From positions 1,428-65,427 of IMG/VR virus record IMGVR_UViG_3300038441_000626: DNA of 64,000 bases; one strand, 5' to 3'. Both the position numbers and the translations under genes were made by a program. Shown one piece after another: positions 1-64,000 of this stretch. The first letter of the stretch is position 1. Each line of letters starts with the position of its first letter. The notes beneath the pieces were generated by a model that saw only the letters and a list, made by a program, of their open reading frames with translations, ran no database searches and was not told the origin of the DNA. The DNA is from a virus. Taxonomy: Duplodnaviria; Caudoviricetes.

Positions 1-3000
1 GCTGGTCTCTGCGAAGCGTTCCGACGTGACGCATGAGCTTCTGCGGAAGCTTCTCTTAGCGAAGGGAAAGGGACCAAGACGGTACTGGGTCGATGTGGTC
101 AAGCCGAAACGATCCGGTGCGGCGATGGCCCTATCGCCTTTAGGAGTACTGAAGGCTAAGCGTGAGTTACAGCAGGCTGCTACTCCTGCACAGAAAGCTA
201 AAATACTCGAGAGAATTAGGTGGCTAACCAAACACACACGTAAGGAAAGCAGTGAGGGGTACAACAAATGGGCTAATTTTGCGAAACTTTTAATGGGGCG
301 AGGAGTGCCTATATCGGAAGTCGTTGAGGGAGTTAACCTTCACAAACAAGCAGAGCGCAATGAGATAATGCGCCGCCGTAAAGAGGCGGCAGCGCGACGT
401 GGAAAGCGTTCCAATGTGACGGACTTAGTTCAAGGAATGAGGAACTACGTCACCGAGGAAGGGTACGGCGTCAACGAGGCGCTTCGTTACGGACCAAAGA
501 AGGCTAGGCTTCCTCACGTGAGTGGTGGTCCAAAGGGCGCTCCTCTCCTTAAAGAGCGAGACACGCATGATGCCGCCAAATCCTTAAATAAGCTGTTCCG
601 CGTGGCGCATCCGCTAACGAGACCCCTTGTCGTATATCGTGGCATCCAAGGACTTAACAGGCCTAGACCTAAACCTGGTGAGGTGATTACTGACCCCGGG
701 TTCATGAGTACTGCCGCATCTAAAAGTCAAGCCGCTATGTATGCGGATACGGGAAAGGGCTACATCCTTAAACTGGTAGTACCTGCGGGTACTAAGGTGC
801 TGCGATCACATAAGACAAGCAGTTTTGAGCCGGATGAAGGAGGTTCGTTCTACAAGGACTCTGAGATCATTCTTCCTCCAAGGATGCGCTACAAAGTCGT
901 TGCCCAAACTGGTCCAAACGAGTACACCGCTCACGTGTTGCCTGGTCAGGTGAGGGTGCCGTACGCGTTCGCCTTAAGCCCTGCTCTTCGTGCGAAGCAC
1001 ATGACGCCCACCCAAAGGGCCCGCATAGCTGCTTATCTTAAGAGTCTCTCTCCGTGGGAGAGGAAAAGGGCATACATTTACACGAAGTTAGCTAAGCAGC
1101 CATCAAAACAGCGTACTGGTATCACAGATTTGGTGCAGGGGGCAAAGGACTACGTCAACGAGGAAGGACGTGACATTAATGAGATGCTTCGTCTAGGTCC
1201 CAAAAAGGCGCGATATGATGAGGCTAGCGGTGGTCAGCCGATGCTTACGGAACCTGATCGGCGCAATGCTGCCAGGTCTATGAACAAGCTGTTTCGAGTA
1301 GCTCACCCAATCTCGAAACCCATCGTCGTATATCGTGGCATTCAGGGACTTAGAAGACCGCGTCCTAAAATCGGTCAAGTGATTACTGATCCAGGGTTTA
1401 TGAGCACTTCTGCTCATAAAGGTCAAGCCGCGATGTATAAGCAATCACCTTACGGTGAAGAGTCTAATGTTGGGACCGGATACTTGTTAAAACTCGTGGT
1501 GCCTAAAGGCACCAAGGTGCTGATGACCCACAAAACTATGAACGCTGATGCGGGCTTCGTTACTGACGCCGAGATCGTGTTACCACCCCGAATGCAGTAC
1601 AAAATCGTGTCGCAAGACGGTCCGAACCAGTATACGGCTCACGTGTTGCCCGGGCAGGTGCGAGTGCCCTATGCATTCGCGTTTGCTCCGCCTATCACAG
1701 AAATGTACAGGCAACTTTTAGCTCAAGCACCGCCTAACCAGCGACCTCATCTGATTAACGCTATCAAAAAGGAACATGAAGGGGTCATACGGAGATTCTT
1801 GCGCCCGAGAGCTCGCGGGGAGCCTAACGTAAAGTCCTTACTGGCTAAAGCTTTACAACCGATGGGTGGCGCTGACCCGGAGATGATGAGGTACCTACAG
1901 CGTCTGAAAGAGCGTGCCCGGTACGAACAGTCAAAACCAAAAGTTAAATCCCGTACTGATCTCAGGGACTTGCTAGGCGCAACTAAGGAGTACGTCCACC
2001 ATGCTGGAATCGAGACCAGCAAGCTTCTTCGCGCGGGACCTAAGAAAACTAAATCTGCGCTCAAAGGGACGTATCAGGGCAAGATCGCTGGAGCGATGAA
2101 CAAGCTGTTCAGGATAGCCCATCCGCTCACGAAGCCCATCGTCGTATACCGTGGCGTTAAGGGCGTAAGGAGGCCTGAGCCAAAGATCGGAGACGTGATT
2201 ACCGATGCAGGGTTCATGAGCACCTCTGCGACGTATAAGCAGGCTTTGACATATGCGAAGCATGTAGTTGATCCTGCTTCGTTTACTGGGACGCAGTACA
2301 ACCCGAACGGCTACGTTATAAAAATGGTCGTTCCCGCTGGTACGAAGGTCTTGATGACTCATAAGGCGAAACCGTGGGGAGCATTGAACCCAACTGACGC
2401 GGAGATCGTGTTACCACCGAGGATGCAGTACAAGATCGTATCACACGACGGTCCTGGCCAGTATACGGCTCATGTGCTGCCAGGGCAAACTAGAGTGCCG
2501 TATGCATTCGGATATGATTTAGGCCCTAACCAGCAATCACGCACCTATACTATAGGACCATCTGGTCCAGATGTTTGGGAGCGCACAACTCAGTTCCTAA
2601 GACACGTCAGGGCTAACGGGCAGTTCACGGCGACTATGGGACAGGCGATCGCTAGCAATAATCCCAGAAAAATCTACAGGATAGTACGCGTCACACCGAA
2701 TACCTTTCTTCCGAATTGGGCTAGAGTAAACAAGCTATGGCACATGTTCAGAGTTAAACCGCGTCGCATGGGCGCGGCGATGGGCTACGGCATAGGTGCA
2801 GTCGCAAAACCGCAGGATTTTATCTTCGACGCGTCAGGACCTGACAGAGGTATTGCTCAAGTAAGGAAATTTATCAACGAAGCTGAGAAATTTGGGCAAT
2901 TTGAAACTAAAGCTATGTACGTGCCCGATCCTAAGACGCCTAAACATCTCCAAATAATAGTTCGTGTTACGCCGACTACGTTCAAGGCGAACTGGCGTCG

Positions 3001-3985
3001 ACTGTCTATACTGTGGAATAATCTTAGACATCACCGTACTGTGCGTCGCATGGGCGCGGCAATGGGCTATGGCATAGGTAAAAAACAGGATCCGCGCGTA
3101 TTTGAATTCGACCTATCTGGACCTGATGGCGGTTGGGATCGGATCAATAAATTTAGAAGCATACTTGAGCAATCTGGGCAATTCGTGACGAGTATGGGTT
3201 GGGCTGAACATAAAGCAGGAAGTCCACGTCAAGTAAAGGTTCGTGTTACGCCAACAACATTCAAAATAGACTGGCCTGCAGTAACTAAGTGGTGGCTTAA
3301 GCTAAGGCACTTCCGTAGCGTGCGCCGTATGGGCTACGCGTTCTCGTCGCGCAACAAAGACCCGCAGCATTTACCGACAATCACCAAGAAGGACCTCGCT
3401 AAGGCAGTAGCTCGTGAGCTCGGCATCACCGATGTTCAGTCAGCTAGGGCGCTCCAGTCGCTTCTGGACAATATCTCGATAGGCCTAAAGAACCACGGAC
3501 GTGTCGAGATACGAAACTTTGGGGTCTTCGAGGTGAAGCGATATAACCCCCGTCGATCAGTGTCGCCTCGAACAGGAGAAGAGGTCTATACTGAGGGCAA
3601 ATACACTGTAGTATTTAAGCCCAGTAAGCATAAATTACGGCACCCGGATGCGCATTATCCTCAAAAGCAACGTGGTGTACCGGAATTCCCGCCGTATCCA
3701 AGTGAACCTGACTGGAGAACGCAGGGGCGCGGGTATTATGCGTTCGATTTTGGTGGTGGTGAGCATACAGTATTGTTTCCTTCCGAGGATCTAGCGAGGC
3801 GTTTCATAAAAGAGGCTTTCATGGATCGTGAGGAGCCTCTTGTTGACATGAAATCACTGAAGCCTTACGGAAAATTTTGGGCTGTAAAGTTCGAGCCTGT
3901 CGCCCGCATGATGACCAAGGGCTTAGGTATAATAATTAGGAAGTACCGCGGCAGCCGTGGTGGAGATATGTCATATGTCCGATGA
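1..3985 (+). CDS. Modular polyprotein (5'-partial): 3 tandem VIP2/C3-like ADP-ribosyltransferase domains, 3 copies of an unknown ~90-aa domain, HU/IHF domain, C-terminal small domain
   Basis: Frame is open from the window edge (no stop upstream of GTG at 26). Three copies of YRG...GFMST[AS]...D[SA]EI[IV]LP (R-S-E ART motifs). TKKDLAKAVA...RVEIRNFGVFEV...SPRTGE is an HU/IHF signature. Confidence 0.85.
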   Translation, partial: LVSAKRSDVTHELLRKLLLAKGKGPRRYWVDVVKPKRSGAAMALSPLGVLKAKRELQQAATPAQKAKILERIRWLTKHTRKESSEGYNKWANFAKLLMGRGVPISEVVEGVNLHKQAERNEIMRRRKEAAARRGKRSNVTDLVQGMRNYVTEEGYGVNEALRYGPKKARLPHVSGGPKGAPLLKERDTHDAAKSLNKLFRVAHPLTRPLVVYRGIQGLNRPRPKPGEVITDPGFMSTAASKSQAAMYADTGKGYILKLVVPAGTKVLRSHKTSSFEPDEGGSFYKDSEIILPPRMRYKVVAQTGPNEYTAHVLPGQVRVPYAFALSPALRAKHMTPTQRARIAAYLKSLSPWERKRAYIYTKLAKQPSKQRTGITDLVQGAKDYVNEEGRDINEMLRLGPKKARYDEASGGQPMLTEPDRRNAARSMNKLFRVAHPISKPIVVYRGIQGLRRPRPKIGQVITDPGFMSTSAHKGQAAMYKQSPYGEESNVGTGYLLKLVVPKGTKVLMTHKTMNADAGFVTDAEIVLPPRMQYKIVSQDGPNQYTAHVLPGQVRVPYAFAFAPPITEMYRQLLAQAPPNQRPHLINAIKKEHEGVIRRFLRPRARGEPNVKSLLAKALQPMGGADPEMMRYLQRLKERARYEQSKPKVKSRTDLRDLLGATKEYVHHAGIETSKLLRAGPKKTKSALKGTYQGKIAGAMNKLFRIAHPLTKPIVVYRGVKGVRRPEPKIGDVITDAGFMSTSATYKQALTYAKHVVDPASFTGTQYNPNGYVIKMVVPAGTKVLMTHKAKPWGALNPTDAEIVLPPRMQYKIVSHDGPGQYTAHVLPGQTRVPYAFGYDLGPNQQSRTYTIGPSGPDVWERTTQFLRHVRANGQFTATMGQAIASNNPRKIYRIVRVTPNTFLPNWARVNKLWHMFRVKPRRMGAAMGYGIGAVAKPQDFIFDASGPDRGIAQVRKFINEAEKFGQFETKAMYVPDPKTPKHLQIIVRVTPTTFKANWRRLSILWNNLRHHRTVRRMGAAMGYGIGKKQDPRVFEFDLSGPDGGWDRINKFRSILEQSGQFVTSMGWAEHKAGSPRQVKVRVTPTTFKIDWPAVTKWWLKLRHFRSVRRMGYAFSSRNKDPQHLPTITKKDLAKAVARELGITDVQSARALQSLLDNISIGLKNHGRVEIRNFGVFEVKRYNPRRSVSPRTGEEVYTEGKYTVVFKPSKHKLRHPDAHYPQKQRGVPEFPPYPSEPDWRTQGRGYYAFDFGGGEHTVLFPSEDLARRFIKEAFMDREEPLVDMKSLKPYGKFWAVKFEPVARMMTKGLGIIIRKYRGSRGGDMSYVR
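418..2509 (+). repeat. Three intragenic repeats encoding ART domains (~418-970, ~1123-1678, ~1954-2509)
   Basis: Near-identical DNA/protein blocks NKLFR[VI]AHP...VVYRG...ITDxGFMST...YTAHVLPGQxRVPYAF. Confidence 0.9.
2510..3342 (+). repeat. Three intragenic ~90-aa repeats of unknown function
   Basis: Each unit has SGPD...GQF...VRVTPxTF...W and ends in RRMG(AAMG/YAFS). Confidence 0.85.
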
Positions 3986-6900
3986 ACCCAACAGGCCCAT
4001 CAAGACTGTTCTTTATTTCGACAAGAGGAATAGGGCGGCCGAGGCCGCGGAGTACTTGAAGTCCAAGGGCTGTACGATACGTTATGACTTCAAGAAGAAC
4101 GGCCTCAAGGTCGGTGTCGTAGGCCCGAGGGCAGTCATCAACCAGTGCATGCTTAAGCACAAGGGGATACCTGTGCCGAGAGATCAACGTAAAATGAAGC
4201 AGCGACCTATGGCATTCGCAAATCCGGGGCGTCCTCGTAGCGGCAACATAAATCCGGCGCTACAGCAGCCGGGCGCTCCGCACAGCATGGGCATAGGACC
4301 TGGACCGCATCCTGGGGACCAGTACGATATGCTCCTCGACTGGTCACTCAAGTTCAAGAAGCCGACGTATGCGGAGAAAGTTCTTGTCGCGCTTCGACAA
4401 CAAAGAGTTCAAGCTATAAGTCCCTCAGCGCACCAGGTCATCATCAGCGGCATCACTCAGCAGCAGATGAATCGGATCATGGAGTGGCGCGTCGAGGTGC
4501 CGGCGTTTAGCGGCAACAAAAAGGACAAGCCACAGATTTTGCCGATCGGGGCGATGGCAGGATACGTAGCGACACCTCAGTACGGCTCGCAGCGCACGCC
4601 CGACGTCGGCCGGTACAGTGATCCTTCGAAGAGTGCCGGAGAAACTGCAGTAGAGTTCATCGTTGACTTCGGATCAACTGTGGGCGCTGAGGCGGCCATA
4701 GCAGCCCTGGTGGGGTACGGCATCGTCAATATAAACAGCGATGGGCTGGGTCGTCTAGCGTTCGGGGCTAAAATAGTGTTTATGAAAACTTTGCAGACTA
4801 TCTTCAAAAGGTATAACGCTCGATCAGTAAAGACGAAAACTCACAAGGGCAAACCTCGAACTCCGCCTCTTAAGGGTGGGCGACCAATCTCACAGGCGCC
4901 CCAAGCTCCGTGGTATAGGAGGATGTTTGCTAAGAAGCCTCCGTTCAAACCGCCGACTGTTTCGCCCTCGATGTACACGAAAGGTCCTACTACTTCAGGA
5001 CCTAGAGACACGTTACCGGAGCTGCCGCCGCTCGTGGGCGGTACTGATCTGCCGAGATCAGGGCATCGTAGACCGCCGATCATTCAACCTCCGAAGGCCC
5101 CAAAGGGCAAGCAAAAAGCTTCAGGATACAGATTCAGGAAGAAGGGTCTCGCTTTCGGTCACACCCTTGACCTTGATAATGTGAAGTTCGGCTTGGAGCC
5201 CTGGACTATCGCGTACGCGATCTTGGATTTCATGTCCGGCGGCGAGGGCACTGTTGCGGCTACTAGGTATCTCGTCGACAAGGGACACAAAGCATCGCGA
5301 GTCGCTAAGAACAAGATCGCTGTCTCTGTTCGTAACATTAAGGACAGTCAGCGTGTTAAACGTCTCGCGGAGCAGATGGGTGCTGCGGTTCGCTTTGTGA
5401 AGAAGGGTCGCTCGGGTAAGGGCATGGACCTGCAGCGTGCTCCCGTTCAGAGACTTCCAAGGAGAATAGAAGTCCAGGTGCCGGAGTCGATCGCTCGTCA
5501 CGTCATCAAGATGTTGAAGCGAAAAAATTATAACTACGACGTTCAGGCGCCCGAACATCTTCCTGGAGCGGGTACGCAGTTCGTTATCAGTATCACTGAC
5601 CCTGATAAGGGTATCGCAGCATGGCTCATGCATCAGGGCGTTAAGCTCCTGCGATCTCATCCGTTCGGGATGGGTCTTGCCGGTGAAGCTCCTAGCCCCG
5701 GCATCTGGGATGTATACAAGTATGCTACGCCTAGGGCCGCCGCCGAAGCTGCTCTGGAGCTCCACAGGAAGGGCTTCACGGTGTCCAATCAGGGCACCAA
5801 GATCGGTATTAGGGAAGTCGAAGGTATTGACCCCAAACGGGCTAACTACTTAGCTCTGAAACTTGGCGGTAAGCAGGTCGCGAGTGCTACTACGCTCTGG
5901 AAGGGTCCGCCGCCGAGGCACACGCCAGTCGTCGGTCCTCTACTCGGTCGCTACGCAGCACGTAAGAAAGAACTCGAGGCCCAGTACGCACCACAGCCGG
6001 CTGCTCCTGCAGGACCCGCACAGGTGCAGGGCAAGCCCGAGTGGGACATTTACAAGTTTCAGTTCAAGAGTCCTTATACTGCGTTAAAGCATCTGGAGAA
6101 AAGGGGCTTTACGGCGTCGGTGATGAACAACATGCTGTTTGTTCTCTTTGAGACCGGCCGCAATATGAGTGGTGCGGTGCAGATTCTCCAGAAGCTAGGC
6201 GGTCAGCACGTCGCGGGTAACGTGCCGTTCGAGGTCCCAGTCGGACAGCAGATGCGAGGAAGGTTTACCGGTACTGGGCCCAAGAAAGTCAGTCTGGGCT
6301 ACGGATCGGCGTTTCGTTATGCTGCGCCTCACATCGGGCGCTTCGTACGAGGGGCTGCTCGCCACGCTTGGACCGGTGGCAAGTTCCTCACCGCCCAGAT
6401 CGCTAACATAGTGTCGTTTACTGCACTCTCTGCAGCGATCGAGCAAATCGGCGCCCGATTAACGAGATCAGGTGACCAGGTGCAAGTGCAGGGGTCGCCC
6501 GAGCAGTTAGCTCTAGCAAAGGAGATCATCGAGGGCGCTGGCGGCAAGGTCAAGATGGGCATGGGCTTTGGTCTTGCGGGTGTTCCGTCAACTAAGAGGG
6601 TTGTTCCGGGATATAGAAGTAAAACATGGGCCTGGGGAAAAGTACCGCCTGAACCTCTTCCTCCTAACTGGAAAGAACGAGCTAAGCAAGCTAAGAAAGC
6701 AACAGGTGAATGGTGGAATAGACGAAGTGAGCCGTTCAAGGCGATCTCTGCTCTAGCTGGCGTCGGACTGTTATACGTCCCGATCGGGTCAGCGATCATG
6801 ACTGCATTTGAGCTGGCAGGTATTCCGTTTGAGCGCGTCGGGAACTACCTCGCTGTCAAGTCCGCTGGTATTAAAACTGAAGCGGAAGTACGACGTATTG

Positions 6901-7949
6901 CTGAAGAGAACGGCGTAAAGGTCATCAAAAAGGGTAAAAAGAACGCGGACGTGGCGTTTGCAGCTAACCCGCCGGGGTTTGATCAAGTTTGGGAAGCATA
7001 TAATGCAGGACAGGCAAAGGCTAACAGGATTCGTACGATCTATACAATCACAGCCTTGTCTGTTGGCGCTACGCTGAACATAATGGCAAAGCTTGGTCAG
7101 GCTAAGATCGACGCGAGAAAGATCGACAAGTTTACTGTTAGCACTGAGCCAAAAACTGAAGCACAGCGCGAGAGAGTTCTGGCTATTGCTAGAAAATACC
7201 ACGCCACTATAGGTCAACAAGTCAAGGACTATTTCAAGGGTCGGTCGACTATCAGGAATGTAAGTGATACTCTATTTGGTGGCGGCGTGGCTGGTATCAT
7301 CGGGGCTGGACTTACTGTGAGATTCTTGATCAAGCACCCACAGGCTGCTAAGGCTACCGCGGCATTCATCCGAAGACTCGCGGCGATGGGCGCTAAGATG
7401 CGTGGCGTAAGTCCCAGAACGGGTACTGTGGTGACCCAGTTGACTCCAGAGCAACTGGCGCAGATTAAACCAGTCTTGAACAAGTACGGCGCTAAAGCTA
7501 CCAGCATCAGACCGGTTCCTGGACAGAAGCGCATTGGGGGTCCCACGTTGACCAGTCAGGCGAGGAACGCTGCATTCGGATTCGCTGATGCTTTTCCTCC
7601 AGACCCGTTCTATAATACTGCATCGCGGCGCGCAGAACGCGCTTGGAACCGTACTAAAGAAACTGCAGGAGAAGCTTGGAACTATCATAGTAAGAAACGA
7701 CCGCTCGTAGTCATAGGTCTAGTGGGCGTAGCCTTTTACTTTGCGCTTAAAGGTCTTGTCGCGGCTGGGATTGCCGCTAAAAGAGTCGGCGATAAAATCG
7801 TCGTTAAACTTAAAGGTTCTCCAGAAGAACAGAAAGCGCAAAAAGCAAAAGTTCAGCAAATCGTACAGGATGCGAAGAGCCAAGCAAAGTACGCCGCGTT
7901 CGACTTCACTCATAAGGTTCAGTGCCACCCGACGATCAGCGTGACGTAG
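3975..7949 (+). CDS. Large basic modular protein (about a dozen divergent small alpha/beta units, some with hydrophobic segments); putative internal virion polyprotein
   Basis: 1330-aa ORF; likely start ATG 3975 after GGAG; Lys/Arg-rich; units separated by AF[AGD]/xMG motifs. Confidence 0.7.
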   Translation: MSDEPNRPIKTVLYFDKRNRAAEAAEYLKSKGCTIRYDFKKNGLKVGVVGPRAVINQCMLKHKGIPVPRDQRKMKQRPMAFANPGRPRSGNINPALQQPGAPHSMGIGPGPHPGDQYDMLLDWSLKFKKPTYAEKVLVALRQQRVQAISPSAHQVIISGITQQQMNRIMEWRVEVPAFSGNKKDKPQILPIGAMAGYVATPQYGSQRTPDVGRYSDPSKSAGETAVEFIVDFGSTVGAEAAIAALVGYGIVNINSDGLGRLAFGAKIVFMKTLQTIFKRYNARSVKTKTHKGKPRTPPLKGGRPISQAPQAPWYRRMFAKKPPFKPPTVSPSMYTKGPTTSGPRDTLPELPPLVGGTDLPRSGHRRPPIIQPPKAPKGKQKASGYRFRKKGLAFGHTLDLDNVKFGLEPWTIAYAILDFMSGGEGTVAATRYLVDKGHKASRVAKNKIAVSVRNIKDSQRVKRLAEQMGAAVRFVKKGRSGKGMDLQRAPVQRLPRRIEVQVPESIARHVIKMLKRKNYNYDVQAPEHLPGAGTQFVISITDPDKGIAAWLMHQGVKLLRSHPFGMGLAGEAPSPGIWDVYKYATPRAAAEAALELHRKGFTVSNQGTKIGIREVEGIDPKRANYLALKLGGKQVASATTLWKGPPPRHTPVVGPLLGRYAARKKELEAQYAPQPAAPAGPAQVQGKPEWDIYKFQFKSPYTALKHLEKRGFTASVMNNMLFVLFETGRNMSGAVQILQKLGGQHVAGNVPFEVPVGQQMRGRFTGTGPKKVSLGYGSAFRYAAPHIGRFVRGAARHAWTGGKFLTAQIANIVSFTALSAAIEQIGARLTRSGDQVQVQGSPEQLALAKEIIEGAGGKVKMGMGFGLAGVPSTKRVVPGYRSKTWAWGKVPPEPLPPNWKERAKQAKKATGEWWNRRSEPFKAISALAGVGLLYVPIGSAIMTAFELAGIPFERVGNYLAVKSAGIKTEAEVRRIAEENGVKVIKKGKKNADVAFAANPPGFDQVWEAYNAGQAKANRIRTIYTITALSVGATLNIMAKLGQAKIDARKIDKFTVSTEPKTEAQRERVLAIARKYHATIGQQVKDYFKGRSTIRNVSDTLFGGGVAGIIGAGLTVRFLIKHPQAAKATAAFIRRLAAMGAKMRGVSPRTGTVVTQLTPEQLAQIKPVLNKYGAKATSIRPVPGQKRIGGPTLTSQARNAAFGFADAFPPDPFYNTASRRAERAWNRTKETAGEAWNYHSKKRPLVVIGLVGVAFYFALKGLVAAGIAAKRVGDKIVVKLKGSPEEQKAQKAKVQQIVQDAKSQAKYAAFDFTHKVQCHPTISVT

Positions 7950-9265
7950 TGCTAACTGACGCCTGGTACCCATTGAGGCATCACCCGCTGCAGGCCCAGC
8001 TCTGGCGAACCAGAGCCCGCTTTGTAGCTGCGGCCTGCGGTCGGGGTTCTGGAAAAACAGAATTAGCCAGGCGGCGGGTGATTCGGTATCTTCCGGTGAA
8101 GAAACCCTGGTCGAATCCGATGTACTTCTACGCGCTGCCCACGCATCAGCAGGCCAAACGCGTAGCTTGGGACTATCTGAAGTCCTTGGTGCCTAAGGAG
8201 TGGCTAAAATCTGCGCCTAGCGAGAGCGAGTTGCTCATCAGGACTATCTTCGGTAGCACGTTACACCTCGTCGGCATGGATAAACCCCAACGAATTGAGG
8301 GTAATCAGTGGGACGGCGGCGTGGTCGATGAGAGCTGCGATCAGAAGCCTGGACACTTTGATCGGTCGATACGCCCAGCACTCAGTCACCGGAACGGCTG
8401 GTGCTGGCGTATCGGTGTTCCTAAGAGGTGGGGTCCTGGTGCTGCAGAGTTCAAATCAATCTGGGAGGAGTGGGGTAGCGGGAAGTTCGGTGATAATTAC
8501 GAGTCCTACACGTGGCCGTCGGGTGACATTTTACTCCCGGACGAAATCGAGGACGTAAAGCGAACACTGGACCAGAAAGACTTCGAGGAGCAGTACGGCG
8601 CCATCTGGCAAGGCACCTCAGGACTTGTGTTCTACGCCTTTGATGAGAAACTTAATGTCTCGGATAATGTCAAGTACGATCCCGGGCGCCCTCTACTGGT
8701 CGGGAGTGACTTCAATGTGGATCCCATGGCGTGGGTCGTCGGCCAGTACTACGACCCGGGTCCAATCAATAAAAGCGGGCCAGAGTTCCATTTCTTCGAC
8801 GAGATTTTCCTGCGAAATACCAACACCCAAAAGACCTTGAACCATCTGCACCACAAATATCAGGGGCACCAGATGGGTTGGCGGTTCCTTGGAGACGCAA
8901 CTGCTCGGGCAAGGAATACTAGAGCTTCGTCGAGTGACTACGCCCAGATTCTGAACGATCTGAGGTTTTTGAACTCAAAAGTGATGTATCCGCAGAGCAA
9001 TCCTGCTAGAGCAGATCGCTTTGCTGCATCTAATGCGATTCTGTGCAATGCTGCAGGTCAAAGACGCTGCTACTTGCACCCGAAATGTGTGAACTTGATC
9101 CAGGATCTGTCGTCTCGGGCCTACGAGCCTGGGTCTCGTGAACCAGATGACCACGATGACATCGGGCACATTACCGATGCCTTTGGGTACGTTATACACT
9201 ATCTGAAGCCGATCGCCGCAGCGCCTTACACGTCTGTTCCGCAGATTTACGTAGACGTAGCATGA
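7922..9265 (+). CDS. terL: Terminase large subunit
   Basis: Walker A GRGSGKT, Walker B VVDE, nuclease GSDFN and C-terminal HITDAFGY. Confidence 0.95.
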   Translation: MPPDDQRDVVLTDAWYPLRHHPLQAQLWRTRARFVAAACGRGSGKTELARRRVIRYLPVKKPWSNPMYFYALPTHQQAKRVAWDYLKSLVPKEWLKSAPSESELLIRTIFGSTLHLVGMDKPQRIEGNQWDGGVVDESCDQKPGHFDRSIRPALSHRNGWCWRIGVPKRWGPGAAEFKSIWEEWGSGKFGDNYESYTWPSGDILLPDEIEDVKRTLDQKDFEEQYGAIWQGTSGLVFYAFDEKLNVSDNVKYDPGRPLLVGSDFNVDPMAWVVGQYYDPGPINKSGPEFHFFDEIFLRNTNTQKTLNHLHHKYQGHQMGWRFLGDATARARNTRASSSDYAQILNDLRFLNSKVMYPQSNPARADRFAASNAILCNAAGQRRCYLHPKCVNLIQDLSSRAYEPGSREPDDHDDIGHITDAFGYVIHYLKPIAAAPYTSVPQIYVDVA

Positions 9266-11556
9266 GCAAACGGACTCGCTACCGAAAGAAACACACCGCG
9301 TCCTGCATCCTTGGGGCAGTTGGTGCTATCGGTAGAGCAGGTCTTCGGCAGTTACCGAAGGCTGCTAAGTGGACAGCTAAGAATGTCGGAGTTCCGTGGG
9401 CAGTGTCTGAGGCTACAGTCGCGGGTGTCAGGGGCGGCCAAAGAATAGCGAGGGGCAGACCGAAAACTAAGCAGGAGGTTGCAAAAGAAGAGAGTACATA
9501 CGACACCACCGATCTGGCGATCGACCTAGTGATCCCCACAGTCGGCGGTTTGTTCATGGGCGGGATTCCGGGTATCATCGTAGGCACCTTGGCTGCTGAG
9601 GGCGTCAAGGGAATTCGCGGGATGTTCAAGAATAAAGCCGGCCAAACAGTCGTGCGAGTTCCTAAGAGTCAAGCGGGCAAGGTGATGAATGCGGTCAAGA
9701 AGGAGAAAGTTCATGTCGCTACTCACGGTCCTGGTGTACCTCGACCTGGTATTAAGCCTGGCATTCGTCCTAGGTCCGTACCTGCTCCTTCTAGTAGTGG
9801 CGGTGGAGGAGGAGTCGACGGTCGAAGTACACGAGACGACTACAAACGCGACAGCATAGGTCGTTTCGCGGGCTTTGAATCCCGTCGCCTGGCCTATATG
9901 GGACTACAGCAGCGACAGAAATACGAGATGGGTCTCGTTGATGACCCATGGGATGTCGCGTTACCCATCGTAGGATGGGCAGCTGCTGGTGGGTGGGGCG
10001 CACTCACTGTTTATCTCGCCGGTAAGGGCATCAAGGCTCTTGTTGGAAAAGGTCGAGTCCAGGTTGCCCCTGAGGATGCTGCCAAGGCTAAAGCGCTCAT
10101 CGAGAAGAAGGGTGCCCGCGTCGGTAAGGCCGCAAAGGTGCGGAAGGCGATCAAGAAGCGCGACGAGCTCGCCGATTACGCCAGGTCATATGGCGGGATC
10201 GAGAACGTTCCCGATAAAGTATTCCGCGATTTGAAGAAAGCTCAAGAGGGCGTTCAGGGGCACGAGGAGCGGCAACACGAGAAGAGTCGCTCTAGATTGG
10301 ATCGAAAGTATAAGCGCGATTCTGAAGGGCAGTTCGCGGGCTTCGAGATGCTAAATGATCCCGGTGCCTCGATGGGCATCGGAAACGTAGTTCGGAAAGG
10401 GCTAGTTGGAGCAAAGCGCGCGCTTAGGCAGAAGTTTCGCGAGACCGGAACACGTATCTTGACACCGGGTGGTACTACGCATCAATGGGCGGATTCTGCA
10501 ACTGAGCACACACCAAGCGCCCTTCGTGCTGCTGCGCATATATTAGGCAGCAAACCCTCTAGATACGTGCGGTCGACTGCGGGTGAGCAGTTCAAGAAAG
10601 CAGCAAGAACTGCTGGGCAAGCTGCTAAGGATGTCGCGCCGTATGCTGCTATTGTCGGTGGCGCAGCTGGCGGTGCAGCTTTACTTCGTAAGTACAAACG
10701 AGATCGTGAAGGTCAGTTTGCCGAATTGGGCCTTGGTCGAAAGATCGCGGTTAGCGCAAGGCGTGGCCTTCGTAAGAGATTTCGTGAGACTGGGCTACAA
10801 AGTTACGGCAGGTACTACCCCGACGAGTACTATAAGCGTCGTGATGTGCGCCACCAGCTCCACGGACCAACAAGAGGTCGATCACAGCCGGTTGTGAAGT
10901 ACAAGTTCCCAGTTCCTGGTGCCGCGATGGGCCCAACGCAGGGCAAGCACATCGCTAAGCTCGTCCAGGGTACCCGTCGAGGACTTCGAAAGCACTTCAC
11001 CGAGTCAGGCTTTAGAGTTAAGGGTCGACACGAGTACAATAAAAAGGTACGTGGTTTCGAACCTGATGTGCCTGGCGTGCCACGTCAACAGAAGATGCGG
11101 GAGTATCATCCCTATGCGAACGTTGAACCGACCAGACGTGTTAACCTTCTTAAGGCGCCCGGAAGCATACTGAAGAGTACGATCTCGGGTGCCGGTCAGC
11201 GCATACGAGGGATTCCTGTGCCGAGACAGATGTCTCCACAGATGAAGAAAGCTATGCTGGCTGGCAGTTTTGCAGCTGCCATTGCTATCGCTCACAGCGC
11301 CTGGCAACGCTATCGCGATCAGTCGGCTGAACGTTCAGCCGAGATGGCTGGCGAGGCGGGACGTGCTGGACAGTTCGGAAAGCGCTTGCTGAGACGTACT
11401 ATTCCCGGCTTTTTGGTACACGAGGGCAAGCGCCTCGCTAAAGGCATCGCGGTTCGCGGCGGGAAGAAAGTTGCTAAGAAAACAGCTAGGGAGTACAAGC
11501 GCGACCGAGAGGGCCAGTTCACCGGGTTCGAGATGCTCAACGATCCTAACGTGTAA
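9262..11556 (+). CDS. Basic modular protein with four YKRDxxGxF repeats; putative internal virion polyprotein
   Basis: 764-aa ORF coupled to terL (ATGA overlap); repeated YKRDxxG[RQ]F and RRxLRxxFxExG units; hydrophobic helices. Confidence 0.7.
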   Translation: MSKRTRYRKKHTASCILGAVGAIGRAGLRQLPKAAKWTAKNVGVPWAVSEATVAGVRGGQRIARGRPKTKQEVAKEESTYDTTDLAIDLVIPTVGGLFMGGIPGIIVGTLAAEGVKGIRGMFKNKAGQTVVRVPKSQAGKVMNAVKKEKVHVATHGPGVPRPGIKPGIRPRSVPAPSSSGGGGGVDGRSTRDDYKRDSIGRFAGFESRRLAYMGLQQRQKYEMGLVDDPWDVALPIVGWAAAGGWGALTVYLAGKGIKALVGKGRVQVAPEDAAKAKALIEKKGARVGKAAKVRKAIKKRDELADYARSYGGIENVPDKVFRDLKKAQEGVQGHEERQHEKSRSRLDRKYKRDSEGQFAGFEMLNDPGASMGIGNVVRKGLVGAKRALRQKFRETGTRILTPGGTTHQWADSATEHTPSALRAAAHILGSKPSRYVRSTAGEQFKKAARTAGQAAKDVAPYAAIVGGAAGGAALLRKYKRDREGQFAELGLGRKIAVSARRGLRKRFRETGLQSYGRYYPDEYYKRRDVRHQLHGPTRGRSQPVVKYKFPVPGAAMGPTQGKHIAKLVQGTRRGLRKHFTESGFRVKGRHEYNKKVRGFEPDVPGVPRQQKMREYHPYANVEPTRRVNLLKAPGSILKSTISGAGQRIRGIPVPRQMSPQMKKAMLAGSFAAAIAIAHSAWQRYRDQSAERSAEMAGEAGRAGQFGKRLLRRTIPGFLVHEGKRLAKGIAVRGGKKVAKKTAREYKRDREGQFTGFEMLNDPNV

Positions 11557-11568
11557 AGGAGATCAAAT

Positions 11569-12369
11569 ATGGTGTCGCGTCGTCAAGCTTACGAAATGGG
11601 ATTTGATGAGGGCTATACTGCGGGTTACGAGTTCGGCATCGGAAGTGCTATCGGGAAGATTGGTCGCAAAGCTCTTGTCAGCGGTCGACGGGCAATCGGT
11701 TCTGGTGGAAGAGCTGCTATTAAAAGTGGTGCTGCGAAGGCGCAGCGCGCTGGTAGGGTAGCCTCGGTCACTGGTCGGCGCGCGTTCCGGCAGGGAGCTG
11801 CTAAAGTTGGCGGTGCTGCACGAACCGCTGGACGAAATGCCCAGATTGCTGGTGGACGTATCGCGGAAGGAGCTGCTAAGGTCGGTGCCAAGGCGCAGCG
11901 CGCCGGTCGAGTAGCCTCAGTTAGTGGACGACGCGCAGCACGTCAGGGAGCCGCCAAAGTTGGCGGCGCCGCTAGAAGCGCGGTCTCAGGCGGCGGGGCG
12001 CGGACGAGGCCTGGCGTGCACGCTCCAGGGTTCACACCGCCCAGTTCCTTTCACCGACCTATCAGTGGGGCGCCAGGAGCTGTCGGGCGAGGCTCCGCCA
12101 AGGTCGTTCAGGGCGCGCGACGTGCCGTTCGACCTACTATTGCAAAGGCCGGACGAGCTGCTCGGAAGGCATCTGTAGGAGTCCGACGAGCGGCTGGTCG
12201 ACATGGACGAGCGGCGGCTCCATATATTGCCGGTGGAGTAGCTAGTGCTGGGGTCGTTGGTGGCGCTGTCGCCGCGAAGCGCAAGTACGACCGTGACAAT
12301 GCCGGTCGCTTCGCCGGCTTCGAGTCGCGTCGGATGGCCTACATGGGTCTCATGTTGAACCAGAGATAG
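11569..12369 (+). CDS. Arg/Gly/Ala-rich basic protein, related to the upstream gene
   Basis: AAGGAG RBS; internal duplication (AKAQRAGRVASVxGRRAxRQGAAKVGGAAR x2); ends with KYDRDNAGRFAGFESRRMAYMGL. Confidence 0.75.
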   Translation: MVSRRQAYEMGFDEGYTAGYEFGIGSAIGKIGRKALVSGRRAIGSGGRAAIKSGAAKAQRAGRVASVTGRRAFRQGAAKVGGAARTAGRNAQIAGGRIAEGAAKVGAKAQRAGRVASVSGRRAARQGAAKVGGAARSAVSGGGARTRPGVHAPGFTPPSSFHRPISGAPGAVGRGSAKVVQGARRAVRPTIAKAGRAARKASVGVRRAAGRHGRAAAPYIAGGVASAGVVGGAVAAKRKYDRDNAGRFAGFESRRMAYMGLMLNQR

Positions 12370-12372
12370 TCA

Positions 12373-13839
12373 ATGGTCCTCGATCTCACTGATAATCGAA
12401 ACGGTAAGGCTAGAAAGAAGCGTTCTGAGCAGACGGTAGCCCAGGTCCTGTTCTCTGCAGGGCCGACTGGTGATCTGCCTCCGAACACTTTAGCTCTGCC
12501 ACCGCAGAACGACGGCCGATGGTACAACAAAGTCCGGCATATGCGTCGGGACCCGACTATCGGATTCCTTCGATCGGTCTACATGGCGCCCATCATTGCA
12601 GCCGAGTGGACCGTCGTGAGTGATGATCCTAAATTTGAGAACGCAGTTCCTGGGATCGTCGAGAACACCGTTAGGTTCAGGACGAAGTTTCTTCGTCACA
12701 CGATGCGAGGTCTCATAGATTATGGGTGGCAGTCTTTTGAAGTTGTCAGAGGTCAGCGAGCCACGGGCGAGCTTTATGTCGAGAAGCTTAAGCCGTTGCT
12801 TCCCGACCTCACAGAGATTCTCGTCGATCCCTATGGTAATCTCGTCGGACTCAAGAATGACACCGTCTACAGCAACTTTGTCCTCACCACCGCGACCTCC
12901 GTCTACCTGTACCGCGGAGAATGTATAGTCCTGTACCGTGACGCCGAAGGCACTAATTGGTATGGGGAACCTCTCGCTCGTCGATACGAGCGCTCGTTTA
13001 ACTCTTGGAACGAATCAGACGATGCCGCGCGCCGTTTTGATAACAAAGTGGCCGGCGCCTCGTGGGTCGTGTATTATCCCGAAGGAACCAGTACCTATAA
13101 CGGCCTCGAGAACACCGACAATGCAACTATCGCTAAGGACATTGCGGCAGGGCTAGTATCCTCTGGCAAGGTTGTCGTGCCCAACAAGGTGATGAATACT
13201 GTTGATGCCCTAAACGGCGTGGATCCCTCTAGGGCAGCCTGGCGCATTGAATTGCTATCTGCAAACACACAGCAAGCCACGTTCGTCGATCGTGGCAAAT
13301 ATCTTGACTCGCTCAAAGCTCGGGCGATGGACATCCCTGAAAGGGCGATCTTCGAAGGGCAGTTCGGTACAAAAGCGGAAGCGGAGGCGCATGCTGACTT
13401 CGCGATCGACAACCTGGAGATGGCCCACCAGGAACTGCTCGAACTCTTCAACGAGCAGTATGTGGATTACCTGTTGGAGGTGAATCACGGTCCTGACTAC
13501 AAAGAAAAGGTGCGTGTCGTTGCTACACCGCTGACTGACCAGAAGCGAAATTTAGTTAAGAAGCTTTACGATCAGCACTGGGCGAGTCAGACTGGGCAGG
13601 CCCAAGAATCTGACGCGATCGACTGGTCAGCGATCAGGGATCAGTTGGGTGTTCCGATCCGTAAGGACTACGTCGATCAGGTTCAAAAAGAGAATCAGAG
13701 TGCTAAATCTCGTCGTGTAGCGTATCTGGCTAAAAAGGCTGCGAGGGAGAGACCTAGTGCCCAGCCCGCCGGACCAAATCCCGATCGAGCGCCCACACCA
13801 GTCCCCGAACGGGGACCTGACAGGGATGCCGAGGGTTGA
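12373..13839 (+). CDS. Portal protein (Mu gp29/DUF935-like)
   Basis: 488 aa; MRRDPTI, IDYGWQSFEV, NWYGEPL, GTKAEAEAH resemble Mu gp29-type portals; position after terL. Confidence 0.85.
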   Translation: MVLDLTDNRNGKARKKRSEQTVAQVLFSAGPTGDLPPNTLALPPQNDGRWYNKVRHMRRDPTIGFLRSVYMAPIIAAEWTVVSDDPKFENAVPGIVENTVRFRTKFLRHTMRGLIDYGWQSFEVVRGQRATGELYVEKLKPLLPDLTEILVDPYGNLVGLKNDTVYSNFVLTTATSVYLYRGECIVLYRDAEGTNWYGEPLARRYERSFNSWNESDDAARRFDNKVAGASWVVYYPEGTSTYNGLENTDNATIAKDIAAGLVSSGKVVVPNKVMNTVDALNGVDPSRAAWRIELLSANTQQATFVDRGKYLDSLKARAMDIPERAIFEGQFGTKAEAEAHADFAIDNLEMAHQELLELFNEQYVDYLLEVNHGPDYKEKVRVVATPLTDQKRNLVKKLYDQHWASQTGQAQESDAIDWSAIRDQLGVPIRKDYVDQVQKENQSAKSRRVAYLAKKAARERPSAQPAGPNPDRAPTPVPERGPDRDAEG

Positions 13840-14140
13840 TGCCTACATAAAGGTCATCAAGTACCTCGGCTTCCCGATCGTATTCGGGGGCGTGATGCTG
13901 TGGATTTTCTGGGAACTGATCGGCGACTACCGCGCGTCGATCAAGGAAAGCACGATCGCCCAGAAGCAGACCGCGGATGCGCTCCTGGAACTGAAGGTCG
14001 TGCGCGAATCGCACATGAAGCAGCAACTGGAGCAGACTAAAGCCGTCAACGATACACTGAATGTACTCCGGGAGATCATGGCTGAGCGTCGAGATATCAT
14101 GCGTGAGATGATCGAGAAAGAACGGGAGAAAGTCAAATGA
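13826..14140 (+). CDS. Holin-like membrane protein (one TM plus coiled coil)
   Basis: YLGFPIVFGGVMLWIFW segment followed by a charged helical tail. Confidence 0.55.
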   Translation: MPRVDAYIKVIKYLGFPIVFGGVMLWIFWELIGDYRASIKESTIAQKQTADALLELKVVRESHMKQQLEQTKAVNDTLNVLREIMAERRDIMREMIEKEREKVK

Positions 14141-14295
14141 ACTGGGATAAACTGGTACTGATCTGTCTCGCTGTTTGGGCTTTTCTATTCGGGCTGTTAA
14201 CGGTCACTAACATTAAAGTCGAGTGGGGAAACCCGATTATGGGATTCGCCGCACTCGTCCTTGGAATTGTGTGCCTGATCCGGGCTTTTCGGTAA
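14137..14295 (+). CDS. 52-aa two-TM membrane protein (not in ORF track)
   Basis: MNWDKLVLICLAVWAFLFGLL...FAALVLGIVCLIRAFR; ATGA overlap with upstream stop. Confidence 0.65.
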   Translation: MNWDKLVLICLAVWAFLFGLLTVTNIKVEWGNPIMGFAALVLGIVCLIRAFR

Positions 14296-14304
14296 GGAAA
14301 TACT

Positions 14305-15090
14305 ATGAGGTATGCTGCGACGATCACTATATTATCCGCTATACTATTAGCTGGACGACCGCTGATCGAGGAAGACACGGTTGATCCTGCAGCGCGAAAA
14401 CCCGCCAGTGAACCTATTCCGCCGCCACCTGATCAGCTTTTGCCGCCAGACGCGCCGCGCGTAGTGTTACCCGATAAGGTTACAGGAGGAATCGCTGAGT
14501 TTATTACGGTCACGGCAGTCACCAACGGTATTGAGTGCCGTTGGGTGGCGATGGATAAAGGACTGAATGTCTTCCCATCGGAGCAACTGAAGGATAGTCG
14601 TTCAACAGTCGTCACGTCGAACGCAGCGGGGAATTATCGCCTGCTGGCCTACACGGCATTGGGAAGCGTTCCCAGCCATCCGGCGACGACGATGGTGGTC
14701 GTGCTGCACGGCGGTCAGCCGCCGCCAAATCCGCAACCACAACCAGAGCCATCGCCGGAACCGGAACCACCGCCGACTCCGGCGATTGCTCTGTGGGTCA
14801 TTACAGTCGATGCTGCGACTATTAGGAGTCCACAGGTAGCCGCTGTGCTTGGGGACGCAGCTCTATGGAGTAATCTGACGGCACGCGGTCATCATTGGCG
14901 GAAAATGAACGCGAGTGATCCCGAGGCCGCGAAATACGCCAACCAGATTGCTACGAACGGAGGCGTACCAGTAGTGATCCTGCTGGAACACGCAACAGCA
15001 AAGTGGCTGAACCAGACTCCAGCCGATCTGAAATTTCCGGCGACTTCTGATGGAATGCAAACACTTATATCAAAATACACTACCAAATGA
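14305..15090 (+). CDS. Secreted two-domain protein with Pro-rich linkers; C-terminal domain possibly thioredoxin-like
   Basis: N-terminal signal-like segment; PPPNPQPQPEPSPEPEPPP linker; GVPVVILL...FPAT tail; no CxxC. Confidence 0.6.
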   Translation: MRYAATITILSAILLAGRPLIEEDTVDPAARKPASEPIPPPPDQLLPPDAPRVVLPDKVTGGIAEFITVTAVTNGIECRWVAMDKGLNVFPSEQLKDSRSTVVTSNAAGNYRLLAYTALGSVPSHPATTMVVVLHGGQPPPNPQPQPEPSPEPEPPPTPAIALWVITVDAATIRSPQVAAVLGDAALWSNLTARGHHWRKMNASDPEAAKYANQIATNGGVPVVILLEHATAKWLNQTPADLKFPATSDGMQTLISKYTTK

Positions 15091-15167
15091 GCCTCGCAAT
15101 CTGCATTATAGTGTTTACGGTCCTGCTAGTTGTCGCCTACGTAGTAACAAAGGATGATTTCAGATAA
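15087..15167 (+). CDS. 26-aa single-TM peptide (not in ORF track)
   Basis: MSLAICIIVFTVLLVVAYVVTKDDFR; coupled on both sides (ATGA and TAATG). Confidence 0.55.
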   Translation: MSLAICIIVFTVLLVVAYVVTKDDFR

Positions 15168-15991
15168 TGGCTCTTGATGAGATCCTCGACGACACTGGGC
15201 ACCCTTGGAAACTGGGCTGGAAGCCCCCGCCACCCCAGCAGGCCAAACTCCGCTCCGCTCGTACGTCATTGCAGGATTACCGGGTCGCTGCTGGTATGCC
15301 TCCGCTGATTCCCCGTTCCGAGTGGGTGCCGATTGATCTGGTGACGGGCTACCCGCTGGCACTCATCGAAGATCAGCGGAACTATGGCTCATGCACCGCT
15401 GCGACCGCCACAGGTGCTGGGAACAGGATGCGGCATTTCCGTGGGCAGCCGTATGTCTCGTTGTCGTGGTGCTGGCTCTACGACCAGGTGAATGGCGGCC
15501 GGGATCAGGGCAGTAACATCGACTACTGCAATGAAGTCGTACGTCGTGAAGGTGTTCCTCCGATGTCGGCTTATCCCGACTGCACGTTCAATAGCAATTA
15601 TGATCCCCAGGGCGTTCCGTACTACCGCGAGGATGTAGAGGTCAGAGTCGATTCCTTCGACGAAATCTGCACAGCGATCCAGATGCTGATGTTCCCACAG
15701 TTCCCAGTCGATGCTGCTAATTGCCAGCAATTTGACGGCGACGGAATCGGGATCGGCAATGGACGCAATCCGAATCATTCTGTCTACGGGGCCGGCCTGG
15801 AATTTGTCAGAGGAATCTGGGTCGTGCGGGGAGTCAACTCGTGGAGGACGAGTTTCGGTCCGTTCGACGATGGGACATGGAGAATGACAGAGAGCCAGAT
15901 CGATGGCTGCGATGTCTACCAGGATGGAATTGCCCATGCGTCTACCCTATCGCCAGTCGATAGCGGTGTTCCTGATCCTGTACTGGTATGA
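15167..15991 (+). CDS. Papain-like (C1 family) cysteine peptidase
   Basis: DQRNYGSCTA (Gln/Cys), NHSVYGAG (His), NSW (Asn). Confidence 0.85.
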   Translation: MALDEILDDTGHPWKLGWKPPPPQQAKLRSARTSLQDYRVAAGMPPLIPRSEWVPIDLVTGYPLALIEDQRNYGSCTAATATGAGNRMRHFRGQPYVSLSWCWLYDQVNGGRDQGSNIDYCNEVVRREGVPPMSAYPDCTFNSNYDPQGVPYYREDVEVRVDSFDEICTAIQMLMFPQFPVDAANCQQFDGDGIGIGNGRNPNHSVYGAGLEFVRGIWVVRGVNSWRTSFGPFDDGTWRMTESQIDGCDVYQDGIAHASTLSPVDSGVPDPVLV

Positions 15992-16758
15992 GGTGCGCCA
16001 TGCGAATCATTTTTCTGGCCCTGATCCCGACTATTGCCTGCGCTGCTGATCTGCCGAGTTACCCAGTTGTGATGCCGACGCCGGTGGCAGTGACGTTACC
16101 ATCGTCACCTAACCCTCAAATTCCGGTGGTCTGGGCACCAGCTGGAACTAAACCACCTCCGACTCGTTTGAATTCTGGTGGCGCTTGCCCGCAAAACCAG
16201 TTCAGCGGGTCGGAGGGTTTTGCCTCGCCTACCCCGCTCGTGGAAGTTCGGCGCGTTTTGGCCCTTCTGCGCCCGCAACCCCACGAGCGGTTTGTAGATT
16301 TTGGATGTGGCGATGCGAGATGGTTGATTGAGGCCACGAAGATCTATGGATGCAAGTCGGTTGGCATCGAGATCGACCCAGTTCAGGCCCAGAAGGCTCA
16401 ACAGGCAGTCATCACAGCTGGTTTAGTAGACAAGATTCAGATTGTTCAAGGAGATGCGACCACTATTGACGTTGATGCTCAAGTCGGAGTCGCGTATCTT
16501 TATCCTGATGTATTGACCAAACTCAAACCAAAACTACTGAAACTCAGTAGATTTGCTACGTACATGCATCCCGTTGATGGCCTGCAACAGCAACAGAACG
16601 GTGATGCTTGGATATGGCAGAAGTCTGCACCCGTTCAACAGGTTCAGCAGACGCAATCCGGATATACTTGGTATGGTGGCCAGGCTTACACTGGCCGTGT
16701 TTGTAACAATCCATACTGTGCGATGTGTAATGCCATCGCTCGGCAACTTGGGAGATAA
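15988..16758 (+). CDS. Class I SAM-dependent methyltransferase with signal-like N-terminus
   Basis: VDFGCGDAR, GIEID, IVQGDA motifs; C-terminal CNNPYCAMC. Confidence 0.8.
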   Translation: MRCAMRIIFLALIPTIACAADLPSYPVVMPTPVAVTLPSSPNPQIPVVWAPAGTKPPPTRLNSGGACPQNQFSGSEGFASPTPLVEVRRVLALLRPQPHERFVDFGCGDARWLIEATKIYGCKSVGIEIDPVQAQKAQQAVITAGLVDKIQIVQGDATTIDVDAQVGVAYLYPDVLTKLKPKLLKLSRFATYMHPVDGLQQQQNGDAWIWQKSAPVQQVQQTQSGYTWYGGQAYTGRVCNNPYCAMCNAIARQLGR

Positions 16759-16760
16759 CT

Positions 16761-17051
16761 ATGATTCTGCAAGTAGGCGATAAGGTCAAGGTCAAGGAAG
16801 GTTCCGAGAAGTCTGAGGCTGATAAGGGCAAGTCGGGCGTTGTCGAGTCACTATCGAAGGGTAACGACCGCGTCGGCGTGCTGTTCGACGGCGAGGAAGA
16901 GGTCAACAACAACTACTACCAGATCGACCTCGAGACGGCCGAACAGGAGAAGGCACGAAAGGAGGAGGAAAAGGCCGAAAGGAAGGAAGCGAAAGACGCG
17001 GAAAAGGAAGCGAAGGAAGCGGATAAGTCGCATCACACGAAAAAGTTCTAG
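16761..17051 (+). CDS. Small KOW/SH3-like protein with charged tail
   Basis: LQVGDKVKV...GKSGVV pattern; GGAG RBS. Confidence 0.55.
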   Translation: MILQVGDKVKVKEGSEKSEADKGKSGVVESLSKGNDRVGVLFDGEEEVNNNYYQIDLETAEQEKARKEEEKAERKEAKDAEKEAKEADKSHHTKKF

Positions 17052-17065
17052 AGAAAGGAGCTCAG

Positions 17066-17374
17066 ATGGTATTAGCGTGTTGTTTTGGTCTGTTCTTTGG
17101 CCGGTCCTACGTAGTTCAGGAGTCCTACGTAGCGCCACCGGCCAGCGTGATGTATTACTCGGCTCCTGCGGTTCAGTACTACAGCGCGCCTGTCGCGCCA
17201 GCACCTGTCGCGCCAGCACCTCAGGTCCAGTACTATAGTGCACCTGTTCAAGCGGCGCCGATGGTCCAGTACGAGACCTATAGTGCTCCGGTATACACTG
17301 TCGTTCCGAGACGGCCTCGTGTGAGGATCGACGTAAGGGACGGATACTACAGATACAGGTACAGATCGTGGTGA
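17066..17374 (+). CDS. Tyr/Val/Pro-rich repeat protein
   Basis: AAGGAG RBS; YYSAP repeats; Arg/Tyr-rich C-terminus. Confidence 0.6.
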   Translation: MVLACCFGLFFGRSYVVQESYVAPPASVMYYSAPAVQYYSAPVAPAPVAPAPQVQYYSAPVQAAPMVQYETYSAPVYTVVPRRPRVRIDVRDGYYRYRYRSW

Positions 17375-17389
17375 GTCGTTAACACTGCG

Positions 17390-17460
17390 GCGCATCGGCG
17401 GCAGTGGCTTCAACCTTGTTGGTTGTGGCCGGCTTACGTCCGCTGCCGTCGGTGCGTTTT
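17390..17460 (+). terminator. Long hairpin followed by T run
   Basis: 17390-17407 pairs with 17440-17457 (18 bp, 4 G-U), inner CAACC/GGTTG stem, then a short T run. Confidence 0.55.
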
Positions 17461-17472
17461 AAGGAAAATCTC

Positions 17473-17808
17473 ATGGCTGAAGCCACCAATGAACAAGTCC
17501 AGGTGTTCGCCGACACGCGCATCCGGCCCGGTTGTGAGCAGATCAGGAACTTGTACTTGAAGCTCAAAGACGATCAGGCAGTGTTCGACGACATCTATGG
17601 GAACATCTCCACGGACCCCGATTGGGTTGACAGTCGTCCCGATGCACCGCCGCATCTGATGACGCCCAACGACATGCTGGCGTGGAACACGTTCGCGTCG
17701 AGGTTTGTAGAGTTCATCGAGGGAACTCTGACGGACGTAACTATGAACGAAGCGGCTAGTCAGTTTCCAGTGATTCTTGATTGCTGTGTTCGTGGTCCGG
17801 TGAGTTGA
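17473..17808 (+). CDS. Hypothetical protein
   Basis: AAGGA upstream of ATG 17473; fits gene spacing. Confidence 0.65.
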   Translation: MAEATNEQVQVFADTRIRPGCEQIRNLYLKLKDDQAVFDDIYGNISTDPDWVDSRPDAPPHLMTPNDMLAWNTFASRFVEFIEGTLTDVTMNEAASQFPVILDCCVRGPVS

Positions 17809-17811
17809 GCG

Positions 17812-19242
17812 ATGGCCTATCAGGAATTCTATTGTAATCAGCTTTCGCCGACCGCGAATCTGCACGCGGGAAGTACTCCTGGCGTGCCGATCAGGGTCTA
17901 TGATAACGGCTCGTGGGTTCAGGGGACTCGTGTATTTACAGTCGCCAGCGGAAACCCCATCACGGATGGCGTGCCAGTCGGCGAATACTGTTCCGTGTGG
18001 CCCAACGCCCAGACCACGACCAGCTTCATCGGTCAGATCACAGCGGTGACTGCGACGACGATCACGGTTTCACTGTCAAAGTTCGCTGGGTTCTCGCCAC
18101 CGACTGGCAATCTGAATACTTATTGCGTCGTCGGCGGGGCGTGGTATGGTCCGACAGGGGCAAGCAATTTTCCGTTCGGTTTCATCACGAATGTCTGTAC
18201 TAGCGTTCCGGGAGCTATGCCGCGTGTGAACTTTAGGAATGTGGCGACGTATCCGATCACTGCTGGACTGGTCCACAACTTGAACGGACCGATCATATTC
18301 GAGGGCTACACGACGAATCTGGACGATGGCGGGATGACACAGTTCGACGGGACTCCGGCAGCGGCTATTACTCCAATCAACATCGGGGGCAAGCATGTTG
18401 AACTCAGGGGTCTGATCTTTTCCAACAGCGGGGCGACTTCCGGGGCGAGTCCCGGAATCTCTTTGAATGGCGGGAACAACCGCGTGTTCCGCTGTGTGGC
18501 TCATACGATCCGGGCATCCGGGTTACACAACATGGCGGCCTATAATGTCTGGGAGGAGTGCGAGGCGTACAACTGCAACACTAGCAACACATCCGGTGCG
18601 GCGGCAGCATTTGCGAACGGTTTCATGCCAGTTTTTATTCGCTGCATCGCCCATCACAACACGCAGCCGAACGCCAGCGGGTTTATTACGAATACACTCG
18701 CCAACACGGGAGCTTGTTTCGTTCACTGTATTTCTCACGCCAACGGCGGGCATGGATTTCTTTCAAGAGATCAGACCGGATCGAGATTCTACGGCTGCGA
18801 TGCTTACTATAATGGTCTCGACGGACTTCGCATCGTACAGAACACCGCGGGCGGCATAGACTGGATTGAGAACTGTAATTTTCTGAGAAATGGTGGCTAC
18901 GGAATTCAGCGGACTGATGCCCTGTCGATGGCAATCATTCAGAACTGCGGGTTTGGTGCTGGGTCGATGGCCAATGTCTCCGGTACGATGATCGCTGTGC
19001 ATGTTGCTGATGGCTGCTTTAACTATCCTGCTGACAAGACTCCGTGGGTTGATCCCGATGACGGCGACTTCCGTATTGTTCTGCCACAGGCAATCGGTGC
19101 GGCACGAGGACAGTTTAAGCAGACTCAAGCTGGATATGGCGATCCCAATCCCACGCGATCGACTATGGACATGGGCGCTGTGCAACGGGGTGTGAACAGA
19201 CTATTGCCGGGCGGCATGACAGGAGGGTTCCACCGCACATGA
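17812..19242 (+). CDS. Right-handed beta-helix (pectin lyase-like) virion protein
   Basis: Repeated CxAxxN..G units; C-terminal PWVDPDDGDFR and DMGAVQ. Confidence 0.7.
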   Translation: MAYQEFYCNQLSPTANLHAGSTPGVPIRVYDNGSWVQGTRVFTVASGNPITDGVPVGEYCSVWPNAQTTTSFIGQITAVTATTITVSLSKFAGFSPPTGNLNTYCVVGGAWYGPTGASNFPFGFITNVCTSVPGAMPRVNFRNVATYPITAGLVHNLNGPIIFEGYTTNLDDGGMTQFDGTPAAAITPINIGGKHVELRGLIFSNSGATSGASPGISLNGGNNRVFRCVAHTIRASGLHNMAAYNVWEECEAYNCNTSNTSGAAAAFANGFMPVFIRCIAHHNTQPNASGFITNTLANTGACFVHCISHANGGHGFLSRDQTGSRFYGCDAYYNGLDGLRIVQNTAGGIDWIENCNFLRNGGYGIQRTDALSMAIIQNCGFGAGSMANVSGTMIAVHVADGCFNYPADKTPWVDPDDGDFRIVLPQAIGAARGQFKQTQAGYGDPNPTRSTMDMGAVQRGVNRLLPGGMTGGFHRT

Positions 19243-19514
19243 GCAAGCATACTGAGAAGTACCTGCGAGAGCACCCGCTTCCCGCACGACCCAAGCCGCC
19301 TCCGCTCCGAAGCTGGCGGCACGGGAAGTCCGGCTGGCGGGTGAGCGCGGAGACAGAGAATGAAGCCCGGGTGCAGCTTGATGGCCTCGTGGGTGAGCCG
19401 ATCGGTGACTTGACAGAGATCGAGCCGGTCATCAACGAGGACGGGCAGATCACGGGCTGGGTGGATGTGGTGACAAAGCAGCCGATCAATCTGAAGAAGC
19501 TGGACGCGGAGTAA
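19239..19514 (+). CDS. Hypothetical protein
   Basis: 91-aa ORF with ATGA coupling. Confidence 0.6.
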   Translation: MSKHTEKYLREHPLPARPKPPPLRSWRHGKSGWRVSAETENEARVQLDGLVGEPIGDLTEIEPVINEDGQITGWVDVVTKQPINLKKLDAE

Positions 19515-19520
19515 TAGGGC

Positions 19521-22500
19521 ATGGCCTTCCCGACGATCCTCATCAACAACAGTACCGGCAGCAATACCGCAGCCAGCGGGGCCGGTCCATCGACAGCTTT
19601 GACCGGGGCCGGGGCAGCACTGACGAGCGCCGCGGCGACGGTGAATCTGTCGGCCAACACGCCCAACCTGTCAGGGGTCGCAACGGATGGGACAGCGGCG
19701 TTGTACGTCAACAGTTCGACGGGCCGGAAATTTGGCAGAATTACGGCCGTTAATGACGGCACAGATGTCGTTACGACTTCCGAAACGTGGGGCGTCACGG
19801 AATCTGGCCGGACGTGGGCCATCGGCGGCAAGCGGTTCGACTTCGAGACCACGAATACGCTCACGAAGAACCTGTTCTCCGCTGATATGTCGGCGGGCTG
19901 GTCAGTGGATATTCAGGAGGCGGGGGTCAACTATGTCCTCACGTCCACGATTACGGTCAGCGTGGCTGGCAATCAGACAGACGGAAGAATTCTGGTTAGA
20001 TCATCAAGTGGGGCCTATCCGACGATTACTTGTGCTACGAATTCTGTAGTGCTGTTCACCTATTCCAGTGGTGGCGGCTACATGGAGTTCAAGCACCTGA
20101 AGTTGACGCATACTGCCGCGACGCGAGGCGCAGCGTTCACTCGATCGCTCGGAACAATCACGAATGTTTTTTACACAGATTTGATAATCGACGGCTGCTT
20201 GACGTTCTGGGCGTCTGTAACGTCACTCGGCAATCCGATTCTCACTGCCTGTGAAGTCAAGAACACAACGAGTACGACTGCCGCTGTTGGCGCGCCCGGG
20301 ACTTCATCGACCCGCATGTACGGCTGCGACGTTCATGACAATGCCGGGGATGGGGTTCGCTTCGCAGTATCATTATATGCCCTCGCCTGTCTCTTCACTG
20401 ATAACGTCGTGGGGATCAATGAAACTGGGGCTGCTGGGGTCTCGTCCGACCTGTCTGTGACTGGCTGTATTATCGCTGGAAACTCGTCCGATGGGATCAA
20501 GAATACAACTGCCAAAACACTTGTAACGGAGTTTTTCCCTGTTGCTTTGCTTAATAACATCATCTATGGCAACGGGGGCCGGGATGTGAACTTTGCTACG
20601 GCTCAGTCGCTGGTCGAAGCCGACCTGTGGATCAACCGGAACAATGCCAGTGGCGGCAATGTATCAGCCCGGTTGAATTTCCCGGCAGGGACGGACGATG
20701 TGACGCTGACAGCCGACCCGTTCACTGATTCTGCCAACCGTGACTATTCATTAAATGACAACGCAGGCGGTGGTGCAGCTTGTCGCGGGGCGGGTTATCC
20801 AGGACAGATGGTAAGTCTAACGACGACCGCGTTTCAGGACATCGGACTTCAACACGAGGACGAAGGCGCAGCCGGAGACCCATCTATGAGCTTAACATCA
20901 GTCATCCGGCACATTAAAGTCCTCGATGCAGCGGCGTCGGATGGATCAGGAAAGACTGGTCTGACGTATAGCAGCTTCACGATGAAGTACAACACGCAGG
21001 GCGGGACACTAATTTCTCTAACAACAGAGACTATTGCTACGCTGGGAACTTATCAGGCTCCCACCTCCAACGTACATATTCGCATTCGTGAACTCAACAA
21101 CACAGATCCCACAAAGGGCATCTACGAGGTTCACTTCCACAACGATCAGATGGTAAACACAGGCAAACGGCTCTGGCTGTATCTCTCGGCATCAGGAGCA
21201 GCATTTCAGCCGATGGAGATCGACCTGATCCCCTACATGGACGCCAGTCCGTCGTCGGCAGACAGGCTGAGAGATTTCGCTGACGAATGCTACGATCCCA
21301 CCGCGAACGAGGTCGCCGCGAGTGGTGCGGGCGGTGGCGCTACACCTGAGGACATTGCTGATGAGGTTCAGACAAGAACTATCGCAGCCGTTACAACTGT
21401 CGCGAACGTGTCTGGCGATGTAGCCGGCAGTATCCTTGGGAACGTCGATGGGAATGTCGGCGGCGACGTGACCGGAAAAGTTCTGGGAGCTGGAGCTGGG
21501 GTCTTCATCGGAGTTGGCGCTCGGGCACGAAGCCATGCCGATAATAATCTCGCAGTCGAGTCGGTTCAGAACAACATCAACGATGTTATCGTTGGCAAGC
21601 TCGATGACATGCTGGAAGCCGATGGGATCGTCTATCGCTGGACTGCTAACGCTCTTGAGTTGGGTCCCTCAGGAGGCGGTGGTACTGGTCCAACTGCCGT
21701 GGAGATCGCTAACGAGGTGCAGACAAGAACGATGGCTGGTGTCTCCGCAGTGGGCGATAAGACTGGCTATGCTCTGAGCGCCGCCGGTATCTCGTCGATC
21801 TGGGCTGTACTTACTAGCGCTCTCAGTACTGCGGGTAGTATCGGCAAGTACATCGTCGATAGGCTCGATGTAGTGCTTAGTACTCGAGCATCAGGCGCAG
21901 ATTACACGCCCGCTAGAGCGGCTAAGCTCGATAACCTGGACGCGACAGTGTCATCGCGTGCGCCTGGTGCGACTGCTCTGTCAACAGTCCAATGGACTAA
22001 CTCGCGAGCTACAACACTTGATAACCTGGATGTGACTGTGGGCTCCAGGGCACCAGCAGATACTGCACTGCTGAACTCGGATTACACGCCATCGAGGGCC
22101 GCTAATCTTGATAACCTGAACGCAACTGTCTCGTCGAGAGCCCCAGCCGCAACCGCACTGTCGATAGTTCAGTGGACTAACGGTCGAGCTGCGCTTCTCG
22201 ATAACCTCGATGCGGCGATAAGCACCAGAGCTCCAGCGTCCACTGCCCTGTCTACTGTCGAGTGGACTAGCCCTAGGGCAGTGGCGCTAGACAATCTGGA
22301 CGTGAATGTAGGGTCTAGGTTACCGACCAACGGTTACACCGCGCCCAACAACGCAGGCATCGCAACCATTGGAGGCGTTACTAATAAACTTGACACTGCG
22401 ATGGTGCTCGACGGCGCAGAATGGCAGTTTACTGCTAACGCCCTAGAATTAGGCGTTGGCGGTGGAGGCGGTGGTGGTGAAGCTGACTGGACTGAACCTG

Positions 22501-22874
22501 AGCGAGAACAGATACGTCACCGATTAGGCATCGACGGGACTGCGTCAGAGCCTGTGATTACGGTGCCTAGTTTAGCTCTGGAGAGCACATCAGAAGCGAT
22601 CCTTGCTGCTGTAGGAGGTCTTGGTAGTAATATCGGCGCTGGTAGTATCGAATACATCGACCACCTCTACGCAAATAACAACGACGATGAGCCTATCGTC
22701 GGTGCTGAGGTCTGGGCGTCGACTGACTCAGAGGGTACGGTTGTGATCGCTGGTGCTGTTACTACGGATGATTTTGGCCGGTTTAGGTTCATGCTCGATC
22801 CGGGCACCTATTATGTGTGGGTAGATCACCCTGAATACAACTTCAATAACCCGTTTACGATCCAGGTGGCCTAA
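19521..22874 (+). CDS. Large fibre/spike-like protein: beta-helix N-terminus, ~29-aa repeats, C-terminal Ig/carboxypeptidase-regulatory-like domain
   Basis: 1117 aa; DPFTDSANRDYSL; LDNLDxxVSSRAP repeats; TTDDFGRFRFMLDPGTYYV. Confidence 0.7.
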   Translation: MAFPTILINNSTGSNTAASGAGPSTALTGAGAALTSAAATVNLSANTPNLSGVATDGTAALYVNSSTGRKFGRITAVNDGTDVVTTSETWGVTESGRTWAIGGKRFDFETTNTLTKNLFSADMSAGWSVDIQEAGVNYVLTSTITVSVAGNQTDGRILVRSSSGAYPTITCATNSVVLFTYSSGGGYMEFKHLKLTHTAATRGAAFTRSLGTITNVFYTDLIIDGCLTFWASVTSLGNPILTACEVKNTTSTTAAVGAPGTSSTRMYGCDVHDNAGDGVRFAVSLYALACLFTDNVVGINETGAAGVSSDLSVTGCIIAGNSSDGIKNTTAKTLVTEFFPVALLNNIIYGNGGRDVNFATAQSLVEADLWINRNNASGGNVSARLNFPAGTDDVTLTADPFTDSANRDYSLNDNAGGGAACRGAGYPGQMVSLTTTAFQDIGLQHEDEGAAGDPSMSLTSVIRHIKVLDAAASDGSGKTGLTYSSFTMKYNTQGGTLISLTTETIATLGTYQAPTSNVHIRIRELNNTDPTKGIYEVHFHNDQMVNTGKRLWLYLSASGAAFQPMEIDLIPYMDASPSSADRLRDFADECYDPTANEVAASGAGGGATPEDIADEVQTRTIAAVTTVANVSGDVAGSILGNVDGNVGGDVTGKVLGAGAGVFIGVGARARSHADNNLAVESVQNNINDVIVGKLDDMLEADGIVYRWTANALELGPSGGGGTGPTAVEIANEVQTRTMAGVSAVGDKTGYALSAAGISSIWAVLTSALSTAGSIGKYIVDRLDVVLSTRASGADYTPARAAKLDNLDATVSSRAPGATALSTVQWTNSRATTLDNLDVTVGSRAPADTALLNSDYTPSRAANLDNLNATVSSRAPAATALSIVQWTNGRAALLDNLDAAISTRAPASTALSTVEWTSPRAVALDNLDVNVGSRLPTNGYTAPNNAGIATIGGVTNKLDTAMVLDGAEWQFTANALELGVGGGGGGGEADWTEPEREQIRHRLGIDGTASEPVITVPSLALESTSEAILAAVGGLGSNIGAGSIEYIDHLYANNNDDEPIVGAEVWASTDSEGTVVIAGAVTTDDFGRFRFMLDPGTYYVWVDHPEYNFNNPFTIQVA
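21855..22330 (+). repeat. About six tandem ~29-aa repeats
   Basis: [YW]TxxRAxxLDNLDxxV[SG]SRAPxxTAL units. Confidence 0.85.
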
Positions 22875-23443
22875 TGCCTATCTATCCAGAGAGTGTAGTC
22901 GGCGCGCCGTGGTGGACGTCGCGTGAGGAACTCGAGCGGATGTTTGGGCGGACTAACATCACCCGTTGGGCCGACATTGAAAATGAGAATGTCGCAGAGG
23001 ATATTACGGCCCAGATACAGTGGTCAGTCGTCGCTGGTCACGAGGATGCTGTGATGCGCTTGGAGGGTACATCCTGCGGGATAATTTATACGGCGCCGAG
23101 TCCGCTAAGGATAGCGACAACAAGACTCGCTGCATTCCTACTGTATAGTGCTCGCGGAATCAAAGACGCTCCCGAGGATCAGGAAGGCCGTAGCAGGTTA
23201 TCGACCGCTAAGAAACTTGCTGATGAGTTCTTCAAAATGGTTCGGGCCGGTCAGTACAGCATCGGTAGCGGTTTGGCCGGTGATGGTCTACCGATTACCT
23301 CGTATCCTGAGGCCTTGAGGCCCTTTGATCCAACAGGACAGGATCGTAATCAGGACCAGATCATGGAGGATAACATCGCTGATGAACATTCTGGAATACA
23401 AGGCGTACCAACACAACGAGATAACATCGAGTGGGCAGAGTAA
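22874..23443 (+). CDS. Head-tail adaptor (Mu gp36/DUF1320-like)
   Basis: WTSREELERMFG...LAAFLLYSARG...FFKMVRAG pattern. Confidence 0.7.
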   Translation: MPIYPESVVGAPWWTSREELERMFGRTNITRWADIENENVAEDITAQIQWSVVAGHEDAVMRLEGTSCGIIYTAPSPLRIATTRLAAFLLYSARGIKDAPEDQEGRSRLSTAKKLADEFFKMVRAGQYSIGSGLAGDGLPITSYPEALRPFDPTGQDRNQDQIMEDNIADEHSGIQGVPTQRDNIEWAE

Positions 23444-23532
23444 GTTTATCTAGCGAACTAGGCGGTCGCCTGGCGTCCAGGTTTTCAAGCACAGTGTTCG
23501 CTCGATGCGTAGTCGCTGCCCGAACTCTGGTG

Positions 23533-24180
23533 ATGCCTGACATCATCGACGTACTGCAGGATGTTGAGCTCACCTCCAATAGGGCTATGAATCTGGCCTT
23601 CGAGGAGAATCTTAATCGAGGCGTAGGCTTAGCCCAGATTGGCCTTAACAAGCGAGAGACCAAGGCAGTTAAGGAGCTCTACAGCTCTGTAGCTCGAACC
23701 TCTACAACTAAAACTATGTCGCAGCTCAGGGAGGAGCTCATTAAGATAGTAAAGGCCAGCGCTAAGTTAAAGCCCGATCGGCGCGAGGCTTTCATCAAGA
23801 AGCATTTAAAGCGTCTGGGTGTCGGTGATGCAGTAACTGGCAACGTAGTTAAAACGCTCGTCGATACTCACGTGTCGATTGCAGGCAACGCAGCCACGTG
23901 GGTAGCTACGCAGCGCAGTGATAAGCTCTGGGGTTACGAGTACAGAGCACGAGATGATGCGCGTACGAGACCCGGTCACAAGGCCCTCGATGGAGTGCGA
24001 TACCCTCGCAATCACAGGTTCTGGCGACGCTTTGCTCCTCCTAATGGGTGGGGATGCAGGTGCAAGCTAGTTCCGATCTACGTGGGCAGTGACCGGGCTC
24101 GTATTAAAAGATTCAGTGGCACGCCTGATGTGGACCCCGAGTTCATGTTCAATCCGGGGACGCTAGTCACGGTATACTAA
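23533..24180 (+). CDS. MuF / SPP1 gp7-like head morphogenesis protein (no C-terminal extension)
   Basis: DDARTRPGHKALDG, FWRRFAPPNGWGCRC, FMFNPG; start could be as far upstream as 23431. Confidence 0.9.
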   Translation: MPDIIDVLQDVELTSNRAMNLAFEENLNRGVGLAQIGLNKRETKAVKELYSSVARTSTTKTMSQLREELIKIVKASAKLKPDRREAFIKKHLKRLGVGDAVTGNVVKTLVDTHVSIAGNAATWVATQRSDKLWGYEYRARDDARTRPGHKALDGVRYPRNHRFWRRFAPPNGWGCRCKLVPIYVGSDRARIKRFSGTPDVDPEFMFNPGTLVTVY

Positions 24181-24185
24181 GTATT

Positions 24186-25448
24186 ATGTATCCTGTTGCT
24201 ATTAATGCTTTGAAAGGTGCGTTTGCGTTAAGCAGACGGCATAACAATCCTTCTATTTTTAGAAAGGAATTGGCGTATCCCGGTAAGTTCGCGAAGGTTG
24301 ATCCTGATACTGGTGAGACAGAGTTCGAGCTCGAGGTCGATGAGCCACTGATGGATCACTGGATCAAGACCTTCAAGAAGATGAACGAGAACGGGATCGA
24401 TGTTCCGGTGCCGCTGGGGCACACCACTAATGCTGAGTTCAGGCGTGGCACAGTGATCGACATACGCAAGGAGCCATCTGAGGCCAAGAAAGGCCAGCCT
24501 GGGCTGTTCGCGTACGTGAAGTTCGGTTCGCCGAAGATGGCGGCGCAGTTCGCGCACTCGAATGTTTCTCTGTTCATGCCACCTGATTTCGTCGATGGCA
24601 TGAAACGAAAGTACGTGCGACCGATCAGGCACGTAGCCATTACGGATTATCCAGTAATACCCGGGTTGGGTAAGTTCACCCCTGTAGCCGCGGCCCACAA
24701 ACCTTTTCAGGTCGTGACGCTGTCGCTCGTAGATGAGGATTCAAAAATGACGATCGCGGAACTCGCCGAAAAACTGGGAGTACAAATCCCTGAGGGCGCG
24801 GATGATGATGCCGCGGCTGATGCGATTCAAGAAGCCTGGACTGCCGGCGAGGGCGAAGAAGCAGGCGATGATGAGGGCGCGGGATTCGCCGAAGAGGATG
24901 AACTCGAGGACGAGGAAATGGGCCTCGGCGACCTCGACGAGGAAGAGGACGAGGAAATGGGCCTTGGCGACCTCGAGGAAGAAGACGAAGAGCTTCCGAT
25001 GGCGGAAGACGACGAGGAAGACGAAGAGGACATGTACGGTTTCGAGGACATTCCCGAAGAGGAGGAGGAAGAAGTTCCTCCCGGCGTGGCCTTTGGATAT
25101 GGAGGAGCACAACCCGTGGCTGCAAGTCTCGTTCGCATGGTCCGTAAGGCGAGGGCGACTCAGATCAACGACCTCGTGTACAGCGGCAAGATCACCAAGC
25201 CGGTCGCGGACGCGCTTAAGCAGCTCTACGCGACAAACCGTCACGTCGAGGTGGCGATGTCCTACGAGCAGGCTGCGGGTTCCGACGCGCCTCCTCCAGA
25301 CGACTTCGAGAACGTCTGCAAGGCGTTGTCCCTTAACGCGTCCGTGATCCGGTATGGTGAGCGGACCGGCGCTCAGATGCGCGTCAATGACAGGTCCCCG
25401 ATCATCACCGACGCGGAGGCGAGGGCGAAGAAAGCCCAGCGTCGCTAA
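24186..25448 (+). CDS. Prohead protease/scaffold (Mu gpI-like)
   Basis: VPVPLGH, SNVSL, RHVAITDYPVIPGL; acidic scaffold-like C-terminal half. Confidence 0.85.
   Translation: MYPVAINALKGAFALSRRHNNPSIFRKELAYPGKFAKVDPDTGETEFELEVDEPLMDHWIKTFKKMNENGIDVPVPLGHTTNAEFRRGTVIDIRKEPSEAKKGQPGLFAYVKFGSPKMAAQFAHSNVSLFMPPDFVDGMKRKYVRPIRHVAITDYPVIPGLGKFTPVAAAHKPFQVVTLSLVDEDSKMTIAELAEKLGVQIPEGADDDAAADAIQEAWTAGEGEEAGDDEGAGFAEEDELEDEEMGLGDLDEEEDEEMGLGDLEEEDEELPMAEDDEEDEEDMYGFEDIPEEEEEEVPPGVAFGYGGAQPVAASLVRMVRKARATQINDLVYSGKITKPVADALKQLYATNRHVEVAMSYEQAAGSDAPPPDDFENVCKALSLNASVIRYGERTGAQMRVNDRSPIITDAEARAKKAQRR
24906..24983 (+). repeat. 39-bp tandem duplication encoding EDEEMGLGDL[DE]EE
   Basis: Two near-identical copies read directly. 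Confidence 0.85.
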
Positions 25449-25477
25449 TTCTCCTCTTAAGAACACGGAGCTGAATA

Positions 25478-25924
25478 ATGGCCGTAACGTTCACCGATCG
25501 CGCCAGAAACAGTGATCTCCTCAAGTGGGAGGTCGAACACCGGTACTGTCGGACGGCCGGCACGATCCAGAACAAATCTGGAGTCACGATCGTCAAGGGC
25601 GCGATGACCGTCGGGCTGCCGGTCAAACTGGTCGGCACCCAGTGGGTAACGGTTGCCGCGGCCGATCTGGCCAATACCGGTGGGCTCTTACTGGTCGATG
25701 ACGCAGCAGCGATTCCTGAGGCTTTGGCTGCTGATGCAATCACCGCCAAAACTTATCAGATTCTCACCCGAGGACCGGCGCTCATCAATAAGAGCATCAT
25801 CCCAACGACCGACCTCGCCGGTGCCGCGATCACTCTTGCGACTCTCGTCACCCGTCTCGCGACTCTGAACATCCAGACCATGGTCGAACCGACCTCTGCG
25901 ATGACCAGCGTTCAGGAGTGGTAA
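25478..25924 (+). CDS. Head decoration protein (lambda D-like)
   Basis: SDLLKWE...YCR, RGPALIN; lies between scaffold and capsid genes. Confidence 0.75.
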   Translation: MAVTFTDRARNSDLLKWEVEHRYCRTAGTIQNKSGVTIVKGAMTVGLPVKLVGTQWVTVAAADLANTGGLLLVDDAAAIPEALAADAITAKTYQILTRGPALINKSIIPTTDLAGAAITLATLVTRLATLNIQTMVEPTSAMTSVQEW

Positions 25925-25957
25925 GCTCCTCTCCCTGCTTTCTAAGGATCAACGACC

Positions 25958-27031
25958 ATGATGCTCGATGTATTCGACGCCGATGCGTTCAATCTAGTGA
26001 ACTTAACGGCGGCGCTTCAAAAGCTCCCGTACAAGCCCGGGAGGATCGGCGAGCTCGGCCTGTTCGAGAATAAGCCGACCTCTACGAAGCACGCGATCAT
26101 CGAAGAACAGCACGGGAAACTCTCATTACTTCCGACTCTTCCCCGCGGTGCGTCGAATCAGACCACGCAGTCCTCGCAGCGCAGGAAGATCAGATCGTTC
26201 TTGGTGCCTCACGTGCCTCAGTGGGACGCACTTCTTGCGGACGACCTCGAAGGCAAACGGGCGTTCGGGAGTGAAGATCAGGTCGAGATCTACTCCCAGA
26301 TCATGAACGACCGCATGGAGCAGATGAAGCAGAACCACGAGATCACGTGGGAGTGGCATCGCATCGGCGCCCTCAAGGGAATCGTTCTCGACGCCGACGG
26401 CACAACGGAGGTCTACGACTTCTTCACGGAGTTCGGGATTACTCAGCAGGAAGTCAGTATCGACTTCGCCGACACTGGTACGTACGCGTTGCCTGACCCG
26501 GCCGTCGACTTTAAGGTGATCTCATCGCAGATCATCCGTGCCACCCAGCTCGCCCTCGGTGATGCGCGTTTTACTGGCATCCATGCGATGTGCGGGAACC
26601 AGTTCTTCGACTCGTTCATCAAGCACGGCACCGTGCGGATGGCATACGAGCGATACCAGGACAATCAGTTCGCTCGTCAGACACAAATCCCTGGCGGTTC
26701 ACAGCCGACCGGGTTCATGTTTGCTGACATCGAGTGGGAGAACTACCGCGGCGGGATCGGGACGGTGGACTTCTTCGACTCCGACAAGGCGTATTTCTTC
26801 CCGAAGGGTGTTCCCCAGCTGTTCCTCGAGATTCCCGCACCTGCCCCTTTCGTGGAGACGGTGAACACCCGCGGGATTCCACTCTACGCCAAGCAAGAGC
26901 GTATGAAGTGGGACCTGGGTATCGAGCTGCACACCCAGAGCAACGTGCTCTTCATGTGCACCCGTCCGAAGTGCCTCATCAAGGCTACCGGGACCAATCT
27001 GGTCGGCCACACGAGCGGCCTGATCTCCTAA
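25958..27031 (+). CDS. Major capsid protein (Phage_cap_E-like)
   Basis: MLDVFDADAF..LTAALQKLP, TWEWHRIGALKG, ETVNTRGIPLYAK, QSNVLFMCTRP. Confidence 0.92.
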   Translation: MMLDVFDADAFNLVNLTAALQKLPYKPGRIGELGLFENKPTSTKHAIIEEQHGKLSLLPTLPRGASNQTTQSSQRRKIRSFLVPHVPQWDALLADDLEGKRAFGSEDQVEIYSQIMNDRMEQMKQNHEITWEWHRIGALKGIVLDADGTTEVYDFFTEFGITQQEVSIDFADTGTYALPDPAVDFKVISSQIIRATQLALGDARFTGIHAMCGNQFFDSFIKHGTVRMAYERYQDNQFARQTQIPGGSQPTGFMFADIEWENYRGGIGTVDFFDSDKAYFFPKGVPQLFLEIPAPAPFVETVNTRGIPLYAKQERMKWDLGIELHTQSNVLFMCTRPKCLIKATGTNLVGHTSGLIS

Positions 27032-27044
27032 GCAGGAGGTTTCA

Positions 27045-27533
27045 ATGGCCATCGTAGAGGCGCGGCTCCAGGTTAATCTGAAGGGGTTAAAACGCCTTCG
27101 ACAGGACCTGAAGTCCGGTCAGGGAGTCGCCCAAGAGATCACGAAGGAGTGGGAGAAGCTCTACAGGGCTTTCATTCTGCTTCGCTTCGATGTCTTCTCT
27201 CGTGGTGGCGGTAACTGGCCACCGCTCAAGAGGTCGACTATCAAAAAGAAGGGGCACAATAGGATCCTTGTCGATACGAACTTCATGCGCAAGAAGCTCG
27301 AGACAGGCATTAGGATTATTGAACAGTCTGGAACGAGTGCTGTCATCGGATTCGTGCAGGATGACCGTCATCCGTCTGCTAACTTGTCGGTAGCAGAACT
27401 AGCTACGATCCACGATCGCGGATTAGGTCCACCACAGCGTAAGATACTTGTGGCGCCGGACCTTCAGACTATCGACAAGAGCAAGAAAGCGGCACGGAAG
27501 CTAATGCTGGCTGCGTTGAACAGAGCAAACTAA
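27045..27533 (+). CDS. Virion morphogenesis/neck protein (Mu gpG-like)
   Basis: WPPLKRSTIKKKG..ILVDT, ATIHDRG. Confidence 0.75.
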   Translation: MAIVEARLQVNLKGLKRLRQDLKSGQGVAQEITKEWEKLYRAFILLRFDVFSRGGGNWPPLKRSTIKKKGHNRILVDTNFMRKKLETGIRIIEQSGTSAVIGFVQDDRHPSANLSVAELATIHDRGLGPPQRKILVAPDLQTIDKSKKAARKLMLAALNRAN

Positions 27534-28060
27534 TGCCCGCAGAACCAGATCCTTTTTCCACCGTCTATAGAGCTCTGTGGACGCTCGCTGAGCAGAGCGC
27601 TTTGTTGTCTTCATTAGTGCGTCCCTTCAATAGGATCAAGTTTCACGATGAGTCGTGGAGTGATCCACGCAAGGATGAGGTGTCGGATGCGGATCTGCCA
27701 GAGCTTGTTCTTGCAGTTACGCAGATGACTGCTCAGATCAGGGCAACGTCCAGTGGTAGCTATGCCACGATGAATCTGGAGTGGTGGCTTTCTACAGGTG
27801 ATACTAGCGTGCATCGAACAGTGTTACCTGTGATGTGGGCTGTGTTCGCGGCGATGACGCCATGGCCAGCTATTGCGCCTACTCTAGTGTCATGGAAGGA
27901 CAAGCCCTTCATTAAGAAGGTAGATTTAATGTCAGCGAACCTAGGACTTGCTGACCGCGAACGTAACAGAGGTATCGTCGGATGGAGTGCGATCTGGGGC
28001 TGTGAGGTGCAGCTTGGATTCGCGACGCGAGACGTGATCGACTCAAACAGCGAGGTTTAA
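27533..28060 (+). CDS. Putative tail terminator
   Basis: Position before tail tube; TAATG coupling. Confidence 0.5.
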   Translation: MPAEPDPFSTVYRALWTLAEQSALLSSLVRPFNRIKFHDESWSDPRKDEVSDADLPELVLAVTQMTAQIRATSSGSYATMNLEWWLSTGDTSVHRTVLPVMWAVFAAMTPWPAIAPTLVSWKDKPFIKKVDLMSANLGLADRERNRGIVGWSAIWGCEVQLGFATRDVIDSNSEV

Positions 28061-28061
28061 C

Positions 28062-28922
28062 ATGGCGGTACACTCTGGAAGATTCGGACTCATCGACGGG
28101 ATGAGTACGATGCGGCAGTGGTCGATCAACGACGCCCAGAATTTGGCGGTCGGCGTCGGGTCGAATACTGCCTTTGGAAAAGGACGACGCAAGGGCGTCG
28201 AGGACTGGACTGGGAACTTCGGCTTCTTTGGTGGCGTACCACCAGTGATGCCGGGTACGACTTTTAACTTCCAGGGATACACTGCACCCACGAATGACCA
28301 GTACGGTCCCGGCGTGCTCTACACCGGCATCGCCTTGTCAGGGCAAATGCAGTTGAACTGGAACTGGCAAGGCGGCGAGCTCATCAACGGCACGATGGAC
28401 TTCGGTGGACACCTTGTCCTTGAAATCGAAGAGGCCGGTGCTCCGCCTCTGGACACGACTGACCCAAGTCTGCTAACGATCGCCGAGTGTAAGATCCAGT
28501 ACTCGGTGGACGGTGTCGCTTGGGTCGACTGGGAGAGTATCGCCCAGTGCACGCTCACGGTTACTAACGAGTTGCAGACCTACGTGAACTCCGGAACCGT
28601 GATCGACGGGCGTCTGTGGACTGGCCGCAAGGCCGGTAACATGGACTGGAACATGAGCCTCACGGAGCACGATGACTCTAGGGCAAAGTTCTCCAAGGGC
28701 GATCAGCTCTGGATACGGCTGTACATCAACGAGACTGAGTTCTGGGAGTTCGCGTACGGTCGAGTTAAGGACAGCACTGGACTGCAAGTGAACCGCGAAA
28801 GCGGCGCTATCACCCAGCAGACTGTCAACATCGAGATGGATGTCGTCGCGGACGCCGACGCGTCACTCGGACACATTATTCTCCCGGACACCAGCGTCTG
28901 GTGGCCGGTTCCGCAGAGTTAA
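28062..28922 (+). CDS. Major tail tube protein
   Basis: MAVHSGRFG start, two-domain beta-rich protein upstream of chaperone and tape measure. Confidence 0.7.
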   Translation: MAVHSGRFGLIDGMSTMRQWSINDAQNLAVGVGSNTAFGKGRRKGVEDWTGNFGFFGGVPPVMPGTTFNFQGYTAPTNDQYGPGVLYTGIALSGQMQLNWNWQGGELINGTMDFGGHLVLEIEEAGAPPLDTTDPSLLTIAECKIQYSVDGVAWVDWESIAQCTLTVTNELQTYVNSGTVIDGRLWTGRKAGNMDWNMSLTEHDDSRAKFSKGDQLWIRLYINETEFWEFAYGRVKDSTGLQVNRESGAITQQTVNIEMDVVADADASLGHIILPDTSVWWPVPQS

Positions 28923-28950
28923 GTTCATCATCTATTAAGGATCACTACGC

Positions 28951-29388
28951 ATGGCCCATGTCACTGGCGCCTCGTTTCCGATTACTCTCGCAGGCAACAC
29001 GTATGAGCTGTTGCCTTTGAGTGATAAAGACTACGAGGAGATCAACAACTGGGGTCGCAAGCAGCTGATCGACATAGCTCGAGCCTCGTTCGATGACGAG
29101 ATGTCGCAAGACGAGCGTGACGAGATCCTTGGCGCTGCTCTTCGGGAGAGTCGAAGTGTTAACTTCATGACCCCGGACGGCGCTAAGTTCTTTAGGACTC
29201 CTATGGGGATCGCTCGAATCCTCTGGCAGGGTCTTCGCAAGCGTAACCCAAAGCTAGAATTAGTGACAGTCAGCGTTGCGATTAGGGATAACCCGGAAGA
29301 CATTCTCGAAGCGATGAACGTATTCAAGGAGCTCAACCTAGGTAAGATCGTCGAAAAGACGCCTACGCCAAAAAACGACGACGCGTAG
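28951..29388 (+). CDS. Tail assembly chaperone (G-like)
   Basis: Between tube and tape measure; ends just after slippery A AAA AAC. Confidence 0.8.
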   Translation: MAHVTGASFPITLAGNTYELLPLSDKDYEEINNWGRKQLIDIARASFDDEMSQDERDEILGAALRESRSVNFMTPDGAKFFRTPMGIARILWQGLRKRNPKLELVTVSVAIRDNPEDILEAMNVFKELNLGKIVEKTPTPKNDDA

Positions 29389-29585
29389 AGCCTCCGGATA
29401 AGGAAGAGCTCTACGCGATCTTAGCAAAACGGTTTGGCTTCACCGCTGACCAGATCTCGGACATGACGCCCTATCAACTATTGACTCTCTACGGGCCTGA
29501 TAAGGCCAGTGACACGTTGTACTTCAAGGACGAAGCTGAATACGCCAAGTGGTTAGGATCACCCGATGGACGACGCCCGTCTTAA
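29370..29585 (+). CDS. -1 frameshift extension of tail chaperone (T-like)
   Basis: A AAA AAC at 29370-29376; -1 frame is open: KRRRVEPPDKEELYAILAKRFGFTADQISDMTPYQLL... to TAA 29583-29585. Confidence 0.8.
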   Translation, partial: KKRRRVEPPDKEELYAILAKRFGFTADQISDMTPYQLLTLYGPDKASDTLYFKDEAEYAKWLGSPDGRRPS

Positions 29586-32145
29586 ACTACAAGGTGATAC
29601 TACTGAGCTGGACAAGGCTCTGGAAGGCACCGAGGAGGCGTTCGGTGAGCTCGGTGAAGAGGCTGAAAAGCAAGCTAGTATAGCCTCGAAGGCCTGGGAA
29701 GCTGTCAAGGCTACCCTTACGAAGGTCGCTGAGACTATCCAGTCGATCTGGGATAGGATAACCGAGGAGATAGCCAACGCCTTCACCACGATGATCGGTA
29801 AGATCAAGACCGGTCTTGATGCATTCATCCAAACTGAAGCACAGGTCGCCAAGTTAACTAGCACGCTTAGAGCGACACGCAATGCGATGCAGGTTACTAC
29901 GCATGAGCTGGAGGGTGTGATTAAGGGAATGCGTGGACTGTCGGTTCAGAGCGACGAATCCGTTCGGTCAGCTGCGATGGTCATGCTGCAGTTCCGCAAT
30001 GTTCGCGGTGACATTTTCAAGGATGCCATCAGGGGCGCGATGAACCTGGCCGCAATCACCGGAGACATGTCTAGTGCGGCTCGTGACTTTGGTGAGAAAC
30101 TTAATGACCCGATCGTCGCGCTGCGAGAGATGCACCTGGAAGGTGATAAGCTGACCAAGGTACAGCAGCGACAGCTGCAGTACATGATTAACATTAACGA
30201 CAAGGTTGGCATCCAGAGGATGCTGATGCAGAAACTCGCTGACCTGTACGGTGGTGCTGCGACACGTGAGATGAAGACGTTTGCCGGTCAAGCGCAGTTA
30301 CTCCAGAATGCTATCAATCGGATATTTGAGGCAATCGGCAGTCTGCTAGTGCCCACGTTAATGAACAAGTTCATCCCGGTAATGGAGAAAGCAGCTAAGA
30401 TCGTCGAGTTTTTAGTGTGGCGATTCGGCGAGAGTAGCGGCGAGATAGAGAAATCTTTCGACAAGTGGATAAGGATCGGCGAGAAATGGGCTGTCAGTTT
30501 TATGCACTGGGCTTTAGACGCCTTCAGCTACGTACAGACGCTCATAATGAACTGGGATACTGTTTCCGAGGTAGTCTGGGGAAAAATAAAAGAGTATGCG
30601 CTCTCAGCGCTCATGACGATCCTAGACTATGCGATTATGTGGGGTGGGAAGCTCATGGAGCTCATGCAGCCGGTGTTTGACCTGATAGTCGCCGGCTGGG
30701 AATACGTTGTTGAGGTTGCTATGGTTGCGTGGACGACTGTCTCAACGTACGTCATGACGTTCTGCGATATGGCGATGAAGGCGTTCAACGTATTCATCGA
30801 GACGATTGGTACCTGGGTAGAGGCGGTATGGGGATTCGCCGCTAGTATCATGGAAGCGCTGGAACCGGTGCTGCATTGGTTCTACGTCGCTGTAGGCGTT
30901 GTTGCATTCGTCGGTGTGTGCTTCTGGGAGGCTGGGAAGATGGCTGTCGAAGCTTTCCAGCTAGTCGTAGATATTATTCAGTTCGTGATCCAGTGCTTGA
31001 GGATCGCTACTGAGATTTCTATGATAGGACCTCGTCTCGCATGGACGGCTATTAGTGCACTCTTCAGACTGATTATGATGGGGGTTAATTTCGTTGCTGG
31101 AGGTGTCAGAATAGTTTGGGACGGCATCATGGACATGATAGGCATGGGCCTTAGAGGCGCCGGTAGGATGTTTGACATCTTTGGTGCCGTGATGCTTGCG
31201 CCGTTTAGGCTAGTCTGGACTGCCGTTAAAGGGCTGTTCGGGCTCATCTTTGGTGAAGGCAAAGGTCTATTCTCGCGGATAACTGACTGGTTCGCAGAGA
31301 TGGGCAAATGGCTCACTGGGAAGTTCTTTAACTGGGTTCTGGCGCCGTTCAAAGCAGTCGGTAAGGAGATCGACGAGCTGAAGGAGAAGTTCAAGGACCT
31401 TGAGATGCCGGACTTTGAAATGCCGGACTTCGGTCCCAAGAAGGAGGAATACGGCGTTAAAGGCGGCCAGATCGGCCCTGTAGCGCCTGCGGGAAAGGGT
31501 TTTCAGGATCCAGTAACGGCGATGTTCGAGAAGGCGGGTGTAGGCAAGCCAAAAGATAAGGGCATGTTTGGCGGCATATTCGAAGGTAAAATGCCAGAGT
31601 TCAAGATGCCTGAGTTAAAAATGCCTACGCTTCCCGGTAAGAAGGGTCCGATGCTGGGACCTGAGCTTCCTGAGGGTGTTGTGACGCCGAAGCCGCTCAA
31701 AGATGCGTTGACTGAACTTATAGCACCAGGTCTGATGGCCGGCAAGAAAGAGAAAGAAAAGGGCGCATTCGGTGCTGGGTTTGATGCGCAGCTCGAGGAG
31801 ATGAAGAAAAAGAACGCTAAGCTCTTCGACAGCTTCAAGCAGTGGGACAAAATCACTGGGGATACCCCACTAGGCACGGGCAAGGACAAGATGCCGTTCG
31901 GGCGTATGGGAACAGGCCTTCTCGGTGAGGAGACTAAAGCCGCGGGCTTCGAGGATCTCTTATCGCTCAATAAACGAATCACGGGCGCCGCGGCTAAACC
32001 TCCTGAGGTTGCGGCTATCGACAAGCAAACTGCAGTAATGGAAAGGCATCATTTTGAGCAAACGAAGCTGCAGAAGAAGCTAATCGAGCAGAATGCAGAG
32101 AAGACGACTAAGAAGGCTGCCTCTAAGTTTATCTTTGATGAGTAA
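29566..32145 (+). CDS. Tail tape measure protein
   Basis: 859-aa helical protein with periodic Trp/Phe, after chaperones. Confidence 0.9.
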   Translation: MDDARLKLQGDTTELDKALEGTEEAFGELGEEAEKQASIASKAWEAVKATLTKVAETIQSIWDRITEEIANAFTTMIGKIKTGLDAFIQTEAQVAKLTSTLRATRNAMQVTTHELEGVIKGMRGLSVQSDESVRSAAMVMLQFRNVRGDIFKDAIRGAMNLAAITGDMSSAARDFGEKLNDPIVALREMHLEGDKLTKVQQRQLQYMININDKVGIQRMLMQKLADLYGGAATREMKTFAGQAQLLQNAINRIFEAIGSLLVPTLMNKFIPVMEKAAKIVEFLVWRFGESSGEIEKSFDKWIRIGEKWAVSFMHWALDAFSYVQTLIMNWDTVSEVVWGKIKEYALSALMTILDYAIMWGGKLMELMQPVFDLIVAGWEYVVEVAMVAWTTVSTYVMTFCDMAMKAFNVFIETIGTWVEAVWGFAASIMEALEPVLHWFYVAVGVVAFVGVCFWEAGKMAVEAFQLVVDIIQFVIQCLRIATEISMIGPRLAWTAISALFRLIMMGVNFVAGGVRIVWDGIMDMIGMGLRGAGRMFDIFGAVMLAPFRLVWTAVKGLFGLIFGEGKGLFSRITDWFAEMGKWLTGKFFNWVLAPFKAVGKEIDELKEKFKDLEMPDFEMPDFGPKKEEYGVKGGQIGPVAPAGKGFQDPVTAMFEKAGVGKPKDKGMFGGIFEGKMPEFKMPELKMPTLPGKKGPMLGPELPEGVVTPKPLKDALTELIAPGLMAGKKEKEKGAFGAGFDAQLEEMKKKNAKLFDSFKQWDKITGDTPLGTGKDKMPFGRMGTGLLGEETKAAGFEDLLSLNKRITGAAAKPPEVAAIDKQTAVMERHHFEQTKLQKKLIEQNAEKTTKKAASKFIFDE

Positions 32146-32148
32146 ACG

Positions 32149-32925
32149 ATGGCGTGCATCTGGTCCCCGACTATCGACTGCGCCGAAGAGCAGGGCTCCT
32201 GTACTGAGGAGTACGATGAGGAGTTTGGCATTTTGTCGGCTCAAGTAGTATTAAGATGCCTGTACATCAACCGTCATGCCCTTGCTTCTGATATTTGCGG
32301 TAATCGTCGTCCATACCCAAAGGGCTCCGCAGGTCCGACACCTGTAGCCCTCCGGGCGTCGATCGCGGGTACCGATACCGCTGGATTCACCGACGAGCAA
32401 GGAATCTTTCCGCTGCACGCCCTGGTGACGATCCAGTACTCGTCGAAGCTCAAGGACCAGTACAGCGAATCTATCGAGCCCACGGTAGAGTTCCAGGACC
32501 TGGACTACCGTAACTTCAAATGGTCAAGTGGTGCGAAGCTCTGTGAGGATGAGCACCCTGCATTCCTAGTCCGTGGCATGAACCTCTGTCGATCAGAGGT
32601 GGACCTGACTGAGGTGCAGGTGTCGATCCCTGAATTGACTACGCTAGCTGGGCATGTCAATGCTGCACCGTACACTAGTAGTTTACTGGGAAGATCATTC
32701 GCCGCAGAGACTTTACTGTACCATGCGCCAGTGATAAACAGGAAGGTGAACTCGCTGAACATCGCAAAGTTCGACGTCAGCAAGAAGTGGTCGATCAACT
32801 ACAACGGCTGGAACAGGTACTACCGAGCCAAAACGAACGCCTACGAGGTGATCGTTCACGGACTGACGGGTGTAGAGTTTAAGTGCTATCCGGTTTCTAG
32901 TATGACTGCAATACTCCCGCCGTAA
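32149..32925 (+). CDS. Putative tail tip (distal tail/hub-like) protein
   Basis: Position immediately after tape measure only. Confidence 0.5.
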   Translation: MACIWSPTIDCAEEQGSCTEEYDEEFGILSAQVVLRCLYINRHALASDICGNRRPYPKGSAGPTPVALRASIAGTDTAGFTDEQGIFPLHALVTIQYSSKLKDQYSESIEPTVEFQDLDYRNFKWSSGAKLCEDEHPAFLVRGMNLCRSEVDLTEVQVSIPELTTLAGHVNAAPYTSSLLGRSFAAETLLYHAPVINRKVNSLNIAKFDVSKKWSINYNGWNRYYRAKTNAYEVIVHGLTGVEFKCYPVSSMTAILPP

Positions 32926-35900
32926 TGGCTGACTACACCCCTCGGGACCTGCTGAAGCATGTTAAGGCGGGCGACACGTTAAGCGCGAAGATGTATAACG
33001 CGCTTGTCGACTTCGCCCAAGCCAAGGGGTTGCCACCGGCACGCGGTTCTCGCGAAGAGCAAAGTGGCTTCATCTTCAAGAGCGAGCACCGGCGACGCGC
33101 GCTCTGGGTGCCTGTTATCGCTGAAGAAGAGGTCCCCGAGTACAGCGTCGTCGAGGTCTCCCAGGGCATAATCGGCGACGATGGCGAGCTGACCCTTCTG
33201 GTGCGCCTCGCGCAAGACACCCCGAGGCTGTTCGCGGCCAACGAAGCTTACCCGATCGCAGCTAACGGTGAGGGTTGGGTCCGGATCATTACTCCGTATG
33301 ACCCTGTTCAGGTCAAGTGTGAAGAGGGCGTAAGATTCTTTGATCGCTTGAGCCCTGACAGCGACACAGGTCTCTTAACTCGTGAGGCCGGTGGTATACT
33401 GTTAGCTGCGTCGGACTATCAGGTCGCGACGGTCGAGGGTGGCTGTAAGACGTATGTGGTTTACGTCGTCGCAGCCCAAGGGCAAGCGCTACTGGCTATG
33501 CCGCGGTGTGATGGGTCTGGGATTTCTCCGAGGTCAGGAAATACGCCAGGTTCAGCAGAGTGTTGCATCTTCGAGCTTAGCATCGACGGTGTAATTGAGC
33601 CATTGATGTCGTTCGACGGAGACATACTCCGTAGGACGATCTACAACCCGCATGACGTCGTCGTACCGAATAACGTATATACCAAGATACACATAGGCGA
33701 CTCCAGCCTGTGGGTATGTGATTACCCACATGGGGCGTCAGTAACGACAACGTCGTATAACCCTGGTGGTGTATATCAGCCTCCGGCCATTATCCCAGGC
33801 GTTCCGATCTGTGAAGGTATCTGCAAGTGGACATGGAGCACCGATCAGGCGATCTGGTTGCTCGATGAGGATAACTGCGAAGAAGTTATACCGACGAGCA
33901 CTACCGATATAGCCGGCGGGCCCAGCACCCCACCTCCTGATCCATCTTCTAGCACTAGTACGAGCACTACCACTACGATATGTCCGTGCCCGCCTCCTAG
34001 AGTAGTCGATCCTGGGCCCACGTGCTCAGGATACTGCACTTATGAGTGGGACGGCGAAGAGTGGATCGAGCACTGTGATGAGTGTGAAGAAGGCTGTGAG
34101 TGCAAACCTGCACCAGCGGCACCTGGCAACACAGAAGGCCAGATCAAGCAAGTCAAGTGCCAGACGACGAGCACTACTAGCACTACGCCTGATCCGGCTT
34201 CAACTACTACTGCTGGCCCGACTAGCACTAGCACCACACCGAAGCCATGCCGATGTTTGCCACCTACATTCTGCGGCGGTGATTGCACGAACGCAGTAAC
34301 GTACTGTAGTGGGAACAAGACACCACCGACGACGCCACAGCCTTGCAGGACTACTAGCAGTTCTAGTACTAGTAGTACTAGCAGTACTAGCACTAGCACT
34401 ACGACGAGTACTGGAACGTATGCGCCTGGTGATCCGTGCCAACCTGGCGGTCCAGGTGGCGGTACGAATCCGCCTCCGGGTTCACCGATCTATCCACCAG
34501 GTCAAGAATGCTACGGGTGTGCGTGGTATGTCGGGTCTACTGGTATCATCACCACGCTCTACAGCCGATGTAATTATTCTGCCACAAACCAATATGGATC
34601 AGTTGGTTGTAAGTGCATGCCGGTACCTGGATCGTTAAATCTTTGCACAACGTATGAGGTAGGCTGTGAATACGTATCTGCTGGTCCGCCGCCAGAGCCT
34701 CCTATACCACGTTGCGGTGGCGGCTGTAAATGGCTATGCACTGATGCTGGTGGTTGGGTGAGCGCTGGTGGTGGTTGTCAAAATCCTACTGGTAGAGATT
34801 GTGCATGTACTTGTGGCTCGCCTCCTAGTGGATCATGTGAGTGTGGAGATCAAACTACTATAGCTTGCGGCTGGTACTGCGATGATCCTCCGCCGCCTGA
34901 TCCGACTACTACAACTCTGTGCCCGGGCCGACCTAACCCGACGCCACCGCCTACTACGTCAAGTAGACCGCCGACTACTACCACGCCGAACTGCGACAAC
35001 GGGCACTGCATCTGGGAGTGGGACGTTGAGGAAGAAGAGTGGACACTCAAAACAGACGTGTGTCCTGACAACAGGGACTGCGAGTGCAATAACCCGCCTC
35101 GATTCGCTGGGTCAGTCGGGTCACAGTGCGCCAAGACTAGCTGTGGTGGACCGACGAGTACCAGTACGACGACCAGTACTACGCCTGATCCCGGGTGCTG
35201 CCATCAGTTTGTAGGCCGCGAGGCAGTTACAGTAGCATGGGCTTTTGAAGGAGAAGGATGTCCATCTGAGCCATTTCCGCTTACACTGTATAGAGTGAAT
35301 GAGACGTGCTTCGCATGGAGTGGTGCACTTCCATGCGGTGATAATATAAGCTTCAAGGTGTGCTGCGATCCGACTGCGGGTGAAACATGTGATGCATTAA
35401 CAGTTGAATCTTCTGTCGCGTGTATTGTTCCTCCGGACCTACCGTGCTCTATAACAAGCTGCGACTGCAATGCTCCTGGGTACTTCGAATACTCCTGCTT
35501 TAATCCAGAAGCGGATCCTACGGGCTGCGACTGCTGCGGTGCAACTACAACGACGACCACGCTGGTTCCGGGTACGTGCTGCGGCGGTTCGAAGACCCTG
35601 ACACTATCACGGACTGGCGCCACGGTCGTTATCCCAGTAACCTGGAATGGAGCAGGAGCTTGGGTCGCTGATGACTTCCCGATTGGTGCAGCTGGATTCC
35701 TTGGAGCCTCGCCGGCTTGCATGGCGGGAACGTGCGATGTCTACATAACTTGCGGAGGAACGATAGCTGTTCCCGTAATTTCAATCAACATCACTACTAC
35801 AGTTTCAGGAGCGGCGACAAACTGTGGTCCGACGATCACACTGAAGCAATGCAGTCCGTTCCGTGTTGAAGGTGTTCTCGAAGCTGGTGACCCGTGCATG

Positions 35901-35948
35901 CCAGGAACATGCATAGGATCACCTCAAATTGACTTCTTGTTAGAGTAA
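32925..35948 (+). CDS. Cys-rich, Thr/Ser/Pro mucin-like putative tail protein
   Basis: 1007 aa; repeated CxGxCxW modules separated by TSTTSTT/PPP tracts. Confidence 0.75.
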   Translation: MADYTPRDLLKHVKAGDTLSAKMYNALVDFAQAKGLPPARGSREEQSGFIFKSEHRRRALWVPVIAEEEVPEYSVVEVSQGIIGDDGELTLLVRLAQDTPRLFAANEAYPIAANGEGWVRIITPYDPVQVKCEEGVRFFDRLSPDSDTGLLTREAGGILLAASDYQVATVEGGCKTYVVYVVAAQGQALLAMPRCDGSGISPRSGNTPGSAECCIFELSIDGVIEPLMSFDGDILRRTIYNPHDVVVPNNVYTKIHIGDSSLWVCDYPHGASVTTTSYNPGGVYQPPAIIPGVPICEGICKWTWSTDQAIWLLDEDNCEEVIPTSTTDIAGGPSTPPPDPSSSTSTSTTTTICPCPPPRVVDPGPTCSGYCTYEWDGEEWIEHCDECEEGCECKPAPAAPGNTEGQIKQVKCQTTSTTSTTPDPASTTTAGPTSTSTTPKPCRCLPPTFCGGDCTNAVTYCSGNKTPPTTPQPCRTTSSSSTSSTSSTSTSTTTSTGTYAPGDPCQPGGPGGGTNPPPGSPIYPPGQECYGCAWYVGSTGIITTLYSRCNYSATNQYGSVGCKCMPVPGSLNLCTTYEVGCEYVSAGPPPEPPIPRCGGGCKWLCTDAGGWVSAGGGCQNPTGRDCACTCGSPPSGSCECGDQTTIACGWYCDDPPPPDPTTTTLCPGRPNPTPPPTTSSRPPTTTTPNCDNGHCIWEWDVEEEEWTLKTDVCPDNRDCECNNPPRFAGSVGSQCAKTSCGGPTSTSTTTSTTPDPGCCHQFVGREAVTVAWAFEGEGCPSEPFPLTLYRVNETCFAWSGALPCGDNISFKVCCDPTAGETCDALTVESSVACIVPPDLPCSITSCDCNAPGYFEYSCFNPEADPTGCDCCGATTTTTTLVPGTCCGGSKTLTLSRTGATVVIPVTWNGAGAWVADDFPIGAAGFLGASPACMAGTCDVYITCGGTIAVPVISINITTTVSGAATNCGPTITLKQCSPFRVEGVLEAGDPCMPGTCIGSPQIDFLLE

Positions 35949-35953
35949 TCACT

Positions 35954-37729
35954 ATGAAACTCACTATCGGCATGGCGTGCTATGATGACTTCAACGGTGT
36001 ATACTTCACCGTGATGCACCTCAGGGAGATGGAGTCTCCTGAGTTTCTAAAGCAATGTGAGCTCATCGTAGTCGATAACGACCCAAAGACAGGTGGTCGT
36101 GTTCAGCAGGTAGTCAACAGCGCTGTCGGCGACTTCGCGAAGGTGCGGTACGTACCGTTCGACAAGGTCATCGGTACGGCTGCACCACGGCAGCACATCT
36201 TTGACATCGCTGAAGGTGAGTACGTCGTATGCATGGACTCGCATATCCTAATTCAGCGGTTCGGTCTCGAGGCGTTGATGGGCTATTACCAATGGAATCC
36301 CGAGAGCATTGACATCATCTCGGGTCCGTTGGTTTACGACGACCGCAAGAACATTTCAACGCACTTCGAGGACGTGATCCGTCACGGTATGTGGGGCGTC
36401 TGGGGCACGGATGCGCGTGGTGAGGATCCGTTAGGCAAAGCATTTGAGATCGGTGCCATGGGCCTTGGACTGTTCTCTTGTCGTAAGGCGGCGTGGCAAG
36501 GATTTAATCCGGCGATGGATGGCTTCGGCGGTGAGGAATGGTACATCCACGACAAGTTCCGTATAGCAGGTGGTAAGGCGTTGTGCTTACCCGCACTGCG
36601 GTGGATTCATCGGTTCAACGAGGGCCAGCCGTACCCACGGACTAACATCCAGAAGATCAGGAACCACATTTTGGCGGGCACAGAGATACTGGCGCACCGG
36701 CCAGACATCCTGGATAGGTTCCGTAAGCACTTCGTCGATGGAATCAACGAGGACGGGACGCAGTGGCCCAGTGATCAGGCTAGGCTAGGTAACATCTGCT
36801 CAATAAAACAATGGGACATGATGATCGCCGACCCATTGACTCCGGCGTCGGTCGTTGCAGGTGACAAGACGGGGTGCGGCTCGTGTGGGCAATCTGGGCG
36901 TGTCGAATTTGAACAGATGACCTCACTGGAGGACCTGTACAATCGAGTACATAAGTCCAATGGTGACATCAATGAGCACATGCCAGCCTTAAAGGCTTTA
37001 GCAGCAAAGGTTGACCACGTCACTGACTTCGGGATGCGGCATGCGGCGTCGACCTGTGCTATGCTGATGGGCCAACCTAAGACGCTAATCAGCTATGCGA
37101 AGGCACAGTACCCTGAGGCTCCAGGCTTAATGAAGCACAAGGGTAATACGGACTTCAAATTCAAGTTTGGCGACTCATTGACTGTGGAGCCGCATGAAAC
37201 CGACATGTTGTTCATCGACACAGTTCACACTTACGCCAGACTCAAACAGGAACTCGAACGATGGGCACCGTATGTCAAACGGTACATCGTACGACACGAC
37301 ACGGTGGTTTTTGGCCATCGAGGTGAGGATGGCGGGCCTGGCCTTATTCGAGCGATAGCCGAGTTCGTGCGGACTTCCAATGATGGATGGACTGTAGTGC
37401 AGCACAATCGAAACAATAACGGCTTGATGATCTTGTCGAGAAGCTCCGAAGACCGTCCCAAGGCTCCGAACCTTCTAGTACGGGGCATGAACCTTGCAGC
37501 AGCGATGACCAAGTGGACAATGGCGGGCATGCCGCGGACCGAAGAGGCGCTCTACGAGCGACGCCTTGATACGTGCGCGGTGTGCCCGCTGCTTGTAATG
37601 GCGAAGGACCCGATGACCGGTTCAGAGGAGCTCACGTGTTCAGAGTGCGGATGCCCAGTCCATCGTAAGGCATCGGTTGCGACCGACTACTGTCCGCATC
37701 CTGAGGGTGATAAGTGGGTTGACTTATGA
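35954..37729 (+). CDS. GT-A glycosyltransferase (DxH, ppGalNAc-T-like) fused to class I methyltransferase and Cys-rich C-terminal domain
   Basis: LIVVDN, CMDSH, GLFS...FGGEE; DMLFIDTVH...HDT; RRLDTCAVCP..CSECGC..CP..KW. Confidence 0.8.
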   Translation: MKLTIGMACYDDFNGVYFTVMHLREMESPEFLKQCELIVVDNDPKTGGRVQQVVNSAVGDFAKVRYVPFDKVIGTAAPRQHIFDIAEGEYVVCMDSHILIQRFGLEALMGYYQWNPESIDIISGPLVYDDRKNISTHFEDVIRHGMWGVWGTDARGEDPLGKAFEIGAMGLGLFSCRKAAWQGFNPAMDGFGGEEWYIHDKFRIAGGKALCLPALRWIHRFNEGQPYPRTNIQKIRNHILAGTEILAHRPDILDRFRKHFVDGINEDGTQWPSDQARLGNICSIKQWDMMIADPLTPASVVAGDKTGCGSCGQSGRVEFEQMTSLEDLYNRVHKSNGDINEHMPALKALAAKVDHVTDFGMRHAASTCAMLMGQPKTLISYAKAQYPEAPGLMKHKGNTDFKFKFGDSLTVEPHETDMLFIDTVHTYARLKQELERWAPYVKRYIVRHDTVVFGHRGEDGGPGLIRAIAEFVRTSNDGWTVVQHNRNNNGLMILSRSSEDRPKAPNLLVRGMNLAAAMTKWTMAGMPRTEEALYERRLDTCAVCPLLVMAKDPMTGSEELTCSECGCPVHRKASVATDYCPHPEGDKWVDL

Positions 37730-37747
37730 TTTCTCATCTGATATAAT
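37719..37747 (+). promoter_or_regulatory. Sigma70-type promoter
   Basis: TTGACT-17-TATAAT with TGn extension; ATG follows after a 7-nt gap. Confidence 0.8.
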
Positions 37748-37754
37748 CACTACT

Positions 37755-38510
37755 ATGCCAAACCTTCCATTCGTATCATGTCTGTGTCCGACGTACAAGC
37801 GTCCGCAGCTTCTTGCCAACGCAGTAGCCTGCTTTCAAACGCAGGACTATGAAGGTCCAATGGAGCTCGTAGTTCTCGATGACGCGGGAACTATTCAAGG
37901 CTTCGTATACAAGAATGAGCTCGCTCGAGGATCTCCTGAGCGTTGCAGTCTTTTATTCTCGGTACCGCATAGGTTCCCATCACTACCTTGTAAGTATAAT
38001 TGGCTTGCTCGTGGGTCGCAGGGCTCTATTTTAGTCGTCTGGGAGGACGACGACATATACCTGCCCTGGCACGTATCCTGTCACGTCGAGACTCTACGGG
38101 TCACTAACGGGCAGTGGTCGAAGCCGTACATCATCGGCAGCACGTATCCAGGCCATCTAGTAGAAGAGTCATCTGCCGGTCGGTTTCACGGCTCAATGGC
38201 TATAACTCGCAAGGCTTTTAACGAGACGGGCGGCTGGCCGGAGACCGACAGCCGTGACTACGACATGCAGATGTTCAAGAAGCTCACTGATCTCTACATG
38301 GGCCCGGCTGACCCTATTAAACTCAAACGTGAGGTGAGCTACGTATTCAGATGGGGTTCGACGCACGCGTATCACGGGTCATCTTATGATATGATGACCT
38401 GGTATCACGAGGTCGGTAAACTCGATAAGCTACCTAGTGACGACGTAATCATTGAAGTTGATTTCGACGAGGAGACTCGAGGCATTTATGCCCAGCTATC
38501 CGCTACCTAG
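37755..38510 (+). CDS. GT2-like glycosyltransferase
   Basis: VSCLCPTY, LVVLDD, WEDDD, GGWP motifs. Confidence 0.85.
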   Translation: MPNLPFVSCLCPTYKRPQLLANAVACFQTQDYEGPMELVVLDDAGTIQGFVYKNELARGSPERCSLLFSVPHRFPSLPCKYNWLARGSQGSILVVWEDDDIYLPWHVSCHVETLRVTNGQWSKPYIIGSTYPGHLVEESSAGRFHGSMAITRKAFNETGGWPETDSRDYDMQMFKKLTDLYMGPADPIKLKREVSYVFRWGSTHAYHGSSYDMMTWYHEVGKLDKLPSDDVIIEVDFDEETRGIYAQLSAT

Positions 38511-39429
38511 AACGATGAAGTCGCCGCGGGACAGACGACACAGTGTCTGGCGCGGTGGCGTGCTTCAGGTGTGGGTCACCAGAGCCTGCGACAAGGCTTG
38601 CTTCGGATGCACGCAAGGATCAAATCTGGCCGGCAAGCCGCAGATGATGTCGCCCGATCAGTTCAACGATGCACTGATGTCGTTACAAGACTACTTTGGC
38701 GTTGTCGGAATGTTCGGTGGTAATCCGGCGGTGCATCCGCATTTCGATTCATTGTGCAAGATTATGCGGGCACGGATCCCATTTGAGCAACGAGGTCTCT
38801 GGTGCAATAACCTAATGGGTAAAGGAGCCCACGCACGGATTACGTTCAACCCGCAGTTCTCGAATCTAAATGTCCACATGGACCGGGAGGCTTATAATGA
38901 GTTTATCCGAGACTGGCCAGAAGCTGCGCATGTCGTTAAGGGGCTTGATACGGATTCTCGGCACTCTCCGCCTTATGTCGCGTTACGCGACGTCGTTGAC
39001 GACGAGGCTGAACGGTGGAAGCTCATCGGCAACTGTGACGTCAATCAGTTTTGGTCCGCTATCATCTGCGTCTTTAGGGGAGAACTGCGAGGTTATTTCT
39101 GTGAGCTCGCCGGAGCTCAGGCTATGCTTCACCAACATGAACTTGACTATCCGGATCTCGGTGTCCCCATTGAGCCAGGATGGTGGAATCAAGGACTAGA
39201 GGCGTTCGATGCTCAGGTTCGAAAGCACTGCCATGACTGCGGTATCCCTTTGAGAGGCTACGGGTCCCTGGCAGTTACGGGCGAAACGGAGCAAGTCTCG
39301 CAAACGCATGCTAACATCTACAAGCCTAAGACCCGCGAGCGCCCAGTGCAGCTAGTGCAGCTTCGTTCCGAGCTTGGAGAAGCGTCGCTTAAACGGGCGA
39401 CGGATTACATACAGAATGGTTCACTATGA
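38488..39429 (+). CDS. Radical SAM protein
   Basis: CDKACFGC (CxxxCxxC), FGGNP, extra C-terminal Cys. Confidence 0.85.
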   Translation: MPSYPLPRTMKSPRDRRHSVWRGGVLQVWVTRACDKACFGCTQGSNLAGKPQMMSPDQFNDALMSLQDYFGVVGMFGGNPAVHPHFDSLCKIMRARIPFEQRGLWCNNLMGKGAHARITFNPQFSNLNVHMDREAYNEFIRDWPEAAHVVKGLDTDSRHSPPYVALRDVVDDEAERWKLIGNCDVNQFWSAIICVFRGELRGYFCELAGAQAMLHQHELDYPDLGVPIEPGWWNQGLEAFDAQVRKHCHDCGIPLRGYGSLAVTGETEQVSQTHANIYKPKTRERPVQLVQLRSELGEASLKRATDYIQNGSL

Positions 39430-40121
39430 CTGCCTACGGCTGCGGTTGTGTTAATGAACGGCATCCATTCGGTATGGAGCACTGCGTGGAAAAGTGTGAG
39501 TTCCATGTCGAGTGGAGTCGAACGCATCAACCCGGTATACAGTACTACGAGACAATGTGTGCGATACAGGACGGCGTCCCGCAGTGTGCAAGATATATCC
39601 GCGAGTTGCTTGAGGGCGTATCAATACCAAGAGCGGCGAGTCTATATGCTAAAGCGCTTGAGGTCGGGTGCGGGTGCAGCATGTACGCTCCATTGGTACA
39701 GCAACTTGGTTACAGATACTTCGGAATAGAGCCTAGCGAATGGGCTGCTCATTGGACGCGCAGTACCTTCAATGTACAAGTCGATCAGTCGACCGTCGAA
39801 GAGGCTGTATTGATACCCAACAGCTACGATCTAGTCATCGCAGCACACGTACTGGAACACGTGAGTAGTGTCATCGGTGTACTCGAAAAATTACATTTGG
39901 CGATGCGACCTAGCGCAACGCTTATCATCGTGGTGCCCGACGACCAAGACAGAACGAATCCAGATCACTGGTGGTTCTTTACGGAGGTGTCGCTGCAGCG
40001 CACGCTCGCCGAGACGGGGTTCACCGAGATACAGATGAAGTCGATAAAGCGCGTCGAGTACGAGGATTTCATTTACTGTTCAGCAACAAAGAGGCTACCA
40101 TGGAAGCAATCAGGAGTCTAG
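39426..40121 (+). CDS. Class I SAM-dependent methyltransferase
   Basis: LEVGCG, GIEPS, HVLEHV, IVVP. Confidence 0.85.
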   Translation: MTAYGCGCVNERHPFGMEHCVEKCEFHVEWSRTHQPGIQYYETMCAIQDGVPQCARYIRELLEGVSIPRAASLYAKALEVGCGCSMYAPLVQQLGYRYFGIEPSEWAAHWTRSTFNVQVDQSTVEEAVLIPNSYDLVIAAHVLEHVSSVIGVLEKLHLAMRPSATLIIVVPDDQDRTNPDHWWFFTEVSLQRTLAETGFTEIQMKSIKRVEYEDFIYCSATKRLPWKQSGV

Positions 40122-40900
40122 TCGTCTGCGTTGAGTATGACGACATGCTAGCCGTAACGCTAAAACGTAACGCGAGGCACTTCACGGAGGTCCTCGTTGT
40201 GACGCATCCTGGCGACAAGAGGACTCGAGACGTGGTCGCGGACGTACCGTCGGCATCCTGCTTATTAACAGATGCGTTCTACCGGCACGATGCAAAGTTC
40301 AACAAGGGCTTAGCTATCGAAGAGGGCTTCGATCGTCTTGGACGGGAGGGTTGGTTGTGCGTATGGGATGCGGATACTCTGCTTCCTAGTGATTTTGCAC
40401 CGCCTAGGCTAACAATCGGGAAGCTATACTCGGCTAAGCGTCGAATGCTCGAGAACATGGAGGAGAAATACAAGTGGTACTTTGCCGACGAACGCTCGTG
40501 GCGACAGCTGCCGTACTGCGCCGATCGAGTGTTCGCCGGATACTTTCATCTGTTCAACGCAGCCGATCCTGTTCTTGAAGAGCACCCGTGGTACGACGTG
40601 ACCTTCACTCACGCGGGAGGCGGTGACGGCTACTTCCAGTCCAGGTGGTCGAACAGTGATAAGCTCATGTTGCCGTTTGATGTGCTGCACATCGGGCCGC
40701 GGGACAGGAACTGGTTCGGTCGCACGACTCGACGAATAGACGGCCTCGATGCTTACGTGCCGGTCCAGCGCACTTACGACATGCAGGAGTATGCCCGGAA
40801 GAAGGGTTGGCTAAAGTCAGCGCCCCTGTTAGGGAGTGATCGCAGAGTGATTGAGCACATTTACGTCCCAGGACAAAGGTCTTCGGGGTTCAAACCCTAA
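40100..40900 (+). CDS. GT-A-like glycosyltransferase
   Basis: FNKGLAI, WDADTLL (DxD), GYFHLF, GGGDGYF. Confidence 0.75.
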   Translation: MEAIRSLVVCVEYDDMLAVTLKRNARHFTEVLVVTHPGDKRTRDVVADVPSASCLLTDAFYRHDAKFNKGLAIEEGFDRLGREGWLCVWDADTLLPSDFAPPRLTIGKLYSAKRRMLENMEEKYKWYFADERSWRQLPYCADRVFAGYFHLFNAADPVLEEHPWYDVTFTHAGGGDGYFQSRWSNSDKLMLPFDVLHIGPRDRNWFGRTTRRIDGLDAYVPVQRTYDMQEYARKKGWLKSAPLLGSDRRVIEHIYVPGQRSSGFKP

Positions 40901-40909
40901 GGATTTAAT

Positions 40910-41785
40910 ATGAGGATGCTGGTCGCTACCTGTTACTTTAACCCGTGTAAGTACAAGCGGATAGTCCGCAATTACACAGCATTCCGTCATCTGATGGACT
41001 CACATGACATCGAAGTAGTTACAGCTGAGCTAGTGCTGGATGATGACATACCGCAAGTCGGGGACGCGATATACTATAGAGGATCACGGGCGACCCACTG
41101 GATGTGGCAGAAGGAAGCTTTGCTCAATCAGGTCATCAAGGCGAGGTCCAAAGGCTACGATGTCACAGCGTGGGTCGATGCTGATATAATTTTTACTTAT
41201 CCCTACTGGGTCGACGACACTCTTCGCGAACTAGACCGGGTGCCTATAACGCAGATGTTCAGCGATGCGCACTGGACTGACTCGCAGGGTTCAATCGTGA
41301 CGCGTGTGAAGTCAACAGCTCACTGGTGGACGATTGGCGACAAGAGATGGGACGACTTCACGCAAAGTCATCCAGGATTTGCGTGGGCGGCTCGAAGTGA
41401 CCTGTTACTTATGCACGGGCTCTATGACAAGATAATCACGGGTTGCGGTGACACGGTGATGCTTCGTGGGTGGACGGGTGAGGCGATGGCGAGTACTATG
41501 CGGTACTTCGGACCGGCCGTCTACAGAGACGTCAACCGATGGGCTGAACCGATTGACACCGAGATAGGTTGCGTGCCGGGATCAGTCGTCCATATGTACC
41601 ACGGCGACCTAAGACATCGCGATAACCGTGGACGCAGGACCCTACTAGCTAACTTCGATCCGGAGACTGACGTTGAACGTGACGAGAACGGTTTACTCAT
41701 CTGGTCCAAGTATGCCCATGAAGCCAAACCAGAGCTCATTACCTCGGTTAAGGACTACTTCTTCGCCCGACGCGAGGACGATTGA
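40910..41785 (+). CDS. GT-A-like glycosyltransferase
   Basis: WQKEALLN, WVDADIIF (DxD), PGFAWA, GCGD, HMYHG. Confidence 0.75.
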   Translation: MRMLVATCYFNPCKYKRIVRNYTAFRHLMDSHDIEVVTAELVLDDDIPQVGDAIYYRGSRATHWMWQKEALLNQVIKARSKGYDVTAWVDADIIFTYPYWVDDTLRELDRVPITQMFSDAHWTDSQGSIVTRVKSTAHWWTIGDKRWDDFTQSHPGFAWAARSDLLLMHGLYDKIITGCGDTVMLRGWTGEAMASTMRYFGPAVYRDVNRWAEPIDTEIGCVPGSVVHMYHGDLRHRDNRGRRTLLANFDPETDVERDENGLLIWSKYAHEAKPELITSVKDYFFARREDD

Positions 41786-41810
41786 CTTAGTCGATCACCC
41801 TGGATATAAT
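41782..41810 (+). promoter_or_regulatory. Sigma70-type promoter
   Basis: TTGACT-17-TATAAT; ATG at 41817. Confidence 0.8.
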
Positions 41811-41816
41811 ACGGCC

Positions 41817-42155
41817 ATGACACCCCGAGTATTCATACTGACATTACCTGAATTGGATGTCTCTAAGGCATCCGAGTTCGGTGACATCATATACATATAT
41901 GCTCGACGTTCTGACATTCCCAGTCCGCTTACATCACGGTTCGCCGCGGATGTAGTGCGTCGACTCCTGAATCAAAGCTTCTCACCTGGGCACGACTTCT
42001 TTGTCGTTACGGGCGGGCTAACCTTCATAGCGGCGGCAGTCGCCGCGGTGGTTGCAGAGTACGGTGAAATCAGAACTCTCTGTTGGGATTCTCTTGAAAC
42101 TGAAAGGAGGTATAAAGAGGTACGGATGGGTTCACGTCACTACGCGTCTCACTAA
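41817..42155 (+). CDS. Hypothetical phage protein
   Basis: Start just behind the promoter; ASEFGDI..DFFVVTG. Confidence 0.65.
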   Translation: MTPRVFILTLPELDVSKASEFGDIIYIYARRSDIPSPLTSRFAADVVRRLLNQSFSPGHDFFVVTGGLTFIAAAVAAVVAEYGEIRTLCWDSLETERRYKEVRMGSRHYASH

Positions 42156-42183
42156 TCGTTACATCATCTTAGGGAACATCACT

Positions 42184-42864
42184 ATGCAAGAAACTGAAAA
42201 GACTGTGTTCGCCCACTCGTTCGAGGTTCACGCCTCGATTTACAAGTTACTTCTGGAGCTCAAGTCAGGTGCGACTATACGGTCGCTGCCTGAGCTCGTC
42301 GATCTGGTCTACGCTCTAAAGAAGTCCTCTGAGCTCTTGGACGACGTCCGCAAGGAAGTCGACCAGTTGAAAGAGTTCATCGAGAGACTCGCGTGTCTCG
42401 CGTGGCTCACTCAAGCCTCGGGTGAGAACGTTAAGACCGAGTATTGCACCGGTACTCCCGACGTCAAGCAGATGGCGAAGGTTCCGAAGCCGGGTACTGA
42501 AGAGTACGTCGCGCTTATGAATCACTTCGGTGTCGATCCAAGCTCTCCCGTCCGGCCGCACTGGCCGTCGATGGTCGAGCGCCTTTCTGCCGAGCTGGCT
42601 GAAGGTAAGCCACTTCCTCCGGGCTGCGATCCCGCTTCGGTGTACCAGGTGTTCCGGGTGAAGATCCTTAAGAAGCGACCAGTGCTTGACGACAAGGAGG
42701 CCCTTGCGATACAGAACCCGCATCGGCTAAAGATCCTGTACAGGCTCGTCGACACGCTAGTAGACTTCGTGAGTGACTATGCCACCTTAGCTTATGAGGA
42801 CGAGCAGGAGGGCGCTGAAGAAAAAGAAACTTCTTCGGCGATTGACATCGACACGCCGTTCTGA
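42184..42864 (+). CDS. Hypothetical replication-module protein
   Basis: Helical N-terminus; acidic tail ending DIDTPF. Confidence 0.65.
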   Translation: MQETEKTVFAHSFEVHASIYKLLLELKSGATIRSLPELVDLVYALKKSSELLDDVRKEVDQLKEFIERLACLAWLTQASGENVKTEYCTGTPDVKQMAKVPKPGTEEYVALMNHFGVDPSSPVRPHWPSMVERLSAELAEGKPLPPGCDPASVYQVFRVKILKKRPVLDDKEALAIQNPHRLKILYRLVDTLVDFVSDYATLAYEDEQEGAEEKETSSAIDIDTPF

Positions 42865-42870
42865 TATAAT
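42842..42870 (+). promoter_or_regulatory. Consensus sigma70 promoter
   Basis: TTGACA-17-TATAAT with TGn. Confidence 0.85.
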
Positions 42871-42884
42871 GCACGCACCGCGAC

Positions 42885-42913
42885 AAGCCCGGCGGTTAAC
42901 TGGGCTTTCTCTT
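42885..42913 (+). terminator. Hairpin with T-rich tail
   Basis: AAGCCCGG...CTGGGCTT followed by TCTCTT. Confidence 0.5.
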
Positions 42914-42933
42914 GTTGAATAAGGAATTGAGTC

Positions 42934-43776
42934 ATGGCTAAAAAAGAAATGGAACTGTCTGTGAAGCCTGAGGACGAGCGGATCTTGGTTGCGAAGGACC
43001 ACCAGGATCTGCCCGAGCACATGCGTGCGGACGCCGGTGAGGGCACGGACACGCTCTCCAAGTACATCCGACCGCCACGATTAAAGATCGTGCAGGGCAA
43101 CTCGGACCAAAAGTTCTTGGAGGTCGCCGATCCTGGTTCGGTGATCCTGTCACCGACGATGCAGCTCGTCGCGGAGGTGACACAGCCGTTCTGGTTCGTG
43201 CCTGTTCTGTTCTTCCCGGAGTGGTACACATCGAACCCGATGTCGATGAAGGGCCAGCTACCGTTCATCCGGGAACGGTCCACGGATCCTGCAAGCGACA
43301 TCGCCCGCAAGGCGCAGGACCCGATTCTCCGCGGAGCCGACGACTGCCCGGAGTCGAAGGGTAACAAGCTCAAGCACGTAGAGGCGCTGAACTTCATCGT
43401 GCTGATCTTGCGAAACGAGGCCCTCATGGGTCAACCGGCGATCATGTCCTTTTCTAAATCGGCGCACAAGGACGGGTCCCAGTTGTCGGCCCTGATCCGA
43501 TCGAGACGCGGCCCGCTGTACGGGATGATCTTCGAAGCTTGCGTGCCGCAGATGAAGCGGTCTAACACCCAGGGCCAATGGCACTACATGCAGGTCGGTA
43601 ACCCGTCGGCCCCAGGTGCGCCGCATCCGATGGTGATGAACGTCGAGGAGTACCAAGCACTTAAAGCGCTGCATCACAAGTATCTCGCCGACCTCGAGGC
43701 CAGTCGGATCATCACCGACTACGAAGACGAGGAGGGTAATGGAACGGTTCCAAGTGAAGCTGCGGCGTCAATGTGA
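42934..43776 (+). CDS. Putative ssDNA-binding/annealing protein
   Basis: PPRLKIVQGNS motif, NTQGQW, acidic tail; location upstream of primase. Confidence 0.5.
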   Translation: MAKKEMELSVKPEDERILVAKDHQDLPEHMRADAGEGTDTLSKYIRPPRLKIVQGNSDQKFLEVADPGSVILSPTMQLVAEVTQPFWFVPVLFFPEWYTSNPMSMKGQLPFIRERSTDPASDIARKAQDPILRGADDCPESKGNKLKHVEALNFIVLILRNEALMGQPAIMSFSKSAHKDGSQLSALIRSRRGPLYGMIFEACVPQMKRSNTQGQWHYMQVGNPSAPGAPHPMVMNVEEYQALKALHHKYLADLEASRIITDYEDEEGNGTVPSEAAASM

Positions 43777-43799
43777 CTTCACCCACGTTGACGTCCGCC

Positions 43800-43848
43800 G
43801 GCCCGCCGTACGGTTTGGCCCTTCCGTGCGGCGGGCCACTTCTTTTAT
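43800..43848 (+). terminator. Intrinsic terminator-like hairpin
   Basis: GGCCCGCCGTACGG / CCGTGCGGCGGGCC then ACTTCTTTTAT. Confidence 0.65.
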
Positions 43849-43868
43849 CACGGGCATGGATGTGATTT

Positions 43869-46694
43869 ATGGCAGAGATAGGCGTTATAGCGGAGCTAGA
43901 ACGAATGGGTTGGCCGTACCAACCCTCCTCTGAGGACGAAGTAAAATGCAAGTGCCCGTTCCATGATGATGAGACTCCGTCATGCGGCTTAAACATCCGC
44001 ACGATGGTGTTCCACTGCTACGTGTGCGACGCGAAGGGTGACTTCATATCCTTTGTCGCCCGCGCCACTAAGACCTCCAGGGCGGTAGTCTTCGCCGACT
44101 ACGAGAAGCGCTACGGTCTAGAGCAGGTCAAGGCGATCGAGCCTACGGTCATCGACAAGTACCACCTCGCGATATGGAAGGCTCCACACCTGTTAAAGGA
44201 GCTGTACCTGCGCGGGGTTACTGAGACCTCGATACGGAAGTACCGTCTCGGTGAGGACCAGGGCAAGATCACCATACCGATCAAAAATGAGGGCGGCACG
44301 TACGTTAACCTTCGACGGTACTTGCCCGGAGCCCCTAGCTCGGAGAAGATGCGTAACGCTAAGGGTCGCGGCGAGATGCGCCTGTACCCGGTAGAACAAC
44401 TGGACTATGAGAAGATCATCGTCTGCGGTGGTGAAGTCAAAGCGATCGTCGCCGCACAGGTGATGAACCCGCACGGTGTGGGCGCGATCACTGCATCAGC
44501 GGGTGAGGGCAACTGGAGTCACAAGTTCACGTCACGGTTCGCGGGCAAGCACGTGTACGTAATGATGGACGTGGACAAGAAGGGTGTCGAGGCGTCACAG
44601 CATATCGCCGCGATACTTTACCAGGTAGCGAAATGGGTCGGTGTCATAGTCTTGCCGTTGGACATCGACAAGTACCCGCACGGTGATGTGAACGACTTCG
44701 TCGCCCACGAGAACGGCGACTTGAAGGCGATCGTCGATAAGGCGCCGCAGTGGTTGCCGGCTAATATAGCTTCAACGATCCGTAACGAGGAGCCCGTTGA
44801 GACTAAGTTCAGCGACACTGTGCAAGCGGTTAACGTTGGAAAGCGTATGGCGTGGAGTGCTGTAGTATCTGCAGCTGATGAGCGAGCATATTCGATACCT
44901 AAGCGAGTGCATGTTAAATGCACAAAAGATCAGCCGTACTGTAGTATATGCCCTGTCATTGCGCGGGAGGATATGGTATTCAATATCGAATCAGAATCAC
45001 CTGCTTTGCTCCAGATGGTAGACATTACCGATCAACAGATGGATTTCGCTATCAAATCAGCTCTTAGTATACCGAAGGCTTGTAGAGTGGTGTCGTTTGA
45101 GGTACTGGATCACTACCATGCCGAAGATGTGTGTATGAATCCGTCGCTCGACATGTCGAACCGTGATACTGATCGGCCTAATCAGCACGCGATATGCGTC
45201 GATTGTGAAGCATATATAAGCCAGACCTACAAGATGGTCGGTCGGATGTTTCCGCACCCAAAGACTCAAAAGAATACGTTACTAGTCGCGCAAAGCAAGC
45301 CCACATTGGACTCTTTATCACGTTACATACCGACTAGACTGTCCGATCTTCGAGTGTTTAGACCGCTTGAATGGACACTCGAATCTATTAAGGAGAGGCT
45401 TAACGACATCTACGATGATCTTGAGGTGCATGTTACTAAGATATTCAAACGACGCGACATTCATTTGATGGTTGATCTGGCATATCACTCACCATTACGA
45501 ATTACTGTTGACGGCAAAGACACAAAGGGATGGGTTGAAGTACTCATCATGGGTGATAGTGCGCAAGGAAAAACTGAAACTGCGATGATGCTACGACAGC
45601 ACTACGGACTTGGCGAGAAGGTTGGGTGTAAGAACACTTCAGCAGCTGGATTACTTGGTGGCGTGGAGCGACTCCACGATAAGTCTTTTATATTGTGGGG
45701 CAAGATGCCGATGAATGATAAGATGCTCGTGATACTAGAGGAATTGAAGGGCGCAAGTAAGGACGTTCTTGCGAAACTTACAGACATGCGTGACTCAGGC
45801 TATGCAGAAATTTACAAAATTCAGCAACGTAAAACTCATGCTCGTGTTAGAATCATCGCGCTTAGCAATCCTCGCGATGATCGAGCTATGTCGGCGTATA
45901 CCTATGGCGTGGAAGCTATACGAGAGCTTATCGGTGCGCAGGAGGACATACGCAGATTTGATGCGGCGCTTATTGTGGACGGAAGAGACGTGGATACTGC
46001 AGCTTACAATGCTATGGCACGCGATCCGCCTAAAGTCAAGCATCGATACACAGCGGATCTATGTCGTGAGTTAGTTCTGTGGACGTGGACACGAGAACGA
46101 TCTCAAGTAGTCATTGATGATGATGCTGCTGCTTTGATAGGCGATGAAGCGACGCAGCTAAGCATGGAGTATACAAGAGAAATTCCACTCGTCGAGGGTG
46201 GTTCGATGCGGGCCAAGTTGTCAAGACTAGCGGCGTCGGTCGCTGCGAGAGTGTTCTCGACGGGTGATACTGAGCTAATTCTTCGTGTGCGGCGATGTCA
46301 TGTGGAGTTCGTCGTTGAGACATTGCGGCGTATATACTCAGCTACAACATTTCGCTATAATGATTACACTAAATCTGCAACTGTCAGTCTGGTCTTGAAG
46401 GACGTTCAGTCGATCAAATTGCACTTGGAAAGTTTTCCATCCCCTGAGACAATAAAAGAAAAGTTAACGTATACCGATACGTTCGACTTGAATGATGCAC
46501 TCGAGTGGTGTGATGGGAACCGTGATATAGCATGGAAGCTGATTTCGCTTTTGTCGGGAACACGGGCAATTAGAAGAGTTCGAGAGACACGAGGATGCGA
46601 ATATCAAAAGACCCCTGAGTTCATCGAATGGCTTAAGACTGTGCAGTTGACCCCGGTACCCGATCACATCAAGAAAGACAGGGAGAAGTTCTGA
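43869..46694 (+). CDS. Primase-helicase fusion (CHC2 zinc finger, TOPRIM, MCM-like AAA+)
   Basis: CPFHDDETPS..CYVC; VCGGEVK, MDVDKKG, GDVND; GDSAQGKT, ILEELK, ALSNP, IRRFD. Confidence 0.85.
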   Translation: MAEIGVIAELERMGWPYQPSSEDEVKCKCPFHDDETPSCGLNIRTMVFHCYVCDAKGDFISFVARATKTSRAVVFADYEKRYGLEQVKAIEPTVIDKYHLAIWKAPHLLKELYLRGVTETSIRKYRLGEDQGKITIPIKNEGGTYVNLRRYLPGAPSSEKMRNAKGRGEMRLYPVEQLDYEKIIVCGGEVKAIVAAQVMNPHGVGAITASAGEGNWSHKFTSRFAGKHVYVMMDVDKKGVEASQHIAAILYQVAKWVGVIVLPLDIDKYPHGDVNDFVAHENGDLKAIVDKAPQWLPANIASTIRNEEPVETKFSDTVQAVNVGKRMAWSAVVSAADERAYSIPKRVHVKCTKDQPYCSICPVIAREDMVFNIESESPALLQMVDITDQQMDFAIKSALSIPKACRVVSFEVLDHYHAEDVCMNPSLDMSNRDTDRPNQHAICVDCEAYISQTYKMVGRMFPHPKTQKNTLLVAQSKPTLDSLSRYIPTRLSDLRVFRPLEWTLESIKERLNDIYDDLEVHVTKIFKRRDIHLMVDLAYHSPLRITVDGKDTKGWVEVLIMGDSAQGKTETAMMLRQHYGLGEKVGCKNTSAAGLLGGVERLHDKSFILWGKMPMNDKMLVILEELKGASKDVLAKLTDMRDSGYAEIYKIQQRKTHARVRIIALSNPRDDRAMSAYTYGVEAIRELIGAQEDIRRFDAALIVDGRDVDTAAYNAMARDPPKVKHRYTADLCRELVLWTWTRERSQVVIDDDAAALIGDEATQLSMEYTREIPLVEGGSMRAKLSRLAASVAARVFSTGDTELILRVRRCHVEFVVETLRRIYSATTFRYNDYTKSATVSLVLKDVQSIKLHLESFPSPETIKEKLTYTDTFDLNDALEWCDGNRDIAWKLISLLSGTRAIRRVRETRGCEYQKTPEFIEWLKTVQLTPVPDHIKKDREKF

Positions 46695-47437
46695 TGAGCG
46701 AAGCTATTAGATCAGCAGTAAGCAATCTCGAGAACATCGCTGAGCTAATCGGCGACAACGCCCGTGTTATCGCTGCGGCTATCCTTTCACAGGATGCAGC
46801 GGCGACCTTTACTGAGTCCCGTAGGCCTCTCGACGAGCAAGCCTATATGGGCATACGGGCCGCTATGAGCATGGTCCAGCAGTTCCACGACAAGAACAAC
46901 GTGGCGCAGGTGAAGCGGCTCTGCAGCTTCGACGACCCGATGGCGAAGCTTCGAGATGCCGCTATCTCGTTGCGCACGTGGTCGAAGATACTTCTCGATC
47001 ATGTAGACGATGTTCGCGGTCTACGGGCCCATCTTATAATCGAGGAGACGGCTGAGCTAATACAAGCGATGTACACGAACGACGAGGACGAGACCCTTGA
47101 TGCTCTCGCGGATCTACTGTACGTCGTACTCGGTACGGCTGTGTCTTTGGACTTGCCGTTGGGCCCAGCGTTCGTCGAGGTGCATGAGTCGAACATGACG
47201 AAGGAGCGACAGCCCGACGACCCACACGGTGAGCGTGTTCGGAGCAAGGGACCGAACTACCGACCACCTAATCTGGAGCAGATCCTGTACACGTACCGTC
47301 GGGTGCGGGCGCTACCACATTCGATGACCACGGACAGCGGTGATTGCACGAACTGCGGTATGTCGTGGAAAGAAGTCTACGAGCAGATAGATACTAGGCC
47401 AGACGGGCGAGCTCACTGTAAGGGGTATAAAGTATGA
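46694..47437 (+). CDS. MazG-like/PRA-PH nucleotide pyrophosphohydrolase
   Basis: LIIEETAEL..LDALADLLYV..EVHESNMTK..KGPNYRPP. Confidence 0.85.
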   Translation: MSEAIRSAVSNLENIAELIGDNARVIAAAILSQDAAATFTESRRPLDEQAYMGIRAAMSMVQQFHDKNNVAQVKRLCSFDDPMAKLRDAAISLRTWSKILLDHVDDVRGLRAHLIIEETAELIQAMYTNDEDETLDALADLLYVVLGTAVSLDLPLGPAFVEVHESNMTKERQPDDPHGERVRSKGPNYRPPNLEQILYTYRRVRALPHSMTTDSGDCTNCGMSWKEVYEQIDTRPDGRAHCKGYKV

Positions 47438-47643
47438 TAACCAAGGGAAGCAAGTCAACCTGTGCACGGTGTGGCGCGAAGGTCCCAACCTTGGCCCTGT
47501 CAATGAACACTTCGCGTAACACCTCTGTGGTGTATCTATGCGAGCCGTGCTTGAATGAAGGAGCAGATGTATGGATGGAGTTCTTGAAAAACGACGCGCC
47601 CTCGGAGTCCACGTCTTCGCCGGAGGATTCACCGCCGGAGTAA
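47434..47643 (+). CDS. Small zinc-finger protein
   Basis: CARC...CEPC; ATGA coupling. Confidence 0.5.
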   Translation: MITKGSKSTCARCGAKVPTLALSMNTSRNTSVVYLCEPCLNEGADVWMEFLKNDAPSESTSSPEDSPPE

Positions 47644-48848
47644 AACGAGTCTTTGAAGTCGATGCCCAGCTAGAGGTGCACGGCCTCGGTGTCCGTACGG
47701 CTGAGGAGATATGGGAGGTACCCGTGCACCTATCGCTGGCCAAGGACTGGCCAGTGTTGTCGTACAGACCCGCATTGATCTACGGTAACCCTAGGTGCAC
47801 GGGCTTCAGTTGTGTCACGGCGGGCTATAGCGAACACGGGCACGGACCTCGAGCACGACAGTGCCAAGACATCAATGACCTCATGTCTTATTCGTTAGGT
47901 CACGCCGACGTGGTGTGCTGGGAGTCCGTGCAGCAGGCCTACACAGTTGGTAAACCGTTGCTCGATGAGTGGACTGAGGTGGCTAAGGGTCTCGGGTACC
48001 GTGTCGCCCACGTGTTTGTGAACGCGATGACCTTCGGTAACTGTCAGAACAGACGACGGTACTTCTACGTAGCCTATCCTGCGGACAAACAGTTCAACGT
48101 CACGGTGCCCGACGTGTCGCCCTTCTACAATACGCTGTATGACGTGATCTGGAAAGACCGTAATCGTGAGACCTATCCGGTGCACAAGAAGGACTTCAAG
48201 CTAGGTAACTGCGACCGTGACGGTTATCTCGATTTGGGTGAGGAGCACCGGCACTACATGGATAAGCTACCCACGGGCTGGTGCGCCAACACTATGGGTG
48301 CATTCGCCTCTAACGAGTTGCCGGATTCGATGCGTGATATATGGCGGTTCCGAACGAGCGACATGCCGTTCAGCATGCACTCACCGTTCCGCACGGCGTG
48401 GATGCGTCCGTGCCCGACGCTTAAATCTACTAGCTCAACGCTCATTCACCCGTGGCATCACCGACCATTGACTGTTGGGGAGCTATCTGATATAATGGGC
48501 TGGGACGGGATAGTTCCCGTAGGACCAGTACCGATTTATCAGATAGCGAAAGGCATAGCTCCTATCGTAGGGGAATGGATCGCTAACCAAGTCGATGCTT
48601 GTTTAAGCGACCAATGGAACGGTGAGGAGTGGAGTACGAGGTTCAATATGTACACGGGCCAGTTCGAAGGCGAAGACTCTACGGGCCAACTAGAAAAGGT
48701 CATCGACATCACTGAGTACTACGGGCACCAGTTCGACATAGAACGCTACCCCGTAGAAGCACGCGAGCAGTTCCATGGCTATCGAGTGGACCCAGAGACC
48801 GGCAAGCTCATCAAATCCTGGAAGAAAAGACATGCGACCGTATACTAG
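47571..48848 (+). CDS. Divergent DNA cytosine-C5 methyltransferase
   Basis: HVFAGGF (I), GNPRCTGFS (IV), WESV (VI), QNRRRYF (VIII), RPLTVGEL and QIAKGI (IX/X). Confidence 0.8.
   Translation: MDGVLEKRRALGVHVFAGGFTAGVKRVFEVDAQLEVHGLGVRTAEEIWEVPVHLSLAKDWPVLSYRPALIYGNPRCTGFSCVTAGYSEHGHGPRARQCQDINDLMSYSLGHADVVCWESVQQAYTVGKPLLDEWTEVAKGLGYRVAHVFVNAMTFGNCQNRRRYFYVAYPADKQFNVTVPDVSPFYNTLYDVIWKDRNRETYPVHKKDFKLGNCDRDGYLDLGEEHRHYMDKLPTGWCANTMGAFASNELPDSMRDIWRFRTSDMPFSMHSPFRTAWMRPCPTLKSTSSTLIHPWHHRPLTVGELSDIMGWDGIVPVGPVPIYQIAKGIAPIVGEWIANQVDACLSDQWNGEEWSTRFNMYTGQFEGEDSTGQLEKVIDITEYYGHQFDIERYPVEAREQFHGYRVDPETGKLIKSWKKRHATVY
48468..48496 (+). promoter_or_regulatory. Internal sigma70-type promoter inside the MTase gene
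   Basis: TTGACT-17-TATAAT with TGn. Confidence 0.65.
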
Positions 48849-49785
48849 CATCGACTGGATGTGGCTTGAGCTGATTAAAGACCTGCTGAACGCGCCGTCC
48901 GGCCCGTCCCGTGATGGTGCTATGAGGGGCGAGATCCTCGGGTGGTCAGGTCAGTTGAGTGCTCAAGGGCAACGAACATTCCTAACCAATCCGGAGCGTG
49001 GCCTTAGCCCAAGCTACGCGGCTGCCGAGACGCTGTGGTATATGTCGGGTCAAAAGAAGTCAGAGATGCTTGAACGATATGCACCGAGCTACAAGAAATT
49101 CGCGCCCGATGGTCAGGCACACGGTGCGTACGGTCCGCGAGTAATGACCCAGCTCAAGTACATAATCAATACGCTCAGACGACAACCACACTCACGGCAG
49201 GCTGTGGTGAATATCTGGACGCCGGAGGACCTGCGACTCGCGACGCTTGAGAATACGGTGCCCGATCTGCCGTGTACGATCGCGTGGCAGTTCCTAGTTC
49301 GTAACGGCACCTTACATATGAGCGTCGCCATGCGAAGCAACGACGCATGGAAGGGCTTCCCGTATGACGTGTTCGCGTTCACGTGTTTTCAGCGAGTGAT
49401 CGCCCACGAGCTTGGTATCCGTGTCGGGCCATACCAGCACCACGTCATCGGTTCCATGCACCTTTACGAGCGGGACGCCAAGCGGGCCCAGCGGGCCTCT
49501 GAGTGTCCAATAATGATGCCATTTTGTGGGCACACGTGGCTCGACGACACAGGTTTAATAGATTGTTTTCAGGCGATCAAACTGGAGCGAAGCATCCGTG
49601 AGGGTCATCACATCACGGAGAGCGATACTAATAGTCTCGGAAGCATGACGCGCGACTTGCTAGCCGCGTGCGCCATGAAACTTGATCTGGAATGGCTAGC
49701 GTATCTTCAACCAAGGAGCCCATTATGGCAAAGAAACCGGGAAAAGATAAACTTTCCTACCTCCTCATCCGAGACGGAGACCTGA
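48832..49785 (+). CDS. Thymidylate synthase homologue, probable dCMP (hydroxy)methylase
   Basis: GAYGPR, SRQAV, DLPC, MRSND..GFPYD (Asp at the specificity position), GSMHLYE. Confidence 0.85.
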   Translation: MRPYTSIDWMWLELIKDLLNAPSGPSRDGAMRGEILGWSGQLSAQGQRTFLTNPERGLSPSYAAAETLWYMSGQKKSEMLERYAPSYKKFAPDGQAHGAYGPRVMTQLKYIINTLRRQPHSRQAVVNIWTPEDLRLATLENTVPDLPCTIAWQFLVRNGTLHMSVAMRSNDAWKGFPYDVFAFTCFQRVIAHELGIRVGPYQHHVIGSMHLYERDAKRAQRASECPIMMPFCGHTWLDDTGLIDCFQAIKLERSIREGHHITESDTNSLGSMTRDLLAACAMKLDLEWLAYLQPRSPLWQRNREKINFPTSSSETET

Positions 49786-49949
49786 CCCAGACCGACAAAT
49801 TCACCGACGAGCTGCTGCAGGGCGCCCTCGACGGCGACTACGAACTCGTCGCCGTGCTGGCATCGGGCAAGCTCCAGAAGCTCGACACCATCGAGGATCC
49901 GCCCAAGTGGGAGGACGTCGAGGAAGAGGACATCGAGGAGGACGACTAG
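49725..49949 (+). CDS. Small acidic hypothetical protein
   Basis: AAGGAG RBS before ATG 49725. Confidence 0.6.
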   Translation: MAKKPGKDKLSYLLIRDGDLTQTDKFTDELLQGALDGDYELVAVLASGKLQKLDTIEDPPKWEDVEEEDIEEDD

Positions 49950-50521
49950 TGCTCATCATCGAAGGCGCCGATCTAGTCGGTAAGTCCACGCTGCAACGAC
50001 GGTGCATCCAGTTACTTAACGCCACCACGGACATAGGCGCTGGTCACATGCCGATGCACCTCACTAGACCGCCTCCCGGGTTCAATTACTATCAGAGCTA
50101 TCTAGACCTGATAGCACGGGACACGGTGTGGGATCGGTTCCATCTGTCGGTGCTAGCGTACCGACAACACGACGACCTGCCATGCTCGATGACCCCACTG
50201 AAGTACAGTCTTGTCGATGCGGCGATCAGGCAGGTCGGTGGGTTCATCGTGCTGGTTGTCGAGTCCGATGATGTGATCCGCAGGAGATTCGTCGAGCGTG
50301 GTGATCCGATGTACTCACTCGAGCACATCCTGAAGGTGAACCGGTCATTCAAGGAGATGCTTGACGACAAGAACGTCCTGGTGCGTGGGGAGAACTATAG
50401 ACCCGATCTTGACATGATCATGTATCCCGACGGTGGGGACATCACTGCACGGCGGGCCGAGAATGTTGTGGGGCTTTACCTCGACCGTCAGCGGGAGTTG
50501 AGGAAACTTATGTTAAGATAG
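49949..50521 (+). CDS. dNMP (thymidylate-like) kinase
   Basis: IIEGADLVGKST P-loop, WDRFHLS. Confidence 0.85.
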   Translation: MLIIEGADLVGKSTLQRRCIQLLNATTDIGAGHMPMHLTRPPPGFNYYQSYLDLIARDTVWDRFHLSVLAYRQHDDLPCSMTPLKYSLVDAAIRQVGGFIVLVVESDDVIRRRFVERGDPMYSLEHILKVNRSFKEMLDDKNVLVRGENYRPDLDMIMYPDGGDITARRAENVVGLYLDRQRELRKLMLR

Positions 50522-50560
50522 ATAAGATAGGAGTCAAACGCTCTAGAATGTGGCACTTCT

Positions 50561-50603
50561 GGGTCTGATCGGAATATCTAATTCCGGTCAGACCCTAGTT
50601 TAT
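50561..50603 (+). terminator. 15-bp hairpin
   Basis: GGGTCTGATCGGAAT / ATTCCGGTCAGACCC then TAGTTTAT. Confidence 0.6.
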
Positions 50604-50636
50604 ATGTAAACCTAGTCAACGTGGGTTGATGATAAG

Positions 50637-53339
50637 ATGATCCAATTCGACTCCGGCGGGCTGTTATTACAGGATTCATCTGAGTTACCTACGGTTCCAG
50701 AGCACATACCTGTTCTGTACGCAGACTTCGAGACCTCGTCGGGTGACCCAAGCCTAAGTGCAACTAACCCGTGGCACGACTGCAGTGCCATCGGTGCAGC
50801 GGTCGCCTTCGGCTACCAGAGCCCTATCTGGTTCATACCTAAAGAACTACTGGTCACGGGCTGGTGGCGAGATGTGCTACGGGCTACGGAGGTCTGGGCA
50901 AATCATTCAATCAAGTACGATGCTCACGTATCGGGTAACGACGTGAGCAACTCGCCTACGTGCAGGCTACGGTGCACGCTTACGGGCGCTAAGCTACTGG
51001 ACTCCGATCGTATCTTCAAGGGTGGCTACGGGCTCGACGTGCTTAGTAAGGAGTGGCTCGGCACGGACATCTTTAGATACGAGTGGGCGATGACCCCGTA
51101 CCTAGCAAGTGCACGCAACAAGGACTACGGGCGGGTGCCCATCGAGATACTGGCCGAGTACGCCTGCATGGATGTGGACACGAACAGGCGACTAGACCAG
51201 TACATCGAGAACCGCATGCCCGAAGAGTCCAAGGATGTCTGGAACACCGAGCAGAAGTTCACGTCGCTCTTATTAAAAATGGAGCGACGAGGTGTCCGTG
51301 TAGATCCCCAACAGGTGAAGCTCAAGCAACTGGAGGTGCTCAAGAATCTAATCATCCTCGACGCTGAGCTAGACCATCTAGTCGGTCGGGCCTTCTCGCC
51401 GAGTTCCAGCAACGACTGCTTCGATGTACTGTGCAATCAGTACGGGCTACCTGTCCTCGAGTGGACCGACGAGACCAAGAACAAGACGGGCGTGAGTAAC
51501 CCGTCATTCAGTGCTGAGGTCCTCGAGCAGTACCTCGTGCATCCGGATGCACCAGTTGAGGTCATCAAGAAGATGATCGACTATAGGTCCCTCAAGACCT
51601 TCAACGGTCTGTTCCTTGAGGCGTGGCAGGACATCCAGAAGAACGGCGTCATGCACCCGAACTACAATCAGATGGTGCGTACGGGCCGCTTGTCGTGTAG
51701 CGAGCCCAACATGCAGCAGCTGGATATGTTCGCCAAGGAGCTCATCATACCGCCGCCGGGCTACGGTATCGTGGTGTCGGATGCGTGCGTTACGGAGGAC
51801 ACACTGGTGATTACACCGTACGGCGAGAAGCCGATGGGTGACGTGGTCCTTCACAAGCTACCCGTGTTGGGCTACGACCAGGAGGCTCCGCCGGATCAGC
51901 GGCTTAAGTTCTGTAACATATCGGAGGCCGCGTACATCAGACATGACCAGGTGTATCGGGTGAACCTGGAGAACGGTCAGTCGATCAAGTGTACCGCCGA
52001 CCACGGATTCATCAGACTAGACGGTACACGAGTCGACTGCAAGGATCTGGTGCCCGGTGACAGGCTTAAGCACATCAACAGCAACTATAACTACGGTTAT
52101 CCGCAGTGGCGAGTGGATGACACGTGCGCTCGGAAGCACATTACTGCAGGACTTTGGAGGTACGGTGGACGCGCTGACGGACACCAGTTTCACCACATCG
52201 ACGAGGACAAAGAGAACTGGCACGCCGATAACATAGAGCAAAAGTACGAGTCACACCACAAGAGTGACCACGCGAAGGCTAACTACGAAGCACAAGATCA
52301 TGGGCCTAGGATCGAGGCTCTTCGTGAGGCGCTAATCAATCGGCGCTCGTACAATGGCGAGGAGAATCCGAACTGGCGTGGCGGCAAGATAGATTGTTAT
52401 TGTGAAGTCTGTGGAGAATACCTCGGTGAACGATTCCCAAGTCAGGCTAAACTGCGGTGCAGGATACACATTCGAAGCCGTTGGGATAACGAGAACCACA
52501 AGGTAGTGTCAGTTGAGCCGTTGGGCATCGAACGAGTGTACTCGCTCACTAACCCAACGACGCACAACTATGTAACGGCAGATGGGCTAGTTAATCTCAA
52601 TTCGCAGATCGAGTTCAGGATCATCGTGCACTACATTGGGAACCGTAGGTGCATCGATGCGTACAACGCGGACCCATGGACAGACTTCCATCAGTGGATG
52701 GCTGACATGGCGGGTATGGCTAGACGACCAGCCAAGACGATGAACTTCATGATGGGCTACGGTGGCGGCAAGAAGAAGACCGTGAGCACCATGGCTATGA
52801 ACAAGGACGTAGTCGGTGACATCATCGAGCGGGTGAAAGCCGCAGTCGAAGATCCTACGGAGCGGCAGGCTGCTATTAAAAGGATGTGTGAGCAACGTGG
52901 CTTGGAGGTCTATACCGGGTACCACGCCGCATTACCGGAGCTAAAGCCAACCCAACGGATGGCATCGGGTACAGCTGTGAACCGTGGCTATGTGAGGAAC
53001 TGGTACGGGCGGCGCAGGCACCTAGATGCAAGGTTCGCCCATAAAGCATTCAATAGCCTGTGCCAGTCTACGGCTGGGGACATCTGCAAGGAGCGCATGG
53101 TGGCCTTGGATGCAGAGATCCCTGAGTTCGAGATCAACACTCAGGTGCACGATGAGGTAGTCGGGTACGCTCCGCTGGAGGTCCTTAGAGACCCCGATGA
53201 GCGCCTGCTCCGTCGCATAGTGAATGTACTGTGCGACGTTGAGCGACCCTTGACCGTGCCCGTCCGATGGACTATCGGGTGGAGCGAAGCCCACTGGGCT
53301 GACGCCAAGAGCGAAGAGCACGAACGCAAGTTCGCGTAA
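50637..53339 (+). CDS. polA: Family A DNA polymerase with 3'-5' exonuclease, interrupted by an intein
   Basis: DFETS, HSIKYD, YACMD; RTGRLSCSEPNMQQL; SDA/SQIEFR; AKTMNFMMGYG; QVHDEV. Confidence 0.95.
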   Translation: MIQFDSGGLLLQDSSELPTVPEHIPVLYADFETSSGDPSLSATNPWHDCSAIGAAVAFGYQSPIWFIPKELLVTGWWRDVLRATEVWANHSIKYDAHVSGNDVSNSPTCRLRCTLTGAKLLDSDRIFKGGYGLDVLSKEWLGTDIFRYEWAMTPYLASARNKDYGRVPIEILAEYACMDVDTNRRLDQYIENRMPEESKDVWNTEQKFTSLLLKMERRGVRVDPQQVKLKQLEVLKNLIILDAELDHLVGRAFSPSSSNDCFDVLCNQYGLPVLEWTDETKNKTGVSNPSFSAEVLEQYLVHPDAPVEVIKKMIDYRSLKTFNGLFLEAWQDIQKNGVMHPNYNQMVRTGRLSCSEPNMQQLDMFAKELIIPPPGYGIVVSDACVTEDTLVITPYGEKPMGDVVLHKLPVLGYDQEAPPDQRLKFCNISEAAYIRHDQVYRVNLENGQSIKCTADHGFIRLDGTRVDCKDLVPGDRLKHINSNYNYGYPQWRVDDTCARKHITAGLWRYGGRADGHQFHHIDEDKENWHADNIEQKYESHHKSDHAKANYEAQDHGPRIEALREALINRRSYNGEENPNWRGGKIDCYCEVCGEYLGERFPSQAKLRCRIHIRSRWDNENHKVVSVEPLGIERVYSLTNPTTHNYVTADGLVNLNSQIEFRIIVHYIGNRRCIDAYNADPWTDFHQWMADMAGMARRPAKTMNFMMGYGGGKKKTVSTMAMNKDVVGDIIERVKAAVEDPTERQAAIKRMCEQRGLEVYTGYHAALPELKPTQRMASGTAVNRGYVRNWYGRRRHLDARFAHKAFNSLCQSTAGDICKERMVALDAEIPEFEINTQVHDEVVGYAPLEVLRDPDERLLRRIVNVLCDVERPLTVPVRWTIGWSEAHWADAKSEEHERKFA
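51786..52601 (+). mobile_element. Intein (272 aa) with HNH homing endonuclease
   Basis: Starts CVTEDTLV; block B CTADH; HHIDEDKENW HNH; ends THNYVTADGLVNLN before Ser of SQIEFR. Confidence 0.9.
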
Positions 53340-53520
53340 GGCCAAAAATGGCCCAGTGCTCCTCGATGTACTCAAAATTTTTATAGTGAAAATTTGTCCA
53401 CTATATATCGAAATCCGATATAATGAACAAATGAATACTATCTAAATCATGCTCAGAGCATGACTTACCGCAAATTGATTTTGTTTGAATGAATTTGATA
53501 TAATACATTTGGATTTTCAT
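53340..53520 (+). promoter_or_regulatory. AT-rich control region with tandem promoters and palindromes
   Basis: TATAAT at 53419 and 53499 (latter TTGATT-18-TATAAT, TGn); palindrome TCATGCTC-A-GAGCATGA at 53447-53463. Confidence 0.75.
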
Positions 53521-53590
53521 GACGTGGCCAGTATCGGCCCACGGATGCGGATCCACCGGCCAGGCGGTACCCTGGTGTAGGAGTGAAGTC

Positions 53591-54061
53591 ATGCGTAACG
53601 GTACGAGCAAGGTTGCGGCGACCCAGACCCCGGCCATCGACTACGCCGCGCTCGGCGCTGCGATGGTGGCCGCGTTGCAGACCGCGGCGGCCCAACAGGC
53701 CGCGGCGACTGCGCCGGTCGCGGTGACCCCAGCGCCCACCGTCGTGGTGGACGCGAAGGGTCGCCTGATGGGGGTCCCCGTGCAGGCCCTCCGCGAGGCC
53801 AAGGCGCAAGCCAGGGCCGAGCGCAAGGCCGAGAAGGCTGCCCATCTCGCCGGTGTGGCGAGCCAGCCCAGCCGGGCTGCGTTCCTGGGTAGCGCCCAGC
53901 CGATCGCGTTCAACGTGCCCGGCCTCGGGCCGTGCACGCTGGAGCCCTGCCCGTTCTCCACGGGCTCGGTTGGGTGGCGCTTGAACGGGAAGGCCGTGGT
54001 CCAGGGCTGCCCGGTGACCGTCAGCTTCCAGCTGATCGTCGACGGCAGCAAGCGCTGGTAG
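53591..54061 (+). CDS. Ala-rich protein with C-terminal FSTGSxGW domain
   Basis: AGGAG RBS; FSTGSVGWRLNGK...LIVDGSK. Confidence 0.7.
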   Translation: MRNGTSKVAATQTPAIDYAALGAAMVAALQTAAAQQAAATAPVAVTPAPTVVVDAKGRLMGVPVQALREAKAQARAERKAEKAAHLAGVASQPSRAAFLGSAQPIAFNVPGLGPCTLEPCPFSTGSVGWRLNGKAVVQGCPVTVSFQLIVDGSKRW

Positions 54062-54560
54062 GACGACGCGGTAGGGCGCGGTAGGCCCTGACCTGTGGCC
54101 GTACGGGGTGACAGCCCGTACGGCCCATGGCCTGTGCCTCCCTATCCCCTCAGCAGGGTGGGATGAGCCAGTCATAGCTCTTTGGCATTCTCCGGCGTAG
54201 CCCCTCGTGGAGAGGGCGGTAGGTCCTGCAGCGACTACAGCGTCGCGCCTGACCCGGCGTCAGCGTTTCGGCCCCAGCGGCCTGGGACCCATCTCGCCGC
54301 CTGTACTCCACGAGCCCCACGGCGCCCTAGCGAGGCGTAGATCGGTACCTGGCCCGACGTGGTAGCAGCGAAGTCCTGACCTTGACTCACGCCATTGTAG
54401 CGAGTATAATGGCGCGAGGTGTGACAGGGACGACATGAGCCTGAGGGATGTAGTGGTCGGTGGTATGTCCCACCCTCCTAGGCCAATAGGATGGCTACAC
54501 CCGACGGCCCGTGCCGACTAACGGCACAGGCGGAAGTAGGCCCGCCGACTTGGGCCTTAC
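54062..54560 (+). ncRNA. Putative large structured non-coding RNA
   Basis: About 500 nt without a convincing gene; at least ten nested stems including long-range 54204-54212/54306-54314. Strand is inferred. Confidence 0.5.
54382..54410 (+). promoter_or_regulatory. Sigma70-type promoter with -10 inside an inverted repeat
   Basis: TTGACT-17-TATAAT; CGCCATT/AATGGCG arms. Confidence 0.65.
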
Positions 54561-54577
54561 TGATGGAGACCCGTGCT

Positions 54578-54775
54578 ATGATGGACTACTGCGAGGAATA
54601 CTTCGCTCAGCCGCCCGACAAGGACGCTGAGCCCGTCGCGTCTCGACGGAGAAGGGTCAAGCCGCCCAGCCAGGAGCCCACCGCCGTCGATGAAGACGCG
54701 GTGGTGCAGATCGTGCCCGGCATGTTGAAGGCGTTGGCCCGACACACTACTCGTAACCTGAAAGGAGATGAGTGA
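54578..54775 (+). CDS. Hypothetical protein
   Basis: GGAG before ATG; overlaps next start. Confidence 0.5.
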   Translation: MMDYCEEYFAQPPDKDAEPVASRRRRVKPPSQEPTAVDEDAVVQIVPGMLKALARHTTRNLKGDE

Positions 54776-55257
54776 TGACTGTTACAATCCGCAAGACCGC
54801 GTTCGCTTTTGCTACGGAGAAGGACGCCGAGTGGTTCTTCGAGGCGGTGGTCGACTATGTCGCGGACCACTACCCGCCGGACACGTACTATGGTGCCGAC
54901 CCGCCGGTGATCGAGCGTAGTCAGTACGTCGTGAGGGCCAACGTGGCCAAGCGACACTCGCTGGAGCTCCGGCAGCTGTCGACGAAGTACGACCCCATTC
55001 CGTTGAACGGTCCGCTAGACGACAGGGAGATGATGTACCGGGCGCCGACCGTTGGTTGTGCCCAGCTGTTCAAGGACGCCATCAACGAGACGTATCCTGG
55101 GCCTCAAGAGGAGCCGATGACCGCCGTGGTCGATGTCTCCGACGAGGTCTGCGTCGTGCAGTGGCCGGACTACTTGACTCGTCGTGAATGGCGGAATGCG
55201 ATCGACAAGATCGCTGCTGGCTACGGCTGCATGTTCATCAAGTACTACTCGTCGTAA
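54772..55257 (+). CDS. Hypothetical protein
   Basis: AAGGAG RBS; 161 aa. Confidence 0.7.
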   Translation: MMTVTIRKTAFAFATEKDAEWFFEAVVDYVADHYPPDTYYGADPPVIERSQYVVRANVAKRHSLELRQLSTKYDPIPLNGPLDDREMMYRAPTVGCAQLFKDAINETYPGPQEEPMTAVVDVSDEVCVVQWPDYLTRREWRNAIDKIAAGYGCMFIKYYSS

Positions 55258-55326
55258 CGAGGTCCGAGCCTGAGGGGCCGGTACTTGTAGTACCGGTCCC
55301 GATGGCTCCTTATTGGAGGTGAAGCT

Positions 55327-55530
55327 ATGTATAACGTGTCGTGGTTGGACTACTTGGGAAAGGTGCACTCGATTGAGTGCGAGAGTCTCCATACGTCCCT
55401 CGCATTGGCGGCGGCTCTCCGGGTCAGTCCGGAGGCGAAGCATGTCATGCACAAGCCGTCGTATCTCGTCGACAACCTCAACATGTACAAGACGTACCTC
55501 GCAGCCAGAAAGGTGGAGATCAATGCATAA
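55327..55530 (+). CDS. Hypothetical protein
   Basis: GGAGGT RBS. Confidence 0.65.
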   Translation: MYNVSWLDYLGKVHSIECESLHTSLALAAALRVSPEAKHVMHKPSYLVDNLNMYKTYLAARKVEINA

Positions 55531-55804
55531 GACTAGCGAGAACGAGCTGATGAACGACACCGTGGTTGAGCGGCTTCTCAGCCAGTTGCTGCACGCTTGT
55601 GTGCGAGTCTTCTTCGTCGGGACCCGAACGATTGCCGAAGGAGGTATCACCCGGCGTAGGGTGAATGACTATGGTGATGTCGAGTTCCATGCGGTGTCCG
55701 CCGGCTATCGTGAGCCGATCTATCCGTCCATGGTCAAGTCGATCTGTTTCGACTTCGTGGACGGCACCGCAACTGTTACCATGTTAGAAGGGAAGGTGAA
55801 GTAA
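55523..55804 (+). CDS. Hypothetical protein
   Basis: GGAG RBS; coupled to neighbours. Confidence 0.6.
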   Translation: MHKTSENELMNDTVVERLLSQLLHACVRVFFVGTRTIAEGGITRRRVNDYGDVEFHAVSAGYREPIYPSMVKSICFDFVDGTATVTMLEGKVK

Positions 55805-56229
55805 TGTTACTGTACGGAGCTCAGATCACGGACCTCGTCATGGATAAGCCGATCCCAGGATGGTGGGACACTGAGTGGCTTCAGAACACATGGGGACTCA
55901 CTCGCCTTGGAGGTAGCGAGAAGGACCCGGTCTGGATCATCGGCGACAGCCGCCAGCAGCTGAAGACGTTCCTGAAGGAGCACGAGCTGGACTACCCGGT
56001 CCACGAGCTCAGCAACGATGCGTCACAGCTGGACATCGCCGTGAAGAAGGAGAGCGTCGACGGCTACAGGCTGGACGTGGAAGGTCCCGACGGGATGGCT
56101 GTCGAGTCTATCTCGGCCAAGGAGGTGGTCGAGCACGTGCTGTCCTATATGGGCGGCAGCGAGATGGTCATGGAAGGCACTGAGTACGTGTTTCGTATCC
56201 GTTGTCTCTACAAGAAGGAAGGTGCATGA
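55804..56229 (+). CDS. Hypothetical protein
   Basis: TAATG coupling. Confidence 0.7.
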   Translation: MLLYGAQITDLVMDKPIPGWWDTEWLQNTWGLTRLGGSEKDPVWIIGDSRQQLKTFLKEHELDYPVHELSNDASQLDIAVKKESVDGYRLDVEGPDGMAVESISAKEVVEHVLSYMGGSEMVMEGTEYVFRIRCLYKKEGA

Positions 56230-56564
56230 TGGAGCTTATCAGGTTCGTGTTTCATACCACGTTTGCTGATGCCCTCTGTGACTGGCGACAGGACCTGGAG
56301 GGCGGCGAGGAGATGTCCAATGAGGAGGGGATCAGCAAGTACCTCGGGATCCCGTTCGACTTGCTCTCCGAAGAGGAGGGCCACTGGGACTGCTCGTATG
56401 CCACCAAGTGGGCCCAGGCGACGTCGGACGAGTTCGACCTGTACCGCCGGCTGCATACCATGGTGGCGGACATGAAGAAGGCAATGCCCGGTCATCTGCT
56501 GCAGTCCGGCTCGAGCTGGGATAACTATCTGTTTCTCGAACTGAAGGAGGACAAGTCGCTATGA
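56226..56564 (+). CDS. Hypothetical protein
   Basis: ATGA coupling. Confidence 0.65.
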   Translation: MMELIRFVFHTTFADALCDWRQDLEGGEEMSNEEGISKYLGIPFDLLSEEEGHWDCSYATKWAQATSDEFDLYRRLHTMVADMKKAMPGHLLQSGSSWDNYLFLELKEDKSL

Positions 56565-57049
56565 AGAAGGACAAGCTGATTACTGACAAGAACGAAGCGA
56601 CCGACGCCGTGATGTCGTTCGTCAAGTTCAGGATCGCGCCGACGGTGGGCGTAATCTCCATCGTGTTCGTGCCGGTCGACAGTGAGACCGGCAAAGAACT
56701 GGACGAGTTCCAGCGGGCGATTATACAGGAGAGCCGCGCCCCACCGGTAGGCTTGGACGCTGGGCTGAAGATGCAGCTCGGTGTGCCGAAGGGCCTGCCC
56801 GCTGAAGCCGTGGCCTTCCTGCTGCGGCTGTCGTTGGACCACATCAACGGACAGCTGGGTCGCAAGGCGACGAAGGACCCGGCGGCTCTCGACGAGGTGA
56901 CGCCTAACGGCTTCGACCTCTCGGTCGAGGGTGGGCCGGAGTTCAAGGGTATCTCGGCTGTCGAGACTATCGACGCCATGCTGTGTTGCATGGGCGACGC
57001 CGAGATGATTGACTGTGTGTTCCATGTCAAGTCAGGAGGTGCCAAATGA
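56561..57049 (+). CDS. Hypothetical protein
   Basis: GGAGG RBS; ATGA coupling. Confidence 0.7.
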   Translation: MKKDKLITDKNEATDAVMSFVKFRIAPTVGVISIVFVPVDSETGKELDEFQRAIIQESRAPPVGLDAGLKMQLGVPKGLPAEAVAFLLRLSLDHINGQLGRKATKDPAALDEVTPNGFDLSVEGGPEFKGISAVETIDAMLCCMGDAEMIDCVFHVKSGGAK

Positions 57050-57222
57050 AGTACCCAGTGCCTGAGCCTGAGTCTCTCAGGCGCCAGTTTGAACAGCTGT
57101 CTCGAGAGCTGTCTAAGGAGCTCGGTGAAGACGTTCTTCGCCGGCTCATCAAAGAGCTCGAGGATCTCAAGCAGAAGTCCGATGAGGACTGGGATGAACC
57201 TTTACTAGGGAGTGCCGAATGA
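57046..57222 (+). CDS. 58-aa coiled-coil protein (not in ORF track)
   Basis: AGGAGGT RBS; MKYPVPEPESLRRQFEQL...; ATGA coupling at both ends. Confidence 0.6.
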   Translation: MKYPVPEPESLRRQFEQLSRELSKELGEDVLRRLIKELEDLKQKSDEDWDEPLLGSAE

Positions 57223-57683
57223 AGTACCGAGTGAAAGCTGAAGTGGTTGTCGATGTGGACCCCGAGCCCGAGGACGACCTGCAAGAGCGGGCTATCCTCT
57301 CGGCGTGGGAGAACCTCTCCGATGTCATGGTGGACACGAAGGTTAACCCTGTGCTCACGGAGGAGGCGCAGGGCGATGAATTCCCGACCTTCGATGTGGA
57401 GGGTCTCTGGGGAGGTGGCCTACGGGTCAAGACGTGGAAGTTCAAGACCGAGTTCTCTCGGTCAGATGAGGCCCACGTGGTCCTCATCCGGTTGCCGAGT
57501 GAGAACGATGGACCGTTGGACTTTGTCCTGTGGTTCCACCACGAGGGCGTCGAACGGTATACGACCGCAGAGTTCTTCGACAATGCAGACGCCAACGACT
57601 CCGATGAGGATAGGGCATGCAAGTCGATGGACGAGACCATCAAGGCAACTATCGCCGAGTGGGATACAGACCTGTTCCTTTAA
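57219..57683 (+). CDS. Acidic hypothetical protein
   Basis: 154-aa coupled ORF. Confidence 0.7.
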   Translation: MKYRVKAEVVVDVDPEPEDDLQERAILSAWENLSDVMVDTKVNPVLTEEAQGDEFPTFDVEGLWGGGLRVKTWKFKTEFSRSDEAHVVLIRLPSENDGPLDFVLWFHHEGVERYTTAEFFDNADANDSDEDRACKSMDETIKATIAEWDTDLFL

Positions 57684-57997
57684 CAAGTGAGGAGAGACCC
57701 GTGACTTTCATTCGTTCAGCAAGGTTCGAGTCGGCCGCTCTGTACGTCGCCGTGGTCGGCGGCTACTGCATGGTGCAGCAGGGCGGAGTCTGTTACACAG
57801 GAGAGAGCTATCATGCTCCAAGCGTTCTTCCCCGTGAGTCGAGTCGAGAGTGCGGCACTGCTGTTCATGGAAAGCCCGTCGCAGTTCGTGGCGGTCCTCG
57901 CCGACCCCGGTAACGAGAGTCCGTACGGGATCTATCTCACGATCGTCGTGAGTCCCCGCGGTTCTGCAACCTGGCATGAGTATCAAACAATGCGGGG

Positions 57998-58026
57998 TTG
58001 ACAGTTCCGAGTCCACCTGTTATAAT
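57998..58026 (+). promoter_or_regulatory. Consensus sigma70 promoter
   Basis: TTGACA-17-TATAAT with TGn. Confidence 0.85.
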
Positions 58027-58035
58027 GGAGGTGAC

Positions 58036-58254
58036 ATGAAACGCGATACGTTGTCCAACACGATGCCACTGAACGTCACTTGCAAGTCGTGTCGCAAGGA
58101 CGTGGAGCTTAGAGTGCCGTTCGATCAGTGGACGGAATGGCAGACTGGAAAGTTCGTGCAGGATGCCTTCCCGCATCTCACGGCGGGTGAACGCGAGATG
58201 CTGATCTCGGGTCTCTGTGAGAAGTGTTTCGACAAGCTGTTTAACGACGAGTAG
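58036..58254 (+). CDS. Small zinc-ribbon protein
   Basis: CKSC...QDAFPHL..EREMLISGLCEKCFD. Confidence 0.7.
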   Translation: MKRDTLSNTMPLNVTCKSCRKDVELRVPFDQWTEWQTGKFVQDAFPHLTAGEREMLISGLCEKCFDKLFNDE

Positions 58255-58342
58255 TCGAGCCGTTGGCGACGGGGCTCATTATCCCATCCGTCGCTGAGTT
58301 ACCACTGTAGCCCTTAAATGGGCAAGAAAGGTTCCGTGAGTT

Positions 58343-58882
58343 ATGTCCAAGAACAAGGCAAAGCAGCTGCAGGCCGCCGTCTCCAAGGCCGTCGTCGAGG
58401 CGATTCCCGAGGCCGTCGTGGCTGAGGTGAAGGTCGAGAAGCCGGTCAAGGAGAAGAAGGTGAGGAAGGAACGGGTCAAGAAGCACCGGGTCATGTACCC
58501 GGGTCTCGTTCCGGACAGCGAGGGGAAGGCGACGGTGCAGCTGGTCGAGTGGCCGGCTGACTTCGATCCGGCTGTCCACGTGCGGCTGAAGCGGCGCAAC
58601 TTCACCAACGAGGCGCCGTTCCTCCTCAAGAGGGCGGAGGCCTTCGAGGCGAAGGCGAAAGCCCTCCGCGAAGAGGCGGAGCTGATCGGCAAGGCCGGTA
58701 GCAAGGAGGAGCAGAAGAACGTGAAGCGCCTCGGCAAGCTCATGAAGGACTTCACGAGCCTGCTGGGTGGAATGGGCGACGAGTTGCCGCCCGACGAAAT
58801 CGAGGCCTTCCTCGAGGCCGCGAAGGCTGCGGTCACCAAGGGTGGCAAGAAGAAGGAAGAGGAGGTGACCGAAGCCGAGTAG
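58343..58882 (+). CDS. Lys-rich hypothetical protein, paralogue of 61409-61912
   Basis: YPGLVPDSEGKATVQLVEWPADF...NFTNEAP. Confidence 0.8.
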   Translation: MSKNKAKQLQAAVSKAVVEAIPEAVVAEVKVEKPVKEKKVRKERVKKHRVMYPGLVPDSEGKATVQLVEWPADFDPAVHVRLKRRNFTNEAPFLLKRAEAFEAKAKALREEAELIGKAGSKEEQKNVKRLGKLMKDFTSLLGGMGDELPPDEIEAFLEAAKAAVTKGGKKKEEEVTEAE

Positions 58883-58901
58883 TGTGAGCGAGTGAGGTGT
58901 C

Positions 58902-58945
58902 GCCCGGCGTCGGATGTTCCGGCGCCGGGCCCTTTTGGTTCCCTT
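58902..58945 (+). terminator. GC-rich hairpin, copy 1
   Basis: GCCCGGCGTCGGA-TGT-TCCGGCGCCGGGC then CCTTTTGGTTCCCTT. Confidence 0.7.
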
Positions 58946-58961
58946 ACCTAAGGAGTTGATG

Positions 58962-59276
58962 ATGGTGAAGTCCAAGAAGGTCGCGGCGTCCAACAACAAG
59001 CCCGCCAAGGTCAAGCTCACCGCTGAGCAGCGCAAGGCGCGCATCGCCCAGCGGATGAATGACAAGGCGGACCGGTTGGCCGAAGAGTCGATGGAGCTGC
59101 GCACCAAGGCGCAGGCCCTCAACGAGTTCTCGCTGGGACAGGCGAAGGCGATCTCGAAGGCCGAGAAGGCCCTCGTCGAGTACCAGAAGAGGCGGGCGGC
59201 TGCGGAGAAGACGTTCGACGGTGAGATCCCTGATACGCTCGTCGACGTGCTGCCGTCGGTGATCCACGGCAGGTAG
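58962..59276 (+). CDS. Basic coiled-coil hypothetical protein
   Basis: AAGGAG RBS. Confidence 0.7.
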   Translation: MVKSKKVAASNNKPAKVKLTAEQRKARIAQRMNDKADRLAEESMELRTKAQALNEFSLGQAKAISKAEKALVEYQKRRAAAEKTFDGEIPDTLVDVLPSVIHGR

Positions 59277-59292
59277 GTAGTGCGTGAGGTGC

Positions 59293-59337
59293 GCCCGCCC
59301 GGGATGTTCCCGGGCGGGCCGTTTGTTGGTTCCCTTT
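59293..59337 (+). terminator. GC-rich hairpin, copy 2
   Basis: GCCCGCCCGGGA-TGT-TCCCGGGCGGGC then CGTTTGTTGGTTCCCTTT. Confidence 0.7.
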
Positions 59338-59351
59338 CTAGTTAGGAGTCC

Positions 59352-59780
59352 GTGATGTCTATGAACACTGGCTGGATGAACAAGCCCGCTGCGGAGTACC
59401 GACGCGAGGTGCACAGGCCGACGATCCACTGCGACGGCAACGAGTGGCGGATCGGCTTTGAGTATATGCATGACTCGGGCTATTCGTTCATCGTCGTCAT
59501 CAAGCACCACCTCGGTGTCGATGATAACGACGAGAACGTGAGAGTCTTCGCCATGGACATGGGTGACCGTCTGGAGGTGGTGAGCCCCCAGCAGTACGCC
59601 CAGCGGGTGCAGGACATCGTCGAGCACGAGGAGGCGACAACGCACCAGGAGGCCCGTGAATACCTCGACGACAAGCTCGTCATCATGCGTGAGGACTCGT
59701 TCTGGAAGTGTGTGAAGGACTGCCGCGACCGCTGGAACGCGATGGTCTTGTTGTTCAGCCCCAGCGTAACCCTTGGTTAA
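59352..59780 (+). CDS. Hypothetical protein
   Basis: AGGAG RBS. Confidence 0.65.
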   Translation: MMSMNTGWMNKPAAEYRREVHRPTIHCDGNEWRIGFEYMHDSGYSFIVVIKHHLGVDDNDENVRVFAMDMGDRLEVVSPQQYAQRVQDIVEHEEATTHQEAREYLDDKLVIMREDSFWKCVKDCRDRWNAMVLLFSPSVTLG

Positions 59781-59791
59781 GGAGGTGTTCC

Positions 59792-60061
59792 GTGAATCGG
59801 TACATACAGTTCAAGCTCCACTTGTCGGCCCACAAGTCGGCATACATCACTCAGGCCTGCCGTCATTTCGAGTGGCAGCTCAACGAGGGTGGCATCGACG
59901 AGGGAGAGATCCCACAGGCCACCACGCTGTGGATGACCTTCGAGGATCCCGAGGACGGCTACTGTGCTCCGACCGTAAAGCGCATCCTCGAGGCTCAGGA
60001 GCTCTTTGCTCTTAGCATCAGCGTCTCTTTCAGGAGGGCTCATAATGATCTCGATAGTTAA
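59792..60061 (+). CDS. Hypothetical protein
   Basis: AAGGAGGT RBS before GTG. Confidence 0.65.
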   Translation: MNRYIQFKLHLSAHKSAYITQACRHFEWQLNEGGIDEGEIPQATTLWMTFEDPEDGYCAPTVKRILEAQELFALSISVSFRRAHNDLDS

Positions 60062-60914
60062 GTTCACGGTGAACTCACCGACCGACACCCGAGGCGCTCG
60101 CTTCGAGGTGAAGAACGAGGACGGCATATCCACGATGGGTGTGATCTGCGAGGAAGAGAATGGCACCCGCATCGCCGTGTATCTCGGCATCTGGACCCTC
60201 TGGGTCGAGGAGGTGACCATGCGACTCCTCAGGGATCCGAGGGATCTCATCTCGATGAGCGGCCCGCAGATGAGTAACGCCTGCTGGCGGGCGCTGTGCA
60301 TGTACTTGGACCAACGGACCGGTCCGCCGAAGGAGCTACCTCCACCGGTGGAGGTGACGTTCGTGACTCCACCGCCGATCGACAAGACCACGCCCGAGGA
60401 GGCGTCGAGGCCTCTGGTGCGGTTCTTCGAGATCAACAACATGGAGCCGCCCAAGATGGTCTTCGACTCGATTCCTATGGACCCGAGGCATCTCGGGATC
60501 TACATCAAGTCGAAGAAGCAGCTGGAGGTGTACCCCTCTAGATGTAGGGGTAAGTCCGGCGGTCTTGAGGACATGAGCGTCCTCGGTGTGGCGGCGCACG
60601 AGGCGTCGCACCATGTCAATGAGCTGCTCGGGTGGAAGAAGGTGAACAATGCCTTCTGGAATGCCTGGCAGCAGGAGCCGCCTATCAGCGACTACGCCAA
60701 GACCTCCCGACCGGAGGACTTCGCGGAGGCCTGTCGGCTGTTCATTACCAACCCGGAGCTGCTGCGGTTGCTGCGGCCGTTCCGATATAAGTTCATGTCC
60801 GAGAGCCTTAAGCTCAAGCCGGTGGAGGAACGGTCTTGGGACGAAGTGATTGAGTACGACTTGGAGATGGTCTCCAAGATACAGGAGAAACTCGAAGCAA
60901 GGGGAAAGAAATGA
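60045..60914 (+). CDS. Putative zinc metallopeptidase (HExxH)
   Basis: AAHEASHH followed by SDYAKTSRPEDFAEA. Confidence 0.75.
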   Translation: MISIVKFTVNSPTDTRGARFEVKNEDGISTMGVICEEENGTRIAVYLGIWTLWVEEVTMRLLRDPRDLISMSGPQMSNACWRALCMYLDQRTGPPKELPPPVEVTFVTPPPIDKTTPEEASRPLVRFFEINNMEPPKMVFDSIPMDPRHLGIYIKSKKQLEVYPSRCRGKSGGLEDMSVLGVAAHEASHHVNELLGWKKVNNAFWNAWQQEPPISDYAKTSRPEDFAEACRLFITNPELLRLLRPFRYKFMSESLKLKPVEERSWDEVIEYDLEMVSKIQEKLEARGKK

Positions 60915-61270
60915 GTGCCTATGCTGTAGGAGAACGCGACTGCTGGAGCCGATACTATCGGTTCTACAATGTGAAGATGCGGAACCGATGGGTGAGGATG
61001 AAGCCCAAGGAACGCAAGGCGATCGCCTGGAAGGAGATCCCAAAGAACTGCCACGTCAACTACTACTCGTGGGAGATCGTGGACGATCATCCCGACGAGC
61101 GAAAGAAGATCCTGGAGATCGTCGCCAAGTACATGGACCCGGAGACGGCGATCAAGATGTTCCAGGAATTCCCGCGGCAGTGTAGCACGAACTACATCAG
61201 TGTCGTGCATCGAGCCCTGCAGGCCCACATCCGTAGTCGGAAGCCGACTGGGGTTCGAGTCGGAAAATGA
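60911..61270 (+). CDS. Hypothetical protein
   Basis: ATGA coupling. Confidence 0.65.
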   Translation: MSAYAVGERDCWSRYYRFYNVKMRNRWVRMKPKERKAIAWKEIPKNCHVNYYSWEIVDDHPDERKKILEIVAKYMDPETAIKMFQEFPRQCSTNYISVVHRALQAHIRSRKPTGVRVGK

Positions 61271-61321
61271 CCCATAAATAACCGTTGATATGACTATTCC
61301 AGAATTCCGTCAATTTGTCAG

Positions 61322-61350
61322 TGTACAAGTCAGGAGGTATCTGATATAAT
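61322..61350 (+). promoter_or_regulatory. Extended -10 promoter in AT-rich spacer
   Basis: TGTACA-17-TATAAT with TGn. Confidence 0.65.
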
Positions 61351-61408
61351 ACACTAGTTCGCGAGTTGTTCGGTGTTTCACTATTCTTCTACACAAGGAA
61401 CTACTACG

Positions 61409-61912
61409 ATGGCAATGACCGCAGAAAAGCCCGCCCCGAAAGCCGCCGCACCCGCCGCAGCCGTCTCGACGAAGCCCGGCGACCCGGCTCCGAAGGCGAA
61501 GAAGGAGAAGGTGAAGAAGGTCCCGTACCCCGCGCTCAATCCCGACGCGGAAGGGAAGTCGACCGTGAAGCTCAAGGAATGGCCGGCCGACTACAGCGAG
61601 AAGGTGCACAAGCGCCTCACGAGGAACGACTTCGAGAACGAAGCGCCGCTCCTCGAGCACCGTGCGGATTACCTGCAGGGCGTCGTCGACAAGCTCCGCA
61701 AGGAAGCCGAGGACTGCCGCACGATGGGCAGCACCAAGACGCGGAAGAACGCCAAGAAACTCCGCGGCGTCATGGAAAAGTTCGCGGAACTCGCCGCGGA
61801 CCTCCAGAGCGACGGCGTGGACATCGAAGGGATGAAGGCCGCCCTCTCGGAGAAGCTCGCCGAGATCGAGAAGATGTCGAAGGAGAAGACCGCGGCTGCG
61901 GCCTCTGCGTAA
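61409..61912 (+). CDS. Lys/Ala-rich hypothetical protein, paralogue of 58343-58882
   Basis: YPALNPDAEGKSTVKLKEWPADY...DFENEAP. Confidence 0.8.
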   Translation: MAMTAEKPAPKAAAPAAAVSTKPGDPAPKAKKEKVKKVPYPALNPDAEGKSTVKLKEWPADYSEKVHKRLTRNDFENEAPLLEHRADYLQGVVDKLRKEAEDCRTMGSTKTRKNAKKLRGVMEKFAELAADLQSDGVDIEGMKAALSEKLAEIEKMSKEKTAAAASA

Positions 61913-61929
61913 TCACTACACGTTCCCGA

Positions 61930-61966
61930 CAGCCTAGCGCCGGACCTATCCGGCGCTGGGCTGTTA
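61930..61966 (+). terminator. Hairpin after paralogue gene
   Basis: CAGCCTAGCGCCGGA-CCTA-TCCGGCGCTGGGCTG. Confidence 0.6.
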
Positions 61967-61988
61967 TCACTATCCCGAGGACCCTCAT

Positions 61989-62708
61989 ATGCCTACTTTA
62001 GATGAGGTGGAGAAAGAGATCTACTACACGGAGATGCGGGCCAAGATCGCCATCAGTGATCGGTACGATGTTACCCCTGACAGAAAGGAGAAGGAGTACC
62101 TGAGGTGTGTTACTCCCATACGGGAGAAGCTTGCTCGGTTGCGCGATCGGTACGAGAACGCTGAGGAGCATATCCTCAAGTACCGTGAGCGGATCGAGGA
62201 GCTCGGTGAAGTGGTCCGCGAGGTGAAGGATGTGAAGCGGATCAAGAAGGCTTACGATATGGTCACCAAGATAAATAAGATGGTCGGTGACAAGTCGAAG
62301 GCCGTGAACATGGCCGTGATAGCTGCTGACATTCAACAGCTCACGGTCGAGAGAGCCCACGATGCGACGTACTTGAAGAAGGGTCTGCTCTTAGAAATCG
62401 ACGAGCTCTTTAAGCTCAGAGATAATGAGGGCGCTAGGTTCTTCCGGCAAGAGGCTGAACTGTTGAAGGCACTTGCCGCCCACGACAAGGCGTGGGACGA
62501 GTACTGCGAGAACATCATAGACTACTATGGTGTTCTCGATAGGTGTTCTGTTAAGCTCGTACAGCTCAAGGCTGTGCGGGACGATCTGCGAGGTGGCCGT
62601 AAGCTACAGCAGATGCAGAACAAGATGGCCCAGATCATGGAACTCATGAAGCTCATGGGTCCTGAGATGGTCGCGAAGGCGTTGTCCAATTCCCGTAACT
62701 CTAACTAA
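61989..62708 (+). CDS. Coiled-coil hypothetical protein
   Basis: GAGGA RBS; 239 aa helical. Confidence 0.7.
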   Translation: MPTLDEVEKEIYYTEMRAKIAISDRYDVTPDRKEKEYLRCVTPIREKLARLRDRYENAEEHILKYRERIEELGEVVREVKDVKRIKKAYDMVTKINKMVGDKSKAVNMAVIAADIQQLTVERAHDATYLKKGLLLEIDELFKLRDNEGARFFRQEAELLKALAAHDKAWDEYCENIIDYYGVLDRCSVKLVQLKAVRDDLRGGRKLQQMQNKMAQIMELMKLMGPEMVAKALSNSRNSN

Positions 62709-62718
62709 GGAGATGTTC

Positions 62719-64000
62719 ATGCCCGTGCAATCCCAGTACAAGGTCTCGCACAACGAAGTGTGGTCACCGATCCCGTTCGGTCCGAACGACCACATTCACA
62801 TCAACGTGAGCGACGACCTCGAGACGATGCACCTGGTCATCTGCGGTAGCACCGTGGATCAGTTGGCCAGTTGGGTCGCCAGAACTAAGTTCCCTGAACG
62901 GTTCCCTGACAAGAGGGAGTTGAGCACAACCGGGCACGGATCACAGTGGTCTGTGCCGGTGACCGACATCTCAGTGATGCTGATCCACCGGTTGTGGCCT
63001 GCCGACCGCGTGATCTTCACCAGCGAACGGGCTCTGCAGGTGTTTAACTATCTGGTGCTGACGGCTGAGAAGCAGTCCATCGTGATGCGGAAAGCCGCTG
63101 AGTACCACGCCTATGTCCCAATGCGAGACAAGATCAGGCACCTTGCCTGTCCGACGACGCAGATCGCTGCGGCTCATATCCTCAAGAGCGGTGACCCGCT
63201 GATGCTGCATCAGAACGTGGGCCTCGAGTGCTGCTATCGCACTGAGGGCTTCGGACTGTTCATGGAACAGGGCACTGGTAAGACGCCGATCGTCATTAAG
63301 AGGATCGACCTGGAGGCTCCGATCCTCAAGGCGAAGTCGAACCGGATGTACCGTGCGCTGATCGTCGCCCCCAAGAATGTGAGGACCAACTGGGCCTATG
63401 AGGTCGAACGGTTCTCGACTGTGCCTGGTGCTTGCACGGTGCTGCGTGGCGGTCAGATGAAGCGCATCAAGAAACTCATGGAGGCGCTGGCGCTCAAACA
63501 GGTACCCGATCAGCAGTACACCATGGTCGTGGTGTCCTACGAGGGCTTGGTGCAATCGTGGGACGTGATCTCGAAAATCGAATGGGACCTCGGTGTTCTC
63601 GACGAGGCCCATTACATCAAGAGCCCGAGCACGAAGCGTGGCAAACACGCCTTGAAGCTCAGGGAGATGTGTAGCCAGAGGATGGCGCTGACGGGCACAC
63701 CGGTGTGCAACTCGCCGATGGACCTGTACATGATCCTCGAATGGCTGCGAAAGGGTGGTAGCGGCTTCAAGAGCTTCGACGCCTTCCGTGCCTTCTACGG
63801 CGTGTACCAGATGTCGGGTGAGGGTCGCGGTGTGCGACGCCTGGTGTCGATACAGAACCTGCCGTTCATGCACGAGAGGCTTGCTTCGATGTCCTTCATC
63901 GTCAGAAAGGAGGAAGCGTTACCGGATCTTCCCGAGAAGGTGTACGACATCTGCGATGTTGAAATGAGCCCCGAGCAGGAGAAGATGTACGAGGCCTTGC
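62719..64000 (+). CDS. SNF2-family helicase (3'-truncated by window; not in ORF track)
   Basis: AAGGAG RBS; LFMEQGTGKT, LIVAP, LDEAHYIK, ALTGTP read from the + frame starting 62719. Confidence 0.9.
   Translation, partial: MPVQSQYKVSHNEVWSPIPFGPNDHIHINVSDDLETMHLVICGSTVDQLASWVARTKFPERFPDKRELSTTGHGSQWSVPVTDISVMLIHRLWPADRVIFTSERALQVFNYLVLTAEKQSIVMRKAAEYHAYVPMRDKIRHLACPTTQIAAAHILKSGDPLMLHQNVGLECCYRTEGFGLFMEQGTGKTPIVIKRIDLEAPILKAKSNRMYRALIVAPKNVRTNWAYEVERFSTVPGACTVLRGGQMKRIKKLMEALALKQVPDQQYTMVVVSYEGLVQSWDVISKIEWDLGVLDEAHYIKSPSTKRGKHALKLREMCSQRMALTGTPVCNSPMDLYMILEWLRKGGSGFKSFDAFRAFYGVYQMSGEGRGVRRLVSIQNLPFMHERLASMSFIVRKEEALPDLPEKVYDICDVEMSPEQEKMYEAL

Follow-up and report, generated by a model that had tools for sequence, protein, structure and literature searches.

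Phage T4 encodes a prohead protease, gp21, together with the internal proteins IPI-III and Alt, and its cargo comes from separate small genes, bears an N-terminal targeting peptide and is cut after L/I-x-E. The prohead protease motif of giant phages is A/S/G-x-E, and the herpesvirus assemblin consensus is (V/L/I)-x-A|S, which differs from the junction motif reported here. T4 Alt is described as a head-packaged, injected ADP-ribosyltransferase (ART) (PMC5512222), and the available accounts of giant phages describe the cutting of ejection and inner-body proteins by phiKZ gp175 and SPN3US gp245 (PMC5694885, PMC10052503, PMC7411985). Polyvalent proteins, as outlined by Iyer et al. 2017 (PMC5512222), are predicted to be packaged in the virion, injected and processed into units, the processing being ascribed in that proposal to a zincin-like metallopeptidase (MPTase) within the chain. 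MuF-fused polymorphic toxins and effectors, often ARTs, are reported to enter the head through a head protein (PMC5576092, PMC9503650).

Here we analyze a 64,000-nt window from an uncultured tailed phage (IMGVR_UViG_3300038441_000626, positions 1,428 to 65,427), in which we tentatively read four genes (ORF1, ORF2, ORF4 and ORF5) as encoding late, head-associated cargo polyproteins; the phage is long-tailed and its head module Mu-like. The arrangement is a variant of the T4/phiKZ-type system, and since T4 and the giant phages already provide the general idea, what it adds is a matter of variant and scale rather than of kind. The locus resembles T4 in pairing an ART that would be head-packaged with small basic internal proteins encoded with the head genes, in a short motif proposed to be common to scaffold, protease and cargo, and in an assemblin/HK97-type protease fold. 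Unlike T4, its cargo consists of chains 266 to 1,578 aa long, with about 12 modules at most, its motif is small-[F/M]-small, its head module is Mu-like and its genome measures about 65-78 kb, and it is known here from sequence alone. In giant phages, many head proteins are packaged with the DNA and ejected, and an essential prohead protease processes them, a scheme resembling the one proposed here; those phages, however, are 240-280-kb myophages with separate genes, whereas the present phage is mid-sized and long-tailed, with concatenated cargo. Like polyvalent proteins, the cargo unites unrelated domains, ARTs among them, in a single late-gene polypeptide, with three ART copies, an HU domain and unassigned modules supplying at least two unrelated effector-type domains. 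The in-chain peptidase of the polyvalent model was not found in the cargo, which shows neither a peptidase or LPD-type Pfam match nor an HExxH motif, and a term search of PMC5512222 for HU-like, histone-like or IHF domains gave no match. In contrast to MuF-fused toxins, the MuF protein is here a plain 249-aa protein, and the effectors lie in separate chains beside the terminase large subunit (TerL) gene.

Gene order and composition of the proposed cargo set

The cargo genes and the head genes recognized around them, all on one strand, are the following.

2..3985, + strand, ORF1, candidate cargo polyprotein 1 (PF03496, E 1.3e-17; PF00216, E 1.4e-21)
3957..7949, + strand, ORF2, candidate cargo polyprotein 2, 1,330 aa, starting at GTG 3957 or ATG 3975
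7922..9265, + strand, terminase large subunit (PF03237, E 8e-6; phrog_2, E 9e-25)
9262..11556, + strand, ORF4, candidate cargo polyprotein 3, 764 aa, pI 10.8, four units by sequence comparison
11569..12369, + strand, ORF5, single-unit relative of the ORF4 units by sequence comparison, 266 aa, pI 12.0
12373..13839, + strand, portal protein, Mu type (PF06074, E 1e-9)
23431..24180, + strand, MuF-like head protein (PF04233, E 7e-14)
25958..27031, + strand, major capsid protein, lambda gpE type (PF03864, E 6e-83)

TerL sits among the cargo genes and overlaps its neighbors on both sides, ORF2 and ORF4, and ORF5 abuts the portal gene. This position beside TerL and portal places the cargo genes in the late head-morphogenesis cluster, and the gene order is the same in four related uncultured records (L018, L032, L033 and L034). 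ORF1 is cut at its 5' side by the window edge; the gene start lies upstream (given as 1,427+ bases), and the full gene (G000 676..5412) encodes 1,578 aa, with 11 modules counted and two or three further motif sites in the part upstream of the window. A 5'-open ORF upstream of ORF1 may belong to the same cargo set. The sequence-only reading had put the cargo at about 3,700 aa, a figure that rises to about 3,940 aa (3,938 aa for the four proteins) once ORF1 is counted at full length.

All four cargo proteins are strongly basic (pI 10.4-12) and built as strings of small modules that would fold independently, and they combine three R-S-E-type ART modules, an HU domain, many ferredoxin-like domains of about 65 aa and glycine-zipper membrane-type units. 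The proposal that the modules are small and basic is borne out by the motif-bounded pieces of ORF1, ORF2 and ORF4, 29/31 of which have a pI of 9.7-12.0 (9.8-11.8 for the 11 pieces of ORF1), the two exceptions being short peptides (14 aa, pI 8.2; 10 aa, pI 4.1). Their description as effectors is warranted for the ART copies only, most modules having generic ferredoxin-like folds to which no function is assigned.

A short motif marks module boundaries in the candidate cargo proteins

To gauge the enrichment of the junction motif, we compared occurrences of its strict form, A-[F/M]-[A/G/S/D], with expectations from within-protein shuffles. All the motif strings that had been quoted for the four proteins were recovered in their respective ORFs. 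Pooled and with ORF1 at full length, the cargo proteins contain 22 strict sites against 7.3 expected (0/1000 shuffles), with clear excesses in ORF1 (8 observed versus 1.6 expected) and ORF2 (9 versus 2.5), neither of which was reached in 300 shuffles, whereas the 48 other phage proteins (15,346 aa) lie at expectation (23 versus 22.3). The modules are joined via short linkers bearing the consensus basic-basic-x-[G/P]-[A/Y/M/F]-[A/G/S]-[F/M]-[G/A/S/D]-[L/F/Y/I]-[G/A/S], which follows folds as unrelated as ART, HU, ferredoxin-like modules and membrane-type units. Codons vary across the 44 listed sites (GCN, TTY, GGN), which points to a constraint on the protein rather than a DNA repeat. A crude test of disorder in the flanks of the sites gave a modest contrast (P 0.02-0.03), and some matches fall within hydrophobic segments instead of junctions (ORF2 269 and 1144, ORF4 670). 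Judging from the sequences, the most likely role of the junction motif is that of a site at which a protease of the phage would cut.

Full-length ORF1 comprises three ART copies, three copies of a 91-94-aa domain, an HU domain and four further modules, among which the following are placed by coordinate.

131..2512, + strand, three tandem ADP-ribosyltransferase modules at 131-973, 974-1681 and 1682-2512, ending PYAFA, PYAFA and PYAFG (alignment; Pfam ADPrib_exo_Tox)
2513..3346, + strand, three tandem 91-94-aa domains of no known family at 2513-2785, 2786-3067 and 3068-3346, ending RRMGAAMG, RRMGAAMG and RRMGYAFS (alignment, 36-47% identity)
3347..3748, + strand, HU/IHF-type module, predicted DNA-binding, with a Pro-rich tail, ending GYYAFD (PF00216, E 1.4e-21)
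3749..3982, + strand, C-terminal 78-aa module (comparison of sequences)

At all six homology-defined boundaries in ORF1 (ART1/2, ART2/3, ART3/S1, S1/S2, S2/S3 and S3/HU), the motif lies within the final residues of the preceding unit, in agreement with the proposal that it marks domain boundaries. Module duplication between motif sites is likewise evident in the identity among the ART copies (46-63% pairwise) and among the small domains (36-47%). The motif counts in ORF1 are not independent, however, as every one of these tandemly duplicated units closes with a copy of the motif. The ART modules match PF03496 well above threshold (64.3 bits versus a 23.4 cut-off), and all three copies carry YRG, STS (STA in copy 1) and D-[SA]-E-I signatures, a putative catalytic set which, with the profile, identifies them as predicted enzymes of the Alt/VIP2-exoenzyme type (R / S-T-S / E signature). 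They had no direct sequence match in the PDB, and PHROG 595 ('head maturation protease') also matches the ART region. For the 91-94-aa domains, neither Pfam nor a protein-atlas search returned a family or usable match. The HU/IHF assignment is supported by 77 bits versus a 22.4 cut-off for PF00216, and the giant proteins encoded by L018, L033 and L034 contain an HU domain as well.

ORF2 comprises about 12 pieces, with ferredoxin-like modules in its N-terminal half and hydrophobic-helix plus small-domain units in its C-terminal half, and has no homolog of similar length in a set of 5.8 billion proteins. An AF2 model of residues 395-775 shows four beta-alpha-beta-beta-alpha-beta modules, and all three motif sites in this fragment are predicted to lie in linkers with pLDDT<50. 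ORF2 residues 643-695, however, form a clear inter-module linker that bears no motif, which counts against the cut-polyprotein reading.

The claim that similar sites split ORF4 and ORF5 holds for the strings themselves but not for strict motif enrichment, with 1 site versus 1.3 expected in ORF4 and 0 versus 1.3 in ORF5 (pooled, 1 versus 2.7), a result that also weighs against the cut-polyprotein reading. The sites quoted there are looser forms (AGFE, YEMG, AEMA), and in the two proteins together the loose set [AGSE][FM][AGSDE] occurs 13 times versus 7.3 expected (P 0.02) and the variant G[FM]E / E[FM]G 8 times versus 0.53 (0/3000 shuffles). ORF4 has glycine-zipper-like hydrophobic segments; all four of its units end in YKRDxxGxF-x-[GE]-[FL]-[EG], and RDxxG.F occurs 4 times in ORF4 against 0.01 expected. 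C-terminal RDxxG[RQK][FW]-A-[SG]-F tags are found at unit ends in ORF4, ORF5, L032, L033 and L034. The N- and C-termini of ORF5 correspond to the two sides of one internal ORF4 junction, and the search with ORF4 found no homolog of similar length.

Junctions are conserved, and bound module changes, among related uncultured records

The modular pattern, with a near-identical motif, is present in five related uncultured records. In the cargo of L018, the form [AGS][FM][AGS] occurs 25 times versus 7.5 expected (0/2000 shuffles), as opposed to 4 versus 10.9 in its other proteins, and [AGS][FM][AGSD] is enriched in the cargo of L034 (22 versus 10.4, 0/2000 shuffles) and in L032 (7 versus 3.3, P 0.04). 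The strict motif is weaker in these relatives (9 versus 4.1 in L018, P 0.023; 9 versus 4.9 in L034, P 0.054), and the L033 cargo is not enriched in either the strict (5 versus 4.0) or the broad form (11 versus 9.3, P 0.32).

ORF2 is homologous to L018 2559-5795 at 23-27% identity, and at this distance the junctions still align (PMAFA with GFAFA, DVAFA with ASMAF, NAAFGFA with SASMGFS). The stop of ORF1 and the start of ORF2 correspond to PRVAMS within a single L018 protein, where this junction directly follows the homolog of the 78-aa C-terminal module of ORF1, and HU, which in the window comes after RRMGYAFS, is the start of an L018 gene. Gene stops and starts in one phage thus equal junctions in another, an argument for units that function as polypeptides of their own.

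A closer strain, L021 (82-91% nucleotide identity), lacks one whole module of about 82 residues, the gap running from ...GKGM to ...PFGM.

5427..5675, + strand, ferredoxin-like module missing from L021, ORF2 residues 491-573 (alignments)

In the AF2 model this module occupies fragment residues 109-173, with low-pLDDT linkers on both sides. The L021 sequence also diverges directly after MGMGF, revealing a module swap bounded by the motif, and sites that are weak in the window are canonical in L021 (SAEMAG to SAAMAG, GASMG to SAAMG, VSLGYG to HSMGYG).

A candidate prohead protease fused to the scaffold

Between the MuF-like and major capsid genes lies the gene whose product we consider the candidate junction protease.

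24186..25448, + strand, candidate prohead protease in residues 1 to about 170, continuing into a fused acidic scaffold, pI 4.45 (PF10123, E 4e-5)

The PF10123 match scores 23.7 bits, below the 25.2 cut-off, yet H79, S128, H149 and D154 are invariant in 10/10 sequences. The location of the gene and the fusion to an acidic scaffold also agree with a prohead protease. Foldseek searches with an AF2 model of the protease gave herpesvirus assemblins as the best specific matches (probability up to 0.94, E at least 0.05), with T4 gp21 at rank 43 and no match at E<=0.001, and tblastn found no match in cultured phages. The likeness to the herpesvirus assemblin-scaffold (UL26/UL26.5), with its release and maturation sites, extends beyond the fold match to the invariant His/Ser/His, the fusion of protease to scaffold and two conserved small-hydrophobic-small sites, of which one follows the protease and the other belongs to the C-terminal domain of the scaffold, but the fold match is weak and herpesviruses have no cargo polyproteins.

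Candidate sites in this protein are GAFALS (13), EEMGLGDL twice (245, 258), YGFE, GVAFGYGG (303) and VEVAMSY (358). The motif had been described as dense in the scaffold; its strict form is only weakly represented (3 versus 1.1 over the whole protein, P 0.10), and the loose set is moderately enriched in residues 201-420 (6 versus 2.6, P 0.03). The motif proposed as common to cargo and protease/scaffold is clear in the cargo, and in the scaffold amounts to two or three strict sites, two of them at conserved positions, so that the suggested link to the prohead protease comes from a few scaffold sites instead of a densely shared motif. One is a column of the C-terminal domain that reads [A/S/G]-[L/F/M]-[S/A] in 11/11 relatives (VAMS, VSFA and VGFA in three cargo-bearing genomes), and the other lies directly before that domain (GVAFG, PPAMS, SPMSL). 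Directly after the protease domain, in contrast, the window has VVTLSL, which does not fit the F/M motif and counts against the prohead-protease reading.

From these elements we infer packaging, cleavage, the scissile bond, the acting protease and ejection, and our best reading, held tentatively, is that of head-packaged polyproteins cut at their junctions by a Mu-gpI-like prohead protease. Inside the prohead, the basic chains would assemble together with the highly acidic scaffold, the scaffold-fused Ser/His protease would cleave the chains wherever the junction motif occurs, giving about 25-30 pieces, and these would remain in the head with the DNA and exit with it at infection. The piece count, as first proposed, is reasonable provided that every site is cut (11 + 12 + about 8 + 2-3). 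In the available text of PMC9503650, head packaging is likewise inferred for ARTs whose genes neighbor those for terminase and portal. The major capsid protein shows no propeptide-like motif cluster (motif count 1 versus 0.6).

Alternative explanations for the junction motif

A second candidate protease gene, at 15167-15991, was overlooked in the sequence-only reading.

15167..15991, + strand, candidate divergent papain-like (C1) cysteine peptidase (PF00112, E 1.5e-3)

Its PF00112 match (19.1 bits) falls below the 20.7 cut-off, but in alignment with procerain (8jcq) the GSC, NH and NSW motifs, containing the putative catalytic Cys, His and Asn, are kept. G002 encodes a homolog (E 4e-23), G001 a possible, very divergent one (GDC and GHAVxxVGY by eye; BLASTP E 0.054), and L018 carries a Peptidase_M10 (matrixin) gene at the same position (E 1.8e-16). 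These accessory peptidases, which lie downstream of portal, count against the prohead-protease reading as alternative cutters, and such an enzyme, its gene lying between those for portal and MuF, could cut the junctions. Small-[F/M]-small would fit the preference of either class, since papain-type enzymes favor a bulky hydrophobic residue at P2 and matrixins a small P1 followed by a hydrophobic P1'. We nevertheless consider this unlikely, since a single conserved motif would have to be recognized by two catalytic classes (papain-like in the window phage and G002, matrixin in L018), the G001 candidate was missed by both a custom HMM and Pfam, and the scaffold sites are conserved in relatives in which no such peptidase was seen within loci of about 10 kb on each side of TerL. 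The peptidases could equally be cargo or lysis enzymes.

The motif, viewed as an aromatic residue or Met between small residues in flexible basic linkers, could instead be an uncut docking site or 'sticker' through which intact chains attach to the acidic scaffold or to the inside of the capsid and are thereby loaded into the prohead. Its location in linkers, its sharing with the acidic region of the scaffold (EEMGLGDL twice, YGFE), the strong charge complementarity of cargo (pI 10.4-12) and scaffold (4.45), and the recurrent C-terminal tags, which resemble loading peptides, are all compatible with such a role. The coincidence of gene stops and starts with junctions in another phage argues against an uncut motif, and chains of 1,300-1,600 aa would need to pass unprocessed via portal and tail, so that we regard exclusive docking as rather unlikely too; docking and cleavage are not mutually exclusive.

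It is improbable that the motif has no dedicated function and reflects a linker or strand-end preference spread through module duplication and recombination. Many ORF1 sites are indeed copies of each other, L033 is unenriched and the disorder contrast is modest, but the motif follows unrelated folds with differing codons, is kept at 23-27% identity though the surrounding linkers diverge, and is canonical in one strain where weak in the other, while the rest of the proteome stays at expectation. Internal translation starts at the motif Met codons, giving separate modules, were already disfavored and are scarcely credible: ATG occupies the central position in 20/44 listed sites, but the other 24 have Phe (TTY), which is unable to initiate, and F and M interchange at equivalent junctions (PMAFA with GFAFA, AAFGFA with SMGFS).

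Implications of a possibly cleavable cargo

If junction cleavage by the prohead protease is correct, four genes suffice for a mid-sized, long-tailed phage to deliver about 30 proteins, among them three ADP-ribosyltransferases and an HU protein, together with its DNA. The junction motif would then be the first cleavage code proposed for a Mu-gpI-type head protease, our literature search having found no published specificity for this type. The motif-bounded module indel and swap illustrate how injected proteins could be reassorted by phages in cassette form, and a defined junction code would allow metagenomic cargo to be recognized and chosen proteins to be loaded into capsids.

A broader possibility, which we regard as doubtful, is that the junction motif, a phrog_1375 leader and the C-terminal RDxxG[RKQ][FW]-A-[SG]-F tag act together as a code for loading and releasing capsid cargo that is general and transferable among phages with Mu-like heads. 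Under such a code, a small domain of any kind, once flanked by two junctions, would enter with the acidic scaffold, be freed by the head protease and then be injected, HU packaged alongside would coat the genome, and modules would be swappable among phages like cassettes. The phrog_1375 N-terminal leader is widespread, occurring in 752 representative clusters.

Candidate cargo genes and a Mu-like head module

The window corresponds to bases 1428-65427 of a linear 65,427-base IMG/VR virus record (89% complete by CheckV), and all of its genes lie on the + strand. The four putative cargo proteins are encoded next to and among genes of a Mu-like head module:

2-3985, +, cargo protein ORF1 (window part)
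3957-7949, +, cargo protein ORF2
7922-9265, +, TerL, Mu-like head module
9262-11556, +, cargo protein ORF4
11569-12369, +, cargo protein ORF5
12373-13839, +, Mu-type portal, Mu-like head module
15167-15991, +, divergent papain-like peptidase
15988-16758, +, SAM methyltransferase with a signal-like N-terminus, between portal and 189-aa gene
17812-19242, +, beta-helix protein, same stretch
19521-22874, +, beta-helix protein, same stretch
23431-24180, +, MuF, Mu-like head module
24186-25448, +, protease-scaffold fusion, weak Mu-like_Pro match
25958-27031, +, lambda-gpE-type capsid protein, Mu-like head module
29566-32145, +, tape-measure protein

The tape-measure protein points to a long tail, and no sheath gene was seen among the tail genes identified in the window. 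The closest capsid protein among cultured phages is that of Wolbachia phage WO (41% identity); a near-identity DNA search of cultured phages with window positions 1-12400 returned no match, as did a TerL search of genome contigs for prophages. About 9.5 kb (13757-23443) separate the portal from a conserved 189-aa gene at 22874, which in relatives adjoins the portal or stands close by. Two separate parts of the DNA polymerase (50637-53339), residues 21-383 and about 656-852, match its PHROG; the intervening 270 aa, which give a weak HNH-endonuclease match, may represent an insertion or an intein-like element.

Modular architecture of the cargo proteins

ORF1 crosses the window edge. Its complete gene, preceded by another, 5'-open ORF, runs from 676 to 5412 of the whole record and encodes 1,578 aa in 11 modules, all with a pI of 9.8-11.8: an N-terminal leader, two unknown modules, three ADP-ribosyltransferase (ART) modules, three unknown domains of 91-94 aa, an HU domain and a 78-aa C-terminal module. 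These repeats were resolved by MAFFT alignment of motif-delimited pieces, self-BLAST having returned the self-match alone. The ART modules (PF03496, E 1.3e-17) share 46-63% identity and the 91-94-aa domains 36-47%, while the HU domain matches PF00216 (E 1.4e-21). ART copy 2 had no match to PDB sequences at E<=0.01, and the three small repeats no usable match in the protein atlas. At all six homology-defined ORF1 boundaries, the motif A[FM][AGSD] stands at the unit end.

ORF2 matched no Pfam family and no viral contig, and in a 5.8-billion protein set ORF2 and ORF4 matched themselves only. An AlphaFold model of ORF2 residues 395-775, from a shallow alignment and with a mean pLDDT of 52.7, contains four beta-alpha-beta-beta-alpha-beta modules; all three motif sites in this region fall in linkers with pLDDT <50, and one further linker carries no motif. 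Foldseek searches with this low-confidence model returned generic tandem ferredoxin-like matches only (BipA C-terminal domains, ACT, RRM and designed ferredoxin folds), from which no function follows. All four ORF4 units end in YKRDxxGxF-x-[GE]-[FL]-[EG], and ORF5 is a single unit of the same type. Every ORF4/ORF5 unit (9262-12369) closes with a tag of composite form, [HY]-x-[RK]-D-x-x-G-[RKQE]-[FW]-A-[SG]-F, which recurs in ORF4-like proteins of three relatives (L032, L033 and L034); a literature search for the RDxxGRF motif found no paper naming it. Glycine-zipper-like hydrophobic segments are present in ORF2 and ORF4. The cargo proteins have pI values of 10.4-12.0, against 4.45 for the protease-scaffold, and are probably carried in the head.

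A short peptide motif is enriched at module junctions

Every motif string listed in the sequence-only reading was found in the translated ORFs. With expected counts taken from within-protein shuffles, A[FM][AGSD] occurs eight times in the window part of ORF1 (1.6 expected) and nine times in ORF2 (2.5 expected), values reached in 0/300 shuffles in both cases. The four cargo proteins together contain 22 instances against 7.3 expected (0/1000 shuffles), whereas the 48 other proteins of the phage contain 23 against 22.3 and are not enriched. ORF4 and ORF5 show no enrichment of the strict motif (ORF4, 1 vs 1.3; ORF5, 0 vs 1.3) and carry a variant instead: G[FM]E / E[FM]G occurs eight times in the two proteins (0.53 expected) and the RDxxG.F tag five times (0.01 expected). 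The density reported for the scaffold proved weak in strict form (3 vs 1.1, p 0.10) and moderate for a loose set in residues 201-420 (6 vs 2.6, p 0.03).

The consensus of 44 listed sites has R/K at -6 and -5, G/P at -3, A/Y/M/F at -2, A at -1 (25/44), F (24) or M (20) at position 0, G/A at +1, L/F/Y/I at +2 and G/A/S at +3. Codons differ among these sites, which indicates that selection acts on the peptide. Internal translation starts at motif Met codons were rejected, as 24 of the 44 sites have Phe at position 0, and so was a host signal peptidase site (A-x-A), because the residues before the motif are basic and not hydrophobic. We are in little doubt that the motif is real and linked to the junctions.

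Module borders and motif recurrence in related phages

TerL-anchored searches recovered 13 viral and 11 metagenome loci, several on the same contigs, and a portal-anchored search four further loci, of which L035 shares a contig with L008. Basic giant or multi-unit proteins lie beside TerL in five records besides the window: L021, L018, L032, L033 and L034. The complete genomes that L033 and L034 come from measure 75 and 78 kb and carry terminal repeats. The giant proteins of the window, L018, L033 and L034 all contain HU, which makes 4/4 records with that region available. No such proteins were found near TerL in ten other relatives (L008-L017), some of which have long MuF or protease-scaffold fusions instead.

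The comparisons that carry most weight are the alignment of junctions between ORF2 and L018, the related strain L021, and the correspondence of gene ends with junctions. Although ORF2 shares only 23-27% identity with the giant protein of L018, junctions of the two align: PMAFA with GFAFA, DVAFA with ASMAF, and NAAFGFA with SASMGFS. L021, 82-91% identical to the window at the DNA level, lacks exactly one ORF2 module, the missing stretch extending from GKGM to PFGM, and switches to an L018-like module directly past MGMGF; weak window sites are canonical in this strain (SAEMAG to SAAMAG, GASMGIG to SAAMGIG, VSLGYG to HSMGYG). In L018, the homologue of the last ORF1 module runs on into that of the first ORF2 module, with PRVAMS between them, and HU, which in the window comes after RRMGYAFS, is the start of a gene. 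Likewise, the N- and C-termini of ORF5 match both sides of one internal ORF4 junction. Together, these sequence comparisons show each unit to be autonomous, with its borders marked by the motif.

The motif pattern repeats in the cargo of L018, L034 and L032, and not in that of L033.

Motif counts in cargo of relatives, observed vs expected (broad motif: [AGS][FM][AGS] for L018, [AGS][FM][AGSD] for the others; strict motif: A[FM][AGSD])
L018: broad 25 vs 7.5 (0/2000); strict 9 vs 4.1 (p 0.023)
L034: broad 22 vs 10.4 (0/2000); strict 9 vs 4.9 (p 0.054)
L032: broad 7 vs 3.3 (p 0.04); strict 4 vs 1.4 (p 0.046)
L033: broad 11 vs 9.3 (p 0.32); strict 5 vs 4.0 (p 0.37)

Two strings seen by eye, a JAB/JAMM-like HxH...SxxD in the L033 giant protein and an ART-like string in the long L008 MuF protein, were discarded, the former lacking Pfam support and the latter any support. 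In the MuF gene of L009 (7332-9245), Hint/intein-type matches (Intein_splicing, E 2.5e-5) fall inside the MuF domain. In L018, the closest cargo-bearing relative, TerL (6540-7845) reads as two ORFs (6540-7274 and 7324-7845), which could reflect a frameshift, misassembly or an intervening element, and the late region holds a fatty-acid desaturase gene (15031-15729; PF00487, E 2.6e-24).

Candidate enzymes for the proposed cleavage at the junctions

Judged from sequence, the junction motif is somewhat better read as a cleavage site than not. The N-terminal ~170 residues of the protease-scaffold, the putative prohead protease, can be aligned to ten relatives, and H79, S128, H149 and D154 are invariant; tblastn with this domain against cultured phages gave no match. 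The best specific fold matches of its AlphaFold model (pLDDT 71.6) are herpesvirus assemblins, with probability up to 0.94; no match of the model has E<=0.001. In the scaffold C-terminal domain, one alignment column reads [A/S/G]-[L/F/M]-[S/A] in 11/11 sequences: VAMS in the window, VSFA and VGFA in the two cargo-bearing genomes that are complete, and LAFS, ISLS, ISFS, VSFS or VALS in the other sequences. A second site lies just ahead of this domain (GVAFG, PPAMS, SPMSL). Assemblin scaffolds have release and maturation sites, which the conserved scaffold sites resemble. The scaffold sites would connect the motif of the cargo chains with the head protease, and could also be structural. That the prohead protease would cut the junctions is a tentative proposal, with chances a little short of even. 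In L010 (16374-18767) and L012 (13165-16008) the protease-scaffold is extended N-terminally by 200-270 aa, and the scaffolds are rich in x-[A/S]-L-S strings (ISLS, VALS, MALS), which may be sites of this type in which Leu takes the place of Phe/Met. In the parts of the literature available to the search, no paper on Mu gpI/gpZ cleavage specificity was found.

Alternatively, the junctions might be cut by an accessory peptidase. The papain-like enzyme at 15167-15991, overlooked in the sequence-only reading, is encoded between portal and MuF and retains Cys, His and Asn at the catalytic positions. A PF00112 family search of genome records missed this protein itself, and homologues were sought with its own sequence; one is present in genome record G002 and perhaps another in G001. 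At the same position L018 encodes a matrixin (12755-13480; Peptidase_M10, E 1.8e-16). Cutting of the chains by these accessory enzymes is possible, if considerably less likely than cutting by the head protease.

N-terminal leader and relation to known systems

The 26-30-aa ORF1 leader, MPFKSEKQRRYMWAKHPEIARRWADE, at 715-800 of L007 (whole record, upstream of the window), matches phrog_1375 and, at E<=0.001, 752 representative clusters. Among the 150 proteins listed, which are 40 to 1,037 aa long, 134 have a match that begins at one of residues 1-6, and DUF6321 is present in 13 of 36 long leader-bearing proteins. Similar leaders occur in L012 (about 13225-13305) and open two further proteins, L033 8565-9992 and L034 1796-6283. 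Because in L012 it heads the protease-scaffold fusion, it may be a head-targeting leader.

The proposed packaging and cutting of basic cargo chains would follow the same general idea as T4 gp21 with IPI-III and Alt, as giant-phage ejection proteins (PMC5694885, PMC10052503, PMC7411985) and as polyvalent proteins (Iyer et al., PMC5512222). In the latter work, processing is credited to an in-chain metallopeptidase, which is absent from the window cargo. The window differs from these systems in its motif, its protease family and its Mu-like head, and in combining concatenated cargo with a conserved HU module.
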